Shown: piece by piece, positions 1-64,000 of the stretch | How positions within the stretch are numbered: position 1 is the stretch's first letter | Layout of the letters: the number at the start of each line of letters is the position of its first letter | Virus record (IMG/VR): IMGVR_UViG_3300042868_005339 | DNA from: a virus | DNA length: 64,000 nucleotides | Reading direction: 5' to 3' (one strand) | Notes under the pieces: model-generated | The model's database searches: none | What the model saw: the letters and a program-made list of their open reading frames with translations, nothing else | Told to the model about the DNA's origin: nothing | Program-made: the position numbers and the translations under genes

Positions 1-1
1 C

Positions 2-598
2 ATCACAGAAGAAAAACGTGGACGTATTCCCAAGTTGCTAAAAACATTAGCGGATCAGGGCCATCATACACCTTTTGAAAAAAGCTCTCTTCACTTTCTT
101 GTGGATTGCGATATTGCTTCTCATATTCACCTGCTCAAGCATCGCATTGGCGTTTCAATCAATGGTGAGAGTGCTCGGTATAAAGAGCTAAAGGAAGACA
201 AGTATTATATTCCAGATGATTGGGAAGGCATTTACCCATCTCAAGACATTGGACCAAATGCAGACTGTCCATGGGCAACTACGCAACAATCTTGGCATGC
301 TATTTTAGAAGAATACACAAAAATAGGAAATGATCTTTATCATCAATGCCTCAAAGACCTTGAACCTATTCTTGGTCGCAAACGCGCTAAAGAAAGTGCT
401 CGATTCTTCAAGGCGTATAATTCCCAAATCCAGGCTGATGTGATGTTCAACTGGAGATCGTTCCACCACTTCTTGGAATTGCGCAACAAACCGGAAGCAC
501 AAAAAGAGATTCGTGAAATTGCCGTTGTCATGCTTGATCTTGTGAAGAACATTGATGGCGATCCATTCCGCCACACTATTAAAGCATTCGGGCATTGA
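2..598 (+). CDS. thyX: Flavin-dependent thymidylate synthase ThyX, 5'-truncated by window edge
   Basis: Frame is open from nt 2. GHHTPFE and the ThyX signature KHRIGVSINGESARY (RHRxxSxxxxSxRY-type) are present. Confidence 0.85.
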   Translation: MTEEKRGRIPKLLKTLADQGHHTPFEKSSLHFLVDCDIASHIHLLKHRIGVSINGESARYKELKEDKYYIPDDWEGIYPSQDIGPNADCPWATTQQSWHAILEEYTKIGNDLYHQCLKDLEPILGRKRAKESARFFKAYNSQIQADVMFNWRSFHHFLELRNKPEAQKEIREIAVVMLDLVKNIDGDPFRHTIKAFGH

Positions 599-671
599 TT
601 CGTTAAAATTGAAGCGGTGAAAACGAAATGATTTGCATCGCGTTAAATAACGTGATAAGATTGATGACCAT

Positions 672-923
672 ATGAAACCAATACAAGTAAAAACCACGCA
701 AGGTCAACGCTATCGCATCCTTCGAGAGGTCAACTGTTTGAGTCAGCAGGCAGTAAATGAGCACATGGGACGTGCAACTAGTTGGTGCTCGCAGCTTGAG
801 AAGAATACCTTTGAACTCACTGTGGATGCAGCCTTGAAGCTGGCAAAGCTATACAAGGTAACCCTTGGTCAGCTTATCGGAGAAGAGGCGATAGAGGTTG
901 TGCTGATGCCGAAGGTTGACTAA
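672..923 (+). CDS. XRE-family helix-turn-helix regulator
   Basis: LSQQAVNEHMGRATSWCSQLEKN ... LAKLYKVTLGQLIGE is the typical HTH_3 layout. Confidence 0.7.
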   Translation: MKPIQVKTTQGQRYRILREVNCLSQQAVNEHMGRATSWCSQLEKNTFELTVDAALKLAKLYKVTLGQLIGEEAIEVVLMPKVD

Positions 924-928
924 AATCT

Positions 929-1636
929 ATGAAAATATCAAAAGGCTTAATTAAAGGCTGTTGCAATTTTTCGGCTTTGTGGATGTATGACAATCACACA
1001 TTCCAGCAGGTGGATGTAACTACACCAAACTGGAGAGAATATGTGATGAGCTGCTACGACATTGACGGCTTCGGCTCCTTTTTCGTGCGCGAGTCTTCGA
1101 GCGGGAAACCAATTATTGCGCTACACGGCAACGGAAAAAATGGCCGTGAAACATTCGCCGCCGCGCTCACTGCGTGGACTCTGCCGAACGACATCCAAAT
1201 AAGTGCAAATACTGCTACCACAAACAGCCAAACTTGCGCCGGTTCCTCTTCATCGCCATTGTTTGGATTCCGATTGGCAAGGTTGGCTGTATGGAACCAA
1301 AGCCAAAAGACACACAAAAACATTTCTGGGATCGGGGCTTCAGTTTTTGCTGGCGGCGTTAACCTAACCGCATTTATCCACCGCGAAAACATTTCCAGAT
1401 ACCTGCGACAGCATCGTCAGATTGAAGAGGAATATGAGGTGCATACCAGCCTGGGGAAAATGTATGTGAAGCCTGAAAAGTTTGGCGATTATTGCGCGAG
1501 AGTCCGTTTAGCCATTGATCCCAACCTAGACATCACAGATGAAGGTTGGATAAAAGGCTTAGACAGTGCGTGTGACGCGGTGTGGCAGAGGCCAAACGAC
1601 AATGATCTGGCGCGGCGGGCGCTGGACTCCGAGTAA
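929..1636 (+). CDS. Hypothetical protein
   Basis: 235-aa ORF starting 6 nt after the XRE gene. No motif recognised. Confidence 0.55.
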   Translation: MKISKGLIKGCCNFSALWMYDNHTFQQVDVTTPNWREYVMSCYDIDGFGSFFVRESSSGKPIIALHGNGKNGRETFAAALTAWTLPNDIQISANTATTNSQTCAGSSSSPLFGFRLARLAVWNQSQKTHKNISGIGASVFAGGVNLTAFIHRENISRYLRQHRQIEEEYEVHTSLGKMYVKPEKFGDYCARVRLAIDPNLDITDEGWIKGLDSACDAVWQRPNDNDLARRALDSE

Positions 1637-1686
1637 ACCAACGGGGCAGCTCTCGCCGTTGCCAGCATTCACTTGTTAGCCTTCTT

Positions 1687-1989
1687 ATGGACATACTCAC
1701 AATACTCGAATCCGCCGCATCCGAAATTCGAGAGCTTCGCGAACGTGCCGCATCCGATGAAACGATGCGGAAAAACCAAACTCTCCGCGTGGCGATCAGC
1801 CAGTTACGCGGGAACGTAATCGACTATTCCAACGCGGACAAAGTGGAGTGGGACACGCTCAACGAACTGATCGACGCCGAACGTGTTTGGATGGCTCACA
1901 CGGGCGAAGTGCTGTGCGACATGCGGATTCTCACCAAGGATCAACTGCGCGGAATTATTGAGGCTAACAAAAAGATCAGCGACTGCTGA
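1687..1989 (+). CDS. Hypothetical protein
   Basis: 100-aa ORF, helical and charged, in line with the upstream genes. Confidence 0.5.
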   Translation: MDILTILESAASEIRELRERAASDETMRKNQTLRVAISQLRGNVIDYSNADKVEWDTLNELIDAERVWMAHTGEVLCDMRILTKDQLRGIIEANKKISDC

Positions 1990-2094
1990 GCCTCATCGAA
2001 GCAGTTCGCTGCATCGTACGTTCGGCTAAGCCGCCCATAGTCCAGCCAGCTTATTGAACCTCTTCTGCAACGGGTTTGTTTTTCCTGGTGTGTG

Positions 2095-2631
2095 TTATAC
2101 ATGTTTCCACACTTTTCTGTTGATGACTGTTTTAATAATAGTGATAGAAACGCCATAAGACCTTGCCATAGCAGCCTTGGATCGAAACTTTTTCTCAGCA
2201 AAGTCTTTTCGGATGCTTAATGCTATTGCTTCATTAATTACCGACCTACCATTATTCGATCCTCTGACTACTGTTGAGTCTTTTTGCAGGTAATGATTTC
2301 CATTGTAGTTGAAGTTGTACCTTCCACGCTCATGTCTTTGTCGCATATTATCCGCATGAGTTCCCATCGAAAGATGGGCCGGATTGACGCATGATGGATT
2401 ATCACAAGAATGAAGTATGTGCTTCTCCTTTAGGAAAGGTCCGTTTGTTAATTCAAACGCAAGCCTGTGCGATCTCCACTTGTGACCTTTGTAAAGGTGA
2501 AGACCGTAACCGGAATAATTTTTTAATCCAGTCCACCACAAGCAGTCGCTACCTGGGATGGTTTTAGTTTTTGACCAAAACTTATTGATCTCTTCTTCTG
2601 GTAACGTAATGCTGATTTTAGCTTCTTGCAT
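2095..2631 (-). CDS. HNH homing endonuclease with C-terminal HTH
   Basis: CLWWTG..GYG, SHRLAFE, HSCDNPSCVNPAHLSMGTHADN (HNH_3-type), and a C-terminal ...IIKTVINRKVWKHV. Paralogue of 60871..61374. Visibly AT-richer than its neighbours. Confidence 0.85.
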   Translation of the reverse strand: MQEAKISITLPEEEINKFWSKTKTIPGSDCLWWTGLKNYSGYGLHLYKGHKWRSHRLAFELTNGPFLKEKHILHSCDNPSCVNPAHLSMGTHADNMRQRHERGRYNFNYNGNHYLQKDSTVVRGSNNGRSVINEAIALSIRKDFAEKKFRSKAAMARSYGVSITIIKTVINRKVWKHV

Positions 2632-2715
2632 GGTAATGACATGTTGGAGGTTAGACGGTTGCTTCTGTTATCAGCAGATGCAGCCGTTGTTTTTATAAGC
2701 TTTGCTGATCTAAAG

Positions 2716-4524
2716 TCAATTAGAATAGATGGATGCCAAGCTCATAAATCTTTTCTTCAATGGTGAAGATTTTCTATCATCTACATTTCCAGGTTTATCT
2801 ATACTTGATAAACCATGCCTCTCACGGCAGAGCGAAATTAAACAAGCCGCAGAGTCAAAATAATCAGGACTTTTTCCGGTTCGACGTTTCATGTCCACTT
2901 TGGACTCGACTCTAATGCGCGAACCTCCATCCTGCGCTTTGTTATCCTTGTACCTTCTGACTGTCATTTCGTCTGCCATTTCTTTCGTGATATTTCTAAG
3001 CTGGTCACAACGAATAAGTTCTTTCCCAATCGACCAAAGTTCGCTAACCCTGTTAGCATACCTCACGCTTGATTTCTCACGATCCGCAGCAGACACAGGA
3101 CGATCTGAAGCCTTGCCACCGAAGTCCACACGCAAGAAAGTGTTACCCCACTTGCTCCACATAGCGTCAGCAAAAGTCTTGCCACCACCGGCAGACGCAT
3201 CAATTGCCACGTCCTTGATGTCGATTCCATCCTTCTTGCAGATGTCTTTGATTTGGTCAATAAGCTGCGTGGTGCGGTCAACGTCGCGTTTGCTGGCATC
3301 GTCATTGAGAAGGATATGACGCTCAAACTTGAGTCGTTTCTTGCCATCAGTGCAGATGCCAATAGAGCCAATCGTCATCACCGTTTTGTCGCCACCGCTG
3401 GTATATGAAAGGTCGATGCCACACACCTTTGTTGGAATCCCCTGCCACACGCAATCCTTGGGCGTCTTGATAATTTCAGCGGGAGAATAAATATTGTCAT
3501 CGTCTCCATCAAGCAAGAATGCACCAAGAACGCCTCGCCAGTAAGCTCTTGTATGCTGGCCTAGTTTTTCTCGCTTCTCTTCCAACATCTCCCTTGTCAT
3601 CAAGAAAGGGTAGATCGTTTTCCCCTCGATAATGTTAGGAGATGTCTCGTTGTTGATGCGAATAACGTGAGCGCCTTTCCCTTTCCACTCATCCCAGTCT
3701 GGGTTGTAGCTATCCCAGCCTCCAGGAATAGGCTCACAAAGCTGCCCAAAAGTGTCGAAGGGAGAGTTTGCATTCGCTAGCGCAATAAGCTGAACGTTCG
3801 GATTCTGCGTCAAGTTTTCCTCAAAAGTATTGATGATGGATGGCGAAAGTTCAGCGCACTCATCAAGAACAACAATGAGCTTACCGCCAGGGCCATGCTT
3901 TTGACCTCGGATAGCGCGTGATGATTCAGCGGCTTTGCTTTGCTCACCTGGAAACAAGCGGATGCCGTACTCGTCCATCACAACGCCAGTGTTTAAGTCC
4001 ATCGACTTGATGCAGTGAGAAGACTCAACTAGCTTGCCAGGAGGTGCTCCAGCCATGCCATTGAAGTAACGAGTAATCTGGCCCCAAATACGCCCCATCG
4101 AGTCCTTGATGGTTGTGGTGTTGACGAGAACGACGTTCTTGTATGGATTTGCCAACCACCAAACGAGACAGTAAACGGCGAACAAACCAGTCTTGCCACC
4201 AGAACCACCAGACGAGATCGCTAGACGCTTATTCTCAAATGCGGCCTTCGCCATCTTGATCGCCCAAGGATGCCACATGAACGGAGTTCGACTGCCTGGA
4301 TAGTTCCAGATGAGATTGACAGCGTTGACGAAGTGAATCCAAGCAGGTTTCCCCTGTGGGTTTTTATCGCCTTTCCAACCGAATAACGAACCCGTTGGAC
4401 ACTTGAGGAAGATCAACTCGACATCCAGTTGATTGCCGAATTGATGATCAAACTTGATGCCGTATGTCTCGATTGGTCCTCGCGTAAGTTGAACGACACG
4501 AGATTTTTGGGGCTTCTGCTTCAT
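2716..4524 (-). CDS. terL: Terminase large subunit
   Basis: Walker A-like SGGSGGKTG, Walker B LIVVLDECAE, and C-terminal RNaseH-like nuclease acidic motifs (CGIDLSYTSGGDKT, VAIDASAGG). Confidence 0.85.
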   Translation of the reverse strand: MKQKPQKSRVVQLTRGPIETYGIKFDHQFGNQLDVELIFLKCPTGSLFGWKGDKNPQGKPAWIHFVNAVNLIWNYPGSRTPFMWHPWAIKMAKAAFENKRLAISSGGSGGKTGLFAVYCLVWWLANPYKNVVLVNTTTIKDSMGRIWGQITRYFNGMAGAPPGKLVESSHCIKSMDLNTGVVMDEYGIRLFPGEQSKAAESSRAIRGQKHGPGGKLIVVLDECAELSPSIINTFEENLTQNPNVQLIALANANSPFDTFGQLCEPIPGGWDSYNPDWDEWKGKGAHVIRINNETSPNIIEGKTIYPFLMTREMLEEKREKLGQHTRAYWRGVLGAFLLDGDDDNIYSPAEIIKTPKDCVWQGIPTKVCGIDLSYTSGGDKTVMTIGSIGICTDGKKRLKFERHILLNDDASKRDVDRTTQLIDQIKDICKKDGIDIKDVAIDASAGGGKTFADAMWSKWGNTFLRVDFGGKASDRPVSAADREKSSVRYANRVSELWSIGKELIRCDQLRNITKEMADEMTVRRYKDNKAQDGGSRIRVESKVDMKRRTGKSPDYFDSAACLISLCRERHGLSSIDKPGNVDDRKSSPLKKRFMSLASIYSN

Positions 4525-4825
4525 ATCTGTTGAATGAGTAGTTCAGAACTGGTAAGTTTCAAGATTATATGATCTATGAACATCTGCCAAACTTGCTATA
4601 AAAACGGGCGATCTCTGTGGCAAGGTTGCTGTCTATGCAGCAAAGACGTGATGACATCCAGCCAATTCCACGCTTGGAACGCAACTCGCAGGGTTCATCA
4701 CGATATACCCCAACCAAAGATTGAGGTAAAGCAGGTAGTCTTCAGTAAGCCAAGGCTGGTCTTTGGGCAGAGGTTGCAGAAGTGACTTGCGATAAGTCAA
4801 TTTACGATGTCATATCTGCAAAATT

Positions 4826-5050
4826 ATGAACCATGAAGTTGAGACTATTGAGGATGCGCTGACGATGCTGCAAGCGACTGTATTTGAACCAGAATTTGCC
4901 GCTCCTTTGATCAGGCGAAATATTGAACACGGGCTTTGTTCAAACTATGAGATTCAGTTCTTCAAGGGGCAGAATGGTGTCTGTATGACAGCGAAAATAA
5001 CTCCCTCCTACAAACCAAAATACCTTGGGAAGCACGAGGGATTGGAATGA
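4826..5050 (+). CDS. Hypothetical protein
   Basis: 74-aa ORF exactly filling a gap between minus-strand genes. Confidence 0.4.
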   Translation: MNHEVETIEDALTMLQATVFEPEFAAPLIRRNIEHGLCSNYEIQFFKGQNGVCMTAKITPSYKPKYLGKHEGLE

Positions 5051-5245
5051 TCAACCAAACTTCTCTACCCACTCGGCTAGAAAACGGCTAAGTGGAATGC
5101 CATCTCCATCTGCTGTCATGCACTTGCAGCCTTCTGGCTTGCATTCAATCCAGGTGCAACCGTCGTGGTTGATCTTTGGCGAGTTGCCATGACGGCACTT
5201 AGCGCGTGACTCAAACTGGTTCTTGATGACTTCAAAGTCGGTCAT
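5051..5245 (-). CDS. Hypothetical Cys-rich small protein
   Basis: 64-aa ORF. Its start overlaps the stop of the CHAP gene. Confidence 0.5.
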   Translation of the reverse strand: MTDFEVIKNQFESRAKCRHGNSPKINHDGCTWIECKPEGCKCMTADGDGIPLSRFLAEWVEKFG

Positions 5246-5736
5246 ACCATGATGCGGATTCGACTGCGAATCTTTGAGATATGGCGAGTCTTTTTGAGAA
5301 CAGCGCCACCTTCACGGCTTCCAGCACCATCTGTATTCCCCTCAATACTTTTGATGTTGCCATTTTTGTCAGGAGATGAGAGGGCAATTCCAATGTGACT
5401 GAAAGTGAAAATCAAAATATCACCAGCTTGAATGTCGCCCTTATGGGGCTTCTTCGTGTGCGTTGATTCGTCTTGTTCACGACTCCAATTTTCAAAGTCC
5501 CATGCTCCTGCTGTCCTTGGACGCTTAAATGTCTTGGTTTCCTTGATTCCGGCTAGCGCCAGAGCCTCGCGGAAGCACCAACAAACGTAAGCTGCACACC
5601 ACGGCCAACCAACTTTTGGGTTAAGCCAAGTGGACGCCTTATACTCATCAACGCGAGGTCCACAGTTTGTGCCATTGACCTCTGTGACTCCGACTTCTTT
5701 GAGTGCTACTTGAACGAGTGCTTCTGATAGTTTCAT
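5242..5736 (-). CDS. CHAP/NlpC-P60-type peptidoglycan hydrolase
   Basis: Catalytic Cys context PWCAAYVCWCF, His context FSHIGIAL, and IEGNT. Confidence 0.7.
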   Translation of the reverse strand: MKLSEALVQVALKEVGVTEVNGTNCGPRVDEYKASTWLNPKVGWPWCAAYVCWCFREALALAGIKETKTFKRPRTAGAWDFENWSREQDESTHTKKPHKGDIQAGDILIFTFSHIGIALSSPDKNGNIKSIEGNTDGAGSREGGAVLKKTRHISKIRSRIRIMV

Positions 5737-5834
5737 ACTTTTGGAGAGCTAACAATGATGATGCCCCAAACAAGCAGGCAGATGGCAGTTATCGCAAGAA
5801 TAGAAACCTGCGCGATAGAGAAATCTTGGATCAT
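5733..5834 (-). CDS. 33-aa single-TM peptide (holin-like candidate)
   Basis: MIQDFSIAQVSILAITAICLLVWGIIIVSSPKV. ATGA overlaps at both ends, with 5831..6088 and with the CHAP gene. Below the ORF-track cutoff. Confidence 0.4.
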   Translation of the reverse strand: MIQDFSIAQVSILAITAICLLVWGIIIVSSPKV

Positions 5835-6088
5835 GGATATTTGTCTTCCTCAATCATACGGGCGTTGTGCTTGTGAAGGAATTTAGCCAGATCGCTGCTG
5901 AGTGTATCAACAACTTCTTCTGGCAGAATCCATTCCCACTCATGGAGGAATTCATGAATGAGAATGCGGAGATGATGCTGCCCGCATAAACGCTCGTCAA
6001 TCTCAATATTACCGTTGCCGTAAGCAAGACCTAAAGCCTTGTGACGGCCTAGCTTTCGCTTTTTAACGGTTATTGAAGTAACCTTCAC
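5831..6088 (-). CDS. Small HExxH (zincin-like) protein
   Basis: LRILIHEFLHEWEW contains HEFLH. The layout resembles minimal SprT/DUF45-type metallopeptidases. Confidence 0.45.
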   Translation of the reverse strand: MKVTSITVKKRKLGRHKALGLAYGNGNIEIDERLCGQHHLRILIHEFLHEWEWILPEEVVDTLSSDLAKFLHKHNARMIEEDKYP

Positions 6089-6453
6089 TGTTTTTGGCGG
6101 ATGCTATCAACCATTGCTATGGTGGCCCCACGAATATTGTTTTTGATTTGGTAGCTTGTTTTATTCGGGTTGCGAGCAAGAGAAGCCTTGATTCGATCTT
6201 CAAGTGAAGAATCAACATTGGTTTCATCCTTCTGCCGATAGCAACGAATGCGAGTTGTCATGCGACGTTTAGCGTCCCAAACTGGGAAGTCTTGCGCCTC
6301 AAATGCCCCTGATGAGACGCCACTTTTCAGCATGTCATGTACTCTTTCGGGAGAGCATTGAAGCTCTTCGGCAATATGCTCCTTGGTATCCCAACCATGG
6401 GGAATGCAATACTTTTCAGCGTTGATCTTGTCGATAGCCTTTTGCCATTTCAT
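6085..6453 (-). CDS. Hypothetical protein
   Basis: 122-aa ORF overlapping its neighbour by 4 nt. Confidence 0.55.
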   Translation of the reverse strand: MKWQKAIDKINAEKYCIPHGWDTKEHIAEELQCSPERVHDMLKSGVSSGAFEAQDFPVWDAKRRMTTRIRCYRQKDETNVDSSLEDRIKASLARNPNKTSYQIKNNIRGATIAMVDSIRQKQ

Positions 6454-6473
6454 TTGGTTTTGTGGTATGGTTG

Positions 6474-8459
6474 TTAATCAACAAAGATTGGGAACGTGAC
6501 CGTTCTTCCGTATCGCTTGTCAAAGATAAAGCCAGTCTGTGATGGTGGCTCGTAAGGTGCCTTGATGGCGATGGAGTAGGCATTGAAGCCAATTAAACTC
6601 CCGTTGCAAACCCACTTTGGATTTTGCTGACTTTGATGCCAGTGACCAAAGATGTCTAGGTCTGCTGGAACACCCTTGTTCCACGAAGAAATAGCCTTCT
6701 CAACTGGGATGGTCAACCCACCAACGCCACCTTGGTATTGTAAGCCGTCTCCGTGATGAATGCGAAGTGTCTTGCCGTATAGATCGAGAAGCAAATGGTA
6801 ACCATCAGAAACATGCCAAGAGGCTTTATTGCTAAGGTGCTTTGCCATCGTTTTGTAAAGCATCCACTCGTAGCTGTTAGCTGCGCCTGTAGCGTGACGT
6901 GGCTTGCGCGTCGTATTGCCACTGATAAACGGAATGCCGTTACGTCGTGTAATTAAAGCTCCGTTTTTTACAGTACCGCACCAAATCACGCCGCTATAAT
7001 ACTCTTGCTTGATGGATTCCGACCATTTGTTGATCTGATATGGGCTAGTATTAGAACGAACGCTCAATACACAATCCCCTCGATTATCAACACGGAGGCG
7101 AGATGAAATTCCATTCATCATCAATAATGCCTGAAGGCTTTCCAACGATGTTTTATCTTTATAAATTTGACCGCCTCCTGTTTTTTCTAAACTTCCATCA
7201 GCCTGAAATACAGTCTCAAGAAATACCTCAACCTGCCTTTGTGATAGATTGAACATCCAATCTGGAAGCTGGCCCTTTGATGGTAGCAGTTTCAACAAAT
7301 CTTGACTGTGATCTGGTGAAATTTGAAAACAAAATTCTCTCTTTGCCGTCAAGCATTGAACTCCTTTGATGATAGGCGGTGGACGATGGCGAGACACCTC
7401 CTTGTATGTCATATTTTCGCTTTTGAGAATCTTGCGTATCTCTTCAATTCCCTCCTCCTTACTTTGGTAAATACGGTAATAAGAATTACTGATTGTATTA
7501 ACGATGTGTCCATCTGTCCAAATCCAAGCTAAAATACGAAGCATATCATCAGATACGCTGTTCAAATCTTCTTTAGAACCAGTCGCTGTCTTTGGAAATC
7601 CTCTCCAAGCAAAACTACCAGATGGAACAGGCTTGAGGTCTTTCATTTCCTCAAAATGGCGCTTTCCAGTTTTGAGCGATTCAACAACCATCCTATGACC
7701 TGGAGTAACTTTAAAATCCATTGTGGCAGTTTTACCAACAAACATATATCCATCCCACAGATCTACATAAACATCATCAAGTGGTTGCCATTCTGCGGCA
7801 CCAGTTTCCATGTTGTATGTTGCAGCAATGTCTCCAACCTCAATTTCATTGTATTTCTTCCACCCACTTCTAGTCAGGAGTTCCGTTTCTGAATCATGAC
7901 ATCTGCCATGATTTCCATAGACACAGGGAATCACAATTTCTCCAAAGTGCTTGGACAGCAATTCAACTCCACTGGCGATCTGATCTTGAAGCCACAACAC
8001 TGTCTGAGTTGGAGACAAAGCGTTATTCTCCAACAGTTCCTCGTGGATGTAGCCAGTCATTAAATCGCCACCCAAGATCAGCACAAGGCGATCAATTTTA
8101 GCACCATGGCGTTGAATCTTCGCCATGCGAATAATCGAGTTCCAGAAACGGTTGATTCGCTGTTCAGCAATATCAAGATTGAACTCGTTTAGATTGTTGA
8201 TGGTTTTTCCTTCAACCGTCTCTTCGACATGCCAATCTGATGCGACGGCTACAAAAGTTGCTTCGGAGTCAAAATCACTGACCGCATTAATCTTGGAAGC
8301 AACAGGCTTCACGCCACCGATTCCAAGTGCGATATTAAGCTGATTGTCCTTTTCTGAAATGACGTTGAGCAGCTTTTTACGCTCACTCTCAAAGTCGGCC
8401 ACAGTCTTCTTGTGGCGAATCTCCTGGGTTTCATGAACAGCGGTGGACCAGTTTTTCAT
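6474..8459 (-). CDS. Calcineurin-like metallophosphoesterase interrupted by an intein
   Basis: Motifs DWH (aa 75-77), GGD (130-132) and GNHGR (182-186). After a 329-aa insert come IHHGDG and GHWH. Confidence 0.85.
   Translation of the reverse strand: MKNWSTAVHETQEIRHKKTVADFESERKKLLNVISEKDNQLNIALGIGGVKPVASKINAVSDFDSEATFVAVASDWHVEETVEGKTINNLNEFNLDIAEQRINRFWNSIIRMAKIQRHGAKIDRLVLILGGDLMTGYIHEELLENNALSPTQTVLWLQDQIASGVELLSKHFGEIVIPCVYGNHGRCHDSETELLTRSGWKKYNEIEVGDIAATYNMETGAAEWQPLDDVYVDLWDGYMFVGKTATMDFKVTPGHRMVVESLKTGKRHFEEMKDLKPVPSGSFAWRGFPKTATGSKEDLNSVSDDMLRILAWIWTDGHIVNTISNSYYRIYQSKEEGIEEIRKILKSENMTYKEVSRHRPPPIIKGVQCLTAKREFCFQISPDHSQDLLKLLPSKGQLPDWMFNLSQRQVEVFLETVFQADGSLEKTGGGQIYKDKTSLESLQALLMMNGISSRLRVDNRGDCVLSVRSNTSPYQINKWSESIKQEYYSGVIWCGTVKNGALITRRNGIPFISGNTTRKPRHATGAANSYEWMLYKTMAKHLSNKASWHVSDGYHLLLDLYGKTLRIHHGDGLQYQGGVGGLTIPVEKAISSWNKGVPADLDIFGHWHQSQQNPKWVCNGSLIGFNAYSIAIKAPYEPPSQTGFIFDKRYGRTVTFPIFVD
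6915..7901 (-). mobile_element. Intein with LAGLIDADG homing-endonuclease domain (aa 187-515 of the host ORF)
   Basis: Cys187 follows GNHGR directly. Block B is TPGHRMVV. LAGLIDADG-like motifs are LAWIWTDGHI and VFLETVFQADGSL. The C-terminal block is NGIPFISGN followed by Thr516. Confidence 0.8.
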
Positions 8460-8613
8460 ATCGCAAGGATAGGTGTTGATGGTTTACTTCTTCATTCCTT
8501 TGGGGATCTTCCCAAATGGGATTCCAAGGAAAGATAGTGTATCTTTGCCCTGTGTTTTGACGGCTTTCTTGACTGTTTTGGCTGGCTTTGTTGGTTTTTT
8601 CATTTGGTATATT

Positions 8614-8709
8614 TTATGGTTTTACTGAAACTATTAGCGCCCAGACTGATATGGATACCACTGCAAAACTGAATCCTATAAACTCATTAGCGGTTAAATA
8701 TAAACTCAT
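8614..8709 (-). CDS. 31-aa single-TM peptide
   Basis: MSLYLTANEFIGFSFAVVSISVWALIVSVKP. ATGA overlap with the lipoprotein gene stop. Confidence 0.3.
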   Translation of the reverse strand: MSLYLTANEFIGFSFAVVSISVWALIVSVKP

Positions 8710-8900
8710 GGTTGAATATTGCGAGGAGATTTTGCGCTGGTTCTGCCAAACTCAGCAGCAGCGGCGGAAATAGCTCCAGCTTGACCTCCAGTTAGATAAC
8801 CGACTCCTCCAGCCACAGCGATGCGCTTTACGTTGGATGAGTCTGCAATTGAGCAGGAAGACAGTGTTGAGACGACAAGGATAAGTGAGAGGTATTTCAT
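8706..8900 (-). CDS. Small lipoprotein with glycine-zipper core (spanin-like candidate)
   Basis: MKYLSLILVVSTLSSC carries the lipobox LSSC. The mature part contains IAVAGGVGYLTGGQAGAISAAAA. The ATG overlaps the amidase stop (ATGA). Confidence 0.6.
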   Translation of the reverse strand: MKYLSLILVVSTLSSCSIADSSNVKRIAVAGGVGYLTGGQAGAISAAAAEFGRTSAKSPRNIQP

Positions 8901-9376
8901 GGTGCGGCAACTTGAATAAGTAGTGGTGAAATGCCCAAGTTGGCAGGAGAAACTTCTGCTGAAGGAATGCGAAGAAGGAGGCGAGTTCCAGCATCCGCTA
9001 GCATTTTGTGAACTACCTCGGAGCAGAACCATTTTCCATTCTCTCGCGCTGGCTTTTTGGTGAGAAACCTTGCAACGCTCCAGTAGTCGTATGGCATGCC
9101 AAGCTGGCCCAAAAACAAGCTAATGGCATGATTGTAATCTTCATCGCTCATGCTTGGGATGGCAAACCAGTCGATCAGTCGGTTATCTGATTCGTCCAGA
9201 GTATGGAGCCGGACCCCTTTGAACTCTCGCGATTCAATAATGCGATTTGTGGTGCCAGGAATAAGCATCGCCGCATGTGAATACTTTGAGCGGGTCTGCT
9301 TTTTGATAAGCCAAGACACCACTCCATCACCATTGAATAGGGCAATGCGAGGCTTCATGTTTGGTTCTGTGATCAT
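8897..9376 (-). CDS. Permuted papain-like amidase (YiiX/YaeF C92-like), putative endolysin
   Basis: KYSHAAM, ESREFKGV, GMPYDYW and WFCSEVV are in the order typical of the permuted NlpC/P60 C92 family. Confidence 0.6.
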   Translation of the reverse strand: MITEPNMKPRIALFNGDGVVSWLIKKQTRSKYSHAAMLIPGTTNRIIESREFKGVRLHTLDESDNRLIDWFAIPSMSDEDYNHAISLFLGQLGMPYDYWSVARFLTKKPARENGKWFCSEVVHKMLADAGTRLLLRIPSAEVSPANLGISPLLIQVAAP

Positions 9377-9384
9377 TTAATAGA

Positions 9385-9675
9385 TCATGGCTTTTTCATG
9401 GAGTCTTTAATCTCGGTGACCGCCTCCCTGATGTATTGCAAGTCGCGAGACTGCACGGCGGATTCTTTTTGGATCGCGTTAATGATTGAGCTATGCGCTC
9501 TGAGTTCTCCACGCATTTCAAAACGATCTGAGCTAAGACTAGCGATTCTTCCCTCTTGAGTTGCAACCCAGCCACCTACAGTGGCTGCTCCAGCTAGCAG
9601 GCTAACGACACCGCCGATCAACCACCGGATGGTTTTGCGCAGTTCGTCGATGGCTAAGGATTCGTCGTTGCTCAT
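9385..9675 (-). CDS. Single-TM membrane protein with helical ectodomain (holin or i-spanin-like)
   Basis: The TM segment is WLIGGVVSLLAGAATVGGWVA, followed by a charged helical tail. It lies immediately upstream of the amidase. Confidence 0.5.
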   Translation of the reverse strand: MSNDESLAIDELRKTIRWLIGGVVSLLAGAATVGGWVATQEGRIASLSSDRFEMRGELRAHSSIINAIQKESAVQSRDLQYIREAVTEIKDSMKKP

Positions 9676-9694
9676 GGTTTATTGATCAATTTTG

Positions 9695-10078
9695 TTAAGA
9701 TTGAGAAGCTAATGCTGATGCAAAAATAGCGTCGATTTGCTCTGGCGTTTGACCAATCACTGTAGCAAGCGCAATAACAAAAGGATGGTCGCGCTGGACA
9801 GTAGTGCTCTGCGCTGTGTTCCACCAGATTTCTCCTTCGATAGTGGCAAGCGCGGCGGTTTTGACTTGCTCGTAGAGTCCGGCTTGCAGGAGAGCGAATG
9901 CTAAAGAGCGAAAGCTAACTACTACTGGATCGGCTGGCTTTGAATACCACGCTTTCTGCAATTCAACCAAGGTTGATTTTTCTCCAGGGCCGTGCCAAAT
10001 GAGCGTGTCGTAGTCGTTGCCTGACAGGCTCCATTCGGCCAAGGGGTGAGCGTAGGAAATTGCTAGGCTAAGGTCCAT
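9695..10078 (-). CDS. Hypothetical protein (XkdW-like N-terminus?)
   Basis: HPLAEWSLSGNDYDTLIWHGPGEKSTLVELQKAW resembles the XkdW pattern. It lies downstream of the tail fibre gene. Confidence 0.4.
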   Translation of the reverse strand: MDLSLAISYAHPLAEWSLSGNDYDTLIWHGPGEKSTLVELQKAWYSKPADPVVVSFRSLAFALLQAGLYEQVKTAALATIEGEIWWNTAQSTTVQRDHPFVIALATVIGQTPEQIDAIFASALASQS

Positions 10079-10081
10079 GTT

Positions 10082-12604
10082 TTAGAAGGATTGGAGGAAT
10101 AGAGTTGAGGCGGTACGTGAGAACAAAGCAGTATCTGTATCAAGAACACTGCGATTTAGAAAAACACTTCCAGTTCCTTGCCTATACCACTGCACTTTGT
10201 AAGTTCTAGGAGATATAGTTCCAGGTGTATAGACCACTTCAAAAGTCACTGGAACCACAGAACCAGTGCTGTTAAGGAAGGTGAAGGCATGTGCTTGCAA
10301 ACGAACGCCTGCTGCGTCACCTTGAAGCAAGGTTCCGTCTTCATTAACTAATCTGTAGATTATAGTTGCTGTTGATGGATTGCCAGCCAATAAACATGCT
10401 CTGACTAATATTTTTTGAGTGATGCTAGTAGCTGTAAAGCTAAGGCTTAAACCGCTAATATCCGTCCATGCAGCAGCATTAAGTGTTTCAGTGTTTGTTT
10501 TTGCGATAAATAATGGAACCCCAGGAAGGCCGGTGCAGTTAATTAGGTTGCCGCTTACTGGAGTTCCAAGCGCAGGTGAAATAAGCGTTGGGCCTTGAGC
10601 GAAAACCAATGATCCACTGCCAGTTTCATCTGACATAACTCCCCTCAGTTGAGTGCTTGTTGTAGGAGCAAACTGAGAAAGTGGCTGTGATGTCAGCGCA
10701 TCGCCAATTCCGGCACTACTCCATTCAAGGTTTAGATCTGATCCAGAAACAGCATTAATTGAAAGCACCTGACCAGCCGTTCCAGTTTCAGGAGGTAAAA
10801 CTAGAGCATAGCTATCTTGAGTTGATCCGCTTGGCCTAATGCTAATATCGTAAGATACGGGTGGATCTGCGCCTGTTTCACCTGCAAATCTTAATGATGT
10901 TTCAGGGTATGTTGTAATAGAAACAGATGATGTTCCTACCTCTGCTCTAACGAGAGCATCCTGTCCACTGCCAGACGTGCAAAAAAGTTGTGTCGCGGCG
11001 ATGGTGCCATTATCATTTGCGGTAACAATGCTATTTTGAATCAGCTTCCCGGTTGTGCTATCAAATCGAACCAGTGCATTATCGGTGGAGCTAGCAGGAC
11101 CAAAAACATCGCCAAGGATATAATTTGGTCGAATGAAGTAAGTCCCGTTTGATGCGTGAGCATGGACTACTGCCAACACTTGAACGATTGGATTTGGCGC
11201 AGAAGGCTGCGTTTTAGTTAGCGATCCAGTCGTTGTTCCAGCGTAGATGATTTCGCCATCAACCCATGTTTGACCGTAGTTTGCACCATTGGTCTGAATG
11301 CCTCGCAGTTTGCCAAACGCAATGACGAATCCTTCGCTTCCAGTTGTTAGCGATTCACCCGTAAGACCCATGAAAAACGTAGCAGGGCCAGTGCCGTTCC
11401 ACGGTTGGATGAGTAGCTTTCCGCTGTTGCCAGTGGTGCCAGCGAACATCACAGGAACACCTTTAGCAATCGTGCTGCCAGTGCTATTTTGGACGTGATA
11501 AACGATATGTTCTCCAACGTGTAAAGCGAAACCGTTCAACTGGATGTCCAGTGTTTCTTCGTCAGCGTTCCACATCATCTGCCCTTGTGCGGCGAGACTG
11601 CCTGTTGGCGTGGTGTCCATCGTCATCGAATTGATGGCAGCAAGATCGCCAACATCCGATTGCGTGACTTGACCGTTCTGGATCAACTTACCTGTTGTGC
11701 CATCGTAACGCACTAGGGCGTTATCAGTCGCGGAAGCAGGTCCAACCACATCACCTGAGCCACTGGCTGTCGAGTTAATCGTGATCGAATCCGTTGAGGA
11801 ATTCGTAGTGATGGTAATATTGCTACCAGCGACAAGCGTGAGTGTATCACTGGTGGAATCTGCCACAACATCGCTTTGACCTGCAACAGCAAAAGTCCCG
11901 AAAAGATTCTGATCGCCTGTATTTGTGCCAGCCAGATTAAGCGTGGTCTTCATTGTGGTTGCATCAACTCCAAGCTGAATGCTTCCAGATGTTGTCACGG
12001 GCGATCCTGAATCAACCTGGATGCCATCTGTGCCGGTGATGCCAACACTAGTAACAGTTCCAGTTCCTGCTGAACCATTTGCAGCAGAAGTGATGCGACC
12101 CTTGCTGTCCACCGTGATATTAGCCAGCGTGTATGCCCCTGGAGTTACAGCCGTAGATGCTAACGTGGCAGCAGCAGAACCAGGGCCAGAAGCGGTGACA
12201 TCTCCCGTGAGTGCTGTGATGTAGTTTCCAGCATCCTGCTTTGAATCAAAATCCTGCCAGTCTGCGGATGTCAATGCGCCAGTGGTCGAAGCGGAAGAAG
12301 TTCCAAGGCTCAATGCTTGACCTGCAATAGATAGACCATTTGCAGTTCCAATCGTTACGTTGCCTGTATTCGTGCCAGAGAGTGTTCCGGTAGCTCCATC
12401 AGCAATCGTGATTCCTGAGTTCTGGATGATCTTGCCACTCGTTCCATCAAAACGAACAATCTGGTTATCCACCGAAGAGCTTGAGCTAGTCACATCTCCA
12501 GTTCCACTGACAGGATTGGCGACATTGATTATAATGCCACCATCGCTCAGAACCTCAATCGTTGGTCCAAGGGTGGAATTGACGGAGATATTTGTCTGGC
12601 TCAT
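10082..12604 (-). CDS. Tail fibre protein
   Basis: 840 aa, rich in Gly/Ser/Thr. The motif DN(A/Q)(L/I)VR(F/Y)D(G/S)T(T/S)GK(L/I)IQN occurs three times, at aa 45-63, 293-311 and 507-525. Confidence 0.75.
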   Translation of the reverse strand: MSQTNISVNSTLGPTIEVLSDGGIIINVANPVSGTGDVTSSSSSVDNQIVRFDGTSGKIIQNSGITIADGATGTLSGTNTGNVTIGTANGLSIAGQALSLGTSSASTTGALTSADWQDFDSKQDAGNYITALTGDVTASGPGSAAATLASTAVTPGAYTLANITVDSKGRITSAANGSAGTGTVTSVGITGTDGIQVDSGSPVTTSGSIQLGVDATTMKTTLNLAGTNTGDQNLFGTFAVAGQSDVVADSTSDTLTLVAGSNITITTNSSTDSITINSTASGSGDVVGPASATDNALVRYDGTTGKLIQNGQVTQSDVGDLAAINSMTMDTTPTGSLAAQGQMMWNADEETLDIQLNGFALHVGEHIVYHVQNSTGSTIAKGVPVMFAGTTGNSGKLLIQPWNGTGPATFFMGLTGESLTTGSEGFVIAFGKLRGIQTNGANYGQTWVDGEIIYAGTTTGSLTKTQPSAPNPIVQVLAVVHAHASNGTYFIRPNYILGDVFGPASSTDNALVRFDSTTGKLIQNSIVTANDNGTIAATQLFCTSGSGQDALVRAEVGTSSVSITTYPETSLRFAGETGADPPVSYDISIRPSGSTQDSYALVLPPETGTAGQVLSINAVSGSDLNLEWSSAGIGDALTSQPLSQFAPTTSTQLRGVMSDETGSGSLVFAQGPTLISPALGTPVSGNLINCTGLPGVPLFIAKTNTETLNAAAWTDISGLSLSFTATSITQKILVRACLLAGNPSTATIIYRLVNEDGTLLQGDAAGVRLQAHAFTFLNSTGSVVPVTFEVVYTPGTISPRTYKVQWYRQGTGSVFLNRSVLDTDTALFSRTASTLFLQSF

Positions 12605-12972
12605 CAGGTTGTAGTCGTGTAGTTGGAGAGCACTTCTCCGATTCCTTCAATCAATGTTTCGACATAAGCAGGGCTGCTGGTGTCGGTGGTTTCAATCTGC
12701 CAGACATATTGACCAATGGGCAATTCGTAGCGACCTGGATTGATAGTGAACACCCAATTGGACGCATCGGTAATGGTGATGTCGGAATTTCCGCTGGATA
12801 GTTCAAGCGTCGGCATCACGCTCTTTGGATTGAGCTTGAACGCCATCTTAACTGAGGCCAGATTTCCAGGCGCAACACGATTTGACACGGTGATGGACGG
12901 AAATCCATTCCATGTGTCTCCGGCAACGAAGACAACCATTGCGTTTACTTCATCAGAAAATGCTGGCCTCAT
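12604..12972 (-). CDS. Hypothetical virion protein
   Basis: 122-aa beta-rich ORF whose stop overlaps the tail fibre start. Confidence 0.5.
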   Translation of the reverse strand: MRPAFSDEVNAMVVFVAGDTWNGFPSITVSNRVAPGNLASVKMAFKLNPKSVMPTLELSSGNSDITITDASNWVFTINPGRYELPIGQYVWQIETTDTSSPAYVETLIEGIGEVLSNYTTTT

Positions 12973-12984
12973 AAGATGGGATGA

Positions 12985-13257
12985 TTATTTGAAGACGCCC
13001 ATTTTCTTAGCGCGATCCATCATGTCTTCTTCTTCAGACATTTCTTTCTCAGGCATCGTCACTTCGACCTCCACCCCTTCATCCTCCATCTCCATTTCGT
13101 CATCTTCCATGACTGGGATTTCGGTGCCATCAATGGCAGTCAATGTGATATTGCCGTCTTCATCGGCGAGGAATGTTCCAACAGCTTGAAACGGCTGTCC
13201 AGGTGTTGCGTCTTCTGGCATTTGCCAGCCTTCAGGTGATGTAAAAGAGAGAGTCAT
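12985..13257 (-). CDS. Highly acidic small protein
   Basis: EDDEMEMEDEGVEVEVTMPEKEMSEEEDMMD. The start is placed at the second ATG because the first (13296) lies inside the capsid terminator tail. Confidence 0.45.
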   Translation of the reverse strand: MTLSFTSPEGWQMPEDATPGQPFQAVGTFLADEDGNITLTAIDGTEIPVMEDDEMEMEDEGVEVEVTMPEKEMSEEEDMMDRAKKMGVFK

Positions 13258-13292
13258 AAGCAATGAGCTATTAGCAGAGTTTTGGTGTGTAT

Positions 13293-13332
13293 GCAAGAAA
13301 GGCGGGGCTAGTTTTTTAGACTAACCCCGCCT
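13293..13332 (-). terminator. Intrinsic terminator after the capsid gene
   Basis: On the minus strand, AGGCGGGG(TTAG)-loop-(CTAG)CCCCGCCT is followed by TTCTTGC. It starts 18 nt after the capsid stop. Confidence 0.6.
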
Positions 13333-13349
13333 CAAGTGGTTCTACTCGA

Positions 13350-14528
13350 TTAAGAGCAGGCGGTGTTCACAACCCAGTTTGTTGGGCAGCGACGGAAGCG
13401 GAGGATTGCGCCGTATTCAGGAATCACTGGCTGAGCACCGTAGGCGAACTTGCCACGGAAGAAGCCAATGTTTTCGTCCACGTTGCAAGTGCGGTCATAC
13501 TTGTTGATCCAGTTGAATCGGCCAAGGTAGTCCTGAGGAGCGAATTTCATTTCCCCAGCGGAAAGCTGAGAATCAGGAATCGCAAACTTCACAACCTGCT
13601 TGGTAGCGATGATCGCATCTTCGTATTGAGCCGTGAAGTAGGCTGGATTGACGTTCGCAGGATCACCCTTGTTGGTAGCAGGGAGCATGAAGGGAACGCG
13701 CACCCAAGCACCACCGACCAGATTCCAGCGAGCAGCAGCGATGTCGATGGTCATCTTGAAGCCGTTGAGGCTGTCAAAGGAACCAGGGGCATTGTTGAGC
13801 GCACGGACCTTTTCGGAGTCCCAACGGATGTTCTGGATGGTAACACCATCGGTAGCGAGCGTCTGCTGAGCTTCATCGGAGAGGACGAGTGGCAGAAGAG
13901 GCTGACCCATCTTGTTGACGGAGAGGCCGTTCTGAATGTCTGCTCCATTGCGGATGAGGCTGTAGCGGATGTAATCAAGCATCTCACGCTTCAGGGTGCC
14001 AATCGTTCCAGTGGCGAACGAAGCGGAGTTGACCGTAAGGCCAGCATCAGCGACGTACTTGTTGGAGCAGATAGACGTGAACTGATCGCGGCGTTGATTT
14101 TCCCACAGGTAGCGGGAGTATCCACGAAGGTTACGGATGAAGGCAGCAGCCTGCTGAACGATGTTGTAGCTCATGCGAGCATCTTCAATACAGAAGGGAG
14201 GGCTTTCGACAGCCGCAATCTTGAGTTCCATCGAGCGGCGAGTCTGCGAAGGATAGATTGTGGACACAGGAGGCTGGCAAGAACCGCCTTCGTCACCGCT
14301 ACCGCCGTCATTGAAGCCGTAGGTGGTGAACGCGACATCGGAACCGTACGGCATCGCACGCTCAAAGGTCAGGAAGTTCGGGGTATCGCCCATACCATTG
14401 GGCCAGCGGGAACGCGGAACGATAGAGTCGTTCTGCCAAGGATTGCTGATGAATTGCTTCTCGGAAGGATCATCGACGATTCGATTACTTTCAGACTCCA
14501 AGAATTGATTAATATCGGTACAGGCCAT
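13350..14528 (-). CDS. Putative major capsid protein
   Basis: 392 aa, high-GC codon usage, downstream of portal and scaffold, followed by a strong terminator. The call is positional only. Confidence 0.55.
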   Translation of the reverse strand: MACTDINQFLESESNRIVDDPSEKQFISNPWQNDSIVPRSRWPNGMGDTPNFLTFERAMPYGSDVAFTTYGFNDGGSGDEGGSCQPPVSTIYPSQTRRSMELKIAAVESPPFCIEDARMSYNIVQQAAAFIRNLRGYSRYLWENQRRDQFTSICSNKYVADAGLTVNSASFATGTIGTLKREMLDYIRYSLIRNGADIQNGLSVNKMGQPLLPLVLSDEAQQTLATDGVTIQNIRWDSEKVRALNNAPGSFDSLNGFKMTIDIAAARWNLVGGAWVRVPFMLPATNKGDPANVNPAYFTAQYEDAIIATKQVVKFAIPDSQLSAGEMKFAPQDYLGRFNWINKYDRTCNVDENIGFFRGKFAYGAQPVIPEYGAILRFRRCPTNWVVNTACS

Positions 14529-15021
14529 AATCTTAAGTGAGTTTAGTTGTTTTGCCTATTAGGCGGGTGTTGGAACGGGTTGTTTGTTTGAACAAGAGGA
14601 TGCCATTGGCTGAATGCCATGACGCTTGTTCTACTTCCATTCTTGAGCCTGGAATGCCCCATTGTTGGGTTTGCCCCGTGTAGGGCGCTCAGTCACCATT
14701 TCACCTAGAGAGCCTCCTAGGAGCGTTGATACACGCTTTTTAGCTCATGGCGATGATGTCACCATAAGCTCAACAGTCAAGATTATTTTACTGAAATTAT
14801 GCGGAGTAAGGCATTTTATCCCTTTTCTCTCTATTTTCCCACCACCACATAGGTCGAAGATTCTTGACGAATCCAAATCCATCTGCGATGTTTTCTCACG
14901 CACAAGGTTTTGTTTTCATGTGTCCCTTAGTGCCAGACGCCGTGGCGAGTTGGTTGCTCCCACGGCGTTGCTCTTTCCGCTTGCAATCTTATACCAATCT
15001 AGTTAGTGTTGATGACCGAAT

Positions 15022-15222
15022 ATGACAACTTTGCAATTCATGTCAGAAAGTCCATTTTTGACCTTCTTTCTTTGCTACATAGTAATCGAAGCAATTTTCA
15101 AGATTTGGAATCGCTTCATGAGACATCTTAATATCATGAGGCAAGGCTGGCCTCCTCCCCATTGCGATGCCGATGGAGACTTTAAGTATAATTCAAATAC
15201 TGATAACAAAGACAAGGAATAA
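15022..15222 (+). CDS. Small membrane protein
   Basis: The TM segment is FLTFFLCYIVIEAIF. It runs opposite to the surrounding virion operon. Confidence 0.4.
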   Translation: MTTLQFMSESPFLTFFLCYIVIEAIFKIWNRFMRHLNIMRQGWPPPHCDADGDFKYNSNTDNKDKE

Positions 15223-15230
15223 AATATCTC

Positions 15231-15530
15231 ATGACAACCCCATCTATCTACATCCGCATTGACCAACTGCCAGTCGGCTCAAACTCTCGCTTCGAGGCTC
15301 AAGTTGCCATTGGCGACGACGAAAAAGGCCAAGCAGCAGGTTTCAAATCGCCTGTATTCGAGTCAGAAGACGAGCATGAGCCATTCGTTGGCATGATGCA
15401 GCGAATCACGCAGGCGCTTCTTCAGGTGCGCGACTTCAAAAAGAAGGCAACTGTTGAAGACCTTCATATTCTCAACAAGCAAAGTCAGGAGGTTAAACCT
15501 GACGATGCCCCGTTGATTATTATGCCGTAA
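15231..15530 (+). CDS. Hypothetical acidic protein
   Basis: 99-aa ORF convergent with the scaffold gene, whose stop is 4 nt away. Confidence 0.45.
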   Translation: MTTPSIYIRIDQLPVGSNSRFEAQVAIGDDEKGQAAGFKSPVFESEDEHEPFVGMMQRITQALLQVRDFKKKATVEDLHILNKQSQEVKPDDAPLIIMP

Positions 15531-15533
15531 GCA

Positions 15534-16694
15534 TCACCCTTGCCGCTGGTGCGCCTGGAATCGAGCCATAATCGAATCTACGTCGTAGCCAGTAGGCAGG
15601 TTATCGCTCGTGCTCACAGGCGTAGAAGTGCTAGAAGGACGAGGTGAAGCTGCAATGCGCGACTTCAAAGAAGTCTCAAGCTCAGAAATCTTAGCATTCC
15701 GTTCGTCAAGCTGACGAAGCAAATGTGGAAGAATCACGCTTGCACGCGCTGCTACAGCCATGCTAGCAGGGTCTTTTCTGATCTCAGCCTTTGAGACTGC
15801 CTCCATGAGATCTTTGTTATCTTTGAGGAAAGGAATCTTCTCTTGGAGCAGCTTATTTGCAGCTTCGGTAGCAGACGAGAATTGCTTGTCTTCATCTTCT
15901 TTGGCTCTGCGAGCTTTCTCTTGCTCCATGAATGAAAGCTCTTGCTTAGCCCTGTCGGCATTCCCAAGCATATCGGATGACTTCCTGAGAAGCGACTGAG
16001 TATTGCGGGCATGCTCCATGAGTTCAGCGGCATCTGTTGGGTGCCAGCCCTCAGTCACTTCGCGCAGCTTTTTACGCTGCTCAATAGGATCACTAATTTC
16101 CAAAACGCCTTGAAGCGTCTTTGCATCAACATCATTAGCTCCTGCCAGCACTTCAATTGCCTGACCAATAGCGGCAGCAGGTTCGAGGATGGACTCATAG
16201 TAGGCGGTGGAGTTCTGGACATCGTGGATAGAGCGGAACTGCTCATGCTCACCAAGTTTCGACTCCATCTCTGAAATGCGCCTCTCGTACGCGGAAATAT
16301 CCTTGCCTTCAAACTCGGCAATCTTCTTCCGCATCTCTTCGATTTCGAGCATCTTTTCCTGAACGGTCTTGTCCTTTTCAGGGAGCGTGTTCTTCAAGCT
16401 GTCGCGCTCTTCTCGAAGCTGCTTCAACTCAGCCTTCATGTCCTTCCATGTGGAAATGGCTTCTGGAGTAGCCTTCGATCCTTTTGGAAGATCGTTCTCA
16501 GTGACTTCTTCGATTTTCTCACCAGGCTCATCGCGCTTCACATCTTCCTTGGCTGGTTCTGGATCAGTGGGTGCAACTTTATCCTCCACCTTGGCTTCAT
16601 TCTCTGTCGGAAGGAACGATTGGGCGCGATCCCACATCGCTTGAGCTTCTGCTGTTGCGTCGTATTCTGGTGGCTGTGTGTTTTCGGTGTCCAT
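15534..16694 (-). CDS. Putative scaffolding protein
   Basis: 386 aa, extremely Glu/Lys/Ala-rich coiled coil, between the portal and capsid genes. Confidence 0.55.
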   Translation of the reverse strand: MDTENTQPPEYDATAEAQAMWDRAQSFLPTENEAKVEDKVAPTDPEPAKEDVKRDEPGEKIEEVTENDLPKGSKATPEAISTWKDMKAELKQLREERDSLKNTLPEKDKTVQEKMLEIEEMRKKIAEFEGKDISAYERRISEMESKLGEHEQFRSIHDVQNSTAYYESILEPAAAIGQAIEVLAGANDVDAKTLQGVLEISDPIEQRKKLREVTEGWHPTDAAELMEHARNTQSLLRKSSDMLGNADRAKQELSFMEQEKARRAKEDEDKQFSSATEAANKLLQEKIPFLKDNKDLMEAVSKAEIRKDPASMAVAARASVILPHLLRQLDERNAKISELETSLKSRIAASPRPSSTSTPVSTSDNLPTGYDVDSIMARFQAHQRQG

Positions 16695-16699
16695 ATATT

Positions 16700-17053
16700 T
16701 TACTGATGAGTCTGTTCGAGATATTTTTCGTCAATGTGGCTGTACGCTTCAAGAGTGAATGCGTCCATGTGTTGGTTGTCAGCTTGAGGTCTAAATGCCA
16801 ATGCTTTCAACAATCGCAACGTGCGACGAATGCCAGCCTGTCCGGCGTGGATCATAGAGATAACCATAGGAGCTTCAGCTTTGTAATCGCGTACAAGGCC
16901 AGTCAAAATCGAGTCGTTTGGCTCGGTCTTCTCCTCAATAATGGCAAGCGCCTCAACCATCACAGGGTCTTTGAGAAGCGTAGCAAGACGCCCAGGACCA
17001 TCTCCATCTCTGAATTTTTCAAGTCGCGTTTTTTGTGTATTTGCTGGTATCAT
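16700..17053 (-). CDS. Hypothetical protein
   Basis: 117-aa ORF overlapping the portal stop by 4 nt. Confidence 0.55.
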   Translation of the reverse strand: MIPANTQKTRLEKFRDGDGPGRLATLLKDPVMVEALAIIEEKTEPNDSILTGLVRDYKAEAPMVISMIHAGQAGIRRTLRLLKALAFRPQADNQHMDAFTLEAYSHIDEKYLEQTHQ

Positions 17054-19326
17054 AGAGAACTTCTAATCGAGGCTTGCTGCGCTTGGTATGAAGCGCCCTT
17101 CAAGGCAATAGCGGCAGCGGCAGCGGTATCTTTCAGAGCGCGAGCTTGAGCTGCATCAGCTTGGCGCTGTTCCATCTTCATGCGAAACTCTTCAGCGCGT
17201 TGATCCATTTTTGCACGCCACTCAGCCATCTTCATTTCAATCTCAGACGGTCCTTGATTTTCTTGAGGTTGACCAGATGCCTCCGCCTCCATCGCCTGCT
17301 GTTTCTGTAGGTGTCGCGAGCCGTTGACAATGATCTCATTAAACTGTTGGAGTTGCTGACGGAATTGAGGTGCTTCTGGACCAGTGAACTGCTCAAGAGT
17401 CTGAGCAGCATGATCAAAGATGTTTGACATTGGCGGAACGATCTGAGCATACATCTCAGGATTCTGACCAGCTTGGTCAAACTGCTGGTAGAACTCAGTC
17501 AGCTTGGCAATGTGAGTCTGCAAATGCACGCTCTTGTTCTCATTTGGCAAGATCGCCTGAGTAGCCCCTTGAGCAAGAATTGCATTCTGAGCATCTGCAA
17601 TAGCGGCATCAATCGGCGGACGCTGATTAGCTCCAGCAGGAGTTGTAAGCTCATCAGCCATCTGCCAGCCAGCGATAGCACCAGTGAAGTTGCGGATGAG
17701 AGTCTGCTTGCCGTATTCGTCGTAATACGGATACATCGGCATCAGGTTTTCGTATGCCAAGCGACGTGCGGAAGGACTACCAAAACCAATGGAACGACTG
17801 GCTCGCGTGTAGCGCAAGTCCATGTTCTTCAGTGCTTCCTCTGGAATACCATCTTCCAAGCACATTTGACGGAACTGCCACACTTCCTCGCCTCCAGGCT
17901 CGCTACGTTGATAACCAGGACGGAAGAATCGACGGCCAACTTCATTCATCAGACGGTCAAACGGCTGCATGAACAGATTAATGGAAGTCACGGAAAGCTG
18001 AGAAGCCATTTCCATGCGAGACATCGCCTCAAACTTGGAAAGCTCTCTGCCAGTATCGAGCGTTTTACTGCTCGTGTACTGCGCGATGTTGTTATAGAAC
18101 GTCTGGCGCAGACTTTGAACGGCAGGCTCAATGTTCTGGATGATGTTTGGCTGCTGAATCTGAACAAAACTTGCTCCAGGCGTCACAAGGTAACCAAAGC
18201 CATACGGAACAATGCGGAAGTTCTCGACGGCTTCTTCGCTTTCAACCTGCCAGTGTGGGCCAGCGGTTTGAGCTACATCCACTTTCTTGTTTTCCAAACG
18301 CATCAACTGCTGGAAGGCATTGAACATGTCGGAGCCGAGTCCGCGAATACCATGATAGTTGCCGTTGGTGCCGATGCCGCGAGTGAAGAAAGTAAACGCC
18401 TCGCTAGCGTTGCGGTAAAGGTGACGACGCTTAAAGAGGAAGTTTTCAGGAACTCCATCGGTGATCGGATAGCCATTCTCAGCAAACGCATACATGGAGT
18501 AGCTGCCGTCAAGCTCTTGAACCCACATGTAGATCACCGAGATAGACGGACTCGTCTCGCCATAGGTGATGTCGTTGTCTTTCCAGCGAGCTTCCCACTC
18601 CATCCAGTTGAGCATATCGGGAATCTGCTCCGAAGCGTTCATGATCGCCTTCTTTAGCTGATCGCGATCCCATCCTTGCTCATCAGCAATCTCGCCCATG
18701 TTGATGTACTTCATCAAGTCGGCAGGATTTTCCAGTTTCTTGAGGCATGCGTATTGGATTTCAGCTTCGTTAGCGCGTGTCTGACGAGGAATCTTGAAGT
18801 AGGCAAGATTCGTTACGTCCCACTCCCAATTGAGAGGGTCTTGGAAATAAGCGATGCCAACACCGTGGAGAACCATGTAGTGCGGAATGTAGCTGTACTT
18901 GAAGTTGAACTGAGGCCAGCGACGAATGACGCGGCTCATATTCAGGCTCATCTTCTGCGACCATTCTTGACGCTCTTGTTCGGAACCATACTTAGTGCGA
19001 AGGTCAATCAGGCTCTCGGTGCCAGAAATGAGGTCATAGAACGCAGCAAGAGACGTATCCAGAACAGCCTTAGCATCACCTGGATTGAAGTTGGACATAT
19101 AGGCCAGACCCTGCTTGGCAAGCTGATTCTGGTCCAATGGTGGAGCGCCATCAACCATTGCCTGAACCTTTGCCATCTGCTGATTCGATTTCAAATCAGC
19201 CTGTTGAAGGCGAAACCAAAGGCTTCGAGCAGCGCCAACGTCCTTGATTCGTTCGTCAAGGAATTTGCCCCGGTCATCTACGACGGGAGGATTATAAGAC
19301 TCAAGGGTATTTGTGGAATCAGCCAT
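17050..19326 (-). CDS. Putative portal protein
   Basis: 758 aa with a long C-terminal coiled-coil/Gln-Ala-rich tail, upstream of scaffold and capsid. The call is positional. Confidence 0.6.
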   Translation of the reverse strand: MADSTNTLESYNPPVVDDRGKFLDERIKDVGAARSLWFRLQQADLKSNQQMAKVQAMVDGAPPLDQNQLAKQGLAYMSNFNPGDAKAVLDTSLAAFYDLISGTESLIDLRTKYGSEQERQEWSQKMSLNMSRVIRRWPQFNFKYSYIPHYMVLHGVGIAYFQDPLNWEWDVTNLAYFKIPRQTRANEAEIQYACLKKLENPADLMKYINMGEIADEQGWDRDQLKKAIMNASEQIPDMLNWMEWEARWKDNDITYGETSPSISVIYMWVQELDGSYSMYAFAENGYPITDGVPENFLFKRRHLYRNASEAFTFFTRGIGTNGNYHGIRGLGSDMFNAFQQLMRLENKKVDVAQTAGPHWQVESEEAVENFRIVPYGFGYLVTPGASFVQIQQPNIIQNIEPAVQSLRQTFYNNIAQYTSSKTLDTGRELSKFEAMSRMEMASQLSVTSINLFMQPFDRLMNEVGRRFFRPGYQRSEPGGEEVWQFRQMCLEDGIPEEALKNMDLRYTRASRSIGFGSPSARRLAYENLMPMYPYYDEYGKQTLIRNFTGAIAGWQMADELTTPAGANQRPPIDAAIADAQNAILAQGATQAILPNENKSVHLQTHIAKLTEFYQQFDQAGQNPEMYAQIVPPMSNIFDHAAQTLEQFTGPEAPQFRQQLQQFNEIIVNGSRHLQKQQAMEAEASGQPQENQGPSEIEMKMAEWRAKMDQRAEEFRMKMEQRQADAAQARALKDTAAAAAIALKGASYQAQQASIRSSL

Positions 19327-19328
19327 AA

Positions 19329-20375
19329 TTATGCGAGGCTAACCCATTTAGGCGGTCCCGCAACCTTCAATCCACTTCCAGTTTCGGAACATGCGGAAAC
19401 GATTTCTTCGGTCTTGAGTCCAAGCTGCTCTGCAATCTTCTTGGCTGTCAGGCGATCCTTACTAGCCTCCACAACTCCTTTGATGCGGAAAGCAAGAAAC
19501 CCTACAGATGGAAGCTGGCCTTCTTGTCCAGTGAGGCTTTTAGGTTCTTCAACCACCGTTTTTGGTTCAACCTTATTAGTGTCGGAAGCCTTAGTTGTGA
19601 TTTTGTCAGCCAAAACCAGTTTCGCGAGACTTCCATCTTTGCAGCCGTGAACGACTACTGCGTGACCGTCATAAGGCTTGGCGTGACTCAGGTTCACGTC
19701 ACCAGAAAGATCATCACAGACAATTTGTCCATTTTCTACGCGGTAGTTGCCCGTGTTCCAGTTGTGCTGGATTAGAATCGTGTTGTGAGCGTGTGGAACA
19801 ACCTCATAGCGAAGTCGGATGTCAAAAGGCTCAAGCGGACCAGCCCAAGGCATAGAGCGGTCAAGTTGACCAATGTTTGGCGAAAGAGCGCCCATAGCAT
19901 GATGGTAAATGCCAGTGCCAACCATGTGAGGATCGCCAAATGATGGCTTGAGTGATCCGTCCTGCATGATTGAAAATCCACGGGTTGGAACGATTGCCCC
20001 CATGTGAGCCTTACCAGATTCGTGATGCTCACGTTGGAGCTTACTCAGCCAACCAATTTGAATTGGCGTATTATCCAACTCATAGAAGTACCAAGGTCCA
20101 GCGGTATATTTCTCACTTACCGTCTGAGCAACAGCGCGGAAATGCTTAGCGGCAGCTTCCGTGGCTCCATTGGAGTGGAAGTCGATAATGTGAATGTCTA
20201 GGTTGGAGAATAAAGGCTTAATCTGCTCAGCAAATACGCGAGCTTCATTTTCAATTTCTAAGCGGGCAAAGATTGCACACTGGAAACCAGCATAAGGACC
20301 GAACTTCTTGAAGATTTCCGCCGTATGGGGCAGGTTTTTGGCGTCACTGGCACTAACAGGAATAGCTAAGAGCAT
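19329..20375 (-). CDS. Putative glycosyltransferase-like protein
   Basis: WYFYELDNTPIQIGWLSKLQREH...GKAHM aligns by eye with FMWIECDSIPIKKGWLKAITDEY...GKPYL in the N-domain of 20424..22124. Confidence 0.4.
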   Translation of the reverse strand: MLLAIPVSASDAKNLPHTAEIFKKFGPYAGFQCAIFARLEIENEARVFAEQIKPLFSNLDIHIIDFHSNGATEAAAKHFRAVAQTVSEKYTAGPWYFYELDNTPIQIGWLSKLQREHHESGKAHMGAIVPTRGFSIMQDGSLKPSFGDPHMVGTGIYHHAMGALSPNIGQLDRSMPWAGPLEPFDIRLRYEVVPHAHNTILIQHNWNTGNYRVENGQIVCDDLSGDVNLSHAKPYDGHAVVVHGCKDGSLAKLVLADKITTKASDTNKVEPKTVVEEPKSLTGQEGQLPSVGFLAFRIKGVVEASKDRLTAKKIAEQLGLKTEEIVSACSETGSGLKVAGPPKWVSLA

Positions 20376-20423
20376 AAGATTTCTTGGTTATAAGGGTTTG
20401 ATTGAAAGTGGTCAAATAGAATT

Positions 20424-22124
20424 TCAAAGCAAATCTCCAATATTTCCACTCGTGAGAGTAAAGATTGGATGATCTGTATAGCCATTCTCACGAAGGGCAT
20501 CCATTGCAGCAGTCATGTTTGACATGCGCAGATTGCCACTAAAAGAATTTGGCGCAGCTTTAACGGTGGCTTTAACAACCTCTGCTTCGGCTTGCTCGTG
20601 GCTAATTCCAAGTAGCTTGGATACCTTGAATGCCACCTTTCTTACGGTGCCTTCTTGAATGCGTGTGCCGCCATGGTCATAGATCCAACCGTATCCACGT
20701 CCAACTTTTGGCACAATCGTTGTGTCGAAGTTTGACCAATGAATGGCGTTAGACTTGAGACTTTTTGCTGGAATATAAGCTGTGGCTGGAAGCGTTACCG
20801 TTCCATCAAAGACATACTGAGCGTTATGCGCCTTTGGATAAATACAGTCTGGAATTAAAAGTGATCCCTCAAGAATTCGAGGATGCTTCAAGCCTTCTGC
20901 AATGGTCATGCAAGAGCTTTGGTTTCCGATAAATAACTCACTTCCAGCAATTACCTGCGCCACTTCCAACATATCGTTGGTGATGATGTAGCGCACCTTA
21001 CCAAAATTATGCTCAAAATCAGCGTGCTCCTGTGGTAATCCAATGAAGCAAAGTAGTTTCCCATAGTGTTCAACTATCTCTCTCCAAGGGAAATGTGGAT
21101 TATTGTAGCGAGGGCTACGATTGATAATAATGAAGTCGTTAAACTTCTTGTTTGGCTCAACCGTAAGCCACGGCTTGCTCATGTCCGGTAGCGTGTCGAT
21201 GAAATGCGTATCGAGAGCGTGTTGAGCATGGCAAGTAGCCAGATTGCGTCTTTTGTCATGCCAGCTTGGTCGGAAACCTTCCGATGCCCACACAATAGAT
21301 TCTCGCTTCCAGATTTTGACAGCGTTGATATATGGTTGGGATTCGATCAGTGGCCTGATTAAAGGTAGCCTTTCCACGAAGCCTTTAGTTGAACCGTTAT
21401 CGCGAGCGTAATAATCAAACATCCCACCATGATGCTTCAATGTTGCTAGGCTCACCACCGCATCCCCCAAATCACCAACTCCAGAGACTCCAATAATCTC
21501 ATCACGCTTCATGGATGGCATGATGTGGTCGATTAAACCCTGAGCGTTATCTTTGTGGAAGATCACAGAATCATCTCGCAGAATATGCAAATCACGCGGG
21601 AACTCGTGGAGTGTGGCATCGCCCCTAGAATCATAGAAGCCATACGAGTGTTGAATCAAATCAGTGAGTCCAATTTGATCTGGAAAATTGGTAGAAATCC
21701 ACTCATCAAATCCGCCCGTGGTATATCCAACTGGAGCCTGCTCGTATGCGTCCGGTCCTTGCACGCCAATGCCAGTAAAGTTATCAAACGGTGGATTGCG
21801 AGTCTTTGGATAAAGATACGGCTTGCCCTGCTTCACATACTCATCAGTGATCGCTTTGAGCCATCCCTTCTTGATTGGAATTGAGTCACACTCAATCCAC
21901 ATAAAAGCCTTACCACGCATCGCTTTAGCGCACTGCTTGAACGCCAAATTTGCCACTTCTGGATAACGCATGCCAGGAGGGTCTTGAAACGACATCGTAA
22001 TTACCTCGGTGCCATCTAGCTCTTTCAAATATTGAACCAAGCGTTCAGCCTGACTTTTTTCGTGAGGCGCTATGTTGAGGACTACCGGGAGTAGTAATGT
22101 CATATTTTCTGGTAAATAATGCAA
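20424..22124 (-). CDS. Two-domain putative glycosyltransferase
   Basis: The N-terminal domain is the ExD-type paralogue of 19329..20375. The C-half has the GT9 (heptosyltransferase)-like motifs GDLGDAV, FIGLPQE and LFIGNQSSCMTIAEGLKHP. Confidence 0.5.
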   Translation of the reverse strand: MHYLPENMTLLLPVVLNIAPHEKSQAERLVQYLKELDGTEVITMSFQDPPGMRYPEVANLAFKQCAKAMRGKAFMWIECDSIPIKKGWLKAITDEYVKQGKPYLYPKTRNPPFDNFTGIGVQGPDAYEQAPVGYTTGGFDEWISTNFPDQIGLTDLIQHSYGFYDSRGDATLHEFPRDLHILRDDSVIFHKDNAQGLIDHIMPSMKRDEIIGVSGVGDLGDAVVSLATLKHHGGMFDYYARDNGSTKGFVERLPLIRPLIESQPYINAVKIWKRESIVWASEGFRPSWHDKRRNLATCHAQHALDTHFIDTLPDMSKPWLTVEPNKKFNDFIIINRSPRYNNPHFPWREIVEHYGKLLCFIGLPQEHADFEHNFGKVRYIITNDMLEVAQVIAGSELFIGNQSSCMTIAEGLKHPRILEGSLLIPDCIYPKAHNAQYVFDGTVTLPATAYIPAKSLKSNAIHWSNFDTTIVPKVGRGYGWIYDHGGTRIQEGTVRKVAFKVSKLLGISHEQAEAEVVKATVKAAPNSFSGNLRMSNMTAAMDALRENGYTDHPIFTLTSGNIGDLL

Positions 22125-22693
22125 AGTTGAGCTAGCCCATTGTGCATAGTCGAGTCAAAATCAGGATCGTTCCACTTGTCCCAATGGAAGCCGTCTAGTT
22201 CCATACGCAGATCAACAAGGTGCAATCCAGCATCTTTTCCCATTTGCACGATGCGCTTGTAGTCGTAGTGATCGTGGTTCATCGGCTTGTCCACGCTAAC
22301 AATATCCCATGATGTTTTGTGATCTGGATTAAAGCGTGCTTGATGAGAACTGCCAAAACGGAAGTCGCGGAACTTCTCATAAGCACTATAGAGAGGAACT
22401 AGAATGTACACATATCCGCCCTCCTTGAGAACTCGGCTCCAGTTTTGAAGAGCTACTTCTGGATCGTTCATGTGTTCCAGGCAATGGGCGCTCACTACAC
22501 AATCAAACGACTTGTCAGCAACACCAGTCAGATATTGCGCGTCTCCATCAGGCAAGTCCCAACCTCGAACGGTTGATGGTGGATCAAGTTTGATGGCGTC
22601 TGGACCACAGCCAATATCAAGGACTGATCCTTTAATAAACTGATAGTCTCCATGCCTGACTCGGCACTTGTGGGATTTGGTCATTTCGTCCAT
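22100..22693 (-). CDS. Class I SAM-dependent methyltransferase
   Basis: Motif I is VLDIGCGPD. It is followed by FDCVVSAHCLEHM and LKEGGYVYILVP. Confidence 0.8.
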   Translation of the reverse strand: MDEMTKSHKCRVRHGDYQFIKGSVLDIGCGPDAIKLDPPSTVRGWDLPDGDAQYLTGVADKSFDCVVSAHCLEHMNDPEVALQNWSRVLKEGGYVYILVPLYSAYEKFRDFRFGSSHQARFNPDHKTSWDIVSVDKPMNHDHYDYKRIVQMGKDAGLHLVDLRMELDGFHWDKWNDPDFDSTMHNGLAQLCIIYQKI

Positions 22694-22870
22694 ATTGATA
22701 TATTGAAATTAGTTGCCCGCCGCCGCATCATCCGTTCCTTCTTATGGATACACGGTAGCCAACATGGGCAATTATGCTTGATGCGCTTTTCGACCACTAC
22801 TTTCTCGTCGGTAATTACCAATCTGATTTGGCGAGGTACTTCGGCCAGCACAGGCACGGCGGGCAAATTG

Positions 22871-23209
22871 TTATTTAACTGCACTGACTTTAGCACCCAT
22901 GCCAACACGGGTTTTCTCGCGCATCTTGGCCTGAACCTTATTACGCCCTAATTCGCTAGCCGTTTTAGGCGTATCGGATGAAACTCGCTTCGTTGGTCGG
23001 CAATACTCGTTATCACCACCTGATCCGCAAGGCTTGCCAGTGCGCTGGTCTTTCCAGTTCTCCTTCTCCCATCGTTTGAGATTGGAGCCAGCTTCGGTCT
23101 TGCGAACATTGCCACTTTCCTTGCGGCACTTGGCAATGGCTTGAGAAGCGCGAGCCGATGGAAACACGTCGTAGCTTGCTTTGACTTTTTTGTAGCAGGA
23201 GTCCTTCAT
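22871..23209 (-). CDS. Hypothetical basic protein
   Basis: 112-aa Lys/Arg-rich ORF. Confidence 0.5.
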   Translation of the reverse strand: MKDSCYKKVKASYDVFPSARASQAIAKCRKESGNVRKTEAGSNLKRWEKENWKDQRTGKPCGSGGDNEYCRPTKRVSSDTPKTASELGRNKVQAKMREKTRVGMGAKVSAVK

Positions 23210-23304
23210 GGTAGATTGAGATTATGTTTTCCGATTTCAGTCAGGCATTTGACCAATAGAATGCAAAGTAGAATGACTGACATCCACACTGTTTCAGTAT
23301 TCAT
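23206..23304 (-). CDS. 32-aa TM peptide
   Basis: MNTETVWMSVILLCILLVKCLTEIGKHNLNLP. Its stop overlaps the ATG of 22871..23209. Confidence 0.3.
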   Translation of the reverse strand: MNTETVWMSVILLCILLVKCLTEIGKHNLNLP

Positions 23305-23309
23305 GGTGT

Positions 23310-23543
23310 TTACTTCTTCTTTACGCTTTTAGATCCCGAACATCCCCATTTCCGACGAGACAGGGAATTTGGCGAATTGGAATCAGAGCGCCAATCGCCA
23401 GCGATGTTGTTGCTGCGAGCGCAATACGCATCAGCACGCTTGCTGCCAATAGGGCCAATTTTGCTGCCTTTTTGGCCGTATTTCACCGTCTTTTCACGGC
23501 CAGTATCAGGATTCTTGACTGTTTTAGAGAACTTCTTTTCCAT
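23310..23543 (-). CDS. Hypothetical basic protein
   Basis: 77-aa ORF. Confidence 0.45.
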   Translation of the reverse strand: MEKKFSKTVKNPDTGREKTVKYGQKGSKIGPIGSKRADAYCARSNNIAGDWRSDSNSPNSLSRRKWGCSGSKSVKKK

Positions 23544-23555
23544 ATAATTGATAGC

Positions 23556-23798
23556 TTATGGCTTTTTGCGATATGTTGCAAGAGTGATTTTCACTCGTTC
23601 TTGTGGTGTTGTGTGTATTCTGGCAAATTTACCTCGCATCATATCCATCCAGTTTTGCCACTCAACCCTGTCGAGTTTCCACTCTTCCTCGGAAATCTCG
23701 TTGATGATCTTTTGGCGCTTCTCATCGTCTGTTATTCCGGCTAAGCGTCTAGTCGCCATTGCTCGCGCCGGTGGTCTGAATGTGGCTGGAATGCTCAT
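23556..23798 (-). CDS. Hypothetical protein
   Basis: 80-aa ORF with a 4-nt overlap with the upstream gene. Confidence 0.5.
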   Translation of the reverse strand: MSIPATFRPPARAMATRRLAGITDDEKRQKIINEISEEEWKLDRVEWQNWMDMMRGKFARIHTTPQERVKITLATYRKKP

Positions 23799-24466
23799 CT
23801 GTAGAGTGAGTTAAAACGCGGGGAGCGATAGCCGCTGATGGCCGTGTTGCGCAGTTTAGCAGCTATCTCTGCTGGCGTCATGGTGATGAGTGCCACGCGG
23901 GTTTCATCGAAAAGAGCTTTCGCCATAGATGCTGAGAAGCGAACCCTATCCTGCTTACGCTTTGGTGCTGTCGCTAGCTCATAGCGCATATTGAGAAAGT
24001 CGATTATTGCAGCCTCGACTGAGGCATCAAACTCACCAGGTATTGGAAGCGTCATAGCGTCGTCAGCCTCCATCTTGTAAACCTCTTCCCATGAAAGGTT
24101 ATCCTTTTTCTGCTTGCGATACTTTTTCATGTAATCTCGCATGTAGGCATTTTTTTGTTCAGGAGTCCTTATATCTCGATACTGAAAATAATTCAGGATT
24201 TTGAATCCACCGCTGACTCGCTCGATACGTCTCCCTTCATTATCTGGGGTGCGTGATTTTGGGTCTGGCGATGTAAAAGCTAGAATTGCGTCATCCGCTT
24301 CCTCCTTGGTGATATTAGCTACTCGGTAGAGAGACGCCTCGGTGATTGGGCTGATGCCGTTAGTTTTACAAGTTACCATCAGGGCCATCCACGCAATCCT
24401 CTGGTGATACGGACCTTCCCATACTGAAGAAGTGACTAATTCGCAGTGCGCCTTGATGAACGACAT
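23795..24466 (-). CDS. Hypothetical protein (replisome-organiser-like N-terminus?)
   Basis: 223-aa ORF preceded by a 200-nt AT-rich gap. Confidence 0.5.
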   Translation of the reverse strand: MSFIKAHCELVTSSVWEGPYHQRIAWMALMVTCKTNGISPITEASLYRVANITKEEADDAILAFTSPDPKSRTPDNEGRRIERVSGGFKILNYFQYRDIRTPEQKNAYMRDYMKKYRKQKKDNLSWEEVYKMEADDAMTLPIPGEFDASVEAAIIDFLNMRYELATAPKRKQDRVRFSASMAKALFDETRVALITMTPAEIAAKLRNTAISGYRSPRFNSLYR

Positions 24467-24674
24467 GAGCCATAATGCGTTAGTTATAGTTAAGAGTCAA
24501 CATGAACTATCTCGAATTATGTTAACCACTTGTCTATTCTATTATGTTAGCTTTACGCGCTTTTCTCATTGATCGTCAATGGTTTATAGCCTGTTTTCAG
24601 CCTGTGCTCGACTTTTACACTTTTTCACATCTTACCCTCCCAAAGTCTGGCATCAGGACCGCATAGCCCAAATA

Positions 24675-24977
24675 TTATTCAGCTTTGTTAAGTTTCCCTG
24701 CGCACTCGGCATATCCGATGATGTCAACTAGGGTGTCTCGCTTTTTGCTTGTCTTGGCTCGGCTGACTTTCAGAAGAATCATCATCTGTGCTACATCCCA
24801 AGGTTCAATGGTCGAACCTGTGTAGGCGCTCCACAGATTTGCGATGCGAGCAAAGGATTTGTTCGCATCGCCGTAGTCAACTTGACGTTCTCCAGCGACG
24901 ATTGCTGCGGCCTCCTCGGAAATGGATTGCTGTGAAGCTGGAGTCGCAGCGTCTGTTTCAGGTGTTGGTGTATTCAT
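24675..24977 (-). CDS. DUF6378-like protein
   Basis: ERQVDYGDANKSFARIANLWSAYTG...WDVAQMMILLKVSRA...DTLVDIIGYA. The start is set at the internal ATG that forms an ATGA overlap with the upstream gene. Confidence 0.5.
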   Translation of the reverse strand: MNTPTPETDAATPASQQSISEEAAAIVAGERQVDYGDANKSFARIANLWSAYTGSTIEPWDVAQMMILLKVSRAKTSKKRDTLVDIIGYAECAGKLNKAE

Positions 24978-25267
24978 AATTGTTTCTTGGAGCCAATCTT
25001 CCTTCCCTTGGGTAAGCAGCCACAGGACTGCACACTGCGAGAGGTGAGATTTTGGTAATACACTTCGGTCTTGTTGCCGCACTCGCATTGACACAGCCAG
25101 CGGCTATTACCATGGGTGTTGCGCGATACAAGTTCTACAACAATCAAGCTGCCGAAGGTTTCGTTGATGAGTGATTTTGGTGAGCGTCCCATTGGGATGT
25201 TAACTGGAAAGTTGGTTGGGATAATTGCTGTCCGCCTCAATGAGGAACTCGCACTCGAAAGCGACAA
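24974..25267 (-). CDS. Short member of the Cys4-ribbon family (N-terminal module only)
   Basis: FGSLIVVE...WLCQCECGNKTEVYYQNLTSRSVQSCGCL. Confidence 0.55.
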   Translation of the reverse strand: MSLSSASSSLRRTAIIPTNFPVNIPMGRSPKSLINETFGSLIVVELVSRNTHGNSRWLCQCECGNKTEVYYQNLTSRSVQSCGCLPKGRKIGSKKQL

Positions 25268-25472
25268 TCGCAGGTGGATGTATGAACGATATTAGCGTCA
25301 TATCTCCGCGTGGAGCAGTGCGGCGTAAACACGTCTCACAGCCTTCGCGCCAGTCCCAACTGCCGTTTTCATTGAATCCTACGCCATCACATCGGGCCAC
25401 ATCATTAGGAAGCCGAATCAAGGCGCTATTGGTCTTCATGGGTTTCATTTCCGTGTTTAATTCCTGCGTCAA
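25200..25472 (-). CDS. Hypothetical Cys-rich protein
   Basis: 90-aa ORF containing ARCDGVG...CETCLRR. The start is uncertain. Confidence 0.45.
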   Translation of the reverse strand: MTQELNTEMKPMKTNSALIRLPNDVARCDGVGFNENGSWDWREGCETCLRRTAPRGDMTLISFIHPPAIVAFECEFLIEADSNYPNQLSS

Positions 25473-25779
25473 TGTGGATTTTGGTTATGCTCGCCATCGC
25501 TTGATCCGAGACGTTGAGCCGAATATCTCGCATGGTGGCCGCAATTAGACCGGCCTCGCCAAAAAGTTTAGAGCATTGGTGGCCACCCAAAGCGGCGCGC
25601 ACCGCATCGGCTCGGATATACTCAATGTCTCCGTCGAAGATTCGATCGCGGCACCATGTTACCTCATCTTCGTGGATTGGTTCATCGAGATCATCTGAGT
25701 CTCCGTGCCACTGGAGGTAGATTGTTGTTGGTCGTTCGTTCATTGTATTCATGTCCTCCGTTGGTGTTAATACGCCCAC
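25426..25779 (-). CDS. Hypothetical protein
   Basis: 117-aa ORF. Confidence 0.5.
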   Translation of the reverse strand: MGVLTPTEDMNTMNERPTTIYLQWHGDSDDLDEPIHEDEVTWCRDRIFDGDIEYIRADAVRAALGGHQCSKLFGEAGLIAATMRDIRLNVSDQAMASITKIHIDAGIKHGNETHEDQ

Positions 25780-26399
25780 TTGGCATCGCCAAGGATTTCG
25801 TCCGAATCAGACCACCATTCGTCCCACTGAGCGTTAGTCGCGACACTCCAGCCTGGGATGGTTGCGGCTGCGTCTTTGCCGGTCAGTGAAACGGGAAGCC
25901 ACTTGATCCTGTTGTTTGGATAAATTGCGATCTGTCCGTTGCTGAGCTTGATGAAGTTGCCTTCCTTGTGCTCTTCAAGAAGCTCTGCATCACCCACGTC
26001 GAGGATGCCGCTGGCTTGTCCTTCTGGCAAGTGATCAATCGTGAACCAGTAATGTCCGCTGATGGGTGGATTACCTTTGCCAAGGTTCACTAGAACAGGC
26101 ACGTCGCTCAACTGATCCTTGCGCCAAAGCTCAATGGAACCAGACAGGCATTCCCACATCTGAACTTTATGTAGCGGAAGAGGCTTGTGATCATCTTCTG
26201 GTTCATACCAATAGACGCACTGAGGCGGGATTTTGTCGAAACAGGCAGCGTATTTCTCGACCCATGCTTGGAAGCAGAATGGACGGTTACGCATCGCTCG
26301 AACAGATACAAGCCAAGCTGTTTCAAATTCGTTTTCTGGACCACCGAAGGCGTCACAGCGGATGTATATTTTTGTTTTGGGGAGGTTTATGTTTCTCAT
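25767..26399 (-). CDS. Hypothetical protein
   Basis: 210-aa ORF. Confidence 0.55.
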   Translation of the reverse strand: MRNINLPKTKIYIRCDAFGGPENEFETAWLVSVRAMRNRPFCFQAWVEKYAACFDKIPPQCVYWYEPEDDHKPLPLHKVQMWECLSGSIELWRKDQLSDVPVLVNLGKGNPPISGHYWFTIDHLPEGQASGILDVGDAELLEEHKEGNFIKLSNGQIAIYPNNRIKWLPVSLTGKDAAATIPGWSVATNAQWDEWWSDSDEILGDAKWAY

Positions 26400-26402
26400 A
26401 TT

Positions 26403-26789
26403 TTACCAAAGGTTGAGGGTTTTTCCGAGAGCTTCGGAGCGTTGGGTTGCGGTTGCGTTGGCAAACGCAAACAAAACAACCTCCCTATAGCTTGCTGGCG
26501 AACTTAACGGAACAAGCTCAAGAACATCGTTTAAATGATAAACAAATTCAAACTGTTGATCATTCGTCAACTTATCTTGAAGTTCTTGCACCGCGTTGAG
26601 GTCGTTGAAGTAGTCGGGTAATGGGTCTAGCGGGAAGCACTCCAATTCGTCCACTGGGCAAGCGTTCACGCGGTCTGAGTAAGGCTCAGTTCTCCACGGT
26701 GCATACCCCACAAGGAACTGTTCAGAGATTCCCTTCCACCTAGCAGCCTCAGCCAGCTTGATTCGTTTTTCTTCTTGGGTCATTTGCAT
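26403..26789 (-). CDS. Hypothetical protein (phage ABA-sandwich-like?)
   Basis: LAEAARWKG...LPDYFNDLNAVQELQDKL pattern. Confidence 0.45.
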   Translation of the reverse strand: MQMTQEEKRIKLAEAARWKGISEQFLVGYAPWRTEPYSDRVNACPVDELECFPLDPLPDYFNDLNAVQELQDKLTNDQQFEFVYHLNDVLELVPLSSPASYREVVLFAFANATATQRSEALGKTLNLW

Positions 26790-26898
26790 AGCTTTAGTCC
26801 TTTGAATTTATAACACACCTTGGCGCTTTCGATTCGTTTCAGCCTGTTATTCGTGCGGTCTTTGGCGCTTTGTTGTTTTCTACGTTTTTCTTCTTCTG

Positions 26899-27192
26899 TC
26901 ATTTCGATGCCTCCCAAATGGTGAGGATTTGTTGGAGTGTGTCTTGTGCTAACTTTGAGTCTTGAGCGTAGGCGTTAAGAGCTTCATCCGAGCATTCAAC
27001 ATTTACCTCGATTGACATGGCTTCAATCATTGTCACAGCCACCAGCAAACACTCAGCAATAGCTGGCGAGATGTTGCGGATTGATTTATCCATTATCATG
27101 TAAGTCTTCGACAGTTCGATAAACTCGCGGAGTTCGGTTTTAAGTTGTTCTAGGTTCATATTATTTGGTCTATTCATATCGTCACCAACCAT
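26899..27192 (-). CDS. Hypothetical protein
   Basis: 97-aa helical ORF. Confidence 0.5.
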   Translation of the reverse strand: MVGDDMNRPNNMNLEQLKTELREFIELSKTYMIMDKSIRNISPAIAECLLVAVTMIEAMSIEVNVECSDEALNAYAQDSKLAQDTLQQILTIWEASK

Positions 27193-27233
27193 CGCACACC
27201 GATTCTTTCAATGCAACAAATACAATAAGATAT

Positions 27234-27722
27234 TTATCCTCTCAGCCAAATCGCAAGCTCATCCTTCTGTGCCAGCTTGACGTAGAAATCCGTTGGCTTC
27301 TGGCCCTTGTAGGTAAGTCCTTTGACCCTGCAACGAGCAATACAGCGCCAGAGACGTTGATCGTTAAGGATGAGTTTTTTAGCCTCAGATACCACAGGCT
27401 TCTTGGAATCAACCAGCATCGCCTCAAGCTCAGCCAAATCACCAATAGGCTCTTCAACAGCAGTTGGTTTTTCTGGCTTCACATCCACTGCTTTACCGCG
27501 CAGTAGATCGGTTCTAAGGCATCCACAGGAAAGAGACTTGCCCGTTGTGAGAGCAGTGTAGAACACGTTCTGCTTGATGCGCCCACAGTCGCACTGGCAC
27601 CTCCAGGTTGAAGATCCTTTTCTACCCGTAGGAACATGGGAGAGAACCGTCCAGCGACCAAAGCGTTTACCCGTGAGGTTTTTGAAGTTGGGATGGAAGG
27701 ATGAAATCATCGTCAGAAACAA
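27234..27722 (-). CDS. Cys4-ribbon family member with divergent C-terminus
   Basis: GKRFGRWTVL...WRCQCDCGRIKQNVFYTALTTGKSLSCGCL. Confidence 0.6.
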   Translation of the reverse strand: MFLTMISSFHPNFKNLTGKRFGRWTVLSHVPTGRKGSSTWRCQCDCGRIKQNVFYTALTTGKSLSCGCLRTDLLRGKAVDVKPEKPTAVEEPIGDLAELEAMLVDSKKPVVSEAKKLILNDQRLWRCIARCRVKGLTYKGQKPTDFYVKLAQKDELAIWLRG

Positions 27723-28139
27723 TAACCAAGTAAACGGACGGAATCAAATGGTATAAGAAATAATTTAGAGGGAGAAATTGTTGAGGATGATTTTACAGAA
27801 AAGACCCCTGGGGTGGGCGAATAAATAAATCAGACCCGGTGGTGGTAATGGTAGAAGATATTTATGTGGGGAACTTTTGTGAGGGGAGTGAATATACGCA
27901 CAACATGGGCCGCTCGCCCTCGGTGCCTACTACTACCCGCCCCGTGGCCTACGCTCTGCGCTGCTGGCTACCGCTACCGCTATGCGCTGCCGCTACTGGC
28001 TACGCTGCCAGCTAGCGCAGTAGCAACCCCCCATACCTTGCCACAATCGATGGAAAACCGGGCCGGATATGGCAGGGTAAAGTTATAGGCTTGAACAATC
28101 CACATATCCCAAAGTAGAACATCACTGATAATCAATGAC

Positions 28140-28706
28140 TTACACATCATGTACCTTATCAGTCTCAATAGCAGGCTCAAAATGCGGGGAAAATTCCATC
28201 GGTTGCGATGACAAGACATTAACTTGGACGGCTTGGGCCTGATCCATGCCACTAGCTTTAGCGACAATGTCCATCAGCGCTTTGACATCCTGCCAGCTCT
28301 GAACATCAGGTGGCGCTGCATTGGCCTGCTTTAGCCCTTTTCCTGCGATCTGAAGGGCTAGGAGGCGGTTCTGCTCTCCTAGTCGGGAGATGTTCTCCGA
28401 CACCGTAGAAGCCACTTTCTGCGCAAGTGAGGACGTGCTGGCAGGTGGCGAGACTGGCAAATTTAACACTTTTTCGCCTTTCGTTTCAATTCCCGTTTCA
28501 TTCTCTTCATTGCCTATCGTTTCAGTCGCCTTTTCCTGCTTGCTAGTTAACGCTGCTTTCCACACATCATCACGGAATCGTTTAATCCTGATCGTTGCCT
28601 CGCAGACTCCGAAACTCTCGGCGAGTTGTGAATCTGGAACGCCTCTAATGCTGGCCGCTTTTAACGCTTCCCATGTTGCGGGATCAATGACCGGAGTGTT
28701 TGCCAT
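28140..28706 (-). CDS. HTH-containing protein (regulator or small-terminase-like)
   Basis: SIRGVPDSQLAESFGVCEATIRIKRFRD at the N-terminus. It is the first gene of the leftward transcription unit. Confidence 0.5.
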   Translation of the reverse strand: MANTPVIDPATWEALKAASIRGVPDSQLAESFGVCEATIRIKRFRDDVWKAALTSKQEKATETIGNEENETGIETKGEKVLNLPVSPPASTSSLAQKVASTVSENISRLGEQNRLLALQIAGKGLKQANAAPPDVQSWQDVKALMDIVAKASGMDQAQAVQVNVLSSQPMEFSPHFEPAIETDKVHDV

Positions 28707-28721
28707 GTTCTTATGTTTTTA

Positions 28722-28736
28722 CTTTGTATCACAAAG
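28722..28736. promoter_or_regulatory. Perfect palindrome CTTTGT-ATC-ACAAAG
   Basis: It lies 16 nt upstream of the ATG of 28140..28706, inside the divergent control region. Confidence 0.4.
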
Positions 28737-28852
28737 CATTCACCTTTCCTGGTCTTTAGCAAATATATTTTCAAAGTGTCCTTTTTTCTGTTTGCCATCC
28801 GTCCGTTTTTATGCGATACTCTGCGGGTTAGGAAACCACAGCATAAACCAAT

Positions 28853-28990
28853 ATGAAACTCGTTCCCCATCGCCTCCGCTTCGTCTCCAATATCCTGCAT
28901 AACGTGGCAATGCTCCCATGCATGCCGCTCCCAGTTGCTCGCATCATTGGCAAAGCAGCGGGACGTTTTTATTATCAACTCGCCAAGTAA
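28853..28990 (+). CDS. 45-aa small protein
   Basis: MKLVPHRLRF... It is preceded by the AGGAAACCACA...AACCAATATG leader that recurs before 29029. Confidence 0.3.
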   Translation: MKLVPHRLRFVSNILHNVAMLPCMPLPVARIIGKAAGRFYYQLAK

Positions 28991-29028
28991 ACCCAGTCAG
29001 GAAACCACAACGAAAACCAAAAACCGAT

Positions 29029-29220
29029 ATGATATTGAAACTCCTGAACAAGCACAAAAACACGGCATGGGAACGCTGGCCCGACAGCCTGAAAAAGTCG
29101 CTCCGCGCCATAAGCGCAAACAGCGACGGCATTGCCAACTCTTGCACCTTTGGCCAATCGCGTGAATACTTTTTCCGCAAGTATGGCGAAAACGGAGCAA
29201 GTGAGTTTGTGAAAGGCTAA
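29029..29220 (+). CDS. Hypothetical small protein
   Basis: MILKLLNKHK... The leader is AGGAAACCACAACGAAAACCAAAAACCGATATG. Confidence 0.45.
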   Translation: MILKLLNKHKNTAWERWPDSLKKSLRAISANSDGIANSCTFGQSREYFFRKYGENGASEFVKG

Positions 29221-29275
29221 TCCACAAAAGGGGCCGCGCATCTTACACGCGGAACAATCAAACACTGATAAATCT

Positions 29276-29377
29276 ATGACACCCCACGACACCCCCGCCG
29301 CAATGTTCGCCCTTCTAGCGGCTTGGATTCTCGGCACGATCTCCATGATCTCTATCGCTCTCATCCTTTGGCACTAA
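29276..29377 (+). CDS. 33-aa TM peptide
   Basis: MTPHDTPAAMFALLAAWILGTISMISIALILWH. Confidence 0.3.
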   Translation: MTPHDTPAAMFALLAAWILGTISMISIALILWH

Positions 29378-29395
29378 CCTGAAAACGAAAAAAAA

Positions 29396-29632
29396 ATGAA
29401 ACTTGGAATTGATTACACTCCGACGGGCCTTTTGGCAAATTACTGCATAGCATGCACTAATCCAGAAACAGGAAGGGAGGGCAGTTGGCTTTTCCTCGGC
29501 GATAGCCACAAAACGGGAACGCAAATATCGCCATTTTTCCCAGATTTACTTCCTTTTTTCCAGTGGGCAAAGGATAATAAATGGCGGAACATTTATACGC
29601 CTGGCAGGCCGTTTTCCATGATTAAAGAATAG
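29396..29632 (+). CDS. Hypothetical protein
   Basis: 78-aa ORF. Confidence 0.5.
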   Translation: MKLGIDYTPTGLLANYCIACTNPETGREGSWLFLGDSHKTGTQISPFFPDLLPFFQWAKDNKWRNIYTPGRPFSMIKE

Positions 29633-29708
29633 ACTACGCCCGCGCCTTCTCTTCTAGGGAAGGCGCAAGCGTGAGCTAACCGCCCACGAACAAACCAAAT
29701 AAAAACAC

Positions 29709-29858
29709 ATGAAAACCGAACCAAATAATCTTCGTCTCCACTACCTCTCCGCCTCCCGCCATCGCCAGCGCCAGAAGTTCCATCACAAATTAATGCTTTG
29801 GGCGTACCTTTTCGCCGTCGCTGCAATCCTAGCAGGAGCCGCAGCGTCTGCGTTGTAA
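29709..29858 (+). CDS. 49-aa protein with C-terminal TM
   Basis: MKTEPNN...LMLWAYLFAVAAILAGAAASAL. Confidence 0.35.
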   Translation: MKTEPNNLRLHYLSASRHRQRQKFHHKLMLWAYLFAVAAILAGAAASAL

Positions 29859-29879
29859 ACCATCAACCATCAAAAATAT

Positions 29880-30161
29880 ATGAGCACTAAAGATAACCCG
29901 CCCGCCGTGGGCTCTTACGGCATCGACTGGAACAACGTTAATCTTGATTCGCCAAGTGAATCAAGCCACAACCTCGTCGAAGGCTTGACCTTTGATACCT
30001 TGCTACTGGAAATCAATTGCAACCTGCGCGAGATCAACGCGGAAACCGTCACAGCTCAATTTGAGATCGACCTTCAAAGCCGAATTTCAGAAGCTCGCGA
30101 CATTTTCCGCATGAACCTAAAAAACATCGTGAGGCATGCCAAGAAAGAGAGGGAGGAATAA
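29880..30161 (+). CDS. Hypothetical protein
   Basis: 93-aa ORF. Confidence 0.55.
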   Translation: MSTKDNPPAVGSYGIDWNNVNLDSPSESSHNLVEGLTFDTLLLEINCNLREINAETVTAQFEIDLQSRISEARDIFRMNLKNIVRHAKKEREE

Positions 30162-30162
30162 T

Positions 30163-30324
30163 ATGCACAATACGCCGCTCCAAAACGCTGAGTTTGCCCT
30201 CACGTTCACAGAGACAAATCTCCGCTGGTTACTTGGCGAGGAACCGCCAAACGAGGAGAAGATTACAGCATGCAAGGATCAAATCGAAGCAATAAAGCGG
30301 GAGATTGAGCAACTCAGAAAGTGA
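30163..30324 (+). CDS. Hypothetical small protein
   Basis: MHNTPLQNAEF... It starts 2 nt after the upstream stop. Confidence 0.45.
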   Translation: MHNTPLQNAEFALTFTETNLRWLLGEEPPNEEKITACKDQIEAIKREIEQLRK

Positions 30325-30378
30325 CACCCTAAACCGCCCGCAGGATTTACCCTTGCGGGCGGCAAGGATGGCACAAGC
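30321..30378 (+). promoter_or_regulatory. Conserved post-gene stem-loop element, copy A
   Basis: GTGACACCcTAAACCGC + stem CCGCCCGCA/TGCGGGCGG + CAAgGATGgCACAAG. Confidence 0.55.
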
Positions 30379-30404
30379 CGCCAAAACCAAAGACCAAAAA
30401 ACAT

Positions 30405-31022
30405 ATGAAAAAGCACATCGCAGACATCACATTAAGCACTAAAAAAGGCCACGAACAGAAAACCCGCTGGCTTGTTTCGCAGGCCCGCCCCTTCCCCGAT
30501 ATTCACGGGGTTTCCGGGCTAGAATGGCGCAACGCGGGGCAGTTGATTCCACAATACGGCAGCAAGCATCCGCCGACACTTGGCAACAGCTATTATTGCC
30601 AGTTGCTCCGCTCCGATTACAACGCGGAGACGGCTACCGGCAACCGTAACGACTTCGCCGGTTTCTCGCCCGGCCTAGTGTACAAAGATGGGGAAAGAGT
30701 CATGGAACCGGAACTCCCCGGCACAATCGAGCTACGCGGCAAGTCTCTGGGTGAAATGGAAATCACTTTCGGGAATAATCCAGAATGGCCAGATATTAAG
30801 GTGCGCGGCTACAATGGCGGCCCACTAACCACAACAGAACGCGACTGGATCAAGGCGGCAATCGTGCCAGCTTTGCGCCAGTTCATCGCAGACAACGCGG
30901 CAGGCCTGAAGGCTGAAGCGGTGGCAGCTTTGAAGAAAGACACGGCTGAACGCATCGCCTCCTATCGGGCCGACCTTAGCCGTATGGAAAAGCAAATGGG
31001 CGAGATTATCGCCAAGCTCTAA
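30405..31022 (+). CDS. Hypothetical protein
   Basis: 205-aa ORF. Confidence 0.6.
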   Translation: MKKHIADITLSTKKGHEQKTRWLVSQARPFPDIHGVSGLEWRNAGQLIPQYGSKHPPTLGNSYYCQLLRSDYNAETATGNRNDFAGFSPGLVYKDGERVMEPELPGTIELRGKSLGEMEITFGNNPEWPDIKVRGYNGGPLTTTERDWIKAAIVPALRQFIADNAAGLKAEAVAALKKDTAERIASYRADLSRMEKQMGEIIAKL

Positions 31023-31025
31023 CGA

Positions 31026-31080
31026 GTGACACCATAAACCGCGCTGCTTCACCGGGAGCGCGGCAATGATGCCACAAGGC
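31026..31080 (+). promoter_or_regulatory. Conserved post-gene stem-loop element, copy B
   Basis: GTGACACCaTAAACCGC + stem CCGCGCT/AGCGCGG + CAAtGATGcCACAAG. Confidence 0.55.
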
Positions 31081-31151
31081 AACAATCCGCGAACGCTGCC
31101 CACGTTTGCGCCTTATCAAACGGGCAAGACATAACCAAAAACGAAAACGAT

Positions 31152-31487
31152 ATGATACTGAACCACAGCGCCGCAGAATTCTGCGCCGTAAATCACATTA
31201 TCGGCCTCGCAATAGACCGCCTACCTTCCGGCAAAGTGATAGCATGCGAGGTCCGAAAAGATGAAGCCGGAGAGCTTCGCGTTCCCATCGCTCAAATGAG
31301 CCTTGAAGACCTCTACGCGCTGGCTGCTCGCTTGCACTTGGAGATTCTCCCGTCTCGATTCGCCAGCCGTCAAGAGATGGACAGTCACCGCGCCCACGTC
31401 CGCAGACTGGCAGAAAGGTCAAACGAAGCGCGAGAAATGCGAGGCGTTCGCGAAACGCCAGCATGGGCCGTGCCGGATAAAGCCTAA
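31152..31487 (+). CDS. Hypothetical protein
   Basis: 111-aa ORF. Its MIL start and leader resemble those of 29029. Confidence 0.55.
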   Translation: MILNHSAAEFCAVNHIIGLAIDRLPSGKVIACEVRKDEAGELRVPIAQMSLEDLYALAARLHLEILPSRFASRQEMDSHRAHVRRLAERSNEAREMRGVRETPAWAVPDKA

Positions 31488-31689
31488 ATCACGCCCGTTT
31501 GCTATCTATGCGGCATCGCCAGCCGCCAAGATGGCAAGAGGGCGCGATTATGCGCCGAATAAACAACAAATAGAACACTATGCCAAGAGAACCCATGGAA
31601 GAAGAGACGCCAAAAACTTTGCGCCGTTTATATTTAAGCCTTCGCAAGAATGGCACAAGATTAGATCGCATAAGCTGATGGACGCCGCC

Positions 31690-31917
31690 CTAATACTCCG
31701 CCTTGCCGGACCGCTTCCTCGGCGTTCCATCCAGCGCCTTGTTCGATTTCTTTTTGATGGAGCGTCGAATGAGCGCCAGCCAGTGAGTCTGCTGCCACTC
31801 TGGAGGCTCGCGCCGACCTTGAAGCCAATCATAGGCGGTGCCACGCGGGCAACCGATGGCGGCAATGATCTCGGGGGCGGAATACTCGGCAAGCTGGTCG
31901 GCGAAGGACATGGGCAA
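31690..31917 (-). CDS. Small Cro/YdaS-like HTH protein, leftward
   Basis: IIAAIGCPRGTAYDWLQGRREPPEWQ. It is the only convincing minus-strand gene inside the rightward early block. Confidence 0.6.
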   Translation of the reverse strand: MPMSFADQLAEYSAPEIIAAIGCPRGTAYDWLQGRREPPEWQQTHWLALIRRSIKKKSNKALDGTPRKRSGKAEY

Positions 31918-31938
31918 ACTGTATCACGGAAAAATAAA

Positions 31939-31951
31939 TCGGCAATGCCGA
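31939..31951. promoter_or_regulatory. Operator-like palindrome TCGGCA-A-TGCCGA, copy 1
   Basis: 13-bp palindrome with perfect 6-bp arms, 22 nt from the HTH gene start. Confidence 0.6.
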
Positions 31952-31970
31952 AAATAGTTCTGGACAAACG

Positions 31971-31983
31971 TCGGCAATGCCGA
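31971..31983. promoter_or_regulatory. Operator-like palindrome TCGGCA-A-TGCCGA, copy 2
   Basis: Identical 13-mer, 32 nt centre-to-centre from copy 1. Confidence 0.6.
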
Positions 31984-31995
31984 CAGATTACGTGC

Positions 31996-32262
31996 ATGAG
32001 CAACGCCACACAAGCCGCCTACATCTCCGATGCCTCCGCCCTGATCGACACCGCGCATCTCTGCTGCACGACTCAGGAGCAAGCCAAGAATCTGTATCGT
32101 CACGCGATGCAAATCCTTCGGGCAATCCCGACCGCTGGTCTTCCATTCATCGAGGTGCGGTCGATCCGCAACCTGACCGGCGAGGCCGAGTCTCATCTCA
32201 ACGTCATCCTCGATTCCGAGGCCGCTCAACTCAAACCAATACCAACCGCATGGAAACGCTAG
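31996..32262 (+). CDS. Hypothetical protein, first rightward gene after the operators
   Basis: MSNATQAAYISDASALIDT... The upstream in-frame ATGs lie inside the palindromes. Confidence 0.45.
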   Translation: MSNATQAAYISDASALIDTAHLCCTTQEQAKNLYRHAMQILRAIPTAGLPFIEVRSIRNLTGEAESHLNVILDSEAAQLKPIPTAWKR

Positions 32263-32471
32263 AAGCCGCCGCCCACTGGGAAGAACTCGCCGCAAAGGAG
32301 GACCGCTGGGCGGACTTCCTAGAGTCGGGGAAAGCCACTCACACCACGGAACGCCCGGACGGAAGTCGTGGTCGTGCGCGGTCTTATCGGAACACTGCGC
32401 TGGCGATGCGCATGTCTGCGGAGACTGGTCGGCGGTATTGCTCATGCACGACGCCACCGCACGCGCTCTGA
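32250..32471 (+). CDS. Hypothetical protein
   Basis: METLEAAAHWEELAAKEDRW... Confidence 0.4.
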   Translation: METLEAAAHWEELAAKEDRWADFLESGKATHTTERPDGSRGRARSYRNTALAMRMSAETGRRYCSCTTPPHAL

Positions 32472-32493
32472 ATGAATCGAACGAGCAATCACG

Positions 32494-32655
32494 ATGTCAG
32501 AACTTTGGAATCAGGCCACGAATCCATCTATTCTGCGGCTTGAATGTGAGCACAAACAATGCTCTCGTGTTGCGAGGGTGTGCAAGGCCACAATCAAACG
32601 CCATAATCTGCCAGTACGAGAATTGAGCAATGGAACATTGCTTGCCATCGGATGA
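32494..32655 (+). CDS. 53-aa possible DNA-binding protein
   Basis: MSELWNQ...CSRVARVCKATIKRHNLPVRELSNGTLL. Preferred over the overlapping 32438..32626 frame. Confidence 0.35.
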   Translation: MSELWNQATNPSILRLECEHKQCSRVARVCKATIKRHNLPVRELSNGTLLAIG

Positions 32656-32795
32656 GTGACGCCGACAAGCCCGCTGCTTTCTTCGCTCTGCTTGCCAAAC
32701 GGCAGGCGGAGCACGAAGCGCGACAAGCGCAGGAAAGACGCGAGGAGGAAGACCGCAAACTTGCCAAGCTAAAACCCTGGTGGCAGGAGCCGTGA
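32652..32795 (+). CDS. 47-aa charged helical peptide
   Basis: MSDADKPAAFFALLAKRQAEHEARQAQERREEEDRKLAKLKPWWQEP. ATGA overlap with the upstream ORF. Confidence 0.35.
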   Translation: MSDADKPAAFFALLAKRQAEHEARQAQERREEEDRKLAKLKPWWQEP

Positions 32796-32860
32796 AACAC
32801 ATCAAAGGGCCGAAAAACCACTTGCACAAAACGGACGATTGAACCAAAGTTAGAAACTAT

Positions 32861-33157
32861 ATGAAAAACAGAAGCATAAGCGCCGCCGAGCTAAAAACAC
32901 TCACAAATCAAAAGTCTCTTCCAAGGGCGATTACAGATATTGCCATTAGGATGCAGAAAAGAACTTGGGCAATCGCCGGAAAACTGGTTCAATGGAGCGG
33001 TATAAATTGGGAAAAGGATTATGTGTCTTTTTCCCTGATTGAATCCGCTGGAGAAAATGCAGCAAGCTATCGTTTCTGGCGCGTCTCAATTGAGGATGCG
33101 CTAGATTGCATCAGCGGAAAACTAGACGGCACAAATAGCCTAGAAAGGACGGCTTGA
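32861..33157 (+). CDS. Hypothetical protein
   Basis: 98-aa ORF. Confidence 0.55.
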   Translation: MKNRSISAAELKTLTNQKSLPRAITDIAIRMQKRTWAIAGKLVQWSGINWEKDYVSFSLIESAGENAASYRFWRVSIEDALDCISGKLDGTNSLERTA

Positions 33158-33186
33158 GCCATGAGAGCTATTTTGGAATAAATAAT

Positions 33187-33408
33187 ATGACAACCGAAGC
33201 AAAACCAGAACTGGTGACGACATTCACCGAACGATATGAACGAGCCGAAAAACTGCTCGAAACCATTCTCGAAAGTGCCGCAAAACAATACAAGGACGGC
33301 GCTTCCCGAAGAGTCGCGAAAATCGGCACCATGAAAGCTATCATCATGCGTTGGGCCGCTCGCGAGCCTGAGTGCATGGAGTCACTTGAATACCTTTCGA
33401 CACACTAA
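33187..33408 (+). CDS. Hypothetical small protein
   Basis: MTTEAKPELV... with an A-rich leader. Confidence 0.5.
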   Translation: MTTEAKPELVTTFTERYERAEKLLETILESAAKQYKDGASRRVAKIGTMKAIIMRWAAREPECMESLEYLSTH

Positions 33409-33411
33409 AAT

Positions 33412-33630
33412 ATGAACCTCGCAGCGCTACTCAAAAAACACCTCGATGAAGGTCCGCACGGATCAGTAACCAAAATGGCTCGATTGATCGGCACTGATCG
33501 CCAGCGTCTTTACGAATGGGCCAGCGGCAAAGTGAAGCCGCGCAAAGAAACGGTGCCAACGATTGTGGAATATTTGCAATCTTTGAAAGCGCCGAAAAAG
33601 CAACTGGACAAAGCGGACAAATCGGACTAA
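33412..33630 (+). CDS. Small HTH protein
   Basis: VTKMARLIGTDRQRLYEWASGKVKPRKE. Confidence 0.6.
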   Translation: MNLAALLKKHLDEGPHGSVTKMARLIGTDRQRLYEWASGKVKPRKETVPTIVEYLQSLKAPKKQLDKADKSD

Positions 33631-33654
33631 CATTACAACTCACCCCGATAAAAT

Positions 33655-34005
33655 ATGAATACAAGAGAAGCATTAAATGAACTGGCCGATGCAGCCTATA
33701 AAAACGCATCAGACAAAGGATTCCATGACGCGGATTACGAATACTCATCCGTTGAACTCTATGCTAAATGGACAGCAAATCTTCACGGAGAAGTTAGCGA
33801 GCTTTGGGAAGCAGCACGCAAGGGCCATCTTGAGAGCCAATGCGACAAAGATTGCCCACTTACTTGCGAAGAAGAGGAATTCGCAGACATTATCATCCGT
33901 GTTCTTGACTCTTCCAAAGCACGCAGCATCGACATTGGCAGAGCCGTTGAAATGAAGATGGCTTACAACGCAGGTCGCGAATATATGCACGGCAAACTAG
34001 CATGA
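33655..34005 (+). CDS. MazG-like nucleotide pyrophosphohydrolase
   Basis: LHGEVSELWEAARKG ... EEEFADIIIRVLD ... KMAYNAGREYMHG. Confidence 0.75.
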   Translation: MNTREALNELADAAYKNASDKGFHDADYEYSSVELYAKWTANLHGEVSELWEAARKGHLESQCDKDCPLTCEEEEFADIIIRVLDSSKARSIDIGRAVEMKMAYNAGREYMHGKLA

Positions 34006-34163
34006 AAATCGACCGCACTCCTGGCGTTATCGCCGCACTTGATTACCTCGGAATTGATGTCGGCACCATGCCAGTTATTGGGCGCACCAACCACGCATTT
34101 CCAAAGCGCAAACCGGATAACTGGAAAAGCATTATCGCAGCATTCAAACTTAGGTTCAGTTAA
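34002..34163 (+). CDS. 53-aa hypothetical protein
   Basis: MKIDRTPGVIAALDYLGIDVG... ATGA overlap with the mazG-like stop. Confidence 0.4.
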   Translation: MKIDRTPGVIAALDYLGIDVGTMPVIGRTNHAFPKRKPDNWKSIIAAFKLRFS

Positions 34164-34189
34164 TTTCTCACCCACATAAAACACAAAAT

Positions 34190-34555
34190 ATGAAAAATAT
34201 CGACAGTCTTACTATCGGAGAGGCTAAACAAATCGCATCATTTTTTAATCAATCATGTCAGCAGGAACAATCCCACCCAATGCTTGGACGACGCTGCCTT
34301 GTTCGCACTTATTCGGCAGGTGTTCATATTGGCGATGTGGTAAGCGTCACTAATGGAACGGAAGTGCTACTTAAAAACGCATTGCGCCTATGGAAATGGG
34401 AGGGTGGCGGCCTTAGCTTGTCTGTAGTGGCAAATACCGGCATCAAAGGTGGTCGCTTAAACAAAACTAACGAGGTTTTACTCACCAACGCCATTGAATT
34501 TATTCCAACAACAACTGAGGCTGAAAAGTCCTATGAACGATTTATTGAGGAATAA
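34190..34555 (+). CDS. Hypothetical protein
   Basis: 121-aa ORF. Confidence 0.55.
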   Translation: MKNIDSLTIGEAKQIASFFNQSCQQEQSHPMLGRRCLVRTYSAGVHIGDVVSVTNGTEVLLKNALRLWKWEGGGLSLSVVANTGIKGGRLNKTNEVLLTNAIEFIPTTTEAEKSYERFIEE

Positions 34556-34745
34556 GCATCACGGTCACGCAGTTGGCTATGGCTCTGGCTCTGGCGATGG
34601 CTCTGGCGATGGCTCTGGCTCTGGCTATGGCGATGGCGATGGCGATGGCTCTGGCGATGGCTCTGGCGATGGCTCTGGCTCTGGCTATGGCGATGGCGAT
34701 GGCGATGGCTCTGGCGATGGCTCTGGCGATGGCTACTGTGAATAG
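34533..34745 (+). CDS. Gly-Ser/Gly-Asp/Gly-Tyr repeat protein
   Basis: MNDLLRNKHHGHAVGYGSGSGDGSGD(GSGSGYGDGDGDGSGDGSGD)x2GYCE. Confidence 0.45.
   Translation: MNDLLRNKHHGHAVGYGSGSGDGSGDGSGSGYGDGDGDGSGDGSGDGSGSGYGDGDGDGSGDGSGDGYCE
34575..34735 (+). repeat. Hexamer-based tandem repeat containing two perfect 60-nt units
   Basis: The array is built from GGCTCT/GGCGAT/GGCTAT hexamers. The units 34611..34670 and 34671..34730 are identical. Confidence 0.9.
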
Positions 34746-34984
34746 TCGGAATACAAATCATACCAAATAAAAAAAACTTTAGCAGTTCATCACAATAAAA
34801 TGCAGCGAGAAAGCGATGCCGGGAAGACTGCCTCCGTTTTACGGTGGAGATTGCAAGGCTAGTGAGTATCTAATAGATCGTCGATGGATAAGAAGCTGCA
34901 CTGCTAATTCAATTTTATCACCCACATACAAAACATGAGAAGTTTTTATGTTGACGGAATGATTAAAAACATCTCTATTAATAG

Positions 34985-35626
34985 ATGCCTAAAATTATAG
35001 ATAAGACAAAACAAAAATTTGGAAGACTTCAGCCTATTTCTCTTGCTTCGAGGCATAAAAATGGAAAGCCTAGATGGCTTTGTAAATGTGATTGCGGAAA
35101 TGAAGTAATCGTGACATCAGCAGACCTTGGAAGGAGTTCAAATTCTTGCGGATGTCTTAGAAAAGAAAAGACTTCTCAACGAAGAACAACTCACGGTTTG
35201 TCAAACACGCGAACTTATAATTGCTGGTGGGCAATCAGACTTCGTTGCGACTATCCAAGCAGTAGGCACTATTACCGATATGGAATGCGCGGGATAAAGG
35301 TTTGCGATGAATGGAAAAACAGCTTTCAATCATTTCTTGATGACATGGGAGAATGCCCATCAAACAAGCACTCAATAGATAGAATAGACAATTCAGGAAA
35401 TTACACCAAACAAAACTGCCGATGGGCAACGTCTAGAGAGCAAGCTCAAAACACCAGAACGAATAATAAAATAACTTGGAACGGAGAAACCAAATGCTTA
35501 ATCCAATGGGAGCGAGATTTGGGATTTCCATACAACTGTCTCCAGCAGCGTATAGTGAAGCGTAAATGGAGTATTGAAAAAGCATTCACAACACCACTAC
35601 TAAAATGCAAGAACACACCGAAATAG
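34985..35626 (+). CDS. Cys4-ribbon + degenerate HNH-like + C-terminal HTH protein (homing-endonuclease-like), copy P1
   Basis: WLCKCDCGN...SCGCL; HGLSNTRTYNCWWAIRLRC; YGMRGIKVCDEW; HSIDRIDNSGNYTKQNCRWATSREQAQN. Confidence 0.7.
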   Translation: MPKIIDKTKQKFGRLQPISLASRHKNGKPRWLCKCDCGNEVIVTSADLGRSSNSCGCLRKEKTSQRRTTHGLSNTRTYNCWWAIRLRCDYPSSRHYYRYGMRGIKVCDEWKNSFQSFLDDMGECPSNKHSIDRIDNSGNYTKQNCRWATSREQAQNTRTNNKITWNGETKCLIQWERDLGFPYNCLQQRIVKRKWSIEKAFTTPLLKCKNTPK

Positions 35627-36405
35627 AAATCCTGAAACCCGAAACTCTTTCCGCGATTGAGCAAATTTCTCGCGCTGAGATCGACTGCCAAATCAGCACT
35701 GCCAAGAAGTATCCGCGCTCTTTGTCATCGGTAAAAAAAGACATGCTGGCATTTGCCACGCTTGACCAAGAAACATCTGAGGGCTGCTTTTACAGCCTTC
35801 CTCGCGGTGGAAAAACAATCCAAGGGCCATCTGTTCGTTTGGCTGAAATCGCCGTCTCTTGTTATGGAAACCTTCGCGCTGGTGTTCGCATTATCAATAC
35901 TGTATCAACGGGTGACAATCCACATGTAGTGCTTCAAGCAGTGTGCCACGATCTCGAAAAAAACGTGGCGATTCAAGTAGAAAAGCGTCGTCGCATCGTT
36001 GGGAAGAAGTCCAAAGGTGGAGCAATTGATGAAGATGACATCAATCTTGCCGCTAATGCTGGTGCTGCTATCGCTTTCCGTGATGCGGTTTTTAAAGTGA
36101 TTCCTGGGGCTTTGATTAAACCTGTGTGCGATGAAGCAAAACGTGTTGCAATTGGTGATTCTAAGACCCTCTCGGAACGTCGCCAACGTGCCATCGACAG
36201 CTTTGGCAAGATGTCTGTCAGCAAGGACAAAATCCTAGCATTTCTTGGCAAGAAGTCGGTTGAAGACATCGACCTGACAGACCTTGAAACGATGTTTGGA
36301 CTTCATACAGCCATCAAGGACGGCCACACCACTGTTGACGAAGCATTCACGCCTAAAGCAGAAGTTGCCGATCTGAAACTTCCAAGCCAGAAGGAGTCCG
36401 CATGA
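35605..36405 (+). CDS. Putative single-strand annealing recombinase (RecT/Red-beta-like)
   Basis: CFYSLPRGGKTIQGPSVRLAEIAVSCYGNLR. It is translationally overlapped with the downstream exonuclease. Confidence 0.5.
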   Translation: MQEHTEIEILKPETLSAIEQISRAEIDCQISTAKKYPRSLSSVKKDMLAFATLDQETSEGCFYSLPRGGKTIQGPSVRLAEIAVSCYGNLRAGVRIINTVSTGDNPHVVLQAVCHDLEKNVAIQVEKRRRIVGKKSKGGAIDEDDINLAANAGAAIAFRDAVFKVIPGALIKPVCDEAKRVAIGDSKTLSERRQRAIDSFGKMSVSKDKILAFLGKKSVEDIDLTDLETMFGLHTAIKDGHTTVDEAFTPKAEVADLKLPSQKESA

Positions 36406-37199
36406 TCATCCTAGACGAACAAACATACCGATCTCATCCGGCTGCTAATTTCAGCAGCTTGAAGACGATCCTCAAGTCTCCAAAGCATTATCAATCGTCC
36501 CTCAAAAAGACGTTTGAGCCAACGATTGAGATGACTATTGGAACCATCGTCCACGAAGCCATTCTCGAAGGCAAACCATACAGCCATACCGTCAAGCCTG
36601 CTGACATTGATCTTCGGACCAAAGAAGGAAAGGCATGGCGCGATAAACACGCTGGCATGACCATCCTTTCTCTGGCTGAGCATGCAACAGTCGTCCGCAC
36701 GGTTGAAGCTGTGCGCAATAGTACTGATGCCCAATACTTGCTCAACCTGTGCAAGCAGCGCGAAGTAGGCATTGTGAACAATTACAAGGGCGTCGAGATC
36801 AAGGGCAGACTTGACGCATACGGCCAGGATGAGGGTGGTAAGCCGCTCATCGTGGATTTCAAGACGACGAGTGAAGCTGATCCTGAGCTATGGGGACGCA
36901 AGGCATTTGGCCTGCGATACATGATGCAGATGCAGTATTACAAGGCGCTACTGTCTCTGGAGCTTGGCCTCGATGTTGAGCCAGCGTATATCTGGCTTGT
37001 TGCTGAAACGAACGAGGCCGCAGACGTGTGCATTTATCAGCCGCCACCTGAGGCAATCGCCATCGGTCAGGCTCAAATGGACTATGCTGTCGAAACTTAT
37101 AAGAAGTGCCTTGAAACCGGACAGTGGCAAGGATACGGTAAAGGAATAATTCAATTAGAAGTACCTTTCTTTGAGAGAAAGAAATGGCTCAAACAATAA
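36402..37199 (+). CDS. PD-(D/E)XK exonuclease (RecB/Cas4-like)
   Basis: GRLDAY...LIVDFKTTS and QMQYYKALL (the D...D/ExK...QxxxY arrangement). Confidence 0.7.
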   Translation: MIILDEQTYRSHPAANFSSLKTILKSPKHYQSSLKKTFEPTIEMTIGTIVHEAILEGKPYSHTVKPADIDLRTKEGKAWRDKHAGMTILSLAEHATVVRTVEAVRNSTDAQYLLNLCKQREVGIVNNYKGVEIKGRLDAYGQDEGGKPLIVDFKTTSEADPELWGRKAFGLRYMMQMQYYKALLSLELGLDVEPAYIWLVAETNEAADVCIYQPPPEAIAIGQAQMDYAVETYKKCLETGQWQGYGKGIIQLEVPFFERKKWLKQ

Positions 37200-37234
37200 T
37201 TTGACTGGAAGCGGTTCCAGTATTAAATAGATAA

Positions 37235-37981
37235 ATGCACAATGAACCATCAAGAATTCAGCAGCAAGGGTGGAAAATCGAAATCGAAAGCAAAAATGGA
37301 AGCCATGCGGAAAAATCTTGCAAAAGGCAGAGAAAAAATAGCCTTGCGAATAAAATCCAAGAAGGACAAATCTTCTCAATGCTTACCGCCATCGCAGAAA
37401 AAGGAAGGGATAAAAAGCAAAGCTTAATATGGTTATTTCAATGCGATTGTGGAAATAGTCTTATTGCAACTGTATCCAATGTGATAAGTAATAATACCAG
37501 ATCATGCGGTTGCTTGAGAATAGTTGGAAAAACTACTCATTCCGCGTGTGGAACACCTGAGCATAAAGCGTGGGGATCAATTAAAGATAGATGCTTTTGC
37601 AAAACGAACTGCAACTACAAATACTATGGCGCAAGAGGAATAACAATGTTTGAAGAGTGGCGATCTTCATTTCAGGCATTTTACCATTACATTGGGCCGA
37701 GGCCAAGCCCGTCTCACTCTATTGATCGTATTGATGTGAATGGCAACTATGAACCCGGCAATGTGAGATGGGCGACTGATCTTGATCAGGCAAACAATAG
37801 GAGAAACAACAAATTTATTGAGTTTAATGGAGCCACTTTGACATGCTCCCAATGGTCGGCTAAACTTGGATTTAAGAGACATACAATACATAACCGTCTA
37901 AGAGATGGTTGGAGCATTGAGAAAACTTTAACAACCCCACTAAAACAAACAATATGCCAACACCAATCATCATTAAACTAG
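37235..37981 (+). CDS. Homing-endonuclease-like family, copy P2
   Basis: EGQIFSMLTAI...WLFQCDCGN...SCGCL; YGARGITMFEEW; HSIDRIDVNGNYEPGNVRWATDLDQANN. Strongly AT-rich. The N-terminus is uncertain. Confidence 0.65.
   Translation: MHNEPSRIQQQGWKIEIESKNGSHAEKSCKRQRKNSLANKIQEGQIFSMLTAIAEKGRDKKQSLIWLFQCDCGNSLIATVSNVISNNTRSCGCLRIVGKTTHSACGTPEHKAWGSIKDRCFCKTNCNYKYYGARGITMFEEWRSSFQAFYHYIGPRPSPSHSIDRIDVNGNYEPGNVRWATDLDQANNRRNNKFIEFNGATLTCSQWSAKLGFKRHTIHNRLRDGWSIEKTLTTPLKQTICQHQSSLN
37242..37427 (+). CDS. Lys/Gly-rich basic ORF overlapping the P2 5' end in another frame
   Basis: MNHQEFSSKGGKSKSKAKMEAMRKNLAKGREK... Confidence 0.25.
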   Translation: MNHQEFSSKGGKSKSKAKMEAMRKNLAKGREKIALRIKSKKDKSSQCLPPSQKKEGIKSKA

Positions 37982-38268
37982 ACGTAACCAAGCTCAAAAA
38001 AGAGTGGTTTTTCAAAGGAGCTAAAGGCACCTACGTTGATCTTGTGCTTTACGAAAATGATCGTGAATCACCTTACGGAGATACTCACACACTCAAACAG
38101 TCTCCAAATAAAGAAGCGCGTGACGCTGGAGAAAAAGCAATCATAGCTGGCAATGGAAAATGGATGCCTCAAAAAGTTGGCTCGCGCTCATCCGCACCAA
38201 GAACAGCAACGCCAGCAAGAGAGCACCCGTTAATGAAAGACGAAGATACAACGGATATTCCGTGGTGA
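37954..38268 (+). CDS. Hypothetical protein
   Basis: KGAKGTYVDLVLYENDRESPYGDTHTLKQ is a pattern common in phage proteins of unknown function. Confidence 0.55.
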   Translation: MPTPIIIKLDVTKLKKEWFFKGAKGTYVDLVLYENDRESPYGDTHTLKQSPNKEARDAGEKAIIAGNGKWMPQKVGSRSSAPRTATPAREHPLMKDEDTTDIPW

Positions 38269-38317
38269 TCAGTTAACCGCCCGTTTGCCGAGGGTTAAAT
38301 CGGCTTTTTGATAAAAT

Positions 38318-38788
38318 ATGAAACCACCAAATCAACGAACCGCAACGATTGGAGATATGCTGATATTTGCTTCACAGCAAAACGGCAAGGCGACGTCGAA
38401 AAAAGCATCGGCAATCATCTCTTATTGCCTTAGCAACATCACTGATCTTCAGCCTCTTTCTGAATTACCATGGCAGTCTCGCAAGTGGGCAGTTCCAGCT
38501 TGGCATGAGATTCAGCGTGTTGGAATCTTGGATAGGCTAGAATTGCTAAGTCCAGAGAAGCCAAGGCCACTGGATTATATTTCACCACCAATCTTTCGTG
38601 TCCGCTATCTTTGCAATATTCTTGGGCTGTATTATGGCAAGATCAACAGCCGAACTCTGATCACTCGTCAGCCAGTTGAGCTAGTTCAATCCATCTCTCA
38701 CGCTTACGATTCTGAATCCGCTTTATTCGCCATGGAGATTGATCAAAACGCTAAACCAACAACGCTATGTACGCCTCAGAACTCATAA
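38318..38788 (+). CDS. Hypothetical protein
   Basis: 156-aa ORF. Confidence 0.55.
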   Translation: MKPPNQRTATIGDMLIFASQQNGKATSKKASAIISYCLSNITDLQPLSELPWQSRKWAVPAWHEIQRVGILDRLELLSPEKPRPLDYISPPIFRVRYLCNILGLYYGKINSRTLITRQPVELVQSISHAYDSESALFAMEIDQNAKPTTLCTPQNS

Positions 38789-38931
38789 TCGAACTGCAAA
38801 GGATCGTCAAAATTCATGGCGATGTAACTGTTAAGTGCGTCACAGATAAAACCGAGTCAATCGCCTCAGACGTTTACTATAAAAGCGGCGGACTTTCGCA
38901 GCAACCAAGCATTAAAATCATCGCACAATGA
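38767..38931 (+). CDS. 54-aa hypothetical protein
   Basis: MYASELIIELQRIVKIHGDVTVKC... ATGA overlap with the next gene. Confidence 0.4.
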   Translation: MYASELIIELQRIVKIHGDVTVKCVTDKTESIASDVYYKSGGLSQQPSIKIIAQ

Positions 38932-39122
38932 AACTTACTCTTAAACCAACAATCAATCCTCCTCGAGAAGGCATACCATCGCCAACGATCTCGATTGAGA
39001 TTCCAGACGATGACATGACATGCCGAGCCACCATTATGGACTTAGTGTTTCCGCTTCTTAATGCTGCATATCCAAGTAGTAACGTGCGTAATTACTTCAA
39101 TACAGACGAAATCGACCTATGA
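38928..39122 (+). CDS. Hypothetical protein
   Basis: 64-aa ORF. Confidence 0.5.
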   Translation: MKLTLKPTINPPREGIPSPTISIEIPDDDMTCRATIMDLVFPLLNAAYPSSNVRNYFNTDEIDL

Positions 39123-39259
39123 CTCCCAACAAAGAAAAGATCGCATTGTTTGACGATGCGATTGTCTATCACTCCTGCAAAGAAGAAATCAGCAAAGCTG
39201 AATCCGAATGGATTGAGTGGGCAAGGATTCGCGTGATGGAACTAGAAATGGAGGGATAA
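39119..39259 (+). CDS. 46-aa hypothetical protein
   Basis: MTPNKEKIALFDDAIVYHSC... ATGA overlap with the upstream gene. Confidence 0.4.
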   Translation: MTPNKEKIALFDDAIVYHSCKEEISKAESEWIEWARIRVMELEMEG

Positions 39260-39260
39260 T

Positions 39261-39608
39261 GTGGCTCTAAATTACCATGGAATCTTGCGACATTTCCCAA
39301 ATGCCAGTCCCGATCTGCTCGCTTACAATTCCAAGCAAGTTACCATCATGGAACGAGATTCTAGGGATGCACCATTGGGCAAGAAAAAAGTTCAAGGATC
39401 AACTAGCCAAAGAATTCTTGTCCGTGTTACGAGCGTCCGCAAACGACTTATCGACGAAGACAATTTGTGCGAAAAATATCATGTCGATTTATGCAGATAC
39501 GCTGGAATCATATCTGGCGATGAAGCAAGCAAAACAAAAATTGAGACAATCCAACGCAAGGCAGAAAAAGGCGAAGAAGAAAAAGTGATTATTGATATTT
39601 TCTCTTGA
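39261..39608 (+). CDS. RusA-like Holliday junction resolvase
   Basis: The C-terminal half carries RKRLIDEDNLCEKYHVDLCRYAGIISGDE (the RusA D-x-DN...K...D...DD pattern). The GTG start has GGAGGG 5 nt upstream. A RusA-type N-motif, LPSWNEILGMHHWARKK, lies in the +1 ORF 39277..39588. Confidence 0.55.
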   Translation: MALNYHGILRHFPNASPDLLAYNSKQVTIMERDSRDAPLGKKKVQGSTSQRILVRVTSVRKRLIDEDNLCEKYHVDLCRYAGIISGDEASKTKIETIQRKAEKGEEEKVIIDIFS

Positions 39609-39636
39609 AAAGCTAAACGCTTAGGTTATTATCATT

Positions 39637-39777
39637 ATGAATGAAAACAAAAATCCAAACGCAGTTGAACTTGGAAAAAAAGGCGGCAGCGCAAAAAGTA
39701 TGGCTAAGTCACAATCGTCTAAACTTAATGGCAAAAAGGGCGGAAGACCGAAAAAAAATGGTGGGAAATCAATTTGA
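39637..39777 (+). CDS. 46-aa Lys/Gly-rich basic ORF
   Basis: MNENKNPNAVELGKKGGSAKSMAKSQSSKLNGKKGGRPKKNGGKSI. It overlaps the P3 start. Confidence 0.3.
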   Translation: MNENKNPNAVELGKKGGSAKSMAKSQSSKLNGKKGGRPKKNGGKSI

Positions 39778-40402
39778 TAACCTTTTGGTTCTTGATCATC
39801 AATTTCAATATCTAAAAAACAAATGGTACTGCTTTTGTGCATGTAGTTGTGGAAACAAAAAATGGATAGGCATTGATGGGAAAAAGCTGAAGCAGAAAAG
39901 TTGCGGTTGCCTAAAAGGTAAAAATTCACCTGTAAAACACGGGCAATACAGAGGTGATACTGAATCAAAAACTCACATGGCTTGGAGATCTATGCTTAAC
40001 AGATGTTATGGATCAAAACCTCAACATGTGAATTATCGCAAACGTGGTATTCAAGTGTGTAACCGTTGGAGATTTGGTGAAAATGGAGAAAGTCCGTTTG
40101 ATCTGTTTTTTAAAGATGTTGGTCATCCTCCAGATTCATCTTACTCATTAGACAGAATCAATAATAATGGAAATTATGAGCCGTGCAACGTGAGATGGGC
40201 AACGGCAAAGCAACAAGCTGAGAATCGTTGTGACTCTAAATTTTTAACTTTAAATGGAGAGTCTAAACTGCTTACTCAATGGTGCCGTGAATTGAACTGG
40301 CCTTATTCTGTAATATGGAACAGAATCCAAAATGGATGGAGCGATGAAGAAATTTTAACAACACCAAAAGGTGTAAGAAGATGCCGGAGGACAATCAAAT
40401 AA
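39758..40402 (+). CDS. Homing-endonuclease-like family, copy P3
   Basis: VGNQFDNLLVL...WYCFCACSCGN...SCGCL; YRKRGIQVCNRW; YSLDRINNNGNYEPCNVRWATAKQQAEN. The track start 39641 is an alternative. Confidence 0.65.
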   Translation: MVGNQFDNLLVLDHQFQYLKNKWYCFCACSCGNKKWIGIDGKKLKQKSCGCLKGKNSPVKHGQYRGDTESKTHMAWRSMLNRCYGSKPQHVNYRKRGIQVCNRWRFGENGESPFDLFFKDVGHPPDSSYSLDRINNNGNYEPCNVRWATAKQQAENRCDSKFLTLNGESKLLTQWCRELNWPYSVIWNRIQNGWSDEEILTTPKGVRRCRRTIK

Positions 40403-40644
40403 TGCCCAACTCAAAACAACCATCCGCAGAATGCCGCCTTCACAATCAGTTGGCTCGCACACTTAATGGAACGAAGGCATCAAAAGATGAGACAACTCAA
40501 GTTCTCATCCACCTGTTAGCCATTCAGATCGCCAGCTACGACCCATTGATGCGCGATGCAGTTTGGGAATGTGCTGTCGATACACTGGACGACATGGTTG
40601 AGGACATCGCATCAGAGATCGACGCACACTTTATCAATAACTGA
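40402..40644 (+). CDS. Hypothetical protein
   Basis: MPNSKQPSAE... TAATG overlap with the P3 stop. Confidence 0.5.
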   Translation: MPNSKQPSAECRLHNQLARTLNGTKASKDETTQVLIHLLAIQIASYDPLMRDAVWECAVDTLDDMVEDIASEIDAHFINN

Positions 40645-40646
40645 AT

Positions 40647-41021
40647 ATGAATACACCAGAAACAGATGCGGCTGAGAAAATGGCTTTCTCCCAAGAGTAC
40701 ATGGTTCCTACAGACTTTGCCCGCAAAATTGAGCTAGAACGGAACAGTATCATCAAGAAATCTGCCGAATTGGAGATTAAATGCCTCAAAATAGGTGAAG
40801 TGATCACCGAGTTAAACCAACGCCTTCAAGATCGCCAAGAGAGCTTCCAGGCGCAACTGATCCGCATCGAGGATATATGGCGTGGGAAGCTGGTCGAATC
40901 GCGCAAGGATGCGGACAGGCTTTACAATTGCCTGCTCGAAGCTCAATTTGGCGAAGCCTTGGACATTGCCTATGTGCAGAACATTCTAGCGCAGCACGAA
41001 GAACTGGCCGCGATTGGGTAG
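40647..41021 (+). CDS. Hypothetical coiled-coil protein
   Basis: 124-aa ORF. Confidence 0.55.
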   Translation: MNTPETDAAEKMAFSQEYMVPTDFARKIELERNSIIKKSAELEIKCLKIGEVITELNQRLQDRQESFQAQLIRIEDIWRGKLVESRKDADRLYNCLLEAQFGEALDIAYVQNILAQHEELAAIG

Positions 41022-41117
41022 TTTTTGTTGACTGGGTGTTTTGATGCAGTAGCGTTGGTTTGTCGAAGTTCTTGGGAGTAGTGTCCATCGTGAATTAGAC
41101 GCCTTTAGAAAATCATT

Positions 41118-41196
41118 GGCCGCTCAGGCCGCTTCCTCGCCGGGTTAAAATCCGGGTCACTACCGGGGAGGCAACCTGAGCGGCCTTTTTGTTTTT
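41118..41196 (+). terminator. Compound intrinsic terminator
   Basis: The outer 11-bp stem GGCCGCTCAGG/CCTGAGCGGCC encloses an inner CCTCGCCGG/CCGGGGAGG helix. It is followed by TTTTTGTTTTT. Confidence 0.75.
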
Positions 41197-41199
41197 AAG

Positions 41200-41568
41200 A
41201 TGCACAACTGGTACGCAAATCTCCTCCTTGATCACCGATGGCTAGCGAAGCGCAAAGAAGCACTCCATCATGATCAATATACCTGCCAGAACTGCGGCAG
41301 GAAAAACCCAGAAGTAACGCTTTGCGTCCACCATCTTGGATACGTTACTGGTTGGATGCCGTGGGATTACCCATTGACGCTTCTTCAAACACTGTGCCTT
41401 GGTTGTCATAACGAAGTTCACGCAGGACAGAAGCCGCATTATGTCATTTGCACCACTTGTGGAGGTCTAACTCCAGATTCAAAAGCCAACGGAAGAAATG
41501 ACAAGCACGAGTGGATTTGCGAGGATTGCATTTTGAAATCAATACAACTAGAAAATAAAGATCAATGA
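41200..41568 (+). CDS. HNH endonuclease
   Basis: CQNCGRKNPEVTLCVHHLGY...LCLGCHNEVH. Confidence 0.75.
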   Translation: MHNWYANLLLDHRWLAKRKEALHHDQYTCQNCGRKNPEVTLCVHHLGYVTGWMPWDYPLTLLQTLCLGCHNEVHAGQKPHYVICTTCGGLTPDSKANGRNDKHEWICEDCILKSIQLENKDQ

Positions 41569-42374
41569 AGCGTTTTACATCAACACTGAAATGGACAGAT
41601 CCATGGTTTCGCCGTCTTTCGGCAAGCGCAAAGATGCTTTGGTATTATGCCCTGGATCACTGCGATCACATTGGAATCGTTGAGCTTGATCTCGACTTGG
41701 TTTCTCATGATTGCGGAATCAAATGTAACGATAAAAGTGTTTCAGAATTGGGAGACAGGATACAGGCCATTGGTGGCAATCGTTACTTCATTCCCAAGTT
41801 CATTGGCTTCCAATATGGCAAGCTGAGCACTGCATGCAGACCCCATGAAAAGGTGATTGAGGCCATCAATACCCATGGATTGGTGCTCACACCGAGCGGT
41901 TATCGGTATCCTGTTGCCCAAGAAGTGAAGGGTATTGATAGGGTATCTGAACTTTCAGAAGGGGTATCTGGGGTTTTTAATACCCCTCATGTACAAGATA
42001 AGGATAATACAGGACAAGAAGAAGATAAGAACAAGAAGAAGGGAACCCTTTCCGATCTTCAAGATTTCTGTCGCAACAACGGCTTATTTCCACGGGATGC
42101 CGATTACCTCTGGAATCGTTGGGAATCCAACGGATGGCAAAATGCCAACAAGCCAATCAAGGACTGGCGTGCGACGGTCAGGGCATGGAAGGCTCAGGGA
42201 TACCTGCCAAGCCAAAAACAATCGCTTCCAACGGATGTTTGGGATGAGCCAAGATCACAGGAGCCAGACATCGACCTCATGGCCCTTATGCTTGAGAATC
42301 GAGCCAAGGCCATTGCCAAGGAAGCCGAGGCATCAGAAGAGCCATCTCTCACCAAGGAGTCCACATGGAGCTAA
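41565..42374 (+). CDS. Putative replication initiation / replisome organiser protein
   Basis: N-terminal WFRRLSASAKMLWYYALDHCD and C-terminal NGWQNANKPIKDWRATVRAWKAQGY, directly upstream of the primase-helicase. Confidence 0.45.
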   Translation: MKRFTSTLKWTDPWFRRLSASAKMLWYYALDHCDHIGIVELDLDLVSHDCGIKCNDKSVSELGDRIQAIGGNRYFIPKFIGFQYGKLSTACRPHEKVIEAINTHGLVLTPSGYRYPVAQEVKGIDRVSELSEGVSGVFNTPHVQDKDNTGQEEDKNKKKGTLSDLQDFCRNNGLFPRDADYLWNRWESNGWQNANKPIKDWRATVRAWKAQGYLPSQKQSLPTDVWDEPRSQEPDIDLMALMLENRAKAIAKEAEASEEPSLTKESTWS

Positions 42375-44122
42375 GCGTTGCTCAAATCAGCGAGCGATTA
42401 GCCGCTCAAACACTTACAGTATGCTCAATGCTGCTTCCTGGTGGCAAACTGGTGCATGGCAAGGAATGGGTCTGCGGAGACATCAGTGGCAAGCCGGGAG
42501 AAAGCCTCAAGGTTTGCGTTTACGGGCAGTTTATGGGTCAGTGGCAGGATTGGAGCAACGACACCGATAAGGGCGATCTAATCGACCTGTGGCGCTGCGT
42601 GAAGGGTTGCACGCAGGCTGAAGCCATCAAGCAGGCTAAGCAGTGGCTTGGAATCGTTGATGCAGTAAAAATCCAGGAGCAGAAGAGATACGCAAAACCT
42701 CCAATTATCAAATCTGAGATTCTCCATAACGATGGAGGAGCGATGAAGTATCTGCGAGAGAAGAGGGGTTTGAGTCCAGAAATTGTCAAGGCGCTCAAAA
42801 TAGAAGGCAGCAGAGAAAAGCAGGCGATTGTTTTTCCGTCGTATTCCCCTAGTGGCGAATTGATCAATCGTTCATACCGAACACTTGGTGCCGATAAGAA
42901 GGTTTGGCAGGACAAAGAATGCGCCCCATCGTTATTTGGCTGGCAATGCCTCTCACAAGCGTCGTACACGAATCGGGTGGTCTTACTCTCAGAGGGGCAG
43001 ATCGACTGCGCTACATGGCTGCAATGGGGCATTCCAGCCCTTTCTATACCAAATGGCACTGGATGCTCGTGGATCGACTATGAATGGGATAATCTCGCCC
43101 CATTTGACACGTTTTATCTGGCTTTTGATCAAGATGAAGCTGGAATGAAAATAACCGAGACTGTGATGGGCAGGTTGGGCAAGCACCGTTGTCTTATTGT
43201 GGCAATGCCAAAAAAAGACGCCAACGATTGCCTTCAAGCTGGATACACATCGGAGGATGCTCAGTCTTGGATCAAAGCTGCAAAAGCTCCCAAAATCAAA
43301 AGGTTGGTAACCGCCGCTGAGATGGAGACGCGGCTTCTTGCGGAAATCCAGTACAAAGATGAGGCGTTCACGCTGCCGATGTTTGCTGGAAACTGGCCTC
43401 ACACTGGCTTCTATTTCCGTCCAGGAGAGGTAACCCTTTGGGGTGGATTCTCACATGCTGGTAAATCAACGATGCTAAACTTTGTCAAATCATCGCTGCT
43501 TGCCAACCAGACGAGAATTTTTGAAGCCTCCATGGAAATGAAGGTTGAAACAATGCTTAGAAAGCTGGCTAAAATTTTCCTGAATGAACGGCTAACAGAC
43601 GAGACGGCCAAGCAGTTTGTGCGAGGCGTTGGTGAAAACCTTGTCTATGCAGATGTGGTTGGCTCCATGAAGCAGGCTGAGTTGATGGAAATGATGTGGT
43701 TCTCGTTTCGGCGTTATGGATGCACGCATTTCCTTATCGACTCGCTGATGCGAATTCAAGACCTTGAGGAAGATTATCCAGCGCAGGGTGAGTTCTGTAA
43801 TCGTCTGCAAGACTTTGCCAAAGAAACTGGCGGGCATGTGCATTTGGTAGCTCACCTTGGTAAGCCGTCACAGGCTATAGATCGACCATCCATGTATTCC
43901 ATCAAAGGCTCAAGCCTATTGGTCAACAATGCAGACAATGTTTTGCTCGTATGCAGAAATCCTGACAAGGAGAAGCTGAGAAAGGCAAACAAGCTGTCGG
44001 AAGAGCAAGATAAAAACATGCACGACACAGAAATCATCGTTGAGAAGCAGCGAGAAACTGGATGGCTTAACACATTCAAACTTAAGTTTGATCCGATCAG
44101 ATTCACATATAGGAAGTTTTAA
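42365..44122 (+). CDS. Bifunctional primase-helicase (T7 gp4-type)
   Basis: TOPRIM (VVLLSEGQIDC ... YLAFDQDEAG), Walker A GFSHAGKST and Walker B HFLIDSLM. Confidence 0.85.
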   Translation: MELSVAQISERLAAQTLTVCSMLLPGGKLVHGKEWVCGDISGKPGESLKVCVYGQFMGQWQDWSNDTDKGDLIDLWRCVKGCTQAEAIKQAKQWLGIVDAVKIQEQKRYAKPPIIKSEILHNDGGAMKYLREKRGLSPEIVKALKIEGSREKQAIVFPSYSPSGELINRSYRTLGADKKVWQDKECAPSLFGWQCLSQASYTNRVVLLSEGQIDCATWLQWGIPALSIPNGTGCSWIDYEWDNLAPFDTFYLAFDQDEAGMKITETVMGRLGKHRCLIVAMPKKDANDCLQAGYTSEDAQSWIKAAKAPKIKRLVTAAEMETRLLAEIQYKDEAFTLPMFAGNWPHTGFYFRPGEVTLWGGFSHAGKSTMLNFVKSSLLANQTRIFEASMEMKVETMLRKLAKIFLNERLTDETAKQFVRGVGENLVYADVVGSMKQAELMEMMWFSFRRYGCTHFLIDSLMRIQDLEEDYPAQGEFCNRLQDFAKETGGHVHLVAHLGKPSQAIDRPSMYSIKGSSLLVNNADNVLLVCRNPDKEKLRKANKLSEEQDKNMHDTEIIVEKQRETGWLNTFKLKFDPIRFTYRKF

Positions 44123-44172
44123 AATCCCACTTGCATCCCAACCAAAAACGGACGTATAGTTAGACACCGAAT

Positions 44173-44385
44173 ATGAAAACCATTGATGAACTGGAAAAAA
44201 TGCTACTCGAACTCTCATGGGTTCTAGTTGATGATCGCCTGCCAACCAAAGAAGACGCCCTGCGTCCGATGAACGGACGAAGCGCGCTGATTACCAGCAC
44301 CCACCACTGCGTAGCCGGTCTCCCGGCGAGTCACATGATAGTTTTTAGCCATCTTCTTGGTCTCCTATTTGCAATCCCTTTATAA
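44173..44385 (+). CDS. DUF551-like N-terminus, probably disrupted
   Basis: LSWVLVDDRLPTKED resembles DUF551. The remainder is GC-rich and not protein-like. Confidence 0.35.
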   Translation: MKTIDELEKMLLELSWVLVDDRLPTKEDALRPMNGRSALITSTHHCVAGLPASHMIVFSHLLGLLFAIPL

Positions 44386-44496
44386 AGCCTAGAATTGGGC
44401 TTGACCCCCACTGGCTGATCTTGCAGAATCGGTGCGCTTTGAACCAACCTGCTACCAGGAGGGTGTCTCCAGCAAGGGACACCATCTGAAGCAAAG

Positions 44497-44539
44497 GAGC
44501 CGGTTCCGGTTGCACCCGGAATCGGCTTCTCTGTTTTGG
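44497..44539 (+). terminator. Hairpin plus T-tract
   Basis: GAGCCGGTTCCGG-TTGCAC-CCGGAATCGGCTTC followed by TCTGTTTTGG. Confidence 0.5.
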
Positions 44540-44607
44540 AATTCGACTTTCCATTGCTCCAAAATGGATGTTTACAAAAGATGGTCAAGGATATATTTCT
44601 TTAAACC

Positions 44608-45687
44608 ATGACCACCGAAGCCCCCGACATCTTTTCTAAACGGCTTCGTCAAGCGCGAGCGATGAAGGGTTTAGCCCTGAGAGGATTAGCAGATGCGATT
44701 GGCGGAGCGGTCTCTCACACTGCTCTTGCCAAATATGAAGCAGGTCAGATGCAGCCAGACTCCACTGTTTTGATCAAGCTCTGTGACGCACTGGATCAGG
44801 TGCCTGATTATTTCTTCCGCCCATTCACCATCACCCTCCAGGATGTTCGATTCAGGAAGAAGGCTTCACTTGGTGTGAAGGCTGAGCAGGCGGTTCGGGA
44901 GCGAGCCATGGAGTATTTTGAGCGCTACCATGAGATCGAACAAATTGTGGATGCCCCCAGCAAGTTCCCTGGCCGGTTATCAGGGCCTAGCATCAAGACT
45001 CCTGAAGCCGCTGAAAAGATGGCGGATGAACTGCGCAAGGAATGGAAGCTCGGACGAGATCCACTGCCGAATGTGATCGAGCTGATCGAGTCACATGGCA
45101 TCAAGGTGTTTGAACTAGCAAATGCTGACCAGGATTTTGACGGATTCTCTGCTGAGACTGAGGCTGGCCCTGTCATCGTGCTGGCTGACTGGCTGAATGT
45201 GAACCTGCTGAGGAAGCGCATGACTGCCGTTCATGAGCTGGCGCATCTTGTCTTGCCTCTCGCCAAGAACCTTTCCGAGAAGGAGGAGGAAGACATTGTG
45301 AAACGTTTCGCGGGTGCATTGCTCTTGCCCAAGGAGAGCTTTGAGCAGACTTTTGGAAAGCACCGGACCAGTTTGAGCCTGGGGGAGCTGATCGAGATGA
45401 AGGCTAATTTTGGTGCCTCCATCTGGGCCATCATGATGAGAGCACGACAGCTAGGACTCATCGGCGAACAGGTGTTCTTGCGCTTCTGCCGGGAGGCGAA
45501 TGCTTGGCGTGCTCAAAAACGTGAACCTGGTGATGACCTGTATCGTGGAAACGAGAGCCACTCCCGATTCAAACAACTGGTTCATCGTGCGGTCGCCGAG
45601 GAATGCATCAGCGCATCGAAAGCTTCAAGCTTGCTCGGGCAGACCATTGGTGAGTTCCGAAAAGAGTTCCGGGAGGTGTTTTCCTGA
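44608..45687 (+). CDS. XRE HTH fused to ImmA/IrrE (COG2856) zinc metallopeptidase
   Basis: N-terminal LRQARAMKGLALRGLADAIGGAVSHTALAKYEAG and central HExxH AVHELAHLVL. Confidence 0.8.
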   Translation: MTTEAPDIFSKRLRQARAMKGLALRGLADAIGGAVSHTALAKYEAGQMQPDSTVLIKLCDALDQVPDYFFRPFTITLQDVRFRKKASLGVKAEQAVRERAMEYFERYHEIEQIVDAPSKFPGRLSGPSIKTPEAAEKMADELRKEWKLGRDPLPNVIELIESHGIKVFELANADQDFDGFSAETEAGPVIVLADWLNVNLLRKRMTAVHELAHLVLPLAKNLSEKEEEDIVKRFAGALLLPKESFEQTFGKHRTSLSLGELIEMKANFGASIWAIMMRARQLGLIGEQVFLRFCREANAWRAQKREPGDDLYRGNESHSRFKQLVHRAVAEECISASKASSLLGQTIGEFRKEFREVFS

Positions 45688-45692
45688 CGGCA

Positions 45693-45815
45693 ATGAAGAT
45701 TGCAGTCAAAGACGCCTGTGTGTTGATCGACCTGATCAACGGAGGTCTGATTGGTGCCTGGTTTAAGCTTGGCATTGAGACATGGACGACAGATCCGACT
45801 GACAATCAAGCGTAA
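45693..45815 (+). pseudogene. Truncated PIN-like (DUF3368-type) gene remnant
   Basis: MKIAVKDACVLIDLINGGLIGAWFKLGIETWTTD matches the first ~35 aa of PIN-like proteins. The ORF stops after 40 codons, 18 nt before the convergent gene. Confidence 0.5.
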
Positions 45816-45833
45816 GCTCAAGCAGAAGTTATG

Positions 45834-46481
45834 TTACTTCATCCAACAAGGATGATCTGTCGGCCACTTTTCACGAAGCTCAGGCTCGTCCATGGCATCT
45901 TTTGGGCACCAGCACTTCATACGAAGATCGCAACTGCAAATCTGGCACGTCTTCAACAACGGATCGCTAGGCGTATGCCGACTCGTTAAGAACTGGTTGA
46001 TATGCCCAACAAGGCTACGAGTTGAGCAACTAACACAGAACTCCACAATTTTGTCCGTGTTCTTCGGGCAAGTTGCACAAATAGCCGCTCTTCGATTTGC
46101 TTCTTCTTGATCCACAAGCTCGCCAGCTAAGTACGGCTTGACTGCAGAGTTGTAGAACCGCTTCATCATCTGAAACGCTCCAATTTTAGCCTCGCTATCA
46201 GGATCGCGCTCGACACACAAGTCAGGACGATGCTGGCAAAATGCTGCTTGCATGATGAGGCCAAGATTCGCTGGAATCTCAATGCCATTTCCCTCCAGGT
46301 GCTCTTGAACGGATTTCGCTAGATCACGCCATCCGTATCTAACGAATACCGTGTTTGTGGCTTCAACGTGGTAGAAGAATCCGTAGGTATCACCCGTGAT
46401 AACAGACGTTGGAAATAACTCACGCAGCTTCGCGTGGTTAAATTCCTTTGGGATGGTATTTTTGCGGATGAGTTCCTGCAT
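45834..46481 (-). CDS. Hypothetical protein with C-terminal Cys cluster
   Basis: CATCPKN...CVSCS...CQICSCDLRMKCWCP. It starts 1 nt after the stop of the giant gene. Confidence 0.6.
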   Translation of the reverse strand: MQELIRKNTIPKEFNHAKLRELFPTSVITGDTYGFFYHVEATNTVFVRYGWRDLAKSVQEHLEGNGIEIPANLGLIMQAAFCQHRPDLCVERDPDSEAKIGAFQMMKRFYNSAVKPYLAGELVDQEEANRRAAICATCPKNTDKIVEFCVSCSTRSLVGHINQFLTSRHTPSDPLLKTCQICSCDLRMKCWCPKDAMDEPELREKWPTDHPCWMK

Positions 46482-46482
46482 G

Positions 46483-49400
46483 TTAGCTTGCTGGTGTGTA
46501 GCCTCTATAGACCTTCTTTAGCACCCTGTCGCGCACGTCGTCAGCTTTGTCCAACAGGAATGCTTTGGCGCGTTCTGTGGGCATCTGGAGCGCACGCTGG
46601 CCGTAGCGTAGGAGCATCTGCTTGTAACCCTTTCCTGTTTCGAGGCTGTAGTTGTCAGCTTCTTCTTGCGTGAGGGAGCGACGACGAGCGCCTTTGCCAA
46701 CCATGCGGTGTTCGGCATTAGCAGGAGTCAGCCAGATTCCACGGGAAATGAGAGCGCCGAGAACCTTGTAAGCTGGATCAGTTGGTTTCACCATGAACTC
46801 GCGGCTTCCAGGATACACATTGCGTTGGATTTGCTGGCCCAAGATGTCGTAGTACTCCTTGCCTTCGTAGCGACGATAAACAGGAATGTGTGAGGCTGTC
46901 TTCTCCCACAGTGTTTCGTATTTACGCAGATTTGGATCTTGCGCGTAGTCGATGTCCTTCAGGAATCGAGGAACGAAACCGCCAGCGTAGCTCGACATCA
47001 CCTTGGCAAAACGCTCCATGCGCTTCTCGTTGGGGTCTTTACTGGACAAGCTGTTGCCGAATAGCTCTTGGAACTGAGAAAGAGCAGGAATATCAGCGGC
47101 AGCAGCAGCACCAGACATTGCGGCACTTGCCATAATTTGAACCACGTTTTTGTCGTTCCATTGGTCTGGTGAGAAGCGGATTAGATCAGCCAAGCTACCA
47201 ATAGCTGCAAGCGCAGATGAAATGGGCCAGTTAGCATAACTAAATACTGTGTCATTGTATCCAATGGTGTACTCCTTCTCGCCAGCGGCTAGCTTTTGCT
47301 GCTTCTTTTCCGGTGTAAGGTTTCCCCATCCTCCGTTGATAAACAAGCCGCCTCGTTTTTCGTCATCTGGTTCTTCTGCAATAGCTTTAAGTAAGTAGTA
47401 GCCACCAACGGATAGTATCACTCCAACAAGCTGATTGCGTTGAATTGAGTCAATGAATGCTTCTTTTCCAATGATGCGATCAGGATCAAATTCAGCCTCG
47501 AATGCACGAGCGAAACCAATGCCCGGAATGAAGCTCAGACCTTGGTTGAATTTGTTTCCAGCGAAGCGTGCGAAGCGAACACCACCAAAGTTGGCTACAT
47601 TATATGCAGAGAACTGCATAAGATAGGCGAATGCCAACTCAAGTCCAGAAAGAATCCTATCGCCATTCTGTGCTGAGTCACTCCATCCGCGTTGAGCTTG
47701 CTTTAGGAATCTATCAGAACCAGCTTCAGCATTGGTCACAAGCGATCTGATCGCACGATAGCCGACACCTCCAAGTCCAGACGGTTCAAGCGTCATGGCA
47801 CCTTGCATTGCCATTTGGTTAGCGTTCTCAGACACTTTGCCAAACTTATCCAATTCCTTCATCATGTCTGCCAAAGCGTAGGAATCCACGATTGCCTTAT
47901 CATGCAATGATTTTGGAGGTGTGCCACCGAAGTCTTTCTGAATAATGGCATCCTTGTAAGGCTTCAGGTCCGATTTCTTCTCAAGTGCTGCGATCTTTTC
48001 TGGATCGAGTCCAATTTGTCGGAATACGATGGAAAGCGAGCCTTCCTTGGTTAGTCCGCCATTGAACACGTCAAGAGCTTTCAGCAAACGGCTAACAGTC
48101 CGCATAAACAAGCCTGCGCTCTTAACGAGAATCTTATCAGACTTCGCCATTTGCTCTGCTAATTGGTTACTCTTGCCGATATTTGCCCACTGCATGTTCT
48201 CAGTCACATCATTCATGGATGGATCAAGAAACACTGGATCACCCGTCACAAGGTATTGCCAAGCGATGTTGGCTTGACGACCAAAAGCACTCAATAATCG
48301 AGCTAACGTCTTGTATGCGCCAGCAAGCTCAGATGGAAGCTGCTTTGGATTGGTAAATCCAGAGATGAACACGCGAGACAATGCCGTGGAAAGCTCGAAT
48401 GCACCGCTGGCAACAGCCAAGCCGATTGAGACGATAGTATTTGGACCAGAGAGCACACTGGAAACCCAGAAGTCAGCGATCATCTTTACCACTGGAATCT
48501 TGAGTTCGCCTTGCAACACCTCAAGTAGCTTGTAAGCAGCAACTTGGCGCTTCACAGCGTTCAAACCTTCGTCTTGAAGAACCTCGATAAGCGAATTTAT
48601 CTTCTCACGCTCCGTCTCGGTGAACTCGGACTTGATGCCAAATTTCTCAGCTATGATCTTCGCGATTTCATCGTTGTCGAAGATGCCAAGGTTGATGTCC
48701 TCAACGATACGCATGCGATTTTCCTGAAGAGCTTTAGCAGCTTTTTTGCTGAGATTACCCTTTGCCTCTTGCTCACGGATCAATCGCTCCTGCATGCTGT
48801 CGAGAATGCGTTTACGCTTGGATTCCCATGCTTCCGCGAACAAGTCTGCGAGACGTGCTTTTTGCTCTGGCGTTGCGTTCTTGAGTTCTTCGTTGGCAGA
48901 GATGGCGTCAAAGATACGCTGGCGGTATTCTTCGACTGTCTTTGCGCTTTGCGAGAGGAGCTGACGCCAAGGGATAGGCGTCCTAAGAGGAATTTCCTCG
49001 CCACGGCGCATGTTGTTGATCTCGTTGATCATTCGTTGCAGGGCTTTGGGGCCTTGCAGAATGTTGAATGCAGCCATTGCTTCGAGATCAGTCTTTTCGC
49101 GTTCAGCAGTCTTGAATAGGCGTTCAGCCACATCAGGTGAAACATCCAATTTAGCGAGGCGTTCAGCAAACTTTGATTTCTCAACTGGATCAGAAACTTG
49201 ATCCTTGAAAGCCTTGTTAATGGAGTCACCAGACGTTGATTTGGATAGGTCTTTGGAACCTTGGCGCAACCTTTCCTCAGTAGAGTAAATAAGTCTGGAT
49301 GCTTGTTTGTCGGCAATCTCAACTCGGCGCTTCTCGATTTTGAATTTCTTCATTCGAGCCAAGTCGGAACGCTCTCTGGATGCGGTTAGGAATAAGCGTT

Positions 49401-52400
49401 CAGAAACCTCTTCACCAACCTTGAGCGCGCCCAGTCGTTCTGCGAATTGCTCAAATGATACAGGGTTTTTAACCTGATCTCTAAATGCTCGAATGATGGA
49501 GTCTTTTTGCTCCTTTTTTGACATGCCTTCAGGTGGATTCTTGAATCCTTGGCGATACAATTCCTCAAAGCGATAAACAATTTGAGATGCCTTGTTTTCG
49601 GCAATCTCAATTTCGTTGGCGATCTCTTCTGCTGTTGGCTCAATAGGTTGACCTTCTGCAACACGTTTCTCCACCGTGTCGATGATCTCCTTGCGCTTCT
49701 TGCGTTTTTTCTTCTCTGTTGGCGTATCGGTTGGTGATTCCTCTCCAAGCAACTTGCCCATAATGGAGCGAAATTCAGCCAAGTCTTTTGCCTCTGCCGC
49801 ATCCGCTTCCTCATCCGACATTTGCAGAATGGCGTTAAGCTCGCTTCGCTCTGCATCTGTCATGGATGCCTTGGCATTTGCTACCTTCATATCCTTGCGA
49901 CGTTTGTAGAAAGCAAATCTACGAACCAGCATCTTTGCCCTTTCCCACAAGGTCTTATCTGCACCTTCAAATACCTGTTCACCTTCTTTGATTAATGCCC
50001 ACTCATTATTGTTGACGACATCCTGAGCTATCTCATCCACCGCCTGCTGATTGGCCTTATCAGAATTCTCATACGAGTTCTGCGTGAGGCTAGTCGCATT
50101 CTCGCTTCCGAAGTTGGAAATAAGGATATTTGTTCTTGCCTCCTTCATCACCTTCTCTGCGATTTCACGAATGAACATCCAGCTATAACGAGCTTTGTTC
50201 ACAAGATAGCGTCGTTGCCCAAGGTGTTGACCTTTCTTGCTACCCACGCCTTGCCAGAATGCAGATAGGCGCTCGCTAAGTTTGGATAGTTGCTTCTTTC
50301 TATCTGGAGACTTCGCCTCGCGTGCAGCGTTGTCCACACGTTGACGAACTTCGATAGTGAGGGCGTCTTGGGCCATCAAGTCTTGCTCAATGCCGATGCT
50401 TTCAAGGAATGCCGGGGAGATGACTGAGTTGGCAATATCATCAAGCGAAACGCCTTCATTCTCAAGGTTGTTGACGTATTTGATGGCATTATCGCTGTAT
50501 TCTTCAGAAGATTTGATCTCGCGGTCAATTGGCTTGAAGTTTGTGAACTGAACACCTCCAAACGGAGCCTTAGTTGTGCCACTGTTGATGTCCTTAATAT
50601 TCTTCGCGAACTGCTTGGTTGCAGCGTCTTCAGGATCAATCATAGATGCCCTTGCGCCAGTCTGCTGATAAGCCATCGCCAGCATCATTTCAGTCTCGTT
50701 GATACGATTCTTGAGAATATCGCCAAACTCGCCAGCCTTTGCAGGAGCGATGGCATCACGAATCTTTTGTAGCATTTTCATCACGCGCTCAATGAAGCGG
50801 CGGAATAGCGATGCTTCCGAAACTGTTTGGTGCATGTCTTGCTGAATCATCTGGCGCACAAACTCGGACATCACTATGCTGATGTTGCCATTTGGAGATG
50901 AAAATAGCTCATCAATGTCACTTGGAGTTGCGCCTGCACCGTAAAGTTGGCGAGATGCTTGAATCGCATCAAAAAGTATCCGTGTTGCTTTTACTGGATC
51001 ATTGCTTGATGCCACAACCTCCCTCATTTCGTCCAACATGGATTTATCGCTGTCGATGGCAAATTCAGTAAACGGCTTACGCCTTCCGCTGGCAATCCAT
51101 GCCTCACGTTGAACTGCAAGATCAGCCGCATGAATCAGTTCCTCTACCAAAGCATTGCCAATAGTTTCAAAAGCACTCGCCTCATCTAGGCCGAAGCTGA
51201 TTCCAGCCATCCGCTCACTAAGTTGTGCGGCATTGATGAGGATGGTTGTGGCCCCATTTTCATCCGCCATAACAGCCAGTCCACCTCCGATGTCGTTAGA
51301 AACTTCCTGAACTCTTGCTCCAATTCTGGACGCAATTTGAGCATAATCGGCAAAAGTGTAGCCACCACTTGCCATTCCCATGTCAGGTCTGGCCCCGGCT
51401 TTCCCTTCGCGATTTTCCCCTCTTCCTGCAATTGCCTCACGATTTCTAGAAACTTCTGATTCGACTCTTTGTGCTTGTGGTATGACTCCCTGTACTCCTT
51501 CTGGAAGGCCATCGAAGAGTGGTGTCCCGCTATCAGTCTGTCCAGCCCGGCCAACTCCAGAACCTTGTCGTAAACCTCCACCAAGTCCGGCCTTTTTGCC
51601 GGTGTAATTATCCATATTGGCTTCACCAGAGCGGTCCAATTGAATTGGTAAAGGGATTCGCCCTCCATTGGATATAAAATCCCTGAGTCGAGTAAGTACT
51701 GTATCATATAATTCTTGGTTGATTCCTCCAGATGGAGCCGGATTCGCAGCAGACATACCACGAAGCATGGAAATGACATCATCCTTAGTCATGTCGGTAG
51801 GCGGCATGATAATCGCAGAGCCAGCGCGTTCGCCTTCGGTGGTGAATGTAGCAAATGGAGACTCACCTTCAATCAACAGCGCCCCACTGTCCTCATACAG
51901 CCCTTGCAGGATGCGGCTGAACTCGGTTTCCGTCAGATCAGGCATCGACTGCTTCACGATGCTGAAAAGCTCGTCTAGCGGCACCGATGGACCATTTGTC
52001 TTCGGAGCAATATCGTATGCTGCGCGAATAGTAGAACGCACTTCCTTGTCGCGTTCGTCGTAGTCAGTGTTGCGAGCTACTTCAGCGCCACTGTTGAATG
52101 CGGCATCATTAGGGGAGTCGTATTCGACTTTGGATGCCATTGGCTGTGAGGCAGATTCCAACTCGTTCATTAGCGCGTTAACTTCGCTAATCTCGTCTTG
52201 TAAACGCTTGCCAACTTGGCCGTTTTTAGCCATTGTAAGAGCGGTTTTAAGAGCATTCGTAATATCAGTCAGCAATGCCTTCATCGCCTCAACAAAGCGC
52301 ATCCATCCAGTCTCGGTGGTGAAGTCTTGACGCTTAAATTGAAGTAACTGCCTGCCAACTTCCATAGCAAAAGCTGGTGCGTTTTTAGACTGTGCTAAAC

Positions 52401-55400
52401 TTTGAAGAATTACCTGAATGTCATTTGTTGGTGACTGTGGATTATAAATATTCCACGCGGTAACAATAACATTAGCCGCTTTTACATCGCCATTTTTCAA
52501 GCCATCAGCAGCAGCTTGATACATCTCAGAAAGCATTTCTGTGTATTGCTTTACTTCAAAATCTTCAAACTCGCCAACTGATCCATTATCCTGCCACAGC
52601 TTGTATGTATTAAGATGTTGAGCGGTGTGAATGATCTCCTCCTGAGCCACATCATATATGAAGGCAAAGGCGGTTGTTGCGTCTGAGTTTTGCAACTGAA
52701 CTAAACCTCTAGTGTCGAATCGCACTTCAATTGAGGGATTAGCTCCCGCAATGAATAAACTAGCTGGTCTGCCTTCATTTGTCCTTTTGTTGGTAATGCG
52801 AACAGGAAGTAACGTGGCATCGAAGGAATAACGCGACGAAATGGCCTCAAGTCCAAAGTCTTCCATAGCCTTCGCCCTCTGAGTTGGCGAAAGCTCATTC
52901 CAGTTTGACTCTGAAACAGCTTTTCGTATTGCCTGCGCTCTTGGAGAGTTGTCTCCTGTCGAAACTCCCTCCATGCGCTGGCTACCATATCCCTCGGATG
53001 CGTAAGGACGAACTGATGTATCATAAGTTTCATATTTGGTTTTTCCACCATTCACCAGAATATCGGCATTCACCTTCTCCGAGTTCTTCAAGCTATTGCG
53101 AATCAAGCGTAAAACGTCCTTGTAGTCCTTCAGCGTAGGCTCGCTCGTCTTGCCAGTGATCTTCTGCCAGATGCCACGCAGGAATTGCATGAACTCTGCC
53201 AAAATGCCATCACGCGGGATTTCAACCATCGAGTCGAAGTCGCGAGTCATCGCTTCTTCAAGGATGCTGAAGTAGCTCACCTGATTCGTGCGCCAATCAG
53301 AGTATTCGCTGTAGGATTCAGCAAGCGAATCAAGCTCCTGTGGAGAGTACATCCGGCGCAGGAACGAGAAAATCTGCATCTTCTCCTTCATCGACAAGAA
53401 GAACATGCCTTTGTGGATATTCTCATGAAGAATAACGCGACGAACCGCCGCTACTTCTGGCGTAGTGCCTTGAAGATTGGCTAGCTTGCGATCAAGATCG
53501 GATACACCTACGTTGTCCGTGAAGACAATCGGCTGTCCATTTTCAGACATGCCTTCGATTTTTGAGTTGGCGCTTACTGCTGCCCAAGTCTCAGGATAGC
53601 GAACGCGATTAGCTGGATCAGCAAGGAAGTCCTTAGATGTGCCAATCCAGGTGAATAGCACATTTGGAATCTCGCCTGAACGATTGAGAATCGCGACAGC
53701 TTGATTGGCATCGGTTGGATTAACGGTGCCTTGAACGACGTTCGTGCGTGTTTTCTGAATGAGCGAGTTGAGCGTCTTGAGGTTTAGCTCATCGCGCTTC
53801 TTTTGTGCGGCTTCCGCCTTGGCCTGCTCCTTCTCGTCACGCTCGATTTCTTTGGCGAGCTTGGCATCGGCTGCATCACGCTTAGCTTGAGCTTCTGACG
53901 CTTCCTTATCAGCTTTGAGATAGGCTTGAACAATCGGACGAGAGCCAACGAGTTTGGGAAATGCAGCACGAAGCACATCCATGTCTTTGCCACCGCTAGC
54001 GAAGTAGGCTTTTGCGGCAGCGATCTTTTCTGGACTCCATTGCCTTTTGCTCTCGATCAAATCCTCTTCCAAGAACGCCATTGCGGCATCTGCAATGTCC
54101 GCTTTTTCGTTTGACTCTATGGCAGTTGTAGCAGATTCTTGCTCAAAAGCAGGGATCGACCCCTCTGCTGGTTGTTGAACAACACTGGCTACCGCCGCTT
54201 CCTTAGCCAAGGGAGCGGCGGTTTCTGTTGGTGTGGCTACCGTTGTGGTTTGGGGGGATTCTTGAGTGGAATTGTCTTTAGTCCATGCCGCAAAGTCGTG
54301 CTCAGTCTTTGTTACTTTGAAAATGCTATCGCCATCGCCTTTTTCGAGAACGAAATCATTGCCTCTCTTTTTTGGAATGTAGCCATCCTGCACCATTTGG
54401 GATACCACATCTGCCTTGGTACCAGAGTATATTTTCCCTGCCGACTGACTACGGCGTGAAGCTGGTTGAGACAATACGCTTACAGCTTTTTCAGCAGACA
54501 CACCCTTCATTCCTAAGTCTTGAGCGAACTTTCTAGGAACCTCTTCTTGAGAGGCTTTCTTCTCGGCTTCCTGTCGCTCCTTATTCTTGAGGTCTTCGAT
54601 AGATTTTGCGCGAGATTGAGAATTTTTACGTTCAATCTCTCCAGCTTTCAATGCTTCCTCTTCCGTATCAAAAAGGTAGTCTCCAAATCCGCGTTTATTG
54701 GAAGTCTGAACTGCCCACTGTGGCTGATTGTTAAGTTTAGTCTGGTAAACAGAACCAATGCCTACCTCTTGGCCTTTTTCTGCACCACTATCTTTGGTGG
54801 TGGATGCTGCGGGTTCGGCGGCTTGTACGCTGCCTGAAGGAGTATCTTGAATTGGGGGCGCTTCATTAGTCGGCTGGAAAACGTAGAGGTCGCCTTGCTT
54901 GACGTAGCCTTGTGGAAGTTTGATGCCGTAGGTGTCAACGGCGGCGGCGGAGACTGGTTTGCTGTCACTGGTGGCTAGTAATATAAGGTGTTGATGAGTA
55001 ATGCCAGCGCCCCACTTGCCCTTTGAAATCTGAGCCACCTCATACATGTCCGACAGTGGAACATTATACTTGTCTGTAATATTCCTGAATGCATCTCGAT
55101 CCTTGCGAGAATCAACCCAACTATTCAGGCTTTCTTGGGCGGCATCGCGAGTCTTTTGAACATTGATCGTTACGTCGTTTGCCTTTTTTGGGAGTGTTAA
55201 AGCCTCCTCCGGCGTCATCTGCTCCGGCTTCGTCACATCCCGCTCAATGGCGCTGCCTCCCGGCATGACCGTGCCTTCGGTAGCGGGCGTCGGCGTCCCT
55301 TGCGGGGTGATTGGTGGAGCTACTTCTTCTTGGATTTGACCTTCTGCGGCAACTTCTTGAGGCTGGGCGTTTCCTTCACCCAGTCCTTGCAGTTCCATTT

Positions 55401-57081
55401 CGGGTCTTTCTTGGCGTAGCAAGCCTTCATCTGTGATTTGCTCTTGAATGGCATCTGGCGCTGTTTCTATGGGTTGAGGTTGAATCGCCTCACCCACCCC
55501 TGCACCTGCTTGCACAGTTGGGGGCAGCACAGACATTTCAGGCGCGATTTCGCCATTGGAGTCAGTGATCGTTTGTGAGAGATTTTCAGGCATCTCCATT
55601 GCTGGAGAAGGTGTTACTGCTGGAAGCTCAATTGCAGGCGCTACCTGTGGCTGCGGAGTATTAACCACGCCTTGAATGATATTGCGGGCTGCTGTCGTCG
55701 CCTGAGATACATCGGAAGACGTGTTTTCAGCCGTTGTGACGATGCTATCAGCGGTGTTTACTGCGGCAGTTAGGCCGGGTGAAATAGCAGGCTGTCCAAG
55801 TTGCGATAAACCACGAATGTTTTGCCGAGAAAATGGAAGCTCTGTTGAGCGAATATCTTCGCGGTTGAAAGGCAACTGCGTAGGACGAATATCTTCACGG
55901 GTAAACGGAAGTTCGGAAGCTCTAATGTCTTCGCGATTGAATGGCAGATCGGTTGCTCGAATATCCTCACGGTTGAATGGAAGCGTTGTGACTACTCCAT
56001 CTGTTGGCGCAGGTGCTGTGGTCGGTTCTTCTGGAACAATTTCAGTTTCAACAACCTGCTGCTCAGCCTGAGGGCGCAAGGCGCGATACCCACGATTAAT
56101 AGCTGTTGGTCCAAGTCCAGCCAGGCCCGTCAATCCAGTCATTGCTAGAGTTGTTGGGGCAACGTTTGTGATCCCTTGGGTATAATCCTGCACCGTCCTA
56201 TCTGGCAAAACAACACTCTCAGGTGCTTCACCTCGAAGAACGCTTTGCTTAAATTCTTTGTTGATACGATCCTGCTCAACTGCGGTAATCGCTTCTGTGC
56301 CAACTTCACCAGCAGCAGCGCCGACACCAGCTCCCACCGCTTTAGCTCCAGTAACCTTGGATAGGGCATTGGAGGCGAGGCTCATGATGCCATTCTTACC
56401 GCCGAGAGCTTTACGAATGTATTTTCCAGCGCCTCCAAGGGCCATGTTGCCGAGAGCTTCTGGGCCAGCTTCGGCAGCGCCAAATTTGCGGGCCAATGGG
56501 AGCAATTCTTCGTATGCCTCATTTTGCTCTTCTGGAGTCAGCGGACGTTGCAGCTTCTCTTGGAAGAAATTGTCGATTCTTTCGCGGGAATCATCAAGAA
56601 ATTGAGCGCCAGCCATGCGATAGGCCATCAAAAGCGATGTTCCTGCTGCTGCCGAACGTGCTGCCGCTGGACTCTTAGTAGCAAGAGCGGTTACTGCCCC
56701 TGCCGCAAGGCTTGGAACCAGTGTTGATCCAGAAAATCCAAGGCTTGGAGTCGCTTCTCGAATTGAGGATGAAACCGATGATGCATCACCTCCTGCCATA
56801 GCGGCAGCTTCGGAAGCATTAAGCTCTTCCTGAAGAGCCCGCATGTCTGCCCGACTTTGCGCGTAGCCCTCACTGCGCTGCCAAGGGTTTTCTAATCCTC
56901 CAAACGCCTGACGCATTGAAGCTGGAACGCTCGTTCCAAGAGAGGTAAAAGCCCTTCCAGTGGCAGAAAGAGTGTCAGACAGGTCGAAAAACGGCTTCTC
57001 CTCGACTTTTGGATACTTGTTCAGCCAAGATTCCTGATTAACTTTGGGATATTTTGTGAGCCAGTCTGTTTCAGAAGCCAT
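46483..57081 (-). CDS. Giant 3,532-aa multi-module protein (probable virion-internal/ejected protein)
   Basis: Uninterrupted ORF among virion-type genes. It has hydrophobic Ala/Gly segments at the N-terminus, tandem repeats, three (H/E)ExxH modules and a C-terminal ~900 aa with several TM-like segments. Confidence 0.85.
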   Translation of the reverse strand: MASETDWLTKYPKVNQESWLNKYPKVEEKPFFDLSDTLSATGRAFTSLGTSVPASMRQAFGGLENPWQRSEGYAQSRADMRALQEELNASEAAAMAGGDASSVSSSIREATPSLGFSGSTLVPSLAAGAVTALATKSPAAARSAAAGTSLLMAYRMAGAQFLDDSRERIDNFFQEKLQRPLTPEEQNEAYEELLPLARKFGAAEAGPEALGNMALGGAGKYIRKALGGKNGIMSLASNALSKVTGAKAVGAGVGAAAGEVGTEAITAVEQDRINKEFKQSVLRGEAPESVVLPDRTVQDYTQGITNVAPTTLAMTGLTGLAGLGPTAINRGYRALRPQAEQQVVETEIVPEEPTTAPAPTDGVVTTLPFNREDIRATDLPFNREDIRASELPFTREDIRPTQLPFNREDIRSTELPFSRQNIRGLSQLGQPAISPGLTAAVNTADSIVTTAENTSSDVSQATTAARNIIQGVVNTPQPQVAPAIELPAVTPSPAMEMPENLSQTITDSNGEIAPEMSVLPPTVQAGAGVGEAIQPQPIETAPDAIQEQITDEGLLRQERPEMELQGLGEGNAQPQEVAAEGQIQEEVAPPITPQGTPTPATEGTVMPGGSAIERDVTKPEQMTPEEALTLPKKANDVTINVQKTRDAAQESLNSWVDSRKDRDAFRNITDKYNVPLSDMYEVAQISKGKWGAGITHQHLILLATSDSKPVSAAAVDTYGIKLPQGYVKQGDLYVFQPTNEAPPIQDTPSGSVQAAEPAASTTKDSGAEKGQEVGIGSVYQTKLNNQPQWAVQTSNKRGFGDYLFDTEEEALKAGEIERKNSQSRAKSIEDLKNKERQEAEKKASQEEVPRKFAQDLGMKGVSAEKAVSVLSQPASRRSQSAGKIYSGTKADVVSQMVQDGYIPKKRGNDFVLEKGDGDSIFKVTKTEHDFAAWTKDNSTQESPQTTTVATPTETAAPLAKEAAVASVVQQPAEGSIPAFEQESATTAIESNEKADIADAAMAFLEEDLIESKRQWSPEKIAAAKAYFASGGKDMDVLRAAFPKLVGSRPIVQAYLKADKEASEAQAKRDAADAKLAKEIERDEKEQAKAEAAQKKRDELNLKTLNSLIQKTRTNVVQGTVNPTDANQAVAILNRSGEIPNVLFTWIGTSKDFLADPANRVRYPETWAAVSANSKIEGMSENGQPIVFTDNVGVSDLDRKLANLQGTTPEVAAVRRVILHENIHKGMFFLSMKEKMQIFSFLRRMYSPQELDSLAESYSEYSDWRTNQVSYFSILEEAMTRDFDSMVEIPRDGILAEFMQFLRGIWQKITGKTSEPTLKDYKDVLRLIRNSLKNSEKVNADILVNGGKTKYETYDTSVRPYASEGYGSQRMEGVSTGDNSPRAQAIRKAVSESNWNELSPTQRAKAMEDFGLEAISSRYSFDATLLPVRITNKRTNEGRPASLFIAGANPSIEVRFDTRGLVQLQNSDATTAFAFIYDVAQEEIIHTAQHLNTYKLWQDNGSVGEFEDFEVKQYTEMLSEMYQAAADGLKNGDVKAANVIVTAWNIYNPQSPTNDIQVILQSLAQSKNAPAFAMEVGRQLLQFKRQDFTTETGWMRFVEAMKALLTDITNALKTALTMAKNGQVGKRLQDEISEVNALMNELESASQPMASKVEYDSPNDAAFNSGAEVARNTDYDERDKEVRSTIRAAYDIAPKTNGPSVPLDELFSIVKQSMPDLTETEFSRILQGLYEDSGALLIEGESPFATFTTEGERAGSAIIMPPTDMTKDDVISMLRGMSAANPAPSGGINQELYDTVLTRLRDFISNGGRIPLPIQLDRSGEANMDNYTGKKAGLGGGLRQGSGVGRAGQTDSGTPLFDGLPEGVQGVIPQAQRVESEVSRNREAIAGRGENREGKAGARPDMGMASGGYTFADYAQIASRIGARVQEVSNDIGGGLAVMADENGATTILINAAQLSERMAGISFGLDEASAFETIGNALVEELIHAADLAVQREAWIASGRRKPFTEFAIDSDKSMLDEMREVVASSNDPVKATRILFDAIQASRQLYGAGATPSDIDELFSSPNGNISIVMSEFVRQMIQQDMHQTVSEASLFRRFIERVMKMLQKIRDAIAPAKAGEFGDILKNRINETEMMLAMAYQQTGARASMIDPEDAATKQFAKNIKDINSGTTKAPFGGVQFTNFKPIDREIKSSEEYSDNAIKYVNNLENEGVSLDDIANSVISPAFLESIGIEQDLMAQDALTIEVRQRVDNAAREAKSPDRKKQLSKLSERLSAFWQGVGSKKGQHLGQRRYLVNKARYSWMFIREIAEKVMKEARTNILISNFGSENATSLTQNSYENSDKANQQAVDEIAQDVVNNNEWALIKEGEQVFEGADKTLWERAKMLVRRFAFYKRRKDMKVANAKASMTDAERSELNAILQMSDEEADAAEAKDLAEFRSIMGKLLGEESPTDTPTEKKKRKKRKEIIDTVEKRVAEGQPIEPTAEEIANEIEIAENKASQIVYRFEELYRQGFKNPPEGMSKKEQKDSIIRAFRDQVKNPVSFEQFAERLGALKVGEEVSERLFLTASRERSDLARMKKFKIEKRRVEIADKQASRLIYSTEERLRQGSKDLSKSTSGDSINKAFKDQVSDPVEKSKFAERLAKLDVSPDVAERLFKTAEREKTDLEAMAAFNILQGPKALQRMINEINNMRRGEEIPLRTPIPWRQLLSQSAKTVEEYRQRIFDAISANEELKNATPEQKARLADLFAEAWESKRKRILDSMQERLIREQEAKGNLSKKAAKALQENRMRIVEDINLGIFDNDEIAKIIAEKFGIKSEFTETEREKINSLIEVLQDEGLNAVKRQVAAYKLLEVLQGELKIPVVKMIADFWVSSVLSGPNTIVSIGLAVASGAFELSTALSRVFISGFTNPKQLPSELAGAYKTLARLLSAFGRQANIAWQYLVTGDPVFLDPSMNDVTENMQWANIGKSNQLAEQMAKSDKILVKSAGLFMRTVSRLLKALDVFNGGLTKEGSLSIVFRQIGLDPEKIAALEKKSDLKPYKDAIIQKDFGGTPPKSLHDKAIVDSYALADMMKELDKFGKVSENANQMAMQGAMTLEPSGLGGVGYRAIRSLVTNAEAGSDRFLKQAQRGWSDSAQNGDRILSGLELAFAYLMQFSAYNVANFGGVRFARFAGNKFNQGLSFIPGIGFARAFEAEFDPDRIIGKEAFIDSIQRNQLVGVILSVGGYYLLKAIAEEPDDEKRGGLFINGGWGNLTPEKKQQKLAAGEKEYTIGYNDTVFSYANWPISSALAAIGSLADLIRFSPDQWNDKNVVQIMASAAMSGAAAAADIPALSQFQELFGNSLSSKDPNEKRMERFAKVMSSYAGGFVPRFLKDIDYAQDPNLRKYETLWEKTASHIPVYRRYEGKEYYDILGQQIQRNVYPGSREFMVKPTDPAYKVLGALISRGIWLTPANAEHRMVGKGARRRSLTQEEADNYSLETGKGYKQMLLRYGQRALQMPTERAKAFLLDKADDVRDRVLKKVYRGYTPAS
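55804..55983 (-). repeat. 5 x 36-nt in-frame tandem repeat (LPFNREDIRxxx)
   Basis: LPFNREDIRATD / LPFNREDIRASE / LPFTREDIRPTQ / LPFNREDIRSTE / LPFSRQNIRGLS. Confidence 0.9.
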
Positions 57082-57089
57082 AAAAGAAG

Positions 57090-58790
57090 TTATTTTCGCC
57101 GAACTTCGCCATCCGACCCTCTAAATTTAGTCCCCTTTGGCAAAGCATCAACTTCTTCTTCGGTTGAAATTTCTACAATGGATTCTTGAGCGGGCTGTGG
57201 CGATTGAGATGGTGATCTTGATTTTTTTTCGTCAATATATGATTCGAATACATCGTTCCATGTTTTTCCGCTAGATAATCCAAGATCGTAAGCATTTGGA
57301 AGTTTTTTCAACGGCTCAAAGGATGGAATCTTATTCCTCCAATCAACTTTGGATAGAGCCTTGAAGATATTACGCGTCGCAACCTCATTAGACCGAACAT
57401 TTCCGTATTTAGCTACGATTTCAGGTCCAACTTTGTCGCCTGACAATACTTCATTCTTAATGAGAGAATTAAGCAATGTATCTGTGGTCATGTTTAGTTT
57501 TTTTGCGACCTCTTTGACCTTGGAGTCCATTACTGACTTGACATTATCCCATACAGGATTCGCAACTGATCTATCTTTCTCCATGGAGAATTGTATCTCT
57601 GCATCTTTGAGATTATTCTCAAGTTTCTCAGCGTATTGCAAGCCCTCAGTAAAATCTGCAAATGTTTTAGGCTTTGGATTATTCACATAATCACGAAGAT
57701 TGCTTAGAGCTTTCTCTTTAACTTTAAGTGAAACATTCGGATCTGAAATAGCAGCCATATAAGTATTCTCATCCGCAGAAGGATCATTGATCCCTTGCAA
57801 AACCTCAGACTCATCAACCTTGAGAATATTTTCAGCTTTTGGCGCGGCCAAATCCTTCATGGTTTGCCGGAATGGCGCTGCGGCCTTAGGTGCCTCTGGT
57901 GGCCTAAATGGAATTACAGTACCATCCTTAGTTGCGGCAACAGGAGTTTGCGCTGGACTGTATATGCCTCGGTATGATCCGCGCAATTCGTTGAACAAAC
58001 GATCATACTCCTCTACCAGCTTATCGAATTTTGGATTTGGTATTTCTGCGCCATCTTTGTCGTAAAGAACGCTTTTCCCTAATTTCTCCATCTTGTCGAT
58101 CTCAGAACTAACAAGTTCAAAATCCTTTTGCTTCGCTTGACCAGCAACATCTTTAGCGCCACCGCGAGTTCCAACAGCCTCCCTTGCCGCTTTTCTCATC
58201 TGTCCCTCAAGATATTTAGCCTGCTGAACTGATTTGATGGACGGAACCAAGTTGGCATCTCCGCCATATTCAAGGAATCCTCCAATGGCTGTTTGCAATT
58301 CCTCATTCGCCTTCGCAGCAGCAGCGCGTTCAGCATCCATCTGTTGCTTGCGAGCAGCTTGATAATTCTGATTCTGAGCGGCATACAGTCCAGCTACGTC
58401 GCTAAACCGAGGATCACTAAATGCTAGAGGGTTGCGAGTCGCAAGATCGCGGTATTTAGCTCCGAAGTCCTCGCTCTCAGGATTCAAATTACCACCTGCC
58501 AATTCGTTCGCTGCACGCTCTACCTGCGCCTCTATCTCCTGCTTCATGCGCAAGTCTCTAGCGTCCTGCGCCACCTTGTCGTAGGCTATTTGAGCTTTTT
58601 GAGCTTCAAATACTGGAGCTTGGCGTTGAAGACTGCGAAGTTGATCTATTGCGGCAGCACCTTTGTAGAAATCTTCAACCTCACGATCAAGTGATGCCAC
58701 GCCGGTAGATTTCCGAGTTTGGTTAAAAACTGGATTGGCGGGTGCCTGAGCAGGCATTCCAAGGTAGTCGGCAAGGTCAATGACTGGCAT
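57090..58790 (-). CDS. Virion-type coiled-coil protein
   Basis: 566-aa ORF, rich in Ala/Gln/Lys, immediately upstream of the giant gene. Confidence 0.6.
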   Translation of the reverse strand: MPVIDLADYLGMPAQAPANPVFNQTRKSTGVASLDREVEDFYKGAAAIDQLRSLQRQAPVFEAQKAQIAYDKVAQDARDLRMKQEIEAQVERAANELAGGNLNPESEDFGAKYRDLATRNPLAFSDPRFSDVAGLYAAQNQNYQAARKQQMDAERAAAAKANEELQTAIGGFLEYGGDANLVPSIKSVQQAKYLEGQMRKAAREAVGTRGGAKDVAGQAKQKDFELVSSEIDKMEKLGKSVLYDKDGAEIPNPKFDKLVEEYDRLFNELRGSYRGIYSPAQTPVAATKDGTVIPFRPPEAPKAAAPFRQTMKDLAAPKAENILKVDESEVLQGINDPSADENTYMAAISDPNVSLKVKEKALSNLRDYVNNPKPKTFADFTEGLQYAEKLENNLKDAEIQFSMEKDRSVANPVWDNVKSVMDSKVKEVAKKLNMTTDTLLNSLIKNEVLSGDKVGPEIVAKYGNVRSNEVATRNIFKALSKVDWRNKIPSFEPLKKLPNAYDLGLSSGKTWNDVFESYIDEKKSRSPSQSPQPAQESIVEISTEEEVDALPKGTKFRGSDGEVRRK

Positions 58791-58793
58791 AAA

Positions 58794-59411
58794 TTAAGCG
58801 GCTTTTTTCTTCTTTTCCTTTTCTCCACCTTTTTTAATAGCGGCCAAAACTCGCTCTTTATCAGCACGCGCATATTTATTGTCCACCCCTTGGCGAGCAG
58901 CAGCTTGACCGAAGAATTGCTCCTTGGACATGCCATCGAATGTGGCTGGTTTTCCAGTGCTGGCAGTTGCTGTTCCGGTTCCGTAGCGGCTGGTAACAAC
59001 GCGCTCTTGCGGGCCATAGGAGGCAATGACTCCGCCTGTTGGGCGCTGTTGAAGCTGAGTTGGCGTTGGTCTGGATGATGGCATTGGAAGATTTCCAGCT
59101 ACTAGCATGCGCTTTGTGAGTTCCAAATCTGCCGCTTCTGGATTTGCAGGCACATACGAACGCACGCCTTGTTCCTCCTGCTCACGCATTCTCATTCGAG
59201 CAGCGCCACCAGCATTCCTCAACCTCTCGCGAGCGGCTTGTAGAAGCTGATCGGCGGTTGAGATTTGCGGCCTTGTATTGACAAAAATGGACTGGAAATT
59301 AGGCGTGAGTCTGGATGCTCCACCTAAAGATTCATAAGTGTTTCCAGTGTATGGATTGCTCGTTGCATTGAATGTCGGTGATTCTCTGTCACCAGTGATT
59401 GTGGTAGCCAT
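58794..59411 (-). CDS. Hypothetical virion-type protein
   Basis: 205-aa ORF. Confidence 0.55.
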   Translation of the reverse strand: MATTITGDRESPTFNATSNPYTGNTYESLGGASRLTPNFQSIFVNTRPQISTADQLLQAARERLRNAGGAARMRMREQEEQGVRSYVPANPEAADLELTKRMLVAGNLPMPSSRPTPTQLQQRPTGGVIASYGPQERVVTSRYGTGTATASTGKPATFDGMSKEQFFGQAAARQGVDNKYARADKERVLAAIKKGGEKEKKKKAA

Positions 59412-59416
59412 GTTTT

Positions 59417-59776
59417 TTAGCGGTAAATAGTGATTAATCCTGGATTCATCGCTCCAAAAACTGAATTGCGAGACATCTTTTGAGGCTGAGAGATTCCTTC
59501 AGACTGCATGTTAGATTGAGCAAATGGAGAAAGTGCTTGGTCAAGTTGACGCGATTTTAAGCGAAGCTCTCGCTCAGCGATGCGGTCAGGAGAGTTACGA
59601 GAGCGTCCAACTGGCGTTGAGCGTTGCAGCGATGGTGGCAGCAGCTCATTGTAATTTTGCTGCATGTTTGCCAACTCACCCTTACTAGCTTGTCCTGTAT
59701 TGAAACTGTATGCTGATGGAAGAGTTTGCTTCTTCTTGAAATCATTAAGACCTGATCTGAGTGGTTCGTATGCCAT
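59417..59776 (-). CDS. Hypothetical virion-type protein
   Basis: 119-aa ORF. Confidence 0.55.
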   Translation of the reverse strand: MAYEPLRSGLNDFKKKQTLPSAYSFNTGQASKGELANMQQNYNELLPPSLQRSTPVGRSRNSPDRIAERELRLKSRQLDQALSPFAQSNMQSEGISQPQKMSRNSVFGAMNPGLITIYR

Positions 59777-59779
59777 AAT

Positions 59780-60745
59780 TTATCGAGTTTGTGGAGTTTG
59801 TCCGGCTGAGAAAGACCAATCCATTGCCATTTTAGGACGGATAGCTCCTCGGTTTTGTTTCAGCCCTTGGTTAAGAACTTCGTAGCACTTCTGCCAGAAA
59901 AGCTGTGACTGTTGAAGCTCTGTAGCTCCACTGTCTTCAAGCTGAATCGCCTTCATTGCGAATTTCAGCGCACCAATGTTGTCGGGCCAGATCAAATCAG
60001 TCTCTTGAATGAGTCGAACAAAACGACGCTTACAAAGGCATCGAAGCACTGGCTTATTGTCTGGACTAGCCTCGATTGTGCCAACCTTGTAACGACGATA
60101 AATAGGATTCGTTTCACTTGGCTCATAGACGGAAAGCTCAGTCGGAGTGCCAGAAACAACGACTGACAGCGTGACGTTGCCGGTAGTGAGTGGCTTGACT
60201 ACCTGCGTCACGAACATTTGCACAGCAGTGGTTGCCGTTGGATTGGCGAGCGTTAGTTCAATACCTTCTACACCGTTAGCATCGAAAATGGTGTTGCCGT
60301 TTGCGTCGTGACCGTAGATTCGCACAACTTGACCAACATCGTTTGCGTCAGCGATAGTGAGGCGGATGAATCCAGCGTCAGCTTGATACTCCTGCGTGCA
60401 AACATCGCCTTGATCCAAGATGATGCGAAGATCTCTCGTCGTCTCGTCAATGTAGCCAGGTCCAGAAGTCATGAACTCCTGCATGCGCGAGAATGGCATC
60501 GTGGGCCAGTTGACGCGAGTGACGCCAACAATGGACTCGTAGCGCCTTGGAAGAGTGATGTAGCCAGTGGTGGAAGGATAATCCACTTGGCCGTACATAT
60601 TCTTCCACAAACCAGAGTTGATGATCCTCTCGACTCCCTGATTGAGAATCGGTAGGAAAAGCTCTGAATTAGGATTGCCAGGGAAGATGGCATTGCCAAT
60701 CATTGACCTGACATCCGCAACTGTTAGGCCGGTGGACATCTCCAC
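59780..60745 (-). CDS. Hypothetical virion-type protein
   Basis: 321-aa ORF, the first gene of the tightly spaced run leading to the giant gene. Confidence 0.6.
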   Translation of the reverse strand: MEMSTGLTVADVRSMIGNAIFPGNPNSELFLPILNQGVERIINSGLWKNMYGQVDYPSTTGYITLPRRYESIVGVTRVNWPTMPFSRMQEFMTSGPGYIDETTRDLRIILDQGDVCTQEYQADAGFIRLTIADANDVGQVVRIYGHDANGNTIFDANGVEGIELTLANPTATTAVQMFVTQVVKPLTTGNVTLSVVVSGTPTELSVYEPSETNPIYRRYKVGTIEASPDNKPVLRCLCKRRFVRLIQETDLIWPDNIGALKFAMKAIQLEDSGATELQQSQLFWQKCYEVLNQGLKQNRGAIRPKMAMDWSFSAGQTPQTR

Positions 60746-60851
60746 CGATTCTAACCGTTATGGCTGGATGGGCAAGAGGGATTTTGGCGGATTTGTTGGC
60801 AGCGTAAACTTCGATTTATTCCACATAAAATAGTTGTGGACAGATTTATAT

Positions 60852-60868
60852 GTTGTTGTAACAACAAC
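60852..60868. promoter_or_regulatory. Palindrome GTTGTTG-TAA-CAACAAC
   Basis: It ends 2 nt before the HNH ATG, in the divergent gap. Confidence 0.35.
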
Positions 60869-60870
60869 CT

Positions 60871-61374
60871 ATGGAAATAACACACAACACGCTTCGTTTA
60901 TTTTGGACTCGCAATCTTGTCGGACACAAGCCAGATCAATCAAAACCGTATTATGCAGGTCTTGATGCTTGTTGGCTTTGGTCTGGAAGTTTAGCTCCAG
61001 ACGGATATGGAAAAACCAAAGTTGGCAATGAGTGTCTATCTGCACACAGGCTATCGTGGATCATTCATAATGGCGACATACCAACTGGGAAAATAGTAAT
61101 GCACCTATGCGACAATCGAGCATGTGTAAATCCTGCTCATCTCAAACTTGGAACTACTCAGGAGAATACAGCCGACTCAGTGCAAAAAGGTCGCAGAAAT
61201 CCGGCTATTGGTAAGCAACTGCCACAATCCAAGTTGAACGAGACGAGTGTTTTGGCAATTCGTGATGCGGCTAGACGTGGAATACCACAGGCTCAAATAG
61301 CGCAAACTTTTGGCCTATGCCAACAAACTATTCACCAAGTTGTTACTCGTAAAACGTGGAAGCACGTTGCTTAA
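60871..61374 (+). CDS. HNH homing endonuclease with C-terminal HTH
   Basis: CWLWSG..DGYG, AHRLSW, HLCDNRACVNPAHLKLGTTQEN and ...IHQVVTRKTWKHVA. It runs opposite to all neighbouring genes. Confidence 0.85.
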   Translation: MEITHNTLRLFWTRNLVGHKPDQSKPYYAGLDACWLWSGSLAPDGYGKTKVGNECLSAHRLSWIIHNGDIPTGKIVMHLCDNRACVNPAHLKLGTTQENTADSVQKGRRNPAIGKQLPQSKLNETSVLAIRDAARRGIPQAQIAQTFGLCQQTIHQVVTRKTWKHVA

Positions 61375-62294
61375 ATCAGTTTTTCTAGCCACCTATCAAA
61401 CTCAGAACAAGATCTTGTTTCTGTTCCTTTGTATGGAAGAAAGTGAGCGCCTAATATTGCCTCACAGTAACGCCTTTGCGCTGTTATGTCATTCACTGGA
61501 TTGCTCAAGAATTGAATGATTCGCGTAATATCTTCATGGCATTCAAAAACAGCACTACTTCCAGTGAATGCTCCAGTTCCAAGTACTGCCGTTGGAAGAC
61601 CAAGCAGACAAGCCTCGGATGCAGTTGTTGAATTAACCGTTATTACGGCTGAGCAATTTGGAAGCAGGCTTCGCATATCGCCATCCATTGACCATGTAAA
61701 CTTGTCTCTTGCTGGATGTTTTTCAAATAGACTGCGCTCTCTCGGATGAGGACGAATCAATAGGTTCGTATTCGCCGGAATCATATTAATTATTGAGTCA
61801 AGAACCCATTCAACACGATCACCTCGCGGAGCTATTGGGAACTCAAAATTGATGTTGCAGTCATTTCTGCACTGTAGAGCAAAAAGTATAGGTCCACTCT
61901 GATCACCGCCAGCAAATGCTTTGGCTCGTAAATGCTTTGATGCGAAATCTTCGCAATCCACATTGAATGATTGCATCCAATGTCTCTCTTTACATAAAGA
62001 AGACTGCGAGAAAAAACCTCTACTATCCACAAAACTTCCAGCCCGTTGTGCTAGAAGAGAGTTCTCCACATGCAGAACATTATTTCCGAACGATGAGGTC
62101 CATGAATGTGGCATTCGACATTGCCAAGTGATGATGTTTGGCGAAGTCTTGAATACCTCTTTATAGTTGGCTGTAGATTGAGTGACATTATGCCAAGTTA
62201 CCTCTGCTCCTTGATCTCTGCATTTGGAATCTACCCACGGTTTAATATCGGATTTCAGGACAATCTCAGTTACCAGAGCGGCCACTTGTTTCAT
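61371..62294 (-). CDS. Capsule_synth (KpsS/KpsC-like) glycosyltransferase family protein
   Basis: ILFALQCRNDCNI, LLIRPHPRE and VITVNSTTASEACLLGLPTAVLGTG. Confidence 0.6.
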   Translation of the reverse strand: MKQVAALVTEIVLKSDIKPWVDSKCRDQGAEVTWHNVTQSTANYKEVFKTSPNIITWQCRMPHSWTSSFGNNVLHVENSLLAQRAGSFVDSRGFFSQSSLCKERHWMQSFNVDCEDFASKHLRAKAFAGGDQSGPILFALQCRNDCNINFEFPIAPRGDRVEWVLDSIINMIPANTNLLIRPHPRERSLFEKHPARDKFTWSMDGDMRSLLPNCSAVITVNSTTASEACLLGLPTAVLGTGAFTGSSAVFECHEDITRIIQFLSNPVNDITAQRRYCEAILGAHFLPYKGTETRSCSEFDRWLEKLI

Positions 62295-63025
62295 TGCTTA
62301 ATAATACCAATAACCTCCCGCAACGCAAGTTCGTGATTATTCCATGCACCAATGATATGATGTATTGGAGAGCGTTTCTGTGATTCCATGCGAGCGTGAC
62401 ATCCTTGCTTATATGTCTGACCCGGTATGACACCAAGATCGTCACCCCAAAGAAGTATAAGAGGAACCTTCAATAGAATTGCTAAATGTGCTAAACCACT
62501 ATCTGTTGAGACAACAAAACGGGAGCCAAGCATGGCTGCTGCGATCTCATCTAAGTTTGTAACTAGTGTCAATCCGCAATCAGATGACATATCTTCTTTG
62601 CCAGCGGCGATAACACGCAAGCCAGCGTCAACAAGACCAGAAGTTAAGTAGGGCCATCCTTCCCAGTTTCGATGTGGAGAACTTGTCGCCTTACCCCTTG
62701 GAGCAACCAATACATCGCAAGAACTTTTATTGGCTGATATTGGAGTAACGTCTATATCAGTTTTTGCTGGTATTGACCAGCTTATCTTCACAAACTCAGC
62801 TTCTGGGAACTGGTTTTTTAACTCTCTTACCACAAGCCTCTCACCCCATCCGTTTAGGTCTTCTGATACATCCACAAAATCAGTCGCCGTTGGGTATAAA
62901 AATCTCCAAGCTACTGGGCAACAAACAGTCAATCTATCGCAGACAATAGATGCGACTCTCCGAACCTTGAAGCTAATCGTATCACCTAGTCTATATCGTT
63001 CAGGGATAACAATAATGTGCTTCAT
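62291..63025 (-). CDS. GT9 (heptosyltransferase-like) glycosyltransferase
   Basis: VVSTDSGLAHLAILLKVPLILLWG, and NWEGWPYL upstream. Confidence 0.65.
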   Translation of the reverse strand: MKHIIVIPERYRLGDTISFKVRRVASIVCDRLTVCCPVAWRFLYPTATDFVDVSEDLNGWGERLVVRELKNQFPEAEFVKISWSIPAKTDIDVTPISANKSSCDVLVAPRGKATSSPHRNWEGWPYLTSGLVDAGLRVIAAGKEDMSSDCGLTLVTNLDEIAAAMLGSRFVVSTDSGLAHLAILLKVPLILLWGDDLGVIPGQTYKQGCHARMESQKRSPIHHIIGAWNNHELALREVIGIIKQ

Positions 63026-63618
63026 GCCAATTCAATCAAGACTTGTTTCTCCTTTGTATTCCTAGCTAAAACGGAAAAATCTGCACCAGTTTTGTTAATC
63101 CAATCCAAAAATGCTTTGAACTCGTGATCTTCGTATCCATTGTAGTTATAAAACTCGTCAAAAAGCAGAAGAGGCTTTTCTGTCAAAATCAACTCACTCA
63201 AAGAGCACAAAATAGTTTGCGTTGAACTGCCTAAATCACAGTCAAAGTGAACAGCTTCTAGCCGTCTTGTAGTATCATGCGATACCGATAAGAAATTTGG
63301 CAGTGTTTCATTGAACAATCCTGGCACAATCTTGACGTTCTCTCGCCATTTGAGCTTACTAACGTCAGTTTTAAAATGTCCAACTGGATGCCCTGGAGTC
63401 CATTCTTCTGGAAGTCCATCAAATGAATCAAATCCAGTAAAAAGAGCATTCGGCCTAACTTCTGCCATGTAATTAATAGACCTGCCATTCCATACGCCAA
63501 ACTCAAATGCGTTACCATTGGTAATTCCAGTGAGGTATCTGTGCCATATTTCGCCACGCGTTTTGCATTTCATAGGAGCCGCCATAACACGGGCGCGTAG
63601 TTCGTAAAATGTTATCAT
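63022..63618 (-). CDS. TylF/MycF-type SAM-dependent O-methyltransferase
   Basis: [31 protein letters not shown] and LLLFDEF. Confidence 0.7.
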
Positions 63619-64000
63619 GGAGACGGAGATGGACTCGGAGACGGACTTGGCGTAGGCGTAGGTGTCGGGCTAGGAGACAGAGTTGGACATGGAGTTGGGC
63701 ATGGAGACGGACAAGGTGACGGAGAAGGTGACGGAGAAGGACTTGGACTTGGAGAAGGACTTGGACTTGGAGAAGGACTTGGACTTGGAGAAGGACTTGG
63801 ACTTGGAGAGGGGGAAGGAGATGGTGTTGGGGATGGACTCGGCGTAGGCGTAGGCGTAGGCGTAGGCGTAGGCGTAGGCGTAGGCGTAGGTGTAGGCGAC
63901 GGAGATGGTGTTGGTATCGGTGGCGGGGTTCCAGGACCAATGTAACTTACAGATCCAGTAAAAAAACCTGGAGTGCCATCCTTAAATTTTCCAAATATCT
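63615..64000 (-). CDS. 3' end of a protein terminating in a ~100-aa Pro-Thr/Pro-Ser tail (5' end outside window)
   Basis: Hand translation of the frame with codon first bases at 2 mod 3 gives ...[35 protein letters not shown](TP)n...(SP)n...[10 protein letters not shown]...(SP)n*. The TGA overlaps the methyltransferase ATG. The track's LRLR ORF is the wrong frame. Confidence 0.6.
63733..63888 (-). repeat. Perfect micro/minisatellite arrays inside the PS/PT tail
   Basis: GGAGAAGGACTTGGACTT x4 (63733..63804) and GGCGTA x8 (63841..63888). Confidence 0.9.

Follow-up and report, generated by a model that had tools for sequence, protein, structure and literature searches.

Within a 64,000-nucleotide stretch of viral DNA (IMG/VR record IMGVR_UViG_3300042868_005339; hereafter the window), one open reading frame carries the metal-binding motifs of a phosphoesterase and, directly after motif III, a long insert. 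What is this insert, and how could the interrupted gene still yield an active enzyme? An earlier note, made from the sequence, had read the insert as a LAGLIDADG intein lying in motif III and extending from a Cys to a Gly-Asn before Thr. Three results uphold that reading, namely the gap in homologues, a match to the LAGLIDADG_3 profile and the predicted fold. The arithmetic of the note was also reproduced on recomputation (a 661-aa ORF, a 329-aa insert at 6915-7901 and 332 aa after excision), and all the motif strings that it had listed were found: DWH, GGD, GNHGR, HHGD, GHWH, TPGHRMVV, LAWIWTDGHI and VFLETVFQADGSL. The precursor is laid out as follows.

6474..8459, minus strand: precursor gene, 661 aa and 74.7 kDa, comprising N-extein, intein and C-extein, plus the stop codon
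7902..8459, minus strand: N-extein, aa 1-186
8229-8240, minus strand: N-extein motif I, SDWH
8061-8075, minus strand: N-extein motif II, LGGDL
7902-7916, minus strand: N-extein motif III, GNHGR, aa 182-186
6915..7901, minus strand: intein, 329 aa and 37.5 kDa, precursor aa 187-515
6477..6914, minus strand: C-extein, aa 516-661
6912-6914, minus strand: Thr+1 (Thr516) of the C-extein
6747-6758, minus strand: C-extein motif IV, HHGD, aa 568-571
6636-6647, minus strand: C-extein motif V, GHWH, aa 605-608
6585-6608, minus strand: CNGSLIGF in the C-extein, the second intein site of some homologues, empty here

An intein splits motif III of a phage phosphoesterase

The insert runs from Cys187, directly after GNHGR, to ...NGIPFISGN (Asn515), and Thr516 is next. 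We found the same insert at this site in 27 homologues, and it is missing from the other 93 among the matches listed; this recurrence and absence argue that the insert is no chance pattern. In the 93 listed intein-less homologues, GNHGR is followed directly by C-extein residues, TT in most, and the 27 intein-bearing ones read GNHGR/CH...SGN/[TS] (slashes mark the junctions) before resuming the same C-extein sequence. Aligning the exteins with intein-less homologues, a check that the earlier note had proposed, thus gives a clean gap at GNHGR/T. The protein spliced in silico aligns to the homologue P0028 with no gap across the junction (E 2e-132), and in one piece to genes of cyanophages and Bacteroides phages. 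A close intein-free allele (>60% extein identity), which would bear on recent homing in this lineage, was not found among the homologues. We conclude that the 329-aa insert is an intein splitting motif III of a phage phosphoesterase. The analysis establishes its boundaries, the clean homologue gap, the modelled fold, the signature of its family and signs that it is mobile; this copy presumably splices. A free-standing endonuclease ORF and a group I intron were considered and rejected, since the frame stays open throughout and the endonuclease lies between HINT lobes.

The host protein

All five metal-binding motifs are intact in the precursor (DWH 75-77, GGD 130-132, GNH 182-184, HHGD 568-571 and GHWH 605-608), and the phosphoesterase motifs are invariant among 36 intein-less homologues. 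In PHROG, the spliced extein sequence matches phrog_284 ("exonuclease") in one piece (E 5.7e-42) and phrog_704 ("DNA repair exonuclease") at E 0.009, and the unspliced ORF matches phrog_1649 ("metallo-phosphoesterase") at E 0.004. In Pfam, the spliced extein gave no match at E<=0.01, Metallophos included, and the full ORF matched LAGLIDADG_3 alone, with no match to HINT or Metallophos. A structural model of P0028, which lacks the intein (pLDDT 83), resembles PolD DP1 exonuclease, Mre11, LpxH and Vps29, as well as phage proteins named "DNA polymerase II small subunit" or metallophosphatase. Taken jointly with the overall explanation given below, we think it likely that the host is a phage calcineurin-like metallophosphoesterase of the nuclease branch, with a PolD-DP1/Mre11-like fold.

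Splicing and endonuclease domains

Two parts can be distinguished in the intein, a HINT splicing domain in two lobes and a nested endonuclease domain.

7587..7901, minus strand: HINT N-terminal lobe, boundary approximate
7860-7901, minus strand: block A, CHDSETELLTRSGW, with the Cys1 codon at 7899-7901
7680-7715, minus strand: block B, FKVTPGHRMVVE, with Thr B:7, His B:10, Arg B:11 and Met B:12
7032..7586, minus strand: nested LAGLIDADG homing-endonuclease domain, boundaries approximate
7503-7541, minus strand: LAGLIDADG motif 1, LRILAWIWTDGHI, with Asp130 (LAWIWTD130G)
7188-7232, minus strand: LAGLIDADG motif 2, VEVFLETVFQADGSL, with Asp235 (VFQAD235G)
6915..7031, minus strand: HINT C-terminal lobe, boundary approximate
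6936-6989, minus strand: block F, VIWCGTVKNGALITRRNG, with Cys308 (F:4; codon 6978-6980)
6915-6923, minus strand: Ser327-Gly328-Asn329 of block G, IPFISGN

The AlphaFold2 model of the intein (pLDDT 93, pTM 0.90) is predicted to contain a HINT fold, and its best whole-model matches in Foldseek are the inteins TliVMA, PI-PfuI and PI-SceI (E 4e-14 to 1e-12, TM ~0.6). Block B has the TxxH motif (T66-P-G-H69), and the C-terminal Asn515 followed by Thr516 supplies the intein end and a nucleophile at +1, where Thr is standard. Ten residues are invariant across 21 orthologous inteins (C1, T66, H69, R70, M71, W307, C308, S327, G328 and N329), Cys1 being so in all 27 orthologues. The canonical F:4 Asp, F:13 His and penultimate G:6 His are all missing, the last replaced by Gly514.

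Profile searches, which the earlier note had suggested for both parts of the insert, succeeded for one of them. LAGLIDADG_3 scored above its curated cut-off in Pfam (E 3.7e-5, 24.3 bits versus 22.5 bits), but no HINT or intein model of Pfam or NCBIfam was matched: Pfam PF14890, PF13403 and PF07591 gave nothing at E<=1, and NCBIfam gave only weak partial matches to models of intein-bearing RNR, RtcB, DnaB and PolII proteins. This goes part of the way towards one of the outcomes that the earlier note had named as refuting; we attribute it to limits of the models, not of the sequence. Residues 1-101 of the intein match phrog_85 (thymidylate-synthase family; E 2.6e-7), and the matched stretch of that profile is presumably itself an intein. 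Searches of PDB sequences with the intein and with a hand-made mini-intein returned nothing significant, the best hit being 6zgq, the AceL NrdHF intein (E 0.06 with a profile). The same entry, a mini-intein, is the best structural match when the splicing domain is taken alone, with 25% identity and an rmsd of 1.9 A over 103 columns.

For the nested domain, Foldseek finds a resemblance to I-DmoI (E 1e-6). Both LAGLIDADG acidic residues are retained, as they are in most of the 154 nearest relatives (D or E in motif 1 in 153/154; D in motif 2 in 146/154), and the endonuclease is probably active. Its predicted target is GTCTATGGAAATCATGGCAGA^ACGACGCGCAAGCCACGTCAC.

Composition and mobility

The insert differs from its host gene in base composition. 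Its GC content is 40.7%, versus 45.5% in the N-extein, 48.3% in the C-extein and 47.7% in the whole window, a value at the 2.2nd percentile for 987-nt segments of the window; at third codon positions the insert has 34.7% GC and the exteins 50.0% and 51.4%. The earlier note had counted about 42% for the insert and about 52% for the exteins by hand. The contrast stands and only the extein figure was too high, the sole inaccurate number in that note.

Intein and extein also diverge independently of one another. The homologue P0004 is 91% identical to our protein in its extein and just 45% in its intein, and the reverse holds for P0026 and P0027 (extein 33%, intein 58%). We propose that the endonuclease would cleave alleles lacking the intein at their motif III site, whereupon repair would copy the intein in; such homing would account for both the foreign base composition and a phylogeny that does not follow that of the host gene. 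In one orthologue, P0012, ~55 aa of the endonuclease domain are gone.

A large family of phage inteins

A word-indexed homologue search with the intein profile gave 14 proteins, and an exhaustive profile search revealed a family, recovering 17,222 sequence clusters. We state family size as at least 17,000 sequence clusters and take residue and site counts from the 154 nearest relatives. By tblastn, the intein finds 389 phage records, 383 of which cover >=80% of it; they include Turj99 gp50 (E 5e-18) and the Bobi methylase intein (E 4e-22).

Cys1 is present in every one of the nearest relatives (154/154). Block B has Thr in 149/154, His B:10 in 154/154 and Arg or Lys at B:11 in 130/154; F:4 is Cys in 146/154 and Asp in 6; Asn G:7 is found in 151/154; and the +1 residue is S in 76, C in 49 and T in 29. 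The penultimate Gly, which the earlier note had singled out as non-canonical, turns out to be the rule in this family (G:6 Gly in 152/154). Our intein carries the family signature C1, H69-R70, W307-C308 and G328-N329.

Phosphoesterase motif III houses ~58% of the nearest relatives, with insertions in three registers, GNH/, GNH[DE]/ and GNHGR/ (63 at GNH[DE]/, 12 at GNHGR/ and ~14 at GNH/, DNH/ or NHS/). A phosphoesterase is thus not the unusual intein host that had been supposed: a 2016 paper described mycobacteriophage metallophosphoesterase inteins adjoining a conserved motif (PMC5050341), and they were relisted in 2025 (bioRxiv 10.1101/2025.01.02.630785). The present intein is an addition to a very large, already described phage family, the Bethlehem gp51 type, which favours this enzyme motif. 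This copy by itself adds little to intein biology; the numbers for the family, that is its >=17,000 clusters, the majority in motif III among nearest relatives, the near-universal penultimate Gly and a class 3 intein as closest structure, may be of use.

Relation to characterized inteins

The intein of mycobacteriophage Bethlehem gp51, an RDF and calcineurin-like metallophosphoesterase, is 317 aa long, has a penultimate Gly316 and splices completely in E. coli, more slowly with G316H (PMC5050341, Kelley et al. 2016). Turj99 gp50, the orthologue of Bethlehem gp51, aligns with our intein over its full length at 27% identity (E 5e-18). The Bethlehem intein is close to ours in size (317 versus 329 aa) and, like ours, comes from a phage, has a nested LAGLIDADG endonuclease and interrupts a metallophosphoesterase at its motif III (GNH...). 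The two also agree in Cys1, TxxHR, Trp-Cys at F:3-F:4, a [TS]-Gly-Asn end and Ser or Thr at +1, and the C-terminal layout of Turj99 gp50, ...EVWCLRVPNGRFFIEDGGKIHLTGN/S, is shared with our intein. The host proteins, however, come from separate phosphoesterase families that are very distant from each other: BLAST finds no similarity between the spliced exteins of Turj99 gp50 and ours, indicating that the common insertion motif is not due to close homology of the host genes. The insertion register also differs by one residue (GNHD/S there, GNHGR/T here), as do B:12 (Val versus Met) and G:5 (Thr versus Ser). Ours is an uncultured phage; Bethlehem and Turj99 belong to the actinobacteriophages.

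Of the solved splicing domains, that of AceL NrdHF (6ZGQ) comes nearest in sequence as well as in structure; it is probably phage-derived, like ours. The two have in common His-Arg-Met at B:10-12, Cys at F:4 (our Cys308 aligns with Cys124 of AceL NrdHF), no His at F:13 or G:6, a hydroxyl residue before the Gly-Asn end and Ser or Thr at +1; the C-terminal layout of AceL NrdHF is ...EFHCLSVPGKSFVVTDEHGNRSVTGN/S, also common to our intein. AceL NrdHF splices with a half-time of ~4 min, loses activity with G145H and is slowed by R69A (Hoffmann et al. 2020; PMC7891396), and its Arg B:11 (Arg69) compensates for the missing penultimate His (PMC7891396). It differs from ours in having Ala1 and proven initiation by Cys F:4 (class 3), where ours has Cys1; in being split by nature, its halves separated by a free-standing GIY-YIG endonuclease gene, where ours is a single chain that has its LAGLIDADG domain in frame; in its host, a ribonucleotide reductase subunit; and at B:7, which is Ser rather than Thr.

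The classical class 1 inteins PI-SceI (1VDE), PI-PfuI (1DQ3) and TliVMA (7QSU) resemble ours in that a LAGLIDADG endonuclease interrupts the HINT domain, and in Cys1, TxxH and a C-terminal Asn; they share only 10-15% sequence identity with it. They have an F:4 Asp and a penultimate His, and their hosts are a V-ATPase or a ribonucleotide reductase; PI-SceI has an additional DNA-recognition region.

Splicing mechanism

The explanation that we consider likely is a mobile intein, made up of a HINT domain and a nested double-motif LAGLIDADG endonuclease, that lies two residues past the motif III His (GNH-GR/T) and splices by the class 1 path. The proposed path would need no cofactor. Cys1 (C187) would undergo an N-to-S acyl shift at the Arg186-Cys187 bond, assisted by Thr66 and His69 of TPGH; Thr+1 (T516) would then attack the thioester to form a branched ester; and Asn329 (N515) would cyclize to release the intein. 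In place of the penultimate and F:13 His, both absent from this family, the basic B:11 residue (Arg70) probably polarizes the C-terminal scissile carbonyl, as does Arg69 of AceL NrdHF. An O-to-N shift would complete the reaction, giving ...VYGNHGR-TTRKP... and an active 332-aa enzyme. At 37.29 kDa, the ligated exteins would run together with the free intein (37.46 kDa) on a gel. Cys308 (F:4), which replaces the usual Asp, is taken here as an assisting residue. Both the initiating nucleophile and the role of Arg70 are inferred. We regard class 1 as most likely since Cys1 is invariant in the sample and F:4 switches between Cys and the Asp canonical in class 1; the role of Cys308 is tentative, because AceL NrdHF, whose splicing domain is the nearest one solved, has been proven to be class 3, with initiation by its F:4 Cys (PMC7891396).

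Would the insert need to be excised at all? It is hardly credible that the 329 aa are an integral accessory domain that stays in place, or a bacterial-intein-like (BIL) domain that only cleaves. The 93 listed homologues without the insert have neither a gap nor a replacement sequence, the insert splits a metal-binding motif, neither its composition nor its phylogeny tracks the host, and all copies have Cys, Ser or Thr at +1; BIL domains, to our knowledge, lack a +1 nucleophile. Both readings were rejected as contradicted by the homologue alignment. Decay of the intein, leaving the phosphoesterase gene dead or making a 75-kDa fusion alone, fits the loss of the consensus assisting residues (F:4 Asp, F:13 His, G:6 His), the lack of a HINT profile match and the shortened P0012, which demonstrates that decay occurs in the family. 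We nevertheless consider it very unlikely: the ORF and the five host motifs are intact, the residues that define the active family are all conserved across orthologues only 34-98% identical in their exteins, and the "missing" residues are equally missing in fast-splicing relatives (PMC5050341, PMC7891396). Inteins without a penultimate His do splice (PMC4031507, PMC5050341, PMC7891396), and in two tested relatives Gly outperforms His (PMC5050341, PMC7891396).

Class 3 inteins are regarded in the literature as monophyletic and are defined by a WCT triplet. In a class 3 or dual mechanism, Cys308 would attack the N-scissile bond and form a block F branched thioester, with Cys1 dispensable, redundant or a redox partner through a Cys1-Cys308 disulfide. 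For AceL NrdHF, the best solved match, class 3 splicing is proven; it too has the HRM / C-x-[ST]-V / [TS]GN signature, and its crystal structure, with the Cys F:4 thiol modelled in, places that thiol 3.0 A away from the carbonyl of the N-scissile bond (PMC7891396). Of the 154 nearest relatives, 146 retain Cys at F:4, the +1 Thr or Ser at this allele is found in nearly all class 3 inteins (PMC2807308), and Tori et al. flagged WCT inteins with Ser1 or Cys1 as possible members (PMC2807308). Our intein, however, has a nucleophile at position 1, contrary to the class 3 definition, and this Cys1 is present in 154/154 sampled relatives and all 27 orthologues; Asp at F:4 in 6 relatives would be disallowed if the F:4 nucleophile were mandatory. 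Block B has the class 1 TxxH and Met71 at B:12 rather than Trp, although the atypical class 3 AceL NrdHF likewise has Met there (PMC7891396). Cys is the second commonest F:4 residue in inteins generally (PMC4031507), and Kelley et al. regard the gp51 intein, a relative of ours, as belonging to class 1 (PMC5050341). At G:5, Ser327 is a conservative replacement of the class 3 Thr, and among 1702 class 3 inteins 3 have a WCS triplet. Tori and Perler (2011) reportedly tested WCT inteins starting with Ser1 or Cys1. On balance, we find a class 3 or dual mechanism improbable for this intein.

A broader conjecture, to which we assign a small chance, is that the family holds two candidate initiators, so that either Cys1 or Cys F:4 starts the reaction, or splicing depends on redox state through a Cys1-Cys308 disulfide, and that AceL NrdHF was derived by loss of Cys1. 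If either cysteine were usable, the family would be a ready system for studying the interconversion of splicing mechanisms and would offer protein engineers fast inteins that need no His; if AceL NrdHF arose from a Cys1 family, class 3 splicing would have a second, independent origin.

The surrounding phage

A megablast search of positions 6000-9000 of the window against 50,697 phage records gave no match, indicating that this phage is absent from GenBank phage collections. Ten large neighbouring ORFs received no structural-gene names from PHROG or Pfam, and searches for tRNAs and for long direct repeats that would indicate a concatemer found none. The assignment to a phage is based on a CHAP endolysin, a primase/helicase, a RecE-like exonuclease, HNH endonucleases and the distribution of the homologues in phages. 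An identical protein is present in public assemblies, where its annotation is "hypothetical protein" only, as is that of its close relatives; with this label, and with HINT profiles missing the splicing domain, the phosphoesterase goes unrecognized and its length misleads.

An intein inserted in motif III of a phage phosphoesterase

Translation of the 661-aa precursor reproduced exactly the insert coordinates of the earlier note, and all motif strings quoted there were found in the ORF.

Features of the precursor
6474-8459, minus strand: precursor ORF, 661 aa
aa 182-186 of the 661-aa ORF: motif III, GNHGR
6915-7901, minus strand: 329-aa insert, Cys187 to Asn515, ending ...NGIPFISGN and followed by Thr516

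Without the insert, the ORF comes to 332 aa. A full-ORF homologue search returned 200 proteins, the best 120 of which we examined. An insert is present at the same site in 27 of these (P0001-P0027; 618-1083 aa if complete), with the pattern GNH[GA]R/CH...SGN/[TS] (slashes mark splice junctions), and the remaining 93 (363-480 aa) run from GNHGR, in a few cases GNHSR, directly into the C-extein, mostly TT. When spliced in silico, the protein aligns to P0028, a homologue without the intein (E 2e-132), with a gap-free junction (...PCVYGNHGRTTRKPRHATGA...), confirming the clean gap at GNHGR/T that had been proposed as a check, and it aligns unbroken to genes of cyanophages S-CBS1 and KBS-S-2A and of many Bacteroides and Phocaeicola phages. 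It also matches phrog_284 'exonuclease' contiguously (positions 15-331 vs 87-394 of 398, E 5.7e-42), whereas the match of the unspliced ORF is broken into two pieces. Judged by these alignments, the 329-aa stretch is an insertion and not a domain of the host enzyme. Its GC content is 40.7% (2.2nd percentile among same-sized windows); the insert is thus poorer in GC, as previously noted, although the exteins stand at 45.5% and 48.3% rather than about 52%.

The identification of the insert as an intein with a nested LAGLIDADG homing endonuclease is correct, and independent lines of sequence and model evidence support it well. Pfam LAGLIDADG_3 matches ORF aa 412-461 with a score above the curated cut-off, and 21 orthologous inserts gave an AlphaFold2 model of the intein with high confidence (pLDDT 93, pTM 0.90). 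The best PDB matches of this model are intein/homing-endonuclease structures (TliVMA 7qsu, E 4e-14; PI-PfuI 1dq3; PI-SceI 1vde), with I-DmoI matching its central domain. In the orthologue alignment (intein numbering), C1-H2-D3 of block A, T66-P-x-H69-R70-M71 of block B, W307-C308-G-T-V and T-R-R-N-G of block F and S327-G328-N329 of block G are invariant, as is D130, the Asp of the first LAGLIDADG motif; its counterpart D235 in the second motif is retained by at least 90% of orthologous inteins. The profile check suggested earlier thus succeeded for the endonuclease, but the splicing domain matched no curated Pfam HINT profile and gave only weak partial NCBIfam matches to intein-bearing proteins. 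This is probably why NCBI, JGI and Logan assemblies carry the exact precursor under the label 'hypothetical protein', and inteins of this family are probably under-annotated systematically.

The host protein had been read as a phage metallophosphoesterase, which holds: all five metallophosphoesterase motifs are intact in the extein and do not vary among 36 intein-less homologues, and a model of P0028 (pLDDT 83) matches PolD DP1 3'-5' exonuclease, Mre11, LpxH and Vps29, and, among viral models, phage 'DNA polymerase II small subunit' and metallophosphatase proteins. These motifs and predicted-fold matches place the host in the nuclease branch of phage phosphoesterases.

A large family at its commonest type of site

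tblastn of the intein against phage genomes gave matches in 389 records, 383 with at least 80% intein coverage; the top-ranking matches are about 27% identical. Among the host proteins are metallophosphoesterases of mycobacteriophages (Turj99 gp50 with many cluster-mates), DNA methyltransferases (Bobi gp73) and Gordonia phage portal proteins, with further matches in Rheinheimera, Escherichia, Pseudomonas and Prevotella phages. The Turj99 gp50 intein (...HEGNHD/CSWTN...ITANHRVVG...EVWCLRVPNGRFFIEDGGKIHLTGN/SRARD) shares with ours the phosphoesterase motif III site, Cys1, HR in block B, WC in block F and the Gly-Asn end. Its length (317 aa) and Gly316 mark it as orthologous to the Bethlehem gp51 'RDF' intein, which splices completely in E. 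coli and is slowed when the penultimate Gly is changed to His, taking >5 h for 50% completion (Kelley et al., PMC5050341). An exhaustive profile search found 17,222 cluster representatives at E<=1e-3 and 1,897 at E<=1e-30.

Residues and insertion sites in 154 full-length intein copies, taken from the best hits of the profile search
A:1: Cys 154/154
B:7: Thr 149/154
B:10: His 154/154
B:11: Arg 112/154, Lys 18/154
F:3: Trp 117/154, Tyr 32/154
F:4: Cys 146/154, Asp 6/154
G:6: Gly 152/154
G:7: Asn 151/154
+1: Ser 76, Cys 49, Thr 29 (of 154)
Site directly after GNH[DE]: 63/154
Site after GNHGR: 12/154
Site after GNH, DNH or NHS: ~14/154

Two features that the earlier note called unusual are, by these counts, the family norm: the penultimate Gly is nearly universal, and phosphoesterase motif III is the insertion site in ~58% of the 154 copies. 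Phosphoesterases were already known as hosts (Kelley et al., PMC5050341) and appear again in a 2025 survey of actinobacteriophage inteins (bioRxiv 10.1101/2025.01.02.630785). The intein is a further member of a very large, partly characterised family, at its commonest type of insertion site.

Inteins of this type also interrupt other phage enzymes at catalytic residues (P0122 and P0124-P0129, relatives in other hosts), such as a papain-like peptidase just before the apparent active-site Cys (EGT/C...ISGN/CVGF), Amidase_2 endolysins and a phosphoesterase at motif V (HGH/C...TGN/CH). Two full-length copies occur in 21 of 133 sampled proteins, and some metagenomic proteins of 1800-3300 aa (P0139, P0141, P0145, P0154, P0239 and others) appear to be multi-intein proteins, since each has 5-9 separate intein-profile stretches.

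Proposed splicing chemistry

By both sequence and predicted model, the closest solved splicing domain is that of AceL NrdHF (PDB 6zgq), the best PDB sequence match (profile E 0.06) and, against the predicted intein model, the best mini-intein structural match (25% identity, rmsd 1.9 Å). Hoffmann et al. (PMC7891396) assign AceL NrdHF to class 3 as an atypical member, with Ala1, His68-Arg69-Met70 in block B, Cys124 at F:4, no His at F:13 or G:6 and the end Thr144-Gly145-Asn146/Ser; the MCT triplet accounts for 1 of 1702 class 3 inteins. It splices with a half-time of ~4 min, C124A and G145H are dead, R69A is slowed, and Arg69 hydrogen-bonds the C-terminal scissile carbonyl (PMC7891396). Our intein, which ends Ser-Gly-Asn/Thr, has HRM and the F:4 Cys in common with AceL NrdHF, as would befit a class 3 or dual pathway through Cys494 (F:4). 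Such a pathway would be the sole really new angle of this intein, but we consider it unlikely: ours opens with Cys, and class 3 is defined by a position 1 without Cys together with Cys at F:4 (PMC7891396).

Class 1 chemistry is most likely, because no sampled family member lacks Cys1, F:4 alternates between Cys (146 copies) and Asp, the residue canonical for class 1 (6 copies), block B carries the class 1 TxxH motif, and Cys is the second commonest F:4 residue in inteins generally (PMC4031507). Splicing would then begin with an N-to-S acyl shift at Arg186-Cys187, followed by attack of Thr516, cyclisation of Asn515, with Arg256 (B:11) assisting in place of a penultimate His, and an O-to-N shift. 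The computed masses of the intein (37.46 kDa) and ligated exteins (37.29 kDa) are such that the two are expected to co-migrate.

Mobility and genomic context

Intein and extein divergence are uncoupled (correlation 0.42 over 325 pairs), a sign of mobility: P0004 shares 91% identity with ours in the extein but only 45% in the intein, and for P0026 and P0027 these figures are 33% and 58%. A second sign is the insert's codon-level composition, foreign to the exteins (third-position GC 34.7% vs 50.0% and 51.4%). Both catalytic acidic residues of the endonuclease domain are kept in this copy; P0012 has lost ~55 aa of that domain. Among the best 120 of the 200 homologues, no intein-free allele exceeds ~60% extein identity, so in this lineage the intein appears to be fixed.

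P0004, P0026 and P0027 also carry a second intein of canonical type (Cys1...His-Asn/Ser; 339, 172 and 344 aa) near the C-terminus (...NG/SLIG...); the corresponding site in our ORF (window 6585-6608) is empty. One 90%-identity cluster holds both 994-aa alleles with two inteins and 655-aa alleles with one; presence or absence of the second intein thus appears to be a live polymorphism.

Megablast of window 6000-9000 against 50,697 GenBank phage records gave no match at the DNA level, and the 3532-aa giant ORF has no PHROG match. The neighbours fit a phage: a CHAP endolysin, Peptidase_C92, a primase/helicase, a RecE-like exonuclease and three HNH endonucleases.

Other features of the window
8897-9376, minus strand: Peptidase_C92 permuted papain-like amidase
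34985-35626, 37235-37981 and 39641-40402, plus strand: three paralogous free-standing HNH endonuclease genes (phrog_374/3377, E<=1e-41)
36402-37199: RecE-like exonuclease, adjoining the HNH genes
44608-45687, plus strand: HTH + IrrE/Peptidase_M78 protein (antirepressor/ImmA-like pair fused in one ORF)
46483-57081, minus strand: 3532-aa giant ORF

The fused HTH + IrrE/Peptidase_M78 ORF hints at a temperate or regulated lifestyle. The HNH paralogues are scattered through the replication/recombination module, and the window's lowest GC (37.7-39%, about 39050-40600) surrounds the third, which together suggests several further homing elements in this phage. Shortly before the first HNH gene lies a degenerate hexanucleotide array, (GGC-TCT / GGC-GAT / GGC-TAT)n (window 34550-34763, copies 12 or 18 nt apart), which if translated in that frame would give a Gly-Ser/Asp/Tyr repeat.

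Follow-up and report, generated by a model that had tools for sequence, protein, structure and literature searches.

A cysteine-free protein of 3,532 residues in an uncultured freshwater phage, probably an ejection protein of the IVP-D/gp16 class enlarged to carry effectors

The window analysed here, the whole 64,000-nucleotide stretch of viral DNA, encodes a protein of 3,532 residues that we consider likely to be an ejection protein of the IVP-D/gp16 class, enlarged into a carrier of polyvalent effectors. The homology, architecture, composition and synteny on which this reading draws were observed directly. We favour an internal, ejected protein because of its profile homology to IVP-D proteins in the C-terminal region, the position of its gene at the end of an operon and its cysteine-free composition, and the polyvalent part of the reading is supported because the same cassette slots are occupied in relatives by domains that Pfam assigns to polyvalent proteins. 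The same evidence bears out the initial annotation, which had guessed at an ejected 'polyvalent' internal protein. Proteins of this kind have already been described by Hardies et al. in 2016 (PMC4819975) and Iyer et al. in 2017 (PMC5512222). The element itself appears to be a tailed phage, judging from its membership of IMG/VR, its replication module and the homology of its proteins to phage proteins elsewhere.

The giant gene lies at the end of a tight, co-directional and presumably late operon opposite the replication module. The genes at this end of the operon are as follows.

45834..46481, minus strand: 215-aa cysteine-rich ORF (12 Cys), downstream of the giant ORF, with a 1-nt stop-to-start gap to it
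46483..57081, minus strand: giant ORF, 3,532 aa, 0 Cys, 13 His, ATG start
57090..58790, minus strand: 566-aa ORF, upstream, 0 Cys, 0 His; candidate IVP-C/gp15-like protein by position, size and composition only
58794..59411, minus strand: 205-aa ORF, 0 Cys, 0 His, 0 Trp; candidate IVP-B/gp14-like protein by size and position only
59417..59776, minus strand: 119-aa ORF, 0 Cys, 0 His, 0 Trp; first of the cysteine-free set

An uninterrupted ORF had been reported from the letters alone, and several independent observations agree. The frame is free of internal stops, and seven other full-length homologues from metagenome contigs (3,170-3,776 aa) are each uninterrupted as well. Independent Logan contigs from a lake-water run, X1, matched the giant ORF with 0 differences; the span 54881-55297 was covered in that run by short unitigs only, in a region with co-occurring variants. 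Lake contigs also contained alternative joints. Four were simple skips of 615, 969, 978 and 108 nt, each divisible by 3, and a fifth skipped 628 nt and inserted 10 nt, a net change of 618 nt. In-frame cassette variants co-exist within one lake population. Because of the seven uninterrupted homologues, the X1 contigs and the in-frame joints, the 3,532-residue gene is real, neither a chance frame nor an artefact. An exact-sequence contig look-up with the protein returned no record, and a scan for promoters and terminators found nothing above shuffled controls.

The neighbouring genes had been described as tightly packed and virion-type. The packing is confirmed, with co-directional neighbours separated by gaps of 1-8 nt, but no flanking gene matched any virion family, so the virion-type label rests on synteny and composition. 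The 119-, 205- and 566-aa proteins matched neither the IVP-B nor the IVP-C families, and the 566-aa protein matched no family at all. Elsewhere in the window, no capsid, portal, terminase or tail gene was recognised with Pfam, PHROGs, NCBIfam, tblastn or PDB sequences; a candidate portal, a candidate capsid and a 602-aa ORF had no tblastn or PDB-sequence match, and no window ORF matched the structural proteins of MW202801.1 or P-SSP7. The cysteine-rich 215-aa gene adjoins the giant gene in 49 related loci.

Along the protein we distinguished conserved blocks, modules, a variable cassette and a family-defining C-terminal domain, listed here from the N-terminus.

57004..57063, minus strand: WL(T/N)KYPKV duplication, residues 7-26 (WLTKYPKV at 7-14, WLNKYPKV at 19-26)
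56077..56781, minus strand: Ala/Gly/Leu-rich region, residues 101-335 (A 17%, G 11%, L 10%)
55132..56076, minus strand: Pro/Glu/Thr/Ala/Gln-rich linker, residues 336-650
55813-55983, minus strand: five tandem 12-aa LPF(N/T/S)R(E/Q)(D/N)IR units, residues 367-423
54232..55131, minus strand: variable cassette, residues 651-950, column identity to relatives 5-21%
53032..54231, minus strand: conserved block, residues 951-1350, comprising an Ala/Glu/Lys-rich helix stretch and module 1 (1100-1350)
53413..53427, minus strand: HENIH motif, residues 1219-1223
52132..53031, minus strand: module 2, the first EExxH copy, residues 1351-1650, EEIIH at 1481
51802..52131, minus strand: conserved block, residues 1651-1760, 96-100% identity in close relatives, present in 49 family proteins
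50662..51801, minus strand: module 3, the second EExxH copy, residues 1761-2140, EELIH at 1980
49642..50661, minus strand: conserved block, residues 2141-2480, present in 87 family proteins
48982..49641, minus strand: two tandem repeats of ~90 aa, residues 2481-2700 (units 2494-2583 and 2586-2671)
46486..48984, minus strand: family-defining C-terminal domain, residues 2700-3532
47368..47448, minus strand: conserved hydrophobic helix, residues 3212-3238, followed by an acidic DEPDDE patch

The C-terminal domain provides the link to known ejection proteins. Its AF2 model, computed with a 61-sequence alignment, is nearly all alpha-helical (pLDDT 85, pTM 0.78; a 5-sequence alignment gave pLDDT 37). 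The family HMM matched P-SSP7 gp16 at 38 bits and two proteins annotated 'internal virion protein D', HTVC119P gp35 (25.5 bits) and CRP-114 gp40 (23.4 bits), with a weak match to Syn5 gp45 (10.6 bits); all four matches were collinear. Profile comparison by hhalign against six marine T7-like gp16/IVP-D proteins gave a probability of 99.0% and an E-value of 3.8e-18 over 560 columns, and residues 2841-3528 (nt 46498-48561) aligned to residues 553-1202 of P-SSP7 gp16. When the model was compared with BFVD, 33 viral proteins matched at E<=1e-3, among them a protein labelled 'Internal virion protein' from Synechococcus phage S-CBP2 and the C-terminal parts of proteins that go by the names ART-PolyVal, LPD-containing and MuF-C. 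The domain has no Pfam model, and a Foldseek search of the PDB matched no solved structure (best E 0.13). Against T7 gp16 the domain gave E>1 in hmmsearch and a probability of 0.1-0.3% in hhalign with a single-sequence template, and single-sequence templates likewise gave no link to the C-terminus of N4 gp50. To reach such distant IVP-D links, Hardies et al. had to merge profiles step by step (PMC4819975).

Several TM-like segments had been suggested in this part of the protein. Four windows do reach Kyte-Doolittle values of 1.4-1.65, but only residues 3212-3238 keep their hydrophobicity across 61 family members, at a median of 1.56 that is borderline for a TM segment. With a single conserved hydrophobic helix, the case for membrane insertion is therefore weak.

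Word-indexed homologue searches returned only 2-11 close fragments, and it was an exhaustive HMMER search that revealed the family. The C-terminal domain is common to 424 clusters at 50% identity and, among the 150 best matches listed, forms the very C-terminal end of proteins whose full length reaches 1,500-4,584 aa. Alignment-based locus scans had no conserved stretch of 7-10 columns to use, and related loci were located by a degenerate DNA pattern for GGFVPRxxKDxD. In MW202801.1, a complete podovirus genome, a distant family member of 1,121 aa ends the structural module; the order there is an acetyltransferase, three cysteine-free genes, the family member and then an endolysin. In T7-like phages the homologue follows gp12 and at least two smaller genes, the last of which was a cysteine-free gp15-like gene where checked.

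The marine T7-like gp16/IVP-D proteins are the closest known counterparts in our comparison. They share with the window protein the C-terminal ~650-690 aa, all-alpha in both; they are free of cysteine, except P60 gp34 with one; and their genes, like the window gene, are each the last and largest of a run ordered from small to large. In contrast, they measure 1,210-1,626 aa and are followed by a tail fibre gene, whereas the first ~2,800 residues of the window protein have no counterpart in them, and its operon ends after one further gene, the cysteine-rich one of 215 aa.

Absence of cysteine extends well beyond this one sequence. None of its 3,532 residues is a cysteine, compared with 1.46% Cys in 25 other window ORFs (P about 3e-23). 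The 121 family proteins with 1,400 aa or more contain 21 cysteines in 293,506 residues, and 109 of the 121 have none; in two close relatives, L009 and L015, the sole cysteine belongs to the YkuD catalytic motif SWGCMN. Cysteine is also absent from gp15 and gp16 of T7 and P-SSP7, gp44 and gp45 of Syn5, gp50, gp51 and gp52 of N4, gp39 and gp40 of CRP-114, and gp34 and gp35 of HTVC119P. We infer selection against disulfide cross-links: disulfides in an oxidised, stored protein would block its unfolding and threading through a channel, and cysteine would therefore be avoided.

This composition bears directly on the strongest alternative, that the gene encodes a late-expressed cytoplasmic polyprotein that is never packaged and works in the cell that makes it, for instance as a scaffold during assembly or to take over the host, and that the helical domain is merely shared with ejection proteins. 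Such a protein would sit comfortably in a window with no recognisable virion gene nearby, beside small neighbour proteins that appear disordered and scaffold-like. It would, however, have no obvious reason to avoid cysteine over the 293,506 family residues, a trait of known ejected proteins. Homology to annotated internal virion proteins of cultured phages also speaks against it, as does the ART, methylase and helicase cargo of the family, which fits the pattern of delivered effectors (PMC5512222). We therefore think this alternative improbable and retain the enlarged ejection protein as the preferred reading.

What such a protein might deliver lies N-terminal to the helical domain. The initial annotation had picked out here the WL(T/N)KYPKV duplication, an Ala/Gly stretch, a Pro/Gln/Glu-rich spacer and, further along, a duplicated segment of ~95 aa, and each was found at the positions listed above. 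The Ala/Gly/Leu-rich region (101-335) is below TM-grade hydrophobicity and aligns at 27-31% identity even to relatives with an alternative N-terminus. The 108-nt in-frame population variant falls within the linker that follows. The five 12-aa units in this linker had not been listed before; TRF found no DNA-level tandem repeat behind them. Beyond the linker, the cassette at 651-950 occurs in in-frame alternative versions in the same lake samples. The two later repeats (2494-2583 and 2586-2671) are 49% identical over 90 aa (E 8e-27), and the unit is present in one or two copies in 58 family proteins. The conserved block that precedes them has a conserved run of basic residues at its end (KKKRKKRK, 2456-2463).

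Module 1 is probably a zincin-like metallopeptidase, by a motif logic taken from PMC5512222. Across 47 sequences H1219, E1220 and H1223 do not vary, while G1225 is conserved in 94% and E1275 and E1276 (nt 53254-53259) in 94% and 89%, respectively; both the HExxH and the downstream glutamate of the zincin motif are thus present. Some relatives have HExxxH in place of HExxH, a variant described for polyvalent MPTases by Iyer et al. (PMC5512222). The module had no Pfam match and a PDB profile search gave no peptidase, so the term 'peptidase' rests on the motif. DUF6782 matched weakly (E 3e-4 to 1e-3) in 3 relatives, at unlocated positions.

Three related modules ending in (H/E)ExxH had been proposed. 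All three motifs are present (HENIH at 1219, EEIIH at 1481 and EELIH at 1980), and modules 2 and 3 are indeed homologous (BLASTP E 2e-11), but the kinship of module 1 to the other two was rejected (hhalign probability 1.4%). By sequence comparison, modules 2 and 3 form a paralogous, uncharacterised family with an invariant EExxH, for which there is no Pfam model. The invariant residues of module 2 are E1481, E1482, H1485, W1496, E1574, R1577 and Q1581. Its slot is occupied in relatives by LPD23, ART-PolyVal or a methyltransferase, and module 3 is present in some relatives and absent from others.

The protein as a whole combines at least four distinct conserved module families with cassettes. 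It matched nothing in Pfam (a sub-threshold RmlD hit apart), PHROG, NCBIfam or PDB sequences, and neither megablast nor tblastn found a match among 50,697 phage and 72,556 plasmid records. A motif scan found no Walker A, DEAD/H, GDD, DxDxD or SAM motif, in agreement with the initial annotation, which had seen no polymerase, helicase or methylase motifs. The relatives are more informative. Above threshold, their Pfam cargo in the same cassette slots comprises LPD23, ART-PolyVal, YkuD and Methyltransf_23; of 14 closer relatives, 9 have ART-PolyVal, GNAT was also found, and one relative (L019) carries a methylase. More distant relatives carry Sno/SNF2/ResIII helicases, N6 methylases and FtsK-gamma. 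The length range of 3,170-3,776 aa among close relatives arises through cassette swaps.

These features resemble the polyvalent proteins that Iyer et al. described from phages and conjugative elements (PMC5512222), which are likewise giant and multi-modular and have an HExxH/HExxxH zincin-like constant module. Such proteins occur in a late-gene context, which is presumed for the window gene and plain for its distant relative in MW202801.1. Several of the domains described there (ART-PolyVal, LPD23, SNF2/Sno helicase with methylase, YkuD) are found in relatives of the window protein, while the protein itself is without the Pfam polyvalent hallmark domains (MPTase, ART-PolyVal, LPDs, SNF2-methylase). 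Domains bound for the cytoplasm have been described in IVP-D homologues before, namely the N4 vRNAP and the methylase of H66 gp60 (PMC4819975). By its description there, gp60 of Pseudomonas phage H66, of the F116 group, is a very large structural protein that combines IVP-D with an intracellular methylase, which the window protein lacks.

Exchangeable cargo of this sort could also suggest a secreted effector resembling polymorphic toxins, encoded by a non-viral mobile element and exported by a bacterial secretion system. The swaps occur at fixed junctions, the cargo includes ART and peptidase domains, cysteine-poor composition is also usual for substrates exported unfolded, and the window has no identified capsid gene. 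On the other hand, no secretion-system, immunity or conjugation genes were seen, every related contig belongs to a viral collection, their lengths cluster at 61-66 kb, and a search of 185,579 species genomes gave one true match. Distant members occur, moreover, in T7-like phages and in complete phage genomes that encode a terminase, a portal and a capsid. We regard a toxin-like effector as very unlikely and an ejected phage protein as the better account of the cassettes.

The size of the protein had been noted to equal that of the N4 virion RNA polymerase. The sizes do agree (3,532 vs 3,500 aa), but homology was not detected, and the likeness is an analogy of role. A highly diverged N4-type polymerase has the size and the layout in its favour. 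N4 gp50 is also cysteine-free, also lies at the end of a late operon that converges on the replication genes, and is also preceded by cysteine-free genes, which in N4 encode virion proteins; a run of genes here encodes proteins of 758, 117, 386 and 392 aa, compared with 763, 115, 405 and 401 aa for N4 gp59, gp58, gp57 and gp56. N4 gp50 further contains an HExxH peptidase domain (PMC5512222) and an IVP-D-like C-terminus (PMC4819975). Yet no RNA polymerase module was found in the window protein: Pfam and PHROG gave no polymerase, tblastn no match in the 50,697 phage records, and the sequence contains no DxDxD, GDD or other polymerase-like motif. HMM, phmmer, BLASTP and hhalign comparisons with N4 gp50-gp68 and T7 gp13-16 showed no similarity, and no window ORF resembles the N4 structural proteins. 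Since the N4 and T7 comparisons were negative, we keep the N4-like reading as an analogy of layout only and give a diverged polymerase scarcely any credence.

E. coli T7 gp16 is a further point of comparison. It has the same position and presumed role, is helical and has 0 Cys in 1,318 aa. It differs in its N-terminal lytic transglycosylase, which is missing from the window protein; the two have no sequence or profile similarity, and Foldseek gave no match to PDB structures of the T7 core or tunnel. T7 gp16 exits partly unfolded and refolds, and its hydrophobic regions refold on ejection (PMC8954989).

The reading as a tape measure protein, from a phage with a long tail, can be dismissed as barely credible: such proteins are very long and alpha-helical, have hydrophobic segments and can carry peptidase or lysin domains, and one BFVD match pointed that way (E 0.35, non-significant), but at the usual scaling of about 1.5 angstrom per residue 3,532 aa would mean a tail of ~0.5 micrometre, there is no frameshifted chaperone pair upstream and there are no distal-tail genes downstream, close relatives vary by ~600 aa in length through cassette swaps, and the homology of the C-terminal domain is to the IVP-D of podoviruses.

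For the enlarged ejection protein we propose the following sequence of events. A few copies would be packed in the capsid of an uncultured freshwater phage of ~62-66 kb, together with the 119-, 205- and 566-aa products. At infection the protein would exit through the portal and tail channel, largely unfolded, and refold in the envelope. The C-terminal helical domain of ~830 aa may dock the protein in the head and then build or anchor a trans-envelope conduit. The ~2,700 N-terminal residues would be cargo for the periplasm or cytoplasm, made up of conserved blocks and of slots whose cassettes differ by exchange from one relative to the next; here the slots hold two copies of the EExxH module. 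The invariant HExxH...EE module, probably a zincin-type peptidase, may cut the polyprotein into working pieces after delivery.

A bolder extension, which we hold to be rather doubtful, is that the IVP-D-type domain is a universal 'delivery chassis' for any cysteine-free cargo, that the EExxH modules, with their invariant E, E, H, W, E, R and Q, represent injected metal-dependent enzymes of a new family and that the cargo slots vary as the ends of polymorphic toxins do. On that view, near-absolute cysteine avoidance would be a usable sequence signature of ejected phage proteins in unannotated genomes.

The preferred reading would by itself give a testable role to a large set of giant proteins from uncultured phages that are now labelled 'hypothetical', 424 clusters at 50% identity in all. 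It would join the literature on polyvalent effectors to that on podovirus ejection proteins, in a lineage that swaps its cargo cassette by cassette, and the EExxH module offers an experimental lead. Cysteine avoidance throughout the family, which T7 gp15/16 and N4 gp50-52 share, is a second lead and could serve as a cheap predictor of ejected proteins.

The 3,532-aa protein is encoded on the minus strand (46483..57081) by a single ORF of 3,532 codons, which starts with ATG and contains no internal stops. A scan of viral contigs, queried with the last 903 residues, identified 21 related loci. Seven of these carry the entire gene (3,170-3,776 aa), uninterrupted in each, and in all seven a 507-576-aa ORF precedes it. 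At another related locus (L001 / L011, one contig of a MAG assembly, 2-7514), the gene is broken into two overlapping frames of 1,529 and 1,115 aa, which reflects a frameshift or else a mistake in assembly. A lake-water metagenome run contained 100% of sampled words, and its independently built contigs covered the giant ORF with no differences, the coverage across 54881-55297 consisting of short unitigs only. Lake runs X1 and X3 revealed five alternative joints inside the gene (54252-55447): four were skips of 615, 969, 978 and 108 nt, each a multiple of three, and the fifth combined a 628-nt skip with 10 inserted nt, a net 618 nt. Because these joints are in frame, the gene is under coding constraint, and cassette and linker variants co-occur within one population. 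The giant ORF is neither a chance ORF nor an assembly artefact; the seven intact homologues and the contig coverage bear out its initial annotation as a single uninterrupted ORF. The sampled environment is freshwater lakes, and one contig of 2.9 kb, which had been placed in the bin of a Chitinophagaceae MAG, weakly hints at a host from that family.

The protein had no match in PHROGs, NCBIfam or PDB sequences, nor among 50,697 phage and 72,556 plasmid records. Its single Pfam match, to the RmlD substrate-binding family (residues 2489-2553), was sub-threshold (E 0.0095). The remainder of the window looks phage-like: at 30-45.7 kb, genes on the plus strand specify a primase-helicase, several HNH endonucleases, an HTH+M78 regulator, and a PD-(D/E)XK exonuclease together with a probable RecT partner. 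Nowhere in the window could a gene be recognised as terminase, portal or capsid. Other features of the window were as follows.

6474-8459, minus strand: 661-aa ORF with an exonuclease PHROG match (residues 16-190) and a LAGLIDADG domain, residues 184-284 cross-matching unrelated PHROGs; looks like an intein-interrupted gene
10082-12604, minus strand: 840-aa ORF with three 'DNALVRFDGTTGKLIQNS'-like motif copies separated by Ser/Thr/Gly-rich stretches; resembles a fibre or spike protein, with no family match
20424-22124, minus strand: glycosyltransferase-like by eye only, no family match
22100-22693, minus strand: methyltransferase
28000-34000: strong positive AT skew (up to +0.25), raised GC (0.51-0.54) and few long ORFs, where genes switch from minus to plus strand
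34985-35626, 37235-37981 and 39641-40402, plus strand: three paralogous ORFs with strong HNH-endonuclease PHROG matches
60871-61374, plus strand: HNH-like by eye only, on the opposite strand within the late operon and directly upstream of the Cys-free gene set
61371-63618, minus strand: ORFs matching glycosyltransferase (Capsule_synth, GT9-like) and methyltransferase families

Two relatives (L002, L067) have Intein_splicing matches in 757-944-aa proteins. The ORFs at 61371-63618 and 20424-22693 all lie within the presumed late region. The distant relative MW202801.1 likewise has GT, methyltransferase and NodB genes clustered between capsid and tail genes, and the arrangement may indicate modification of virion or host-surface glycans.

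The C-terminal domain of the giant protein defines a large protein family. Queried exhaustively by HMMER, the last 833 residues gave 424 clusters (50% identity, E<=1e-3), 189 of them at E<=1e-30, with full-length members reaching 1,500-4,584 aa. In the best 150 of the 424 clusters the match extends to the protein C-terminus, except in one family protein, P0016, where it ends about 125 residues short. AlphaFold2 gave a pLDDT of 37 with a 5-sequence alignment and a pLDDT of 85 (pTM 0.78) with 61 sequences, predicting an almost all-helical fold. Foldseek matched this model to no solved structure (best E 0.13) and to 33 predicted viral structures at E<=1e-3. The majority of the 33 are C-terminal fragments, and the proteins they come from carry the names ART-PolyVal, LPD-containing, MuF-C or nuclease; also among them are two proteins of T7-like podoviruses, one from cyanophage NATL2A-133 and the other the 'Internal virion protein' of Synechococcus phage S-CBP2. 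These two matches prompted us to search T7-like phage proteins with the family HMM, which aligned in collinear segments with the following.

P-SSP7 gp16: 38 bits
Pelagiphage HTVC119P 'internal virion protein D': 25.5 bits
Roseophage CRP-114 'internal virion protein D': 23.4 bits
Syn5 gp45: 10.6 bits

Profile-profile comparison with six such gp16/IVP-D (internal virion protein D) proteins gave a probability of 99.0% (E 3.8e-18, 560 columns), aligning window protein residues 2841-3528 to P-SSP7 gp16 residues 553-1202. The remainder of the giant protein did not match the marine T7-like gp16 proteins, and with single-sequence templates no link emerged between the C-terminal domain and either E. 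coli T7 gp16 or the N4 gp50 C-terminus. Links to IVP-D of the T7 gp16/N4 gp50 type have been achieved with merged profiles (Hardies et al. 2016, PMC4819975).

Composition provides a second line of evidence, absent from the initial annotation. The window protein has only 13 His and no Cys in 3,532 residues, versus 1.46% Cys in 25 other window ORFs (P about 3e-23). Among 121 family proteins with 1,400 aa or more, 109 have no Cys, and the total is 21 Cys in 293,506 residues. In two relatives (L009, L015) the sole Cys belongs to SWGCMN, the catalytic motif of YkuD, so there Cys is retained only where needed for catalysis. Known or annotated ejection proteins also have no Cys (T7 gp15 and gp16, P-SSP7 gp15/16, Syn5 gp44/45, CRP-114 gp39/40, HTVC119P gp34/35 and N4 gp50/51/52), nor does the four-gene set closing with the family member in MW202801.1; in contrast, gp12 tail proteins or homologues of those phages have 5-9. 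Consecutive minus-strand ORFs of 566, 205 and 119 aa (57090-59776) lack both Cys and His, a pattern shared with N4 gp51/gp52 and with the genes ahead of the MW202801.1 family member. Their products look low-complexity and hydrophilic, and the two smaller ones also lack Trp. A narrow full-text literature search found no paper tying ejection proteins to cysteine residues. In sharp contrast to these preceding Cys-free genes, a 215-aa minus-strand ORF (45834-46481), beginning 1 nt past the end of the giant ORF, has 12 Cys in CxxC-like clusters. It has no family match and is conserved: 49 related loci have it next to the giant gene, even some whose C-terminal domain is only 33-35% identical.

Gene order points the same way. 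In MW202801.1, a complete 40-kb podovirus genome, a cluster of glycosyltransferase and methyltransferase genes follows terminase, portal and capsid; next come a P22 gp10-like hub, an acetyltransferase and three Cys-free genes, and the family member, of 1,121 aa, stands last before the endolysin; T7 IVP-A is itself a member of an acetyltransferase family (PMC4819975). T7-like phages have gp12, at least two smaller genes (the last gp15-like), the homologue and then a fibre gene. The window run encodes 321, 119, 205, 566 and 3,532 aa, followed by the conserved Cys-rich 215-aa gene and a convergent replication module. The gene had been described as flanked by tightly packed virion-type genes. Gaps of 3-8 nt upstream confirm the packing; the immediate neighbours also lack any family match, so 'virion-type' is not verifiable through family membership. 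The layout resembles the gp59-58-57-56 ... gp52-51-50 arrangement of N4, and so does a size run elsewhere in the window, where minus-strand ORFs at 13350-19326 (758, 117, 386 and 392 aa) parallel gp59 (portal), gp58, gp57 and gp56 (capsid) in order and size (763, 115, 405 and 401 aa). No window protein, these four included, has detectable sequence similarity to N4 proteins. The 386-aa product is coiled-coil and Cys-free.

Aligning eight full-length proteins revealed a mosaic. Residues 951-1350, 1651-1760, 2141-2480 and 2700-3532 form conserved blocks, and the segments 1-950, 1351-1650, 1761-2140 and 2481-2700 differ between proteins, being substituted, changed in length or absent. Above curated Pfam thresholds, the relatives carry the following cargo.

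LPD23: variable slots of L005, L019 and L020
ART-PolyVal: variable slot of L009
Methyltransf_23: variable slot of L019
YkuD L,D-transpeptidase: L009, inserted within the first conserved block

L015 has a matching ~360-aa insertion. These are signature domains of 'polyvalent proteins' (Iyer et al. 2017, PMC5512222), and the slot holding LPD23 plus ART in relatives holds EExxH module 2 in the window protein. A Pfam scan of 28 proteins sharing the C-terminal domain found Sno/AAA_34 with Helicase_C_4, ResIII, SNF2, Eco57I/N6 methylase, FtsK-gamma, LPD23, GNAT and ART-PolyVal (the last in 9 of 14 closer relatives), and weak matches to the putative metallopeptidase family DUF6782. This is typical polyvalent cargo. 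Local jackhmmer within about 170 family proteins found the segments of the window protein as follows.

Module 1 (1100-1350): 46 proteins
Block 1651-1760: 49 proteins
Block 2141-2480: 87 proteins
~90-aa repeat (2481-2700): 58 proteins
EExxH module: 15-17 proteins

Most features first described along the protein were recovered: the WL(T/N)KYPKV duplication (residues 7 and 19), an Ala/Gly-rich stretch, a spacer that is a Pro/Glu/Thr/Gln-rich linker, and the ~95-aa duplication as a ~90-aa repeat pair (49% identity, E 8e-27). Five tandem 12-aa LPFNREDIR units (367-423) are new. A basic patch, KKKRKKRK (residues 2456-2463, nt 49594-49617), immediately precedes the ~90-aa repeats; most positions in it do not vary across the eight proteins, and it could be a nucleic-acid contact or processing site. 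Of the several TM-like segments proposed, only 3212-3238 is hydrophobic across 61 family members. The motifs HENIH (1219), EEIIH (1481) and EELIH (1980) had been assigned to three related modules. Modules 2 and 3 are paralogous to each other (BLASTP E 2e-11), and module 1 is unrelated to either (hhalign probability 1.4%). Across 47 module 1 sequences, H1219, E1220 and H1223 are invariant and G1225 (94%), E1275 (94%) and E1276 (89%) conserved, a pattern suggestive of a conserved metal site. Some members have HExxxH in place of HExxH, a variant described for a polyvalent-protein peptidase clade (PMC5512222). No Pfam or PDB profile match lies behind the fold, so 'peptidase' applies at motif level. 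Both EExxH modules, which are without known relative, share invariant E1481, E1482, H1485, W1496, E1574, R1577 and Q1581.

We conclude that the giant protein is probably an IVP-D-class ejection protein with polyvalent cargo. The original guess of an ejected 'polyvalent' internal protein is thus supported by IVP-D homology, relatives' cargo, composition and synteny. Four rival readings each seem very improbable: a polyprotein that stays unpackaged in the cytoplasm, an N4 polymerase that has diverged, a tape measure protein, and a secreted toxin belonging to a non-viral element. We infer packaging, ejection and proteolysis, and likewise the reason for cysteine avoidance. It would be stored in the phage head and threaded out unfolded at infection; its C-terminal domain would join in a trans-envelope conduit, a role proposed for gp16 (PMC8954989), and its N-terminal modules would be freed, probably by the HExxH module, and then act on the host. 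Because IVP-D homologues hosting cytoplasm-bound domains, such as the N4 vRNAP and the H66 gp60 methylase, have been reported (Hardies et al. 2016, PMC4819975), the protein adds a member to an already described kind.

Follow-up and report, generated by a model that had tools for sequence, protein, structure and literature searches.

Cases in which an enzyme gene adjoins the gene of its protein acceptor are known from bacteria. In the TibC/Aah systems, with TibA or AIDA-I as substrate, a GT-B enzyme related to GT9 attaches O-glycans in the cytoplasm to Ser residues of a protein rich in repeats, and its gene lies beside that of the substrate; TibC itself carries out O-heptosylation of protein Ser residues, and most GT9 enzymes act on LPS. 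The GspB/Fap1 serine-rich repeat loci and the flagellin glycosylation islands likewise place a repeat-rich Ser/Thr acceptor beside strain-variable cytoplasmic glycosyltransferases and sugar-modifying enzymes, the flagellin islands using ulosonic acids and methylated derivatives. To our knowledge, mycobacteriophages are the only phages for which experiments have shown glycosylation of the phage's own proteins; virion glycosylation was reportedly described there by Freeman et al. in Cell Host Microbe in 2023. Phage glycosyltransferases are said to glycosylate C-terminal extensions of the mycobacteriophages' own structural proteins (cited in PMC12619734), and the acceptors named there are capsid and tail-tube subunits.

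The locus described here occupies one end of the window, by which we mean the whole stretch of DNA analysed (64,000 nt). We consider that this region probably serves an uncultured freshwater phage as a self-contained cassette for protein O-glycosylation. As in the mycobacteriophages, glycosyltransferases are phage-encoded. Here the candidate acceptor is a small dedicated carrier (or a large adhesin-like protein in other lineages), whose Ser/Thr-rich C-terminal extension, a long (PS/PT)n repeat, is coupled genetically to the enzymes and is exchanged with them as one cassette, and the enzyme families are different (β-Kdo-transferase-like, GT9-like and TylF-like); the system is known from sequence alone. 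With TibC/Aah it shares the gene of a GT9-related GT-B enzyme adjoining that of a repeat-rich candidate substrate, but TibC is a 406-aa iron-binding dodecamer modifying a β-helix passenger domain, whereas the phage enzyme has 244 aa with a reduced N-terminal domain and lies next to a Pro-Ser/Thr tail. The GspB/Fap1 and flagellin loci are similar in setting a repeat-rich Ser/Thr acceptor gene beside a variable set of glycan enzymes, although they belong to bacterial surface organelles and use other enzymes (GtfA/B, Maf), while in this phage locus the acceptor tail itself is swapped.

Features of the variable locus and its borders (positions in the window; aa, amino acids; MT, methyltransferase; GT, glycosyltransferase)
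Feature	Position	Strand	Evidence or remark
Conserved 321-aa flanking gene, outside the module	59780..60745	-	locus marker
Right edge of the variable cassette	60810..60870	.	blastn of the window vs L058 and L060
HNH homing endonuclease	60871..61374	+	HNH_3 8e-14, several PHROG HNH families
Capsule_synth-like (Caps-like) GT, related to retaining β-Kdo transferases, 307 aa	61371..62294	-	PF05159, AF2 + Foldseek, motifs
GT9-like GT-B glycosyltransferase, 244 aa, reduced N-terminal domain	62291..63025	-	PF01075, AF2 + Foldseek
TylF-like SAM-dependent O-MT, 198 aa	63022..63618	-	phrog_6608, motifs
(PS/PT)n tail, 104 codons + TGA	63615..63929	-	proposed O-glycan acceptor, 47 Ser/Thr
Carrier N-terminal domain, last 23 codons	63930..64000	-	rest, ~65 codons, past the window end

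The gene entering at the window edge ends, as the preliminary description had stated, in a Pro-Ser/Pro-Thr tail (52 P, 30 S, 17 T, 3 C, 1 I and 1 L) that runs to a TGA at 63617-63615 with no domain after it, and this is the sole Ser/Thr/Pro tract in the six frames of the whole 64-kb window. A complete carrier ORF of 175 aa is present in an IMG/VR relative (L005, 9477-10004), in which the 23 residues just before the tail are identical to those in the window; judging by this relative the carrier has about 175 aa, and the ORF upstream of the enzymes is not a large virion protein. The carrier frame enters at 63998 on the minus strand, 63999-64000 being two out-of-frame bases. Neither a signal peptide nor a transmembrane segment was found in the carrier or in any of the three enzymes. 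Since no homologues of known function were detected for the carrier or its neighbours (proteins of 281 and 321 aa), we only infer that it may be part of the virion, from the match of the gene two positions upstream to a PHROG tail-fibre family (4.5e-7) and from the adhesin-like build of the alternative carriers.

All 6 Ser, 4 Pro and 4 Thr codons are present in the tail, and its DNA contains perfect tandem repeats (an 18-nt unit x4.3 and a 6-nt unit x9.7). Relatives that are nearly identical have tails of different length, with 104 aa in the window and, by tract measure, ~98 in L002, ~98 in L005 and ~88 in L003. The repeats and the varying length would suit a tail that is an unmodified polyproline-II-like spacer or brush, changing in length by repeat slippage, while the enzymes glycosylate another phage target (capsid, fibre protein or small molecule); PS/PT linkers without known glycosylation do exist. 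A spacer normally joins two domains, however, and here nothing comes after the tail, while the use of all synonymous codons indicates selection on composition and not slippage alone. As this reading also fails to explain why tail and enzymes are replaced together and why their classes correlate (see below), we regard it as unlikely.

The tail and the three enzyme genes are coupled. The serial overlaps reported earlier can be read directly as three ATGA junctions: ccATGAta between the tail stop and the methyltransferase start, gcATGAag between the methyltransferase and GT9-like genes, and caATGAaa between the GT9-like and Caps-like genes. In L005 the same kind of coupling is seen for the two genes upstream. 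An excess of promoters or terminators was looked for and none was found.

The 307-aa protein matches PF05159 (Capsule_synth) at 43.7 bits (cut-off 20) over residues 136-245, and the best 21 Foldseek PDB matches of its AF2 model (pLDDT 95.2) were all WbbB or KpsC (E 1e-11 to 1e-7, TM-score ~0.5-0.57). Across 31 sequences of the family Q141 and D145 (QXXXD), P184, S222, T223 and E227 are invariant, H183 of the HP motif is kept in 29, and position 77, a candidate counterpart of the general-base Glu66 of KpsC, is always acidic (E in 22, D in 9); the QXXXD and HP residues align to the motifs of WbbB. The family resembles WbbB (GT99) and KpsC/KpsS (GT107) in its modified GT-B fold, the Asp of QXXXD, the His of HP, the S-T...E motif and an acidic residue in the N-domain, although it is only 12-18% identical to them. 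Overall, the similarity to solved enzymes is low (12-18% identity, TM-score ~0.55-0.6). All characterised Caps-like relatives, as far as we know, use glycolipid or glycan acceptors and not protein; the known enzymes modify the ends of glycolipids or O antigens. For the phage family, which is apparently phage-restricted, the proposed acceptor is a protein. Its members frequently occur fused with a methyltransferase or with a GT29-, GT2- or GT32-like domain. In retaining β-Kdo transferases the QXXXD Asp is the nucleophile and the HP His protonates CMP (PMC10148158).

The 244-aa protein matches PF01075 (Glyco_transf_9) at 29.3 bits (cut-off 22) over residues 139-195 only. The best 29 Foldseek matches of its AF2 model (pLDDT 90.6) were all GT9 enzymes (WaaC, WaaF, 3tov) or the protein heptosyltransferase TibC, which is among the top structural matches (E ~6e-6) and not significant at the sequence level (E = 1.8). 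Its STDSGLAHLA aligns with the nucleotide-sugar motif SVDTGLSHLT of WaaC. The protein lacks the two full Rossmann-like domains of GT9 (~320-350 aa), its N-terminal domain having ~100 aa and four strands (target-length TM-score 0.43-0.46), and it is not an RfaC/RfaF orthologue by NCBIfam scores (17-26 bits against cut-offs of 135-569). The 198-aa protein is matched by phrog_6608 'methyltransferase' at 4e-41 and falls below the Pfam cut-offs for Methyltransf_24 (24.6 vs 26.3) and TylF (20.5 vs 23); a PDB profile search retrieved sugar O-methyltransferases including CalS11 at only 0.003-0.004. EFGVWNGRS, GFDSFxGLPE and a third, 10-residue stretch, candidates for the SAM motif I, the DSFEGxP motif and the acidic metal-site motif of TylF/CmcI-type enzymes, are invariant or nearly so in 9 homologues, and in P0055 and P0057 the methyltransferase is fused to the Caps-like enzyme (4e-97, 5e-95). 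The original family names hold for Capsule_synth and GT9, as distant members above the Pfam cut-offs, while TylF stays below them. The guess of a heptose/Kdo-type glycan agrees with the modelled structures and with the intact β-Kdo-transferase motifs.

Given these relatives, the enzymes could instead remodel the host envelope during infection (an LPS inner core of Kdo and heptose, or a Kdo-linked capsule), for example blocking superinfection or aiding release, with the PS/PT protein as an unrelated neighbour. The nearest characterised relatives WaaC, WaaF, WbbB and KpsC are LPS or capsule enzymes, and a Kdo transferase with a heptosyltransferase is the pair that builds the LPS inner core. Distant Caps-like homologues (at most 36% identity: L022-L026, L043, L046-L051) have no adjoining tail; distant homologues are found in glycosyltransferase clusters lacking one, and L026 carries the enzyme pair within a larger cluster. 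Against this, no orthology links the enzymes to host LPS genes, and bacterial genomes contain practically none of them. The two glycosyltransferase families make up 28 and 39 clusters among 5.8 billion proteins, and a scan of one genome per species (185,579 species) retrieved only 2 contigs, both MAG-binned, for the two; from their sequence distribution both look phage-restricted.

The strongest support for the tail as acceptor comes from the comparison across related phages. Where the Caps-like enzyme is at least 40% identical, every informative locus carries a Ser/Thr/Pro tract on the same strand, directly ahead of the enzyme genes. In most of these loci, and also in L045 and L052 (~30% identity), the tract runs to a stop codon that precedes the first enzyme gene by 21 nt at most; it is internal in L021 and L011. 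This adjacency persists through several gene orders (tail-MT-GT9-Caps, tail-GT9-Caps, tail-GT9-Caps-MT, tail-MT-Caps and tail-Caps) and through carriers as different as the small ~175-aa type and an adhesin-like type of ~1000 aa that contains CBM5/12, Ig-like and DUF5122 domains. Adjacency among related phages is in part inherited synteny, so these lineages do not count as independent.

Within one locus, tail and enzymes are exchanged together. The hypervariable cassette covers ~60810-63929 of the window. In some sister phages a Thr/Ser-rich tail at the same locus is accompanied by a divergent Caps-like enzyme together with Methyltransf_11/23 and GT2 enzymes; in others the tail is Thr-rich and its partners are a GT2 enzyme and two unknown proteins; further lineages have GT2+MT, GT8, MT+GT29-like or FkbM-MT sets, each after its own tail type. 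Comparison of L002 with L058 by blastn places the breakpoint, with 92% DNA homology ending at the GPGTPP codons where the tail starts and resuming 63 nt before the 321-aa gene; in the window, homology with sisters carrying other cassettes (L058, L060) resumes at 60809, 64 nt upstream of that gene (blastn). The 321-aa gene is 95-99% identical in sister phages with different cassettes, and its product had no match in PHROG and PDB searches. Tail class tracks enzyme class across carriers: Pro-alternating tails go with CapsA or GT29-like enzymes and Thr/Ser-rich tails with GT2a or GT2c sets. Downstream of the two tail-less carrier variants (L065; L070/L083) no Pfam glycosyltransferase or methyltransferase was found.

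From these sequences, the tail is most likely the acceptor of the adjoining enzymes, because the two are adjacent, are exchanged jointly with a breakpoint at the first tail codons, and are missing together in the tail-less variants. The substrate-plus-enzymes module proposed in the preliminary description gains strong comparative support in this core; its suggested extension to a trio at 19.3-22.7 kb is not supported, for only the 197-aa product there is a methyltransferase, of generic class I type, and those of 348 and 566 aa show no glycosyltransferase signal. Remodelling of the host envelope leaves unexplained a cassette breakpoint at the first tail codon, a tail composition that changes with the enzyme set, an adjacency that survives changes of carrier and gene order, and tail-less variants without such genes, and we give it only a slight chance. 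That the adjacency is a historical accident, the repeat being a recombination hotspot that gathers morons and HNH endonucleases with no functional link, is highly improbable: repeats do favour illegitimate recombination, and several lineages have HNH genes within the variable block or next to it, but a hotspot would gather mixed cargo, whereas every tail-linked set has at least one glycosyl- or methyltransferase, some with unknown proteins as well (12 cassette types tabulated at the locus), and homology breaks on the upstream side of the tail rather than inside it, so that the tail travels with the enzymes. The HNH gene of the window, which is convergent with the Caps-like gene and overlaps it by 4 nt, is part of the variable block; it is missing from sister cassettes A2 and A3, and HNH genes also occur in cassettes of other lineages.

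The swapping of tail and enzymes as one block suggests that the phage glycosylates one of its own proteins, and a mechanism can be proposed on this basis. A small cytoplasmic carrier, with an N-terminal domain of ~88 aa that probably docks on a tail-fibre or appendage complex, would end in the disordered 104-residue tail and would be translated together with three soluble enzymes by termination-reinitiation at the ATGA overlaps. The tail Ser/Thr hydroxyls would then be decorated in the cytoplasm from host nucleotide sugars. The Caps-like enzyme would act as a retaining glycosyltransferase, with the QXXXD Asp as nucleophile and the His of HP contributing, most likely transferring a CMP-activated ulosonic acid, for instance Kdo. 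It is likely sufficient for initiation, being the constant component of this cassette type, in the sense that every cassette recovered by searching with it contains it, while sister cassettes A3, B1-B4 and C2-C5 do not. The GT9-like enzyme may add a second sugar, for which the family precedent is heptose, and the TylF-like enzyme would O-methylate the glycan; both the donor sugars and the order of reactions are inferred. Tail and enzymes would form one exchangeable unit, other combinations in sister phages giving a serotype-like diversity of the displayed glycan.

More tentatively, the locus may act as a phage 'glyco-serotype' switch in which the tail and its matching enzymes move as one cassette, here building an O-linked methylated glycan of Kdo type plus heptose on protein Ser/Thr, with what would be the first protein-acting member of the retaining β-Kdo transferase superfamily and a glycan that sets host range or escape from host or grazer recognition. 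If the glycosylation reading is correct, modification of own proteins extends to abundant uncultured freshwater phages, which probably infect Gram-negative hosts, fragments having been binned with genomes of Chitinophagaceae and Prosthecobacter. It would also mean that enzyme folds of LPS and capsule type have been recruited to protein acceptors, and that acceptor and enzymes form an exchangeable cassette differing between otherwise 95-99% identical phages, a pattern resembling O-antigen and flagellin glycan diversity and suggesting that the surface of the phage is under strong diversifying selection. With one small carrier, three enzymes and likely donors made by E. coli, the system would be compact, and it might find use in glyco-engineering of Ser/Thr-Pro tags.

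No sequence relatives of the phage were detectable among 50,697 phage genomes. The strand carrying the tail also carries a 602-aa ORF, a 3532-aa ORF and unannotated genes. The 602-aa ORF, which had no match in PHROG and Pfam searches, is a putative terminase large subunit, judged by its size, by where it lies and by a tblastn match (22%) to a gut-phage record that is unannotated; that the minus strand is the virion-gene strand, as first described, is plausible. Besides this putative terminase, the phage content of the contig includes a primase-helicase, a CHAP-domain protein (a probable endolysin), HNH genes and the two glycosyltransferase genes.

The tail-bearing frame that enters the window from its edge ends in a segment of which half the residues are Pro (52 of 104), the rest being 30 Ser, 17 Thr, three Cys, one Ile and one Leu, and its stop codon closes it directly, with no sequence after the tail. 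The features noted in the preliminary description, i.e. the PS/PT tail with nothing behind it, the TGA/ATG overlap and the coupled methyltransferase (MT), GT9-like and Caps-like genes on one strand, could each be seen in the sequence. The tail was the only Ser/Thr/Pro-rich tract detected when all frames of the 64-kb window were scanned. Its DNA consists in part of perfect tandem repeats; since its Ser residues are encoded by all six codons and its Pro and Thr residues by four each, its composition appears to have been selected rather than produced by slippage alone. A frameshifted fusion of tail and MT is ruled out by a stop 19 codons upstream of the MT ATG in the MT frame. Scans for promoters and terminators gave only background levels.

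Coordinates of the features discussed in the window (and, for the first, of its counterpart in a close relative)
Feature	Position	Strand	Remarks
Region between putative terminase/HNH genes and fibre-like gene	35-598	+	Corresponds to 7073-7630 in L002
HNH homing endonuclease gene	2095-2631	-	Further HNH gene
661-aa protein	6474-8459	-	Exonuclease-like N-terminus (phrog_284)
348-aa protein	19329-20375	-	Member of the trio at 19.3-22.7 kb
HTH_3 + Peptidase_M78 (IrrE-like) protein	44608-45687	+	
3532-aa ORF	46483-57081	-	
321-aa gene	59780-60745		Locus marker
HNH homing endonuclease gene	60871-61374	+	Inside cassette, convergent with Caps-like gene (4-nt overlap)
Caps-like gene, 307 aa	61371-62294	-	ATGA overlap with GT9-like gene
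GT9-like gene, 244 aa	62291-63025	-	ATGA overlap with TylF-like MT gene
TylF-like MT gene, 198 aa	63022-63618	-	ATG overlaps tail TGA (ccATGAta)
Tail-bearing frame	enters at 63998, TGA 63617-63615	-	23 pre-tail residues, then 104-residue tail

The exactly matching Logan contig from the source assembly ends 144 nt upstream of the MT, within the repeat, and an exact DNA search of IMG/VR for the upstream ORF gave no match. The whole carrier ORF was therefore taken from IMG/VR relatives with 98–99% identical MTs. The carrier is small, not a large structural protein. In the relative L005, which has the same pre-tail peptide as the window, it comprises 175 aa, of which ~88 form a domain ahead of the tail, and lacks a signal peptide. 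The carrier gene is ATGA-coupled to the conserved 281-aa gene, which is itself preceded by a variable gene of 195–280 aa matching a PHROG tail-fibre family (4.5e-7). A search with the carrier N-domain found no homologues, and the 281-aa and 321-aa neighbours had no match in PDB or PHROG.

With the conserved 321-aa gene that lies downstream as a marker, we fetched 41 related loci. What lies between the carrier gene and the marker differs among them, even where the markers are 95–99% identical.

Cassette types found between the carrier gene and the 321-aa marker gene
Group	Tail	Genes that follow
Marker 95-99% identical	PS/PT	TylF-MT, GT9-like, Caps-like, HNH gene (as in window)
Marker 95-99% identical	Thr/Ser-rich	Divergent Caps-like, Methyltransf_11/23 enzyme, GT2
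Marker 95-99% identical	Thr-rich	Two unknown proteins, GT2
Marker 95-99% identical	None (carrier 83-85 aa)	Genes without GT or MT signal
More distant	(PTTLP)n	GT2+MT fusion
More distant	Ser-rich	Unknown protein, TylF-like MT, GT2
More distant	Thr/Ser	GT2, MT, GT2
More distant	PS/PT	MT+GT29-like protein
More distant	(PDVSPT)n	GT8, MT+GT29-like
More distant	(TTTTEEP)n or (TTTTAPP)n	GT2-containing sets

Comparison of L002 and L058 located the breakpoint: their 92% DNA homology breaks off where the tail begins, at the GPGTPP codons, and restarts 63 nt short of the 321-aa gene. The exchanged block has its right-hand limit in the window at 60809, and together these limits indicate that tail and enzymes are swapped as one block (approximately window 60810–63929). 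Across carriers, the class of tail tracks the class of enzyme: CapsA or GT29-like enzymes accompany Pro-alternating tails, and the GT2a or GT2c sets accompany Thr/Ser-rich ones. By a rough count over samples that are not independent, a tail is present in 12 of the 12 cassette types with a glycosyltransferase (GT) or MT, and neither of the two tail-less types has a GT or MT.

In other lineages, PS/PT-type tails also precede an MT fused to a GT29 (sialyltransferase-motif) domain, as in L082 (2620–3714) and in the homologues from L090 and L092, and the protein P0071 joins Caps-like, MT and GT29-like domains in one chain. These cases suggest that Pro-alternating tails recurrently go together with CMP-ulosonic-acid chemistry. 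HNH genes lie in or beside the cassettes of other lineages as well (L076, L085, L090–L092), and such genes might promote cassette exchange.

The association was also examined by querying IMG/VR, JGI metagenomes, GTDB genomes and Logan/ENA contigs with the enzymes and scanning each locus for Ser/Thr/Pro tracts. At all informative loci with a Caps-like protein of at least 40% identity, such a tract lies immediately upstream of the enzymes on the same strand. It is internal in L021 and L011; at most of these loci, and also at L045 and L052 (~30% identity), it extends to its stop codon, at most 21 nt ahead of the first enzyme gene. Behind the tract the order may be MT-GT9-Caps, GT9-Caps, GT9-Caps-MT, MT-Caps or Caps alone, and the enzyme that accompanies the tail at every one of these loci is the Caps-like one. 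The carrier is either a small protein or one of ~1000 aa in which CBM5/12, Ig-like and DUF5122 propeller domains occur; the 281-aa protein showed no significant homology to the N-terminus of the large carriers (hhalign probability 0.9%). Distant Caps-like homologues (36% identity or less) were otherwise found with no adjoining tail, and in L026 the enzyme pair is embedded in a larger GT cluster. In L011 (5968–9066), a much larger, phage-like JGI contig of 121 kb, two proteins bearing mucin-like Thr/Pro-rich tracts (PTTTVAPTTTTAG repeats) are immediately followed by Caps-like, GT9-like and GT2 genes, an arrangement that places the tail-plus-enzymes theme outside the 60–70-kb phage group too.

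The Caps-like protein matches Pfam Capsule_synth at 43.7 bits (cut-off 20). Family alignments for this enzyme and the GT9-like one were built from a collection of 5.8 billion proteins, where they number only 39 and 28 clusters respectively, and structures were then predicted. The best 21 PDB matches of the Caps-like model (pLDDT 95.2) are all retaining beta-Kdo transferases of the WbbB (GT99) or KpsC (GT107) type, and its profile aligns to WbbB across the catalytic region. Q141 and D145 of the QXXXD motif are invariant, as are P184 of the HP motif (H183 is present in 29 of 31 sequences) and the S222-T223...E227 motif, and position 77 is acidic in every sequence. In the characterized enzymes a covalent Kdo adduct forms on the QXXXD Asp, which serves as nucleophile, and the His protonates the CMP leaving group (PMC10148158). 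At the profile level the family is wider (119 representatives at E ≤ 1e-30), and its members are often fused to MTs or to GT29-, GT2- or GT32-like domains; fusions to the GT9-like enzyme could not be confirmed, its profile matching none of the long Caps-like proteins. Bacterial genomes (one per species, 185,579 species) nearly lack the family: the sole matches are two short MAG-binned contigs, L031 and L032, from a Chitinophagaceae MAG of Lake Mendota (99% identity) and from a Prosthecobacter MAG (46%), which give weak and conflicting hints of the host.

The GT9-like protein reaches 29.3 bits against Pfam Glyco_transf_9 (cut-off 22), over a stretch of only 57 residues, and scores far under the RfaC and RfaF equivalog cut-offs. 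Its model (pLDDT 90.6) has a reduced N-terminal domain, and the best 29 PDB matches are all GT9 heptosyltransferases (WaaC, WaaF, 3tov) or TibC, an enzyme that heptosylates protein Ser residues. An invariant Cys pair (C35, C36) and two invariant His (His210, His223) in this family may form a metal site recalling the TibC iron site. The third enzyme matches PHROG 6608 'methyltransferase' (4e-41), Pfam Methyltransf_24 and TylF remaining under threshold; it retains motif I, GFDSFxGLPE and a further 10-residue motif, and its profile weakly matches sugar O-methyltransferases such as CalS11. In the metagenomic proteins P0055 and P0057 such an MT is fused at the C-terminus of a Caps-like enzyme, which argues for a shared pathway. 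No transmembrane segment was predicted in any of the three enzymes, and no sugar-nucleotide synthesis genes were found among the window ORFs scanned.

Block exchange of the tail with the enzymes, and their adjacency, support the earlier proposal of a substrate-plus-enzymes module for the four genes, and we consider the region to be, probably, an O-glycosylation cassette. The tail would be glycosylated in the cytoplasm by co-translated soluble enzymes drawing on host nucleotide sugars. The Caps-like protein would probably serve as initiating or core transferase, with a CMP-ulosonic acid as donor; a second sugar would come from the GT9-like enzyme, and the MT would cap the glycan. Which donors are used, in what order the enzymes act and that the carrier sits in the virion are what we infer. 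That the enzymes act on some other target, the tail being an unmodified spacer, seems unlikely. Remodelling of host LPS or capsule agrees with the ancestry of the enzymes but fits neither the breakpoint, nor the co-variation of tail and enzymes, nor the tail-less variants, and we hold it to be quite improbable. A recombination hotspot gathering accessory genes is a very improbable explanation.

An O-glycosylation cassette of this kind would follow the same concept as mycobacteriophage virion glycosylation as cited in PMC12619734, and also resembles TibC-TibA, serine-rich-repeat glycoprotein loci and flagellin glycosylation islands. It differs from these systems in its enzyme families, in having a dedicated carrier and in that acceptor and enzymes are exchanged together, as a single cassette. 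A further difference is the phage lineage: neither a sequence relative nor a related cultured phage was found among 50,697 phage genomes.

Membership of the trio at 19.3–22.7 kb in the module, also proposed earlier, did not hold up, as these genes include a single generic Methyltransf_11 protein and the other two (348 and 566 aa) have no GT signal. The 348-aa protein has a weak, non-significant likeness to GH5 endoglucanases (E = 0.014, ~58 residues), which, if real, would make it a glycan-degrading and not a glycan-building enzyme.

Elsewhere in the window, the 3532-aa ORF has no Pfam domain above noise and is preceded by conserved genes of 566, 205, 119 and 321 aa; its homologues in related phages run off the locus ends at a size of at least 1895 and at least 2507 aa. 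Its product may be a giant protein that belongs to the virion or is ejected. A LAGLIDADG_3 match at residues 412–461 of the 661-aa protein could stem from an intein or from a homing endonuclease fused to it. The HTH_3 and Peptidase_M78 domains form an architecture typical of prophage regulatory switches, a hint that its life cycle may be other than strictly lytic. Finally, the window is circularly permuted relative to the IMG/VR contigs, and it has a second variable spot, flanked by the putative terminase/HNH genes and by the fibre-like gene: the window phage carries ThyX and an opposite-strand 235-aa gene there, and L002, a close relative, has an HNH-like gene.
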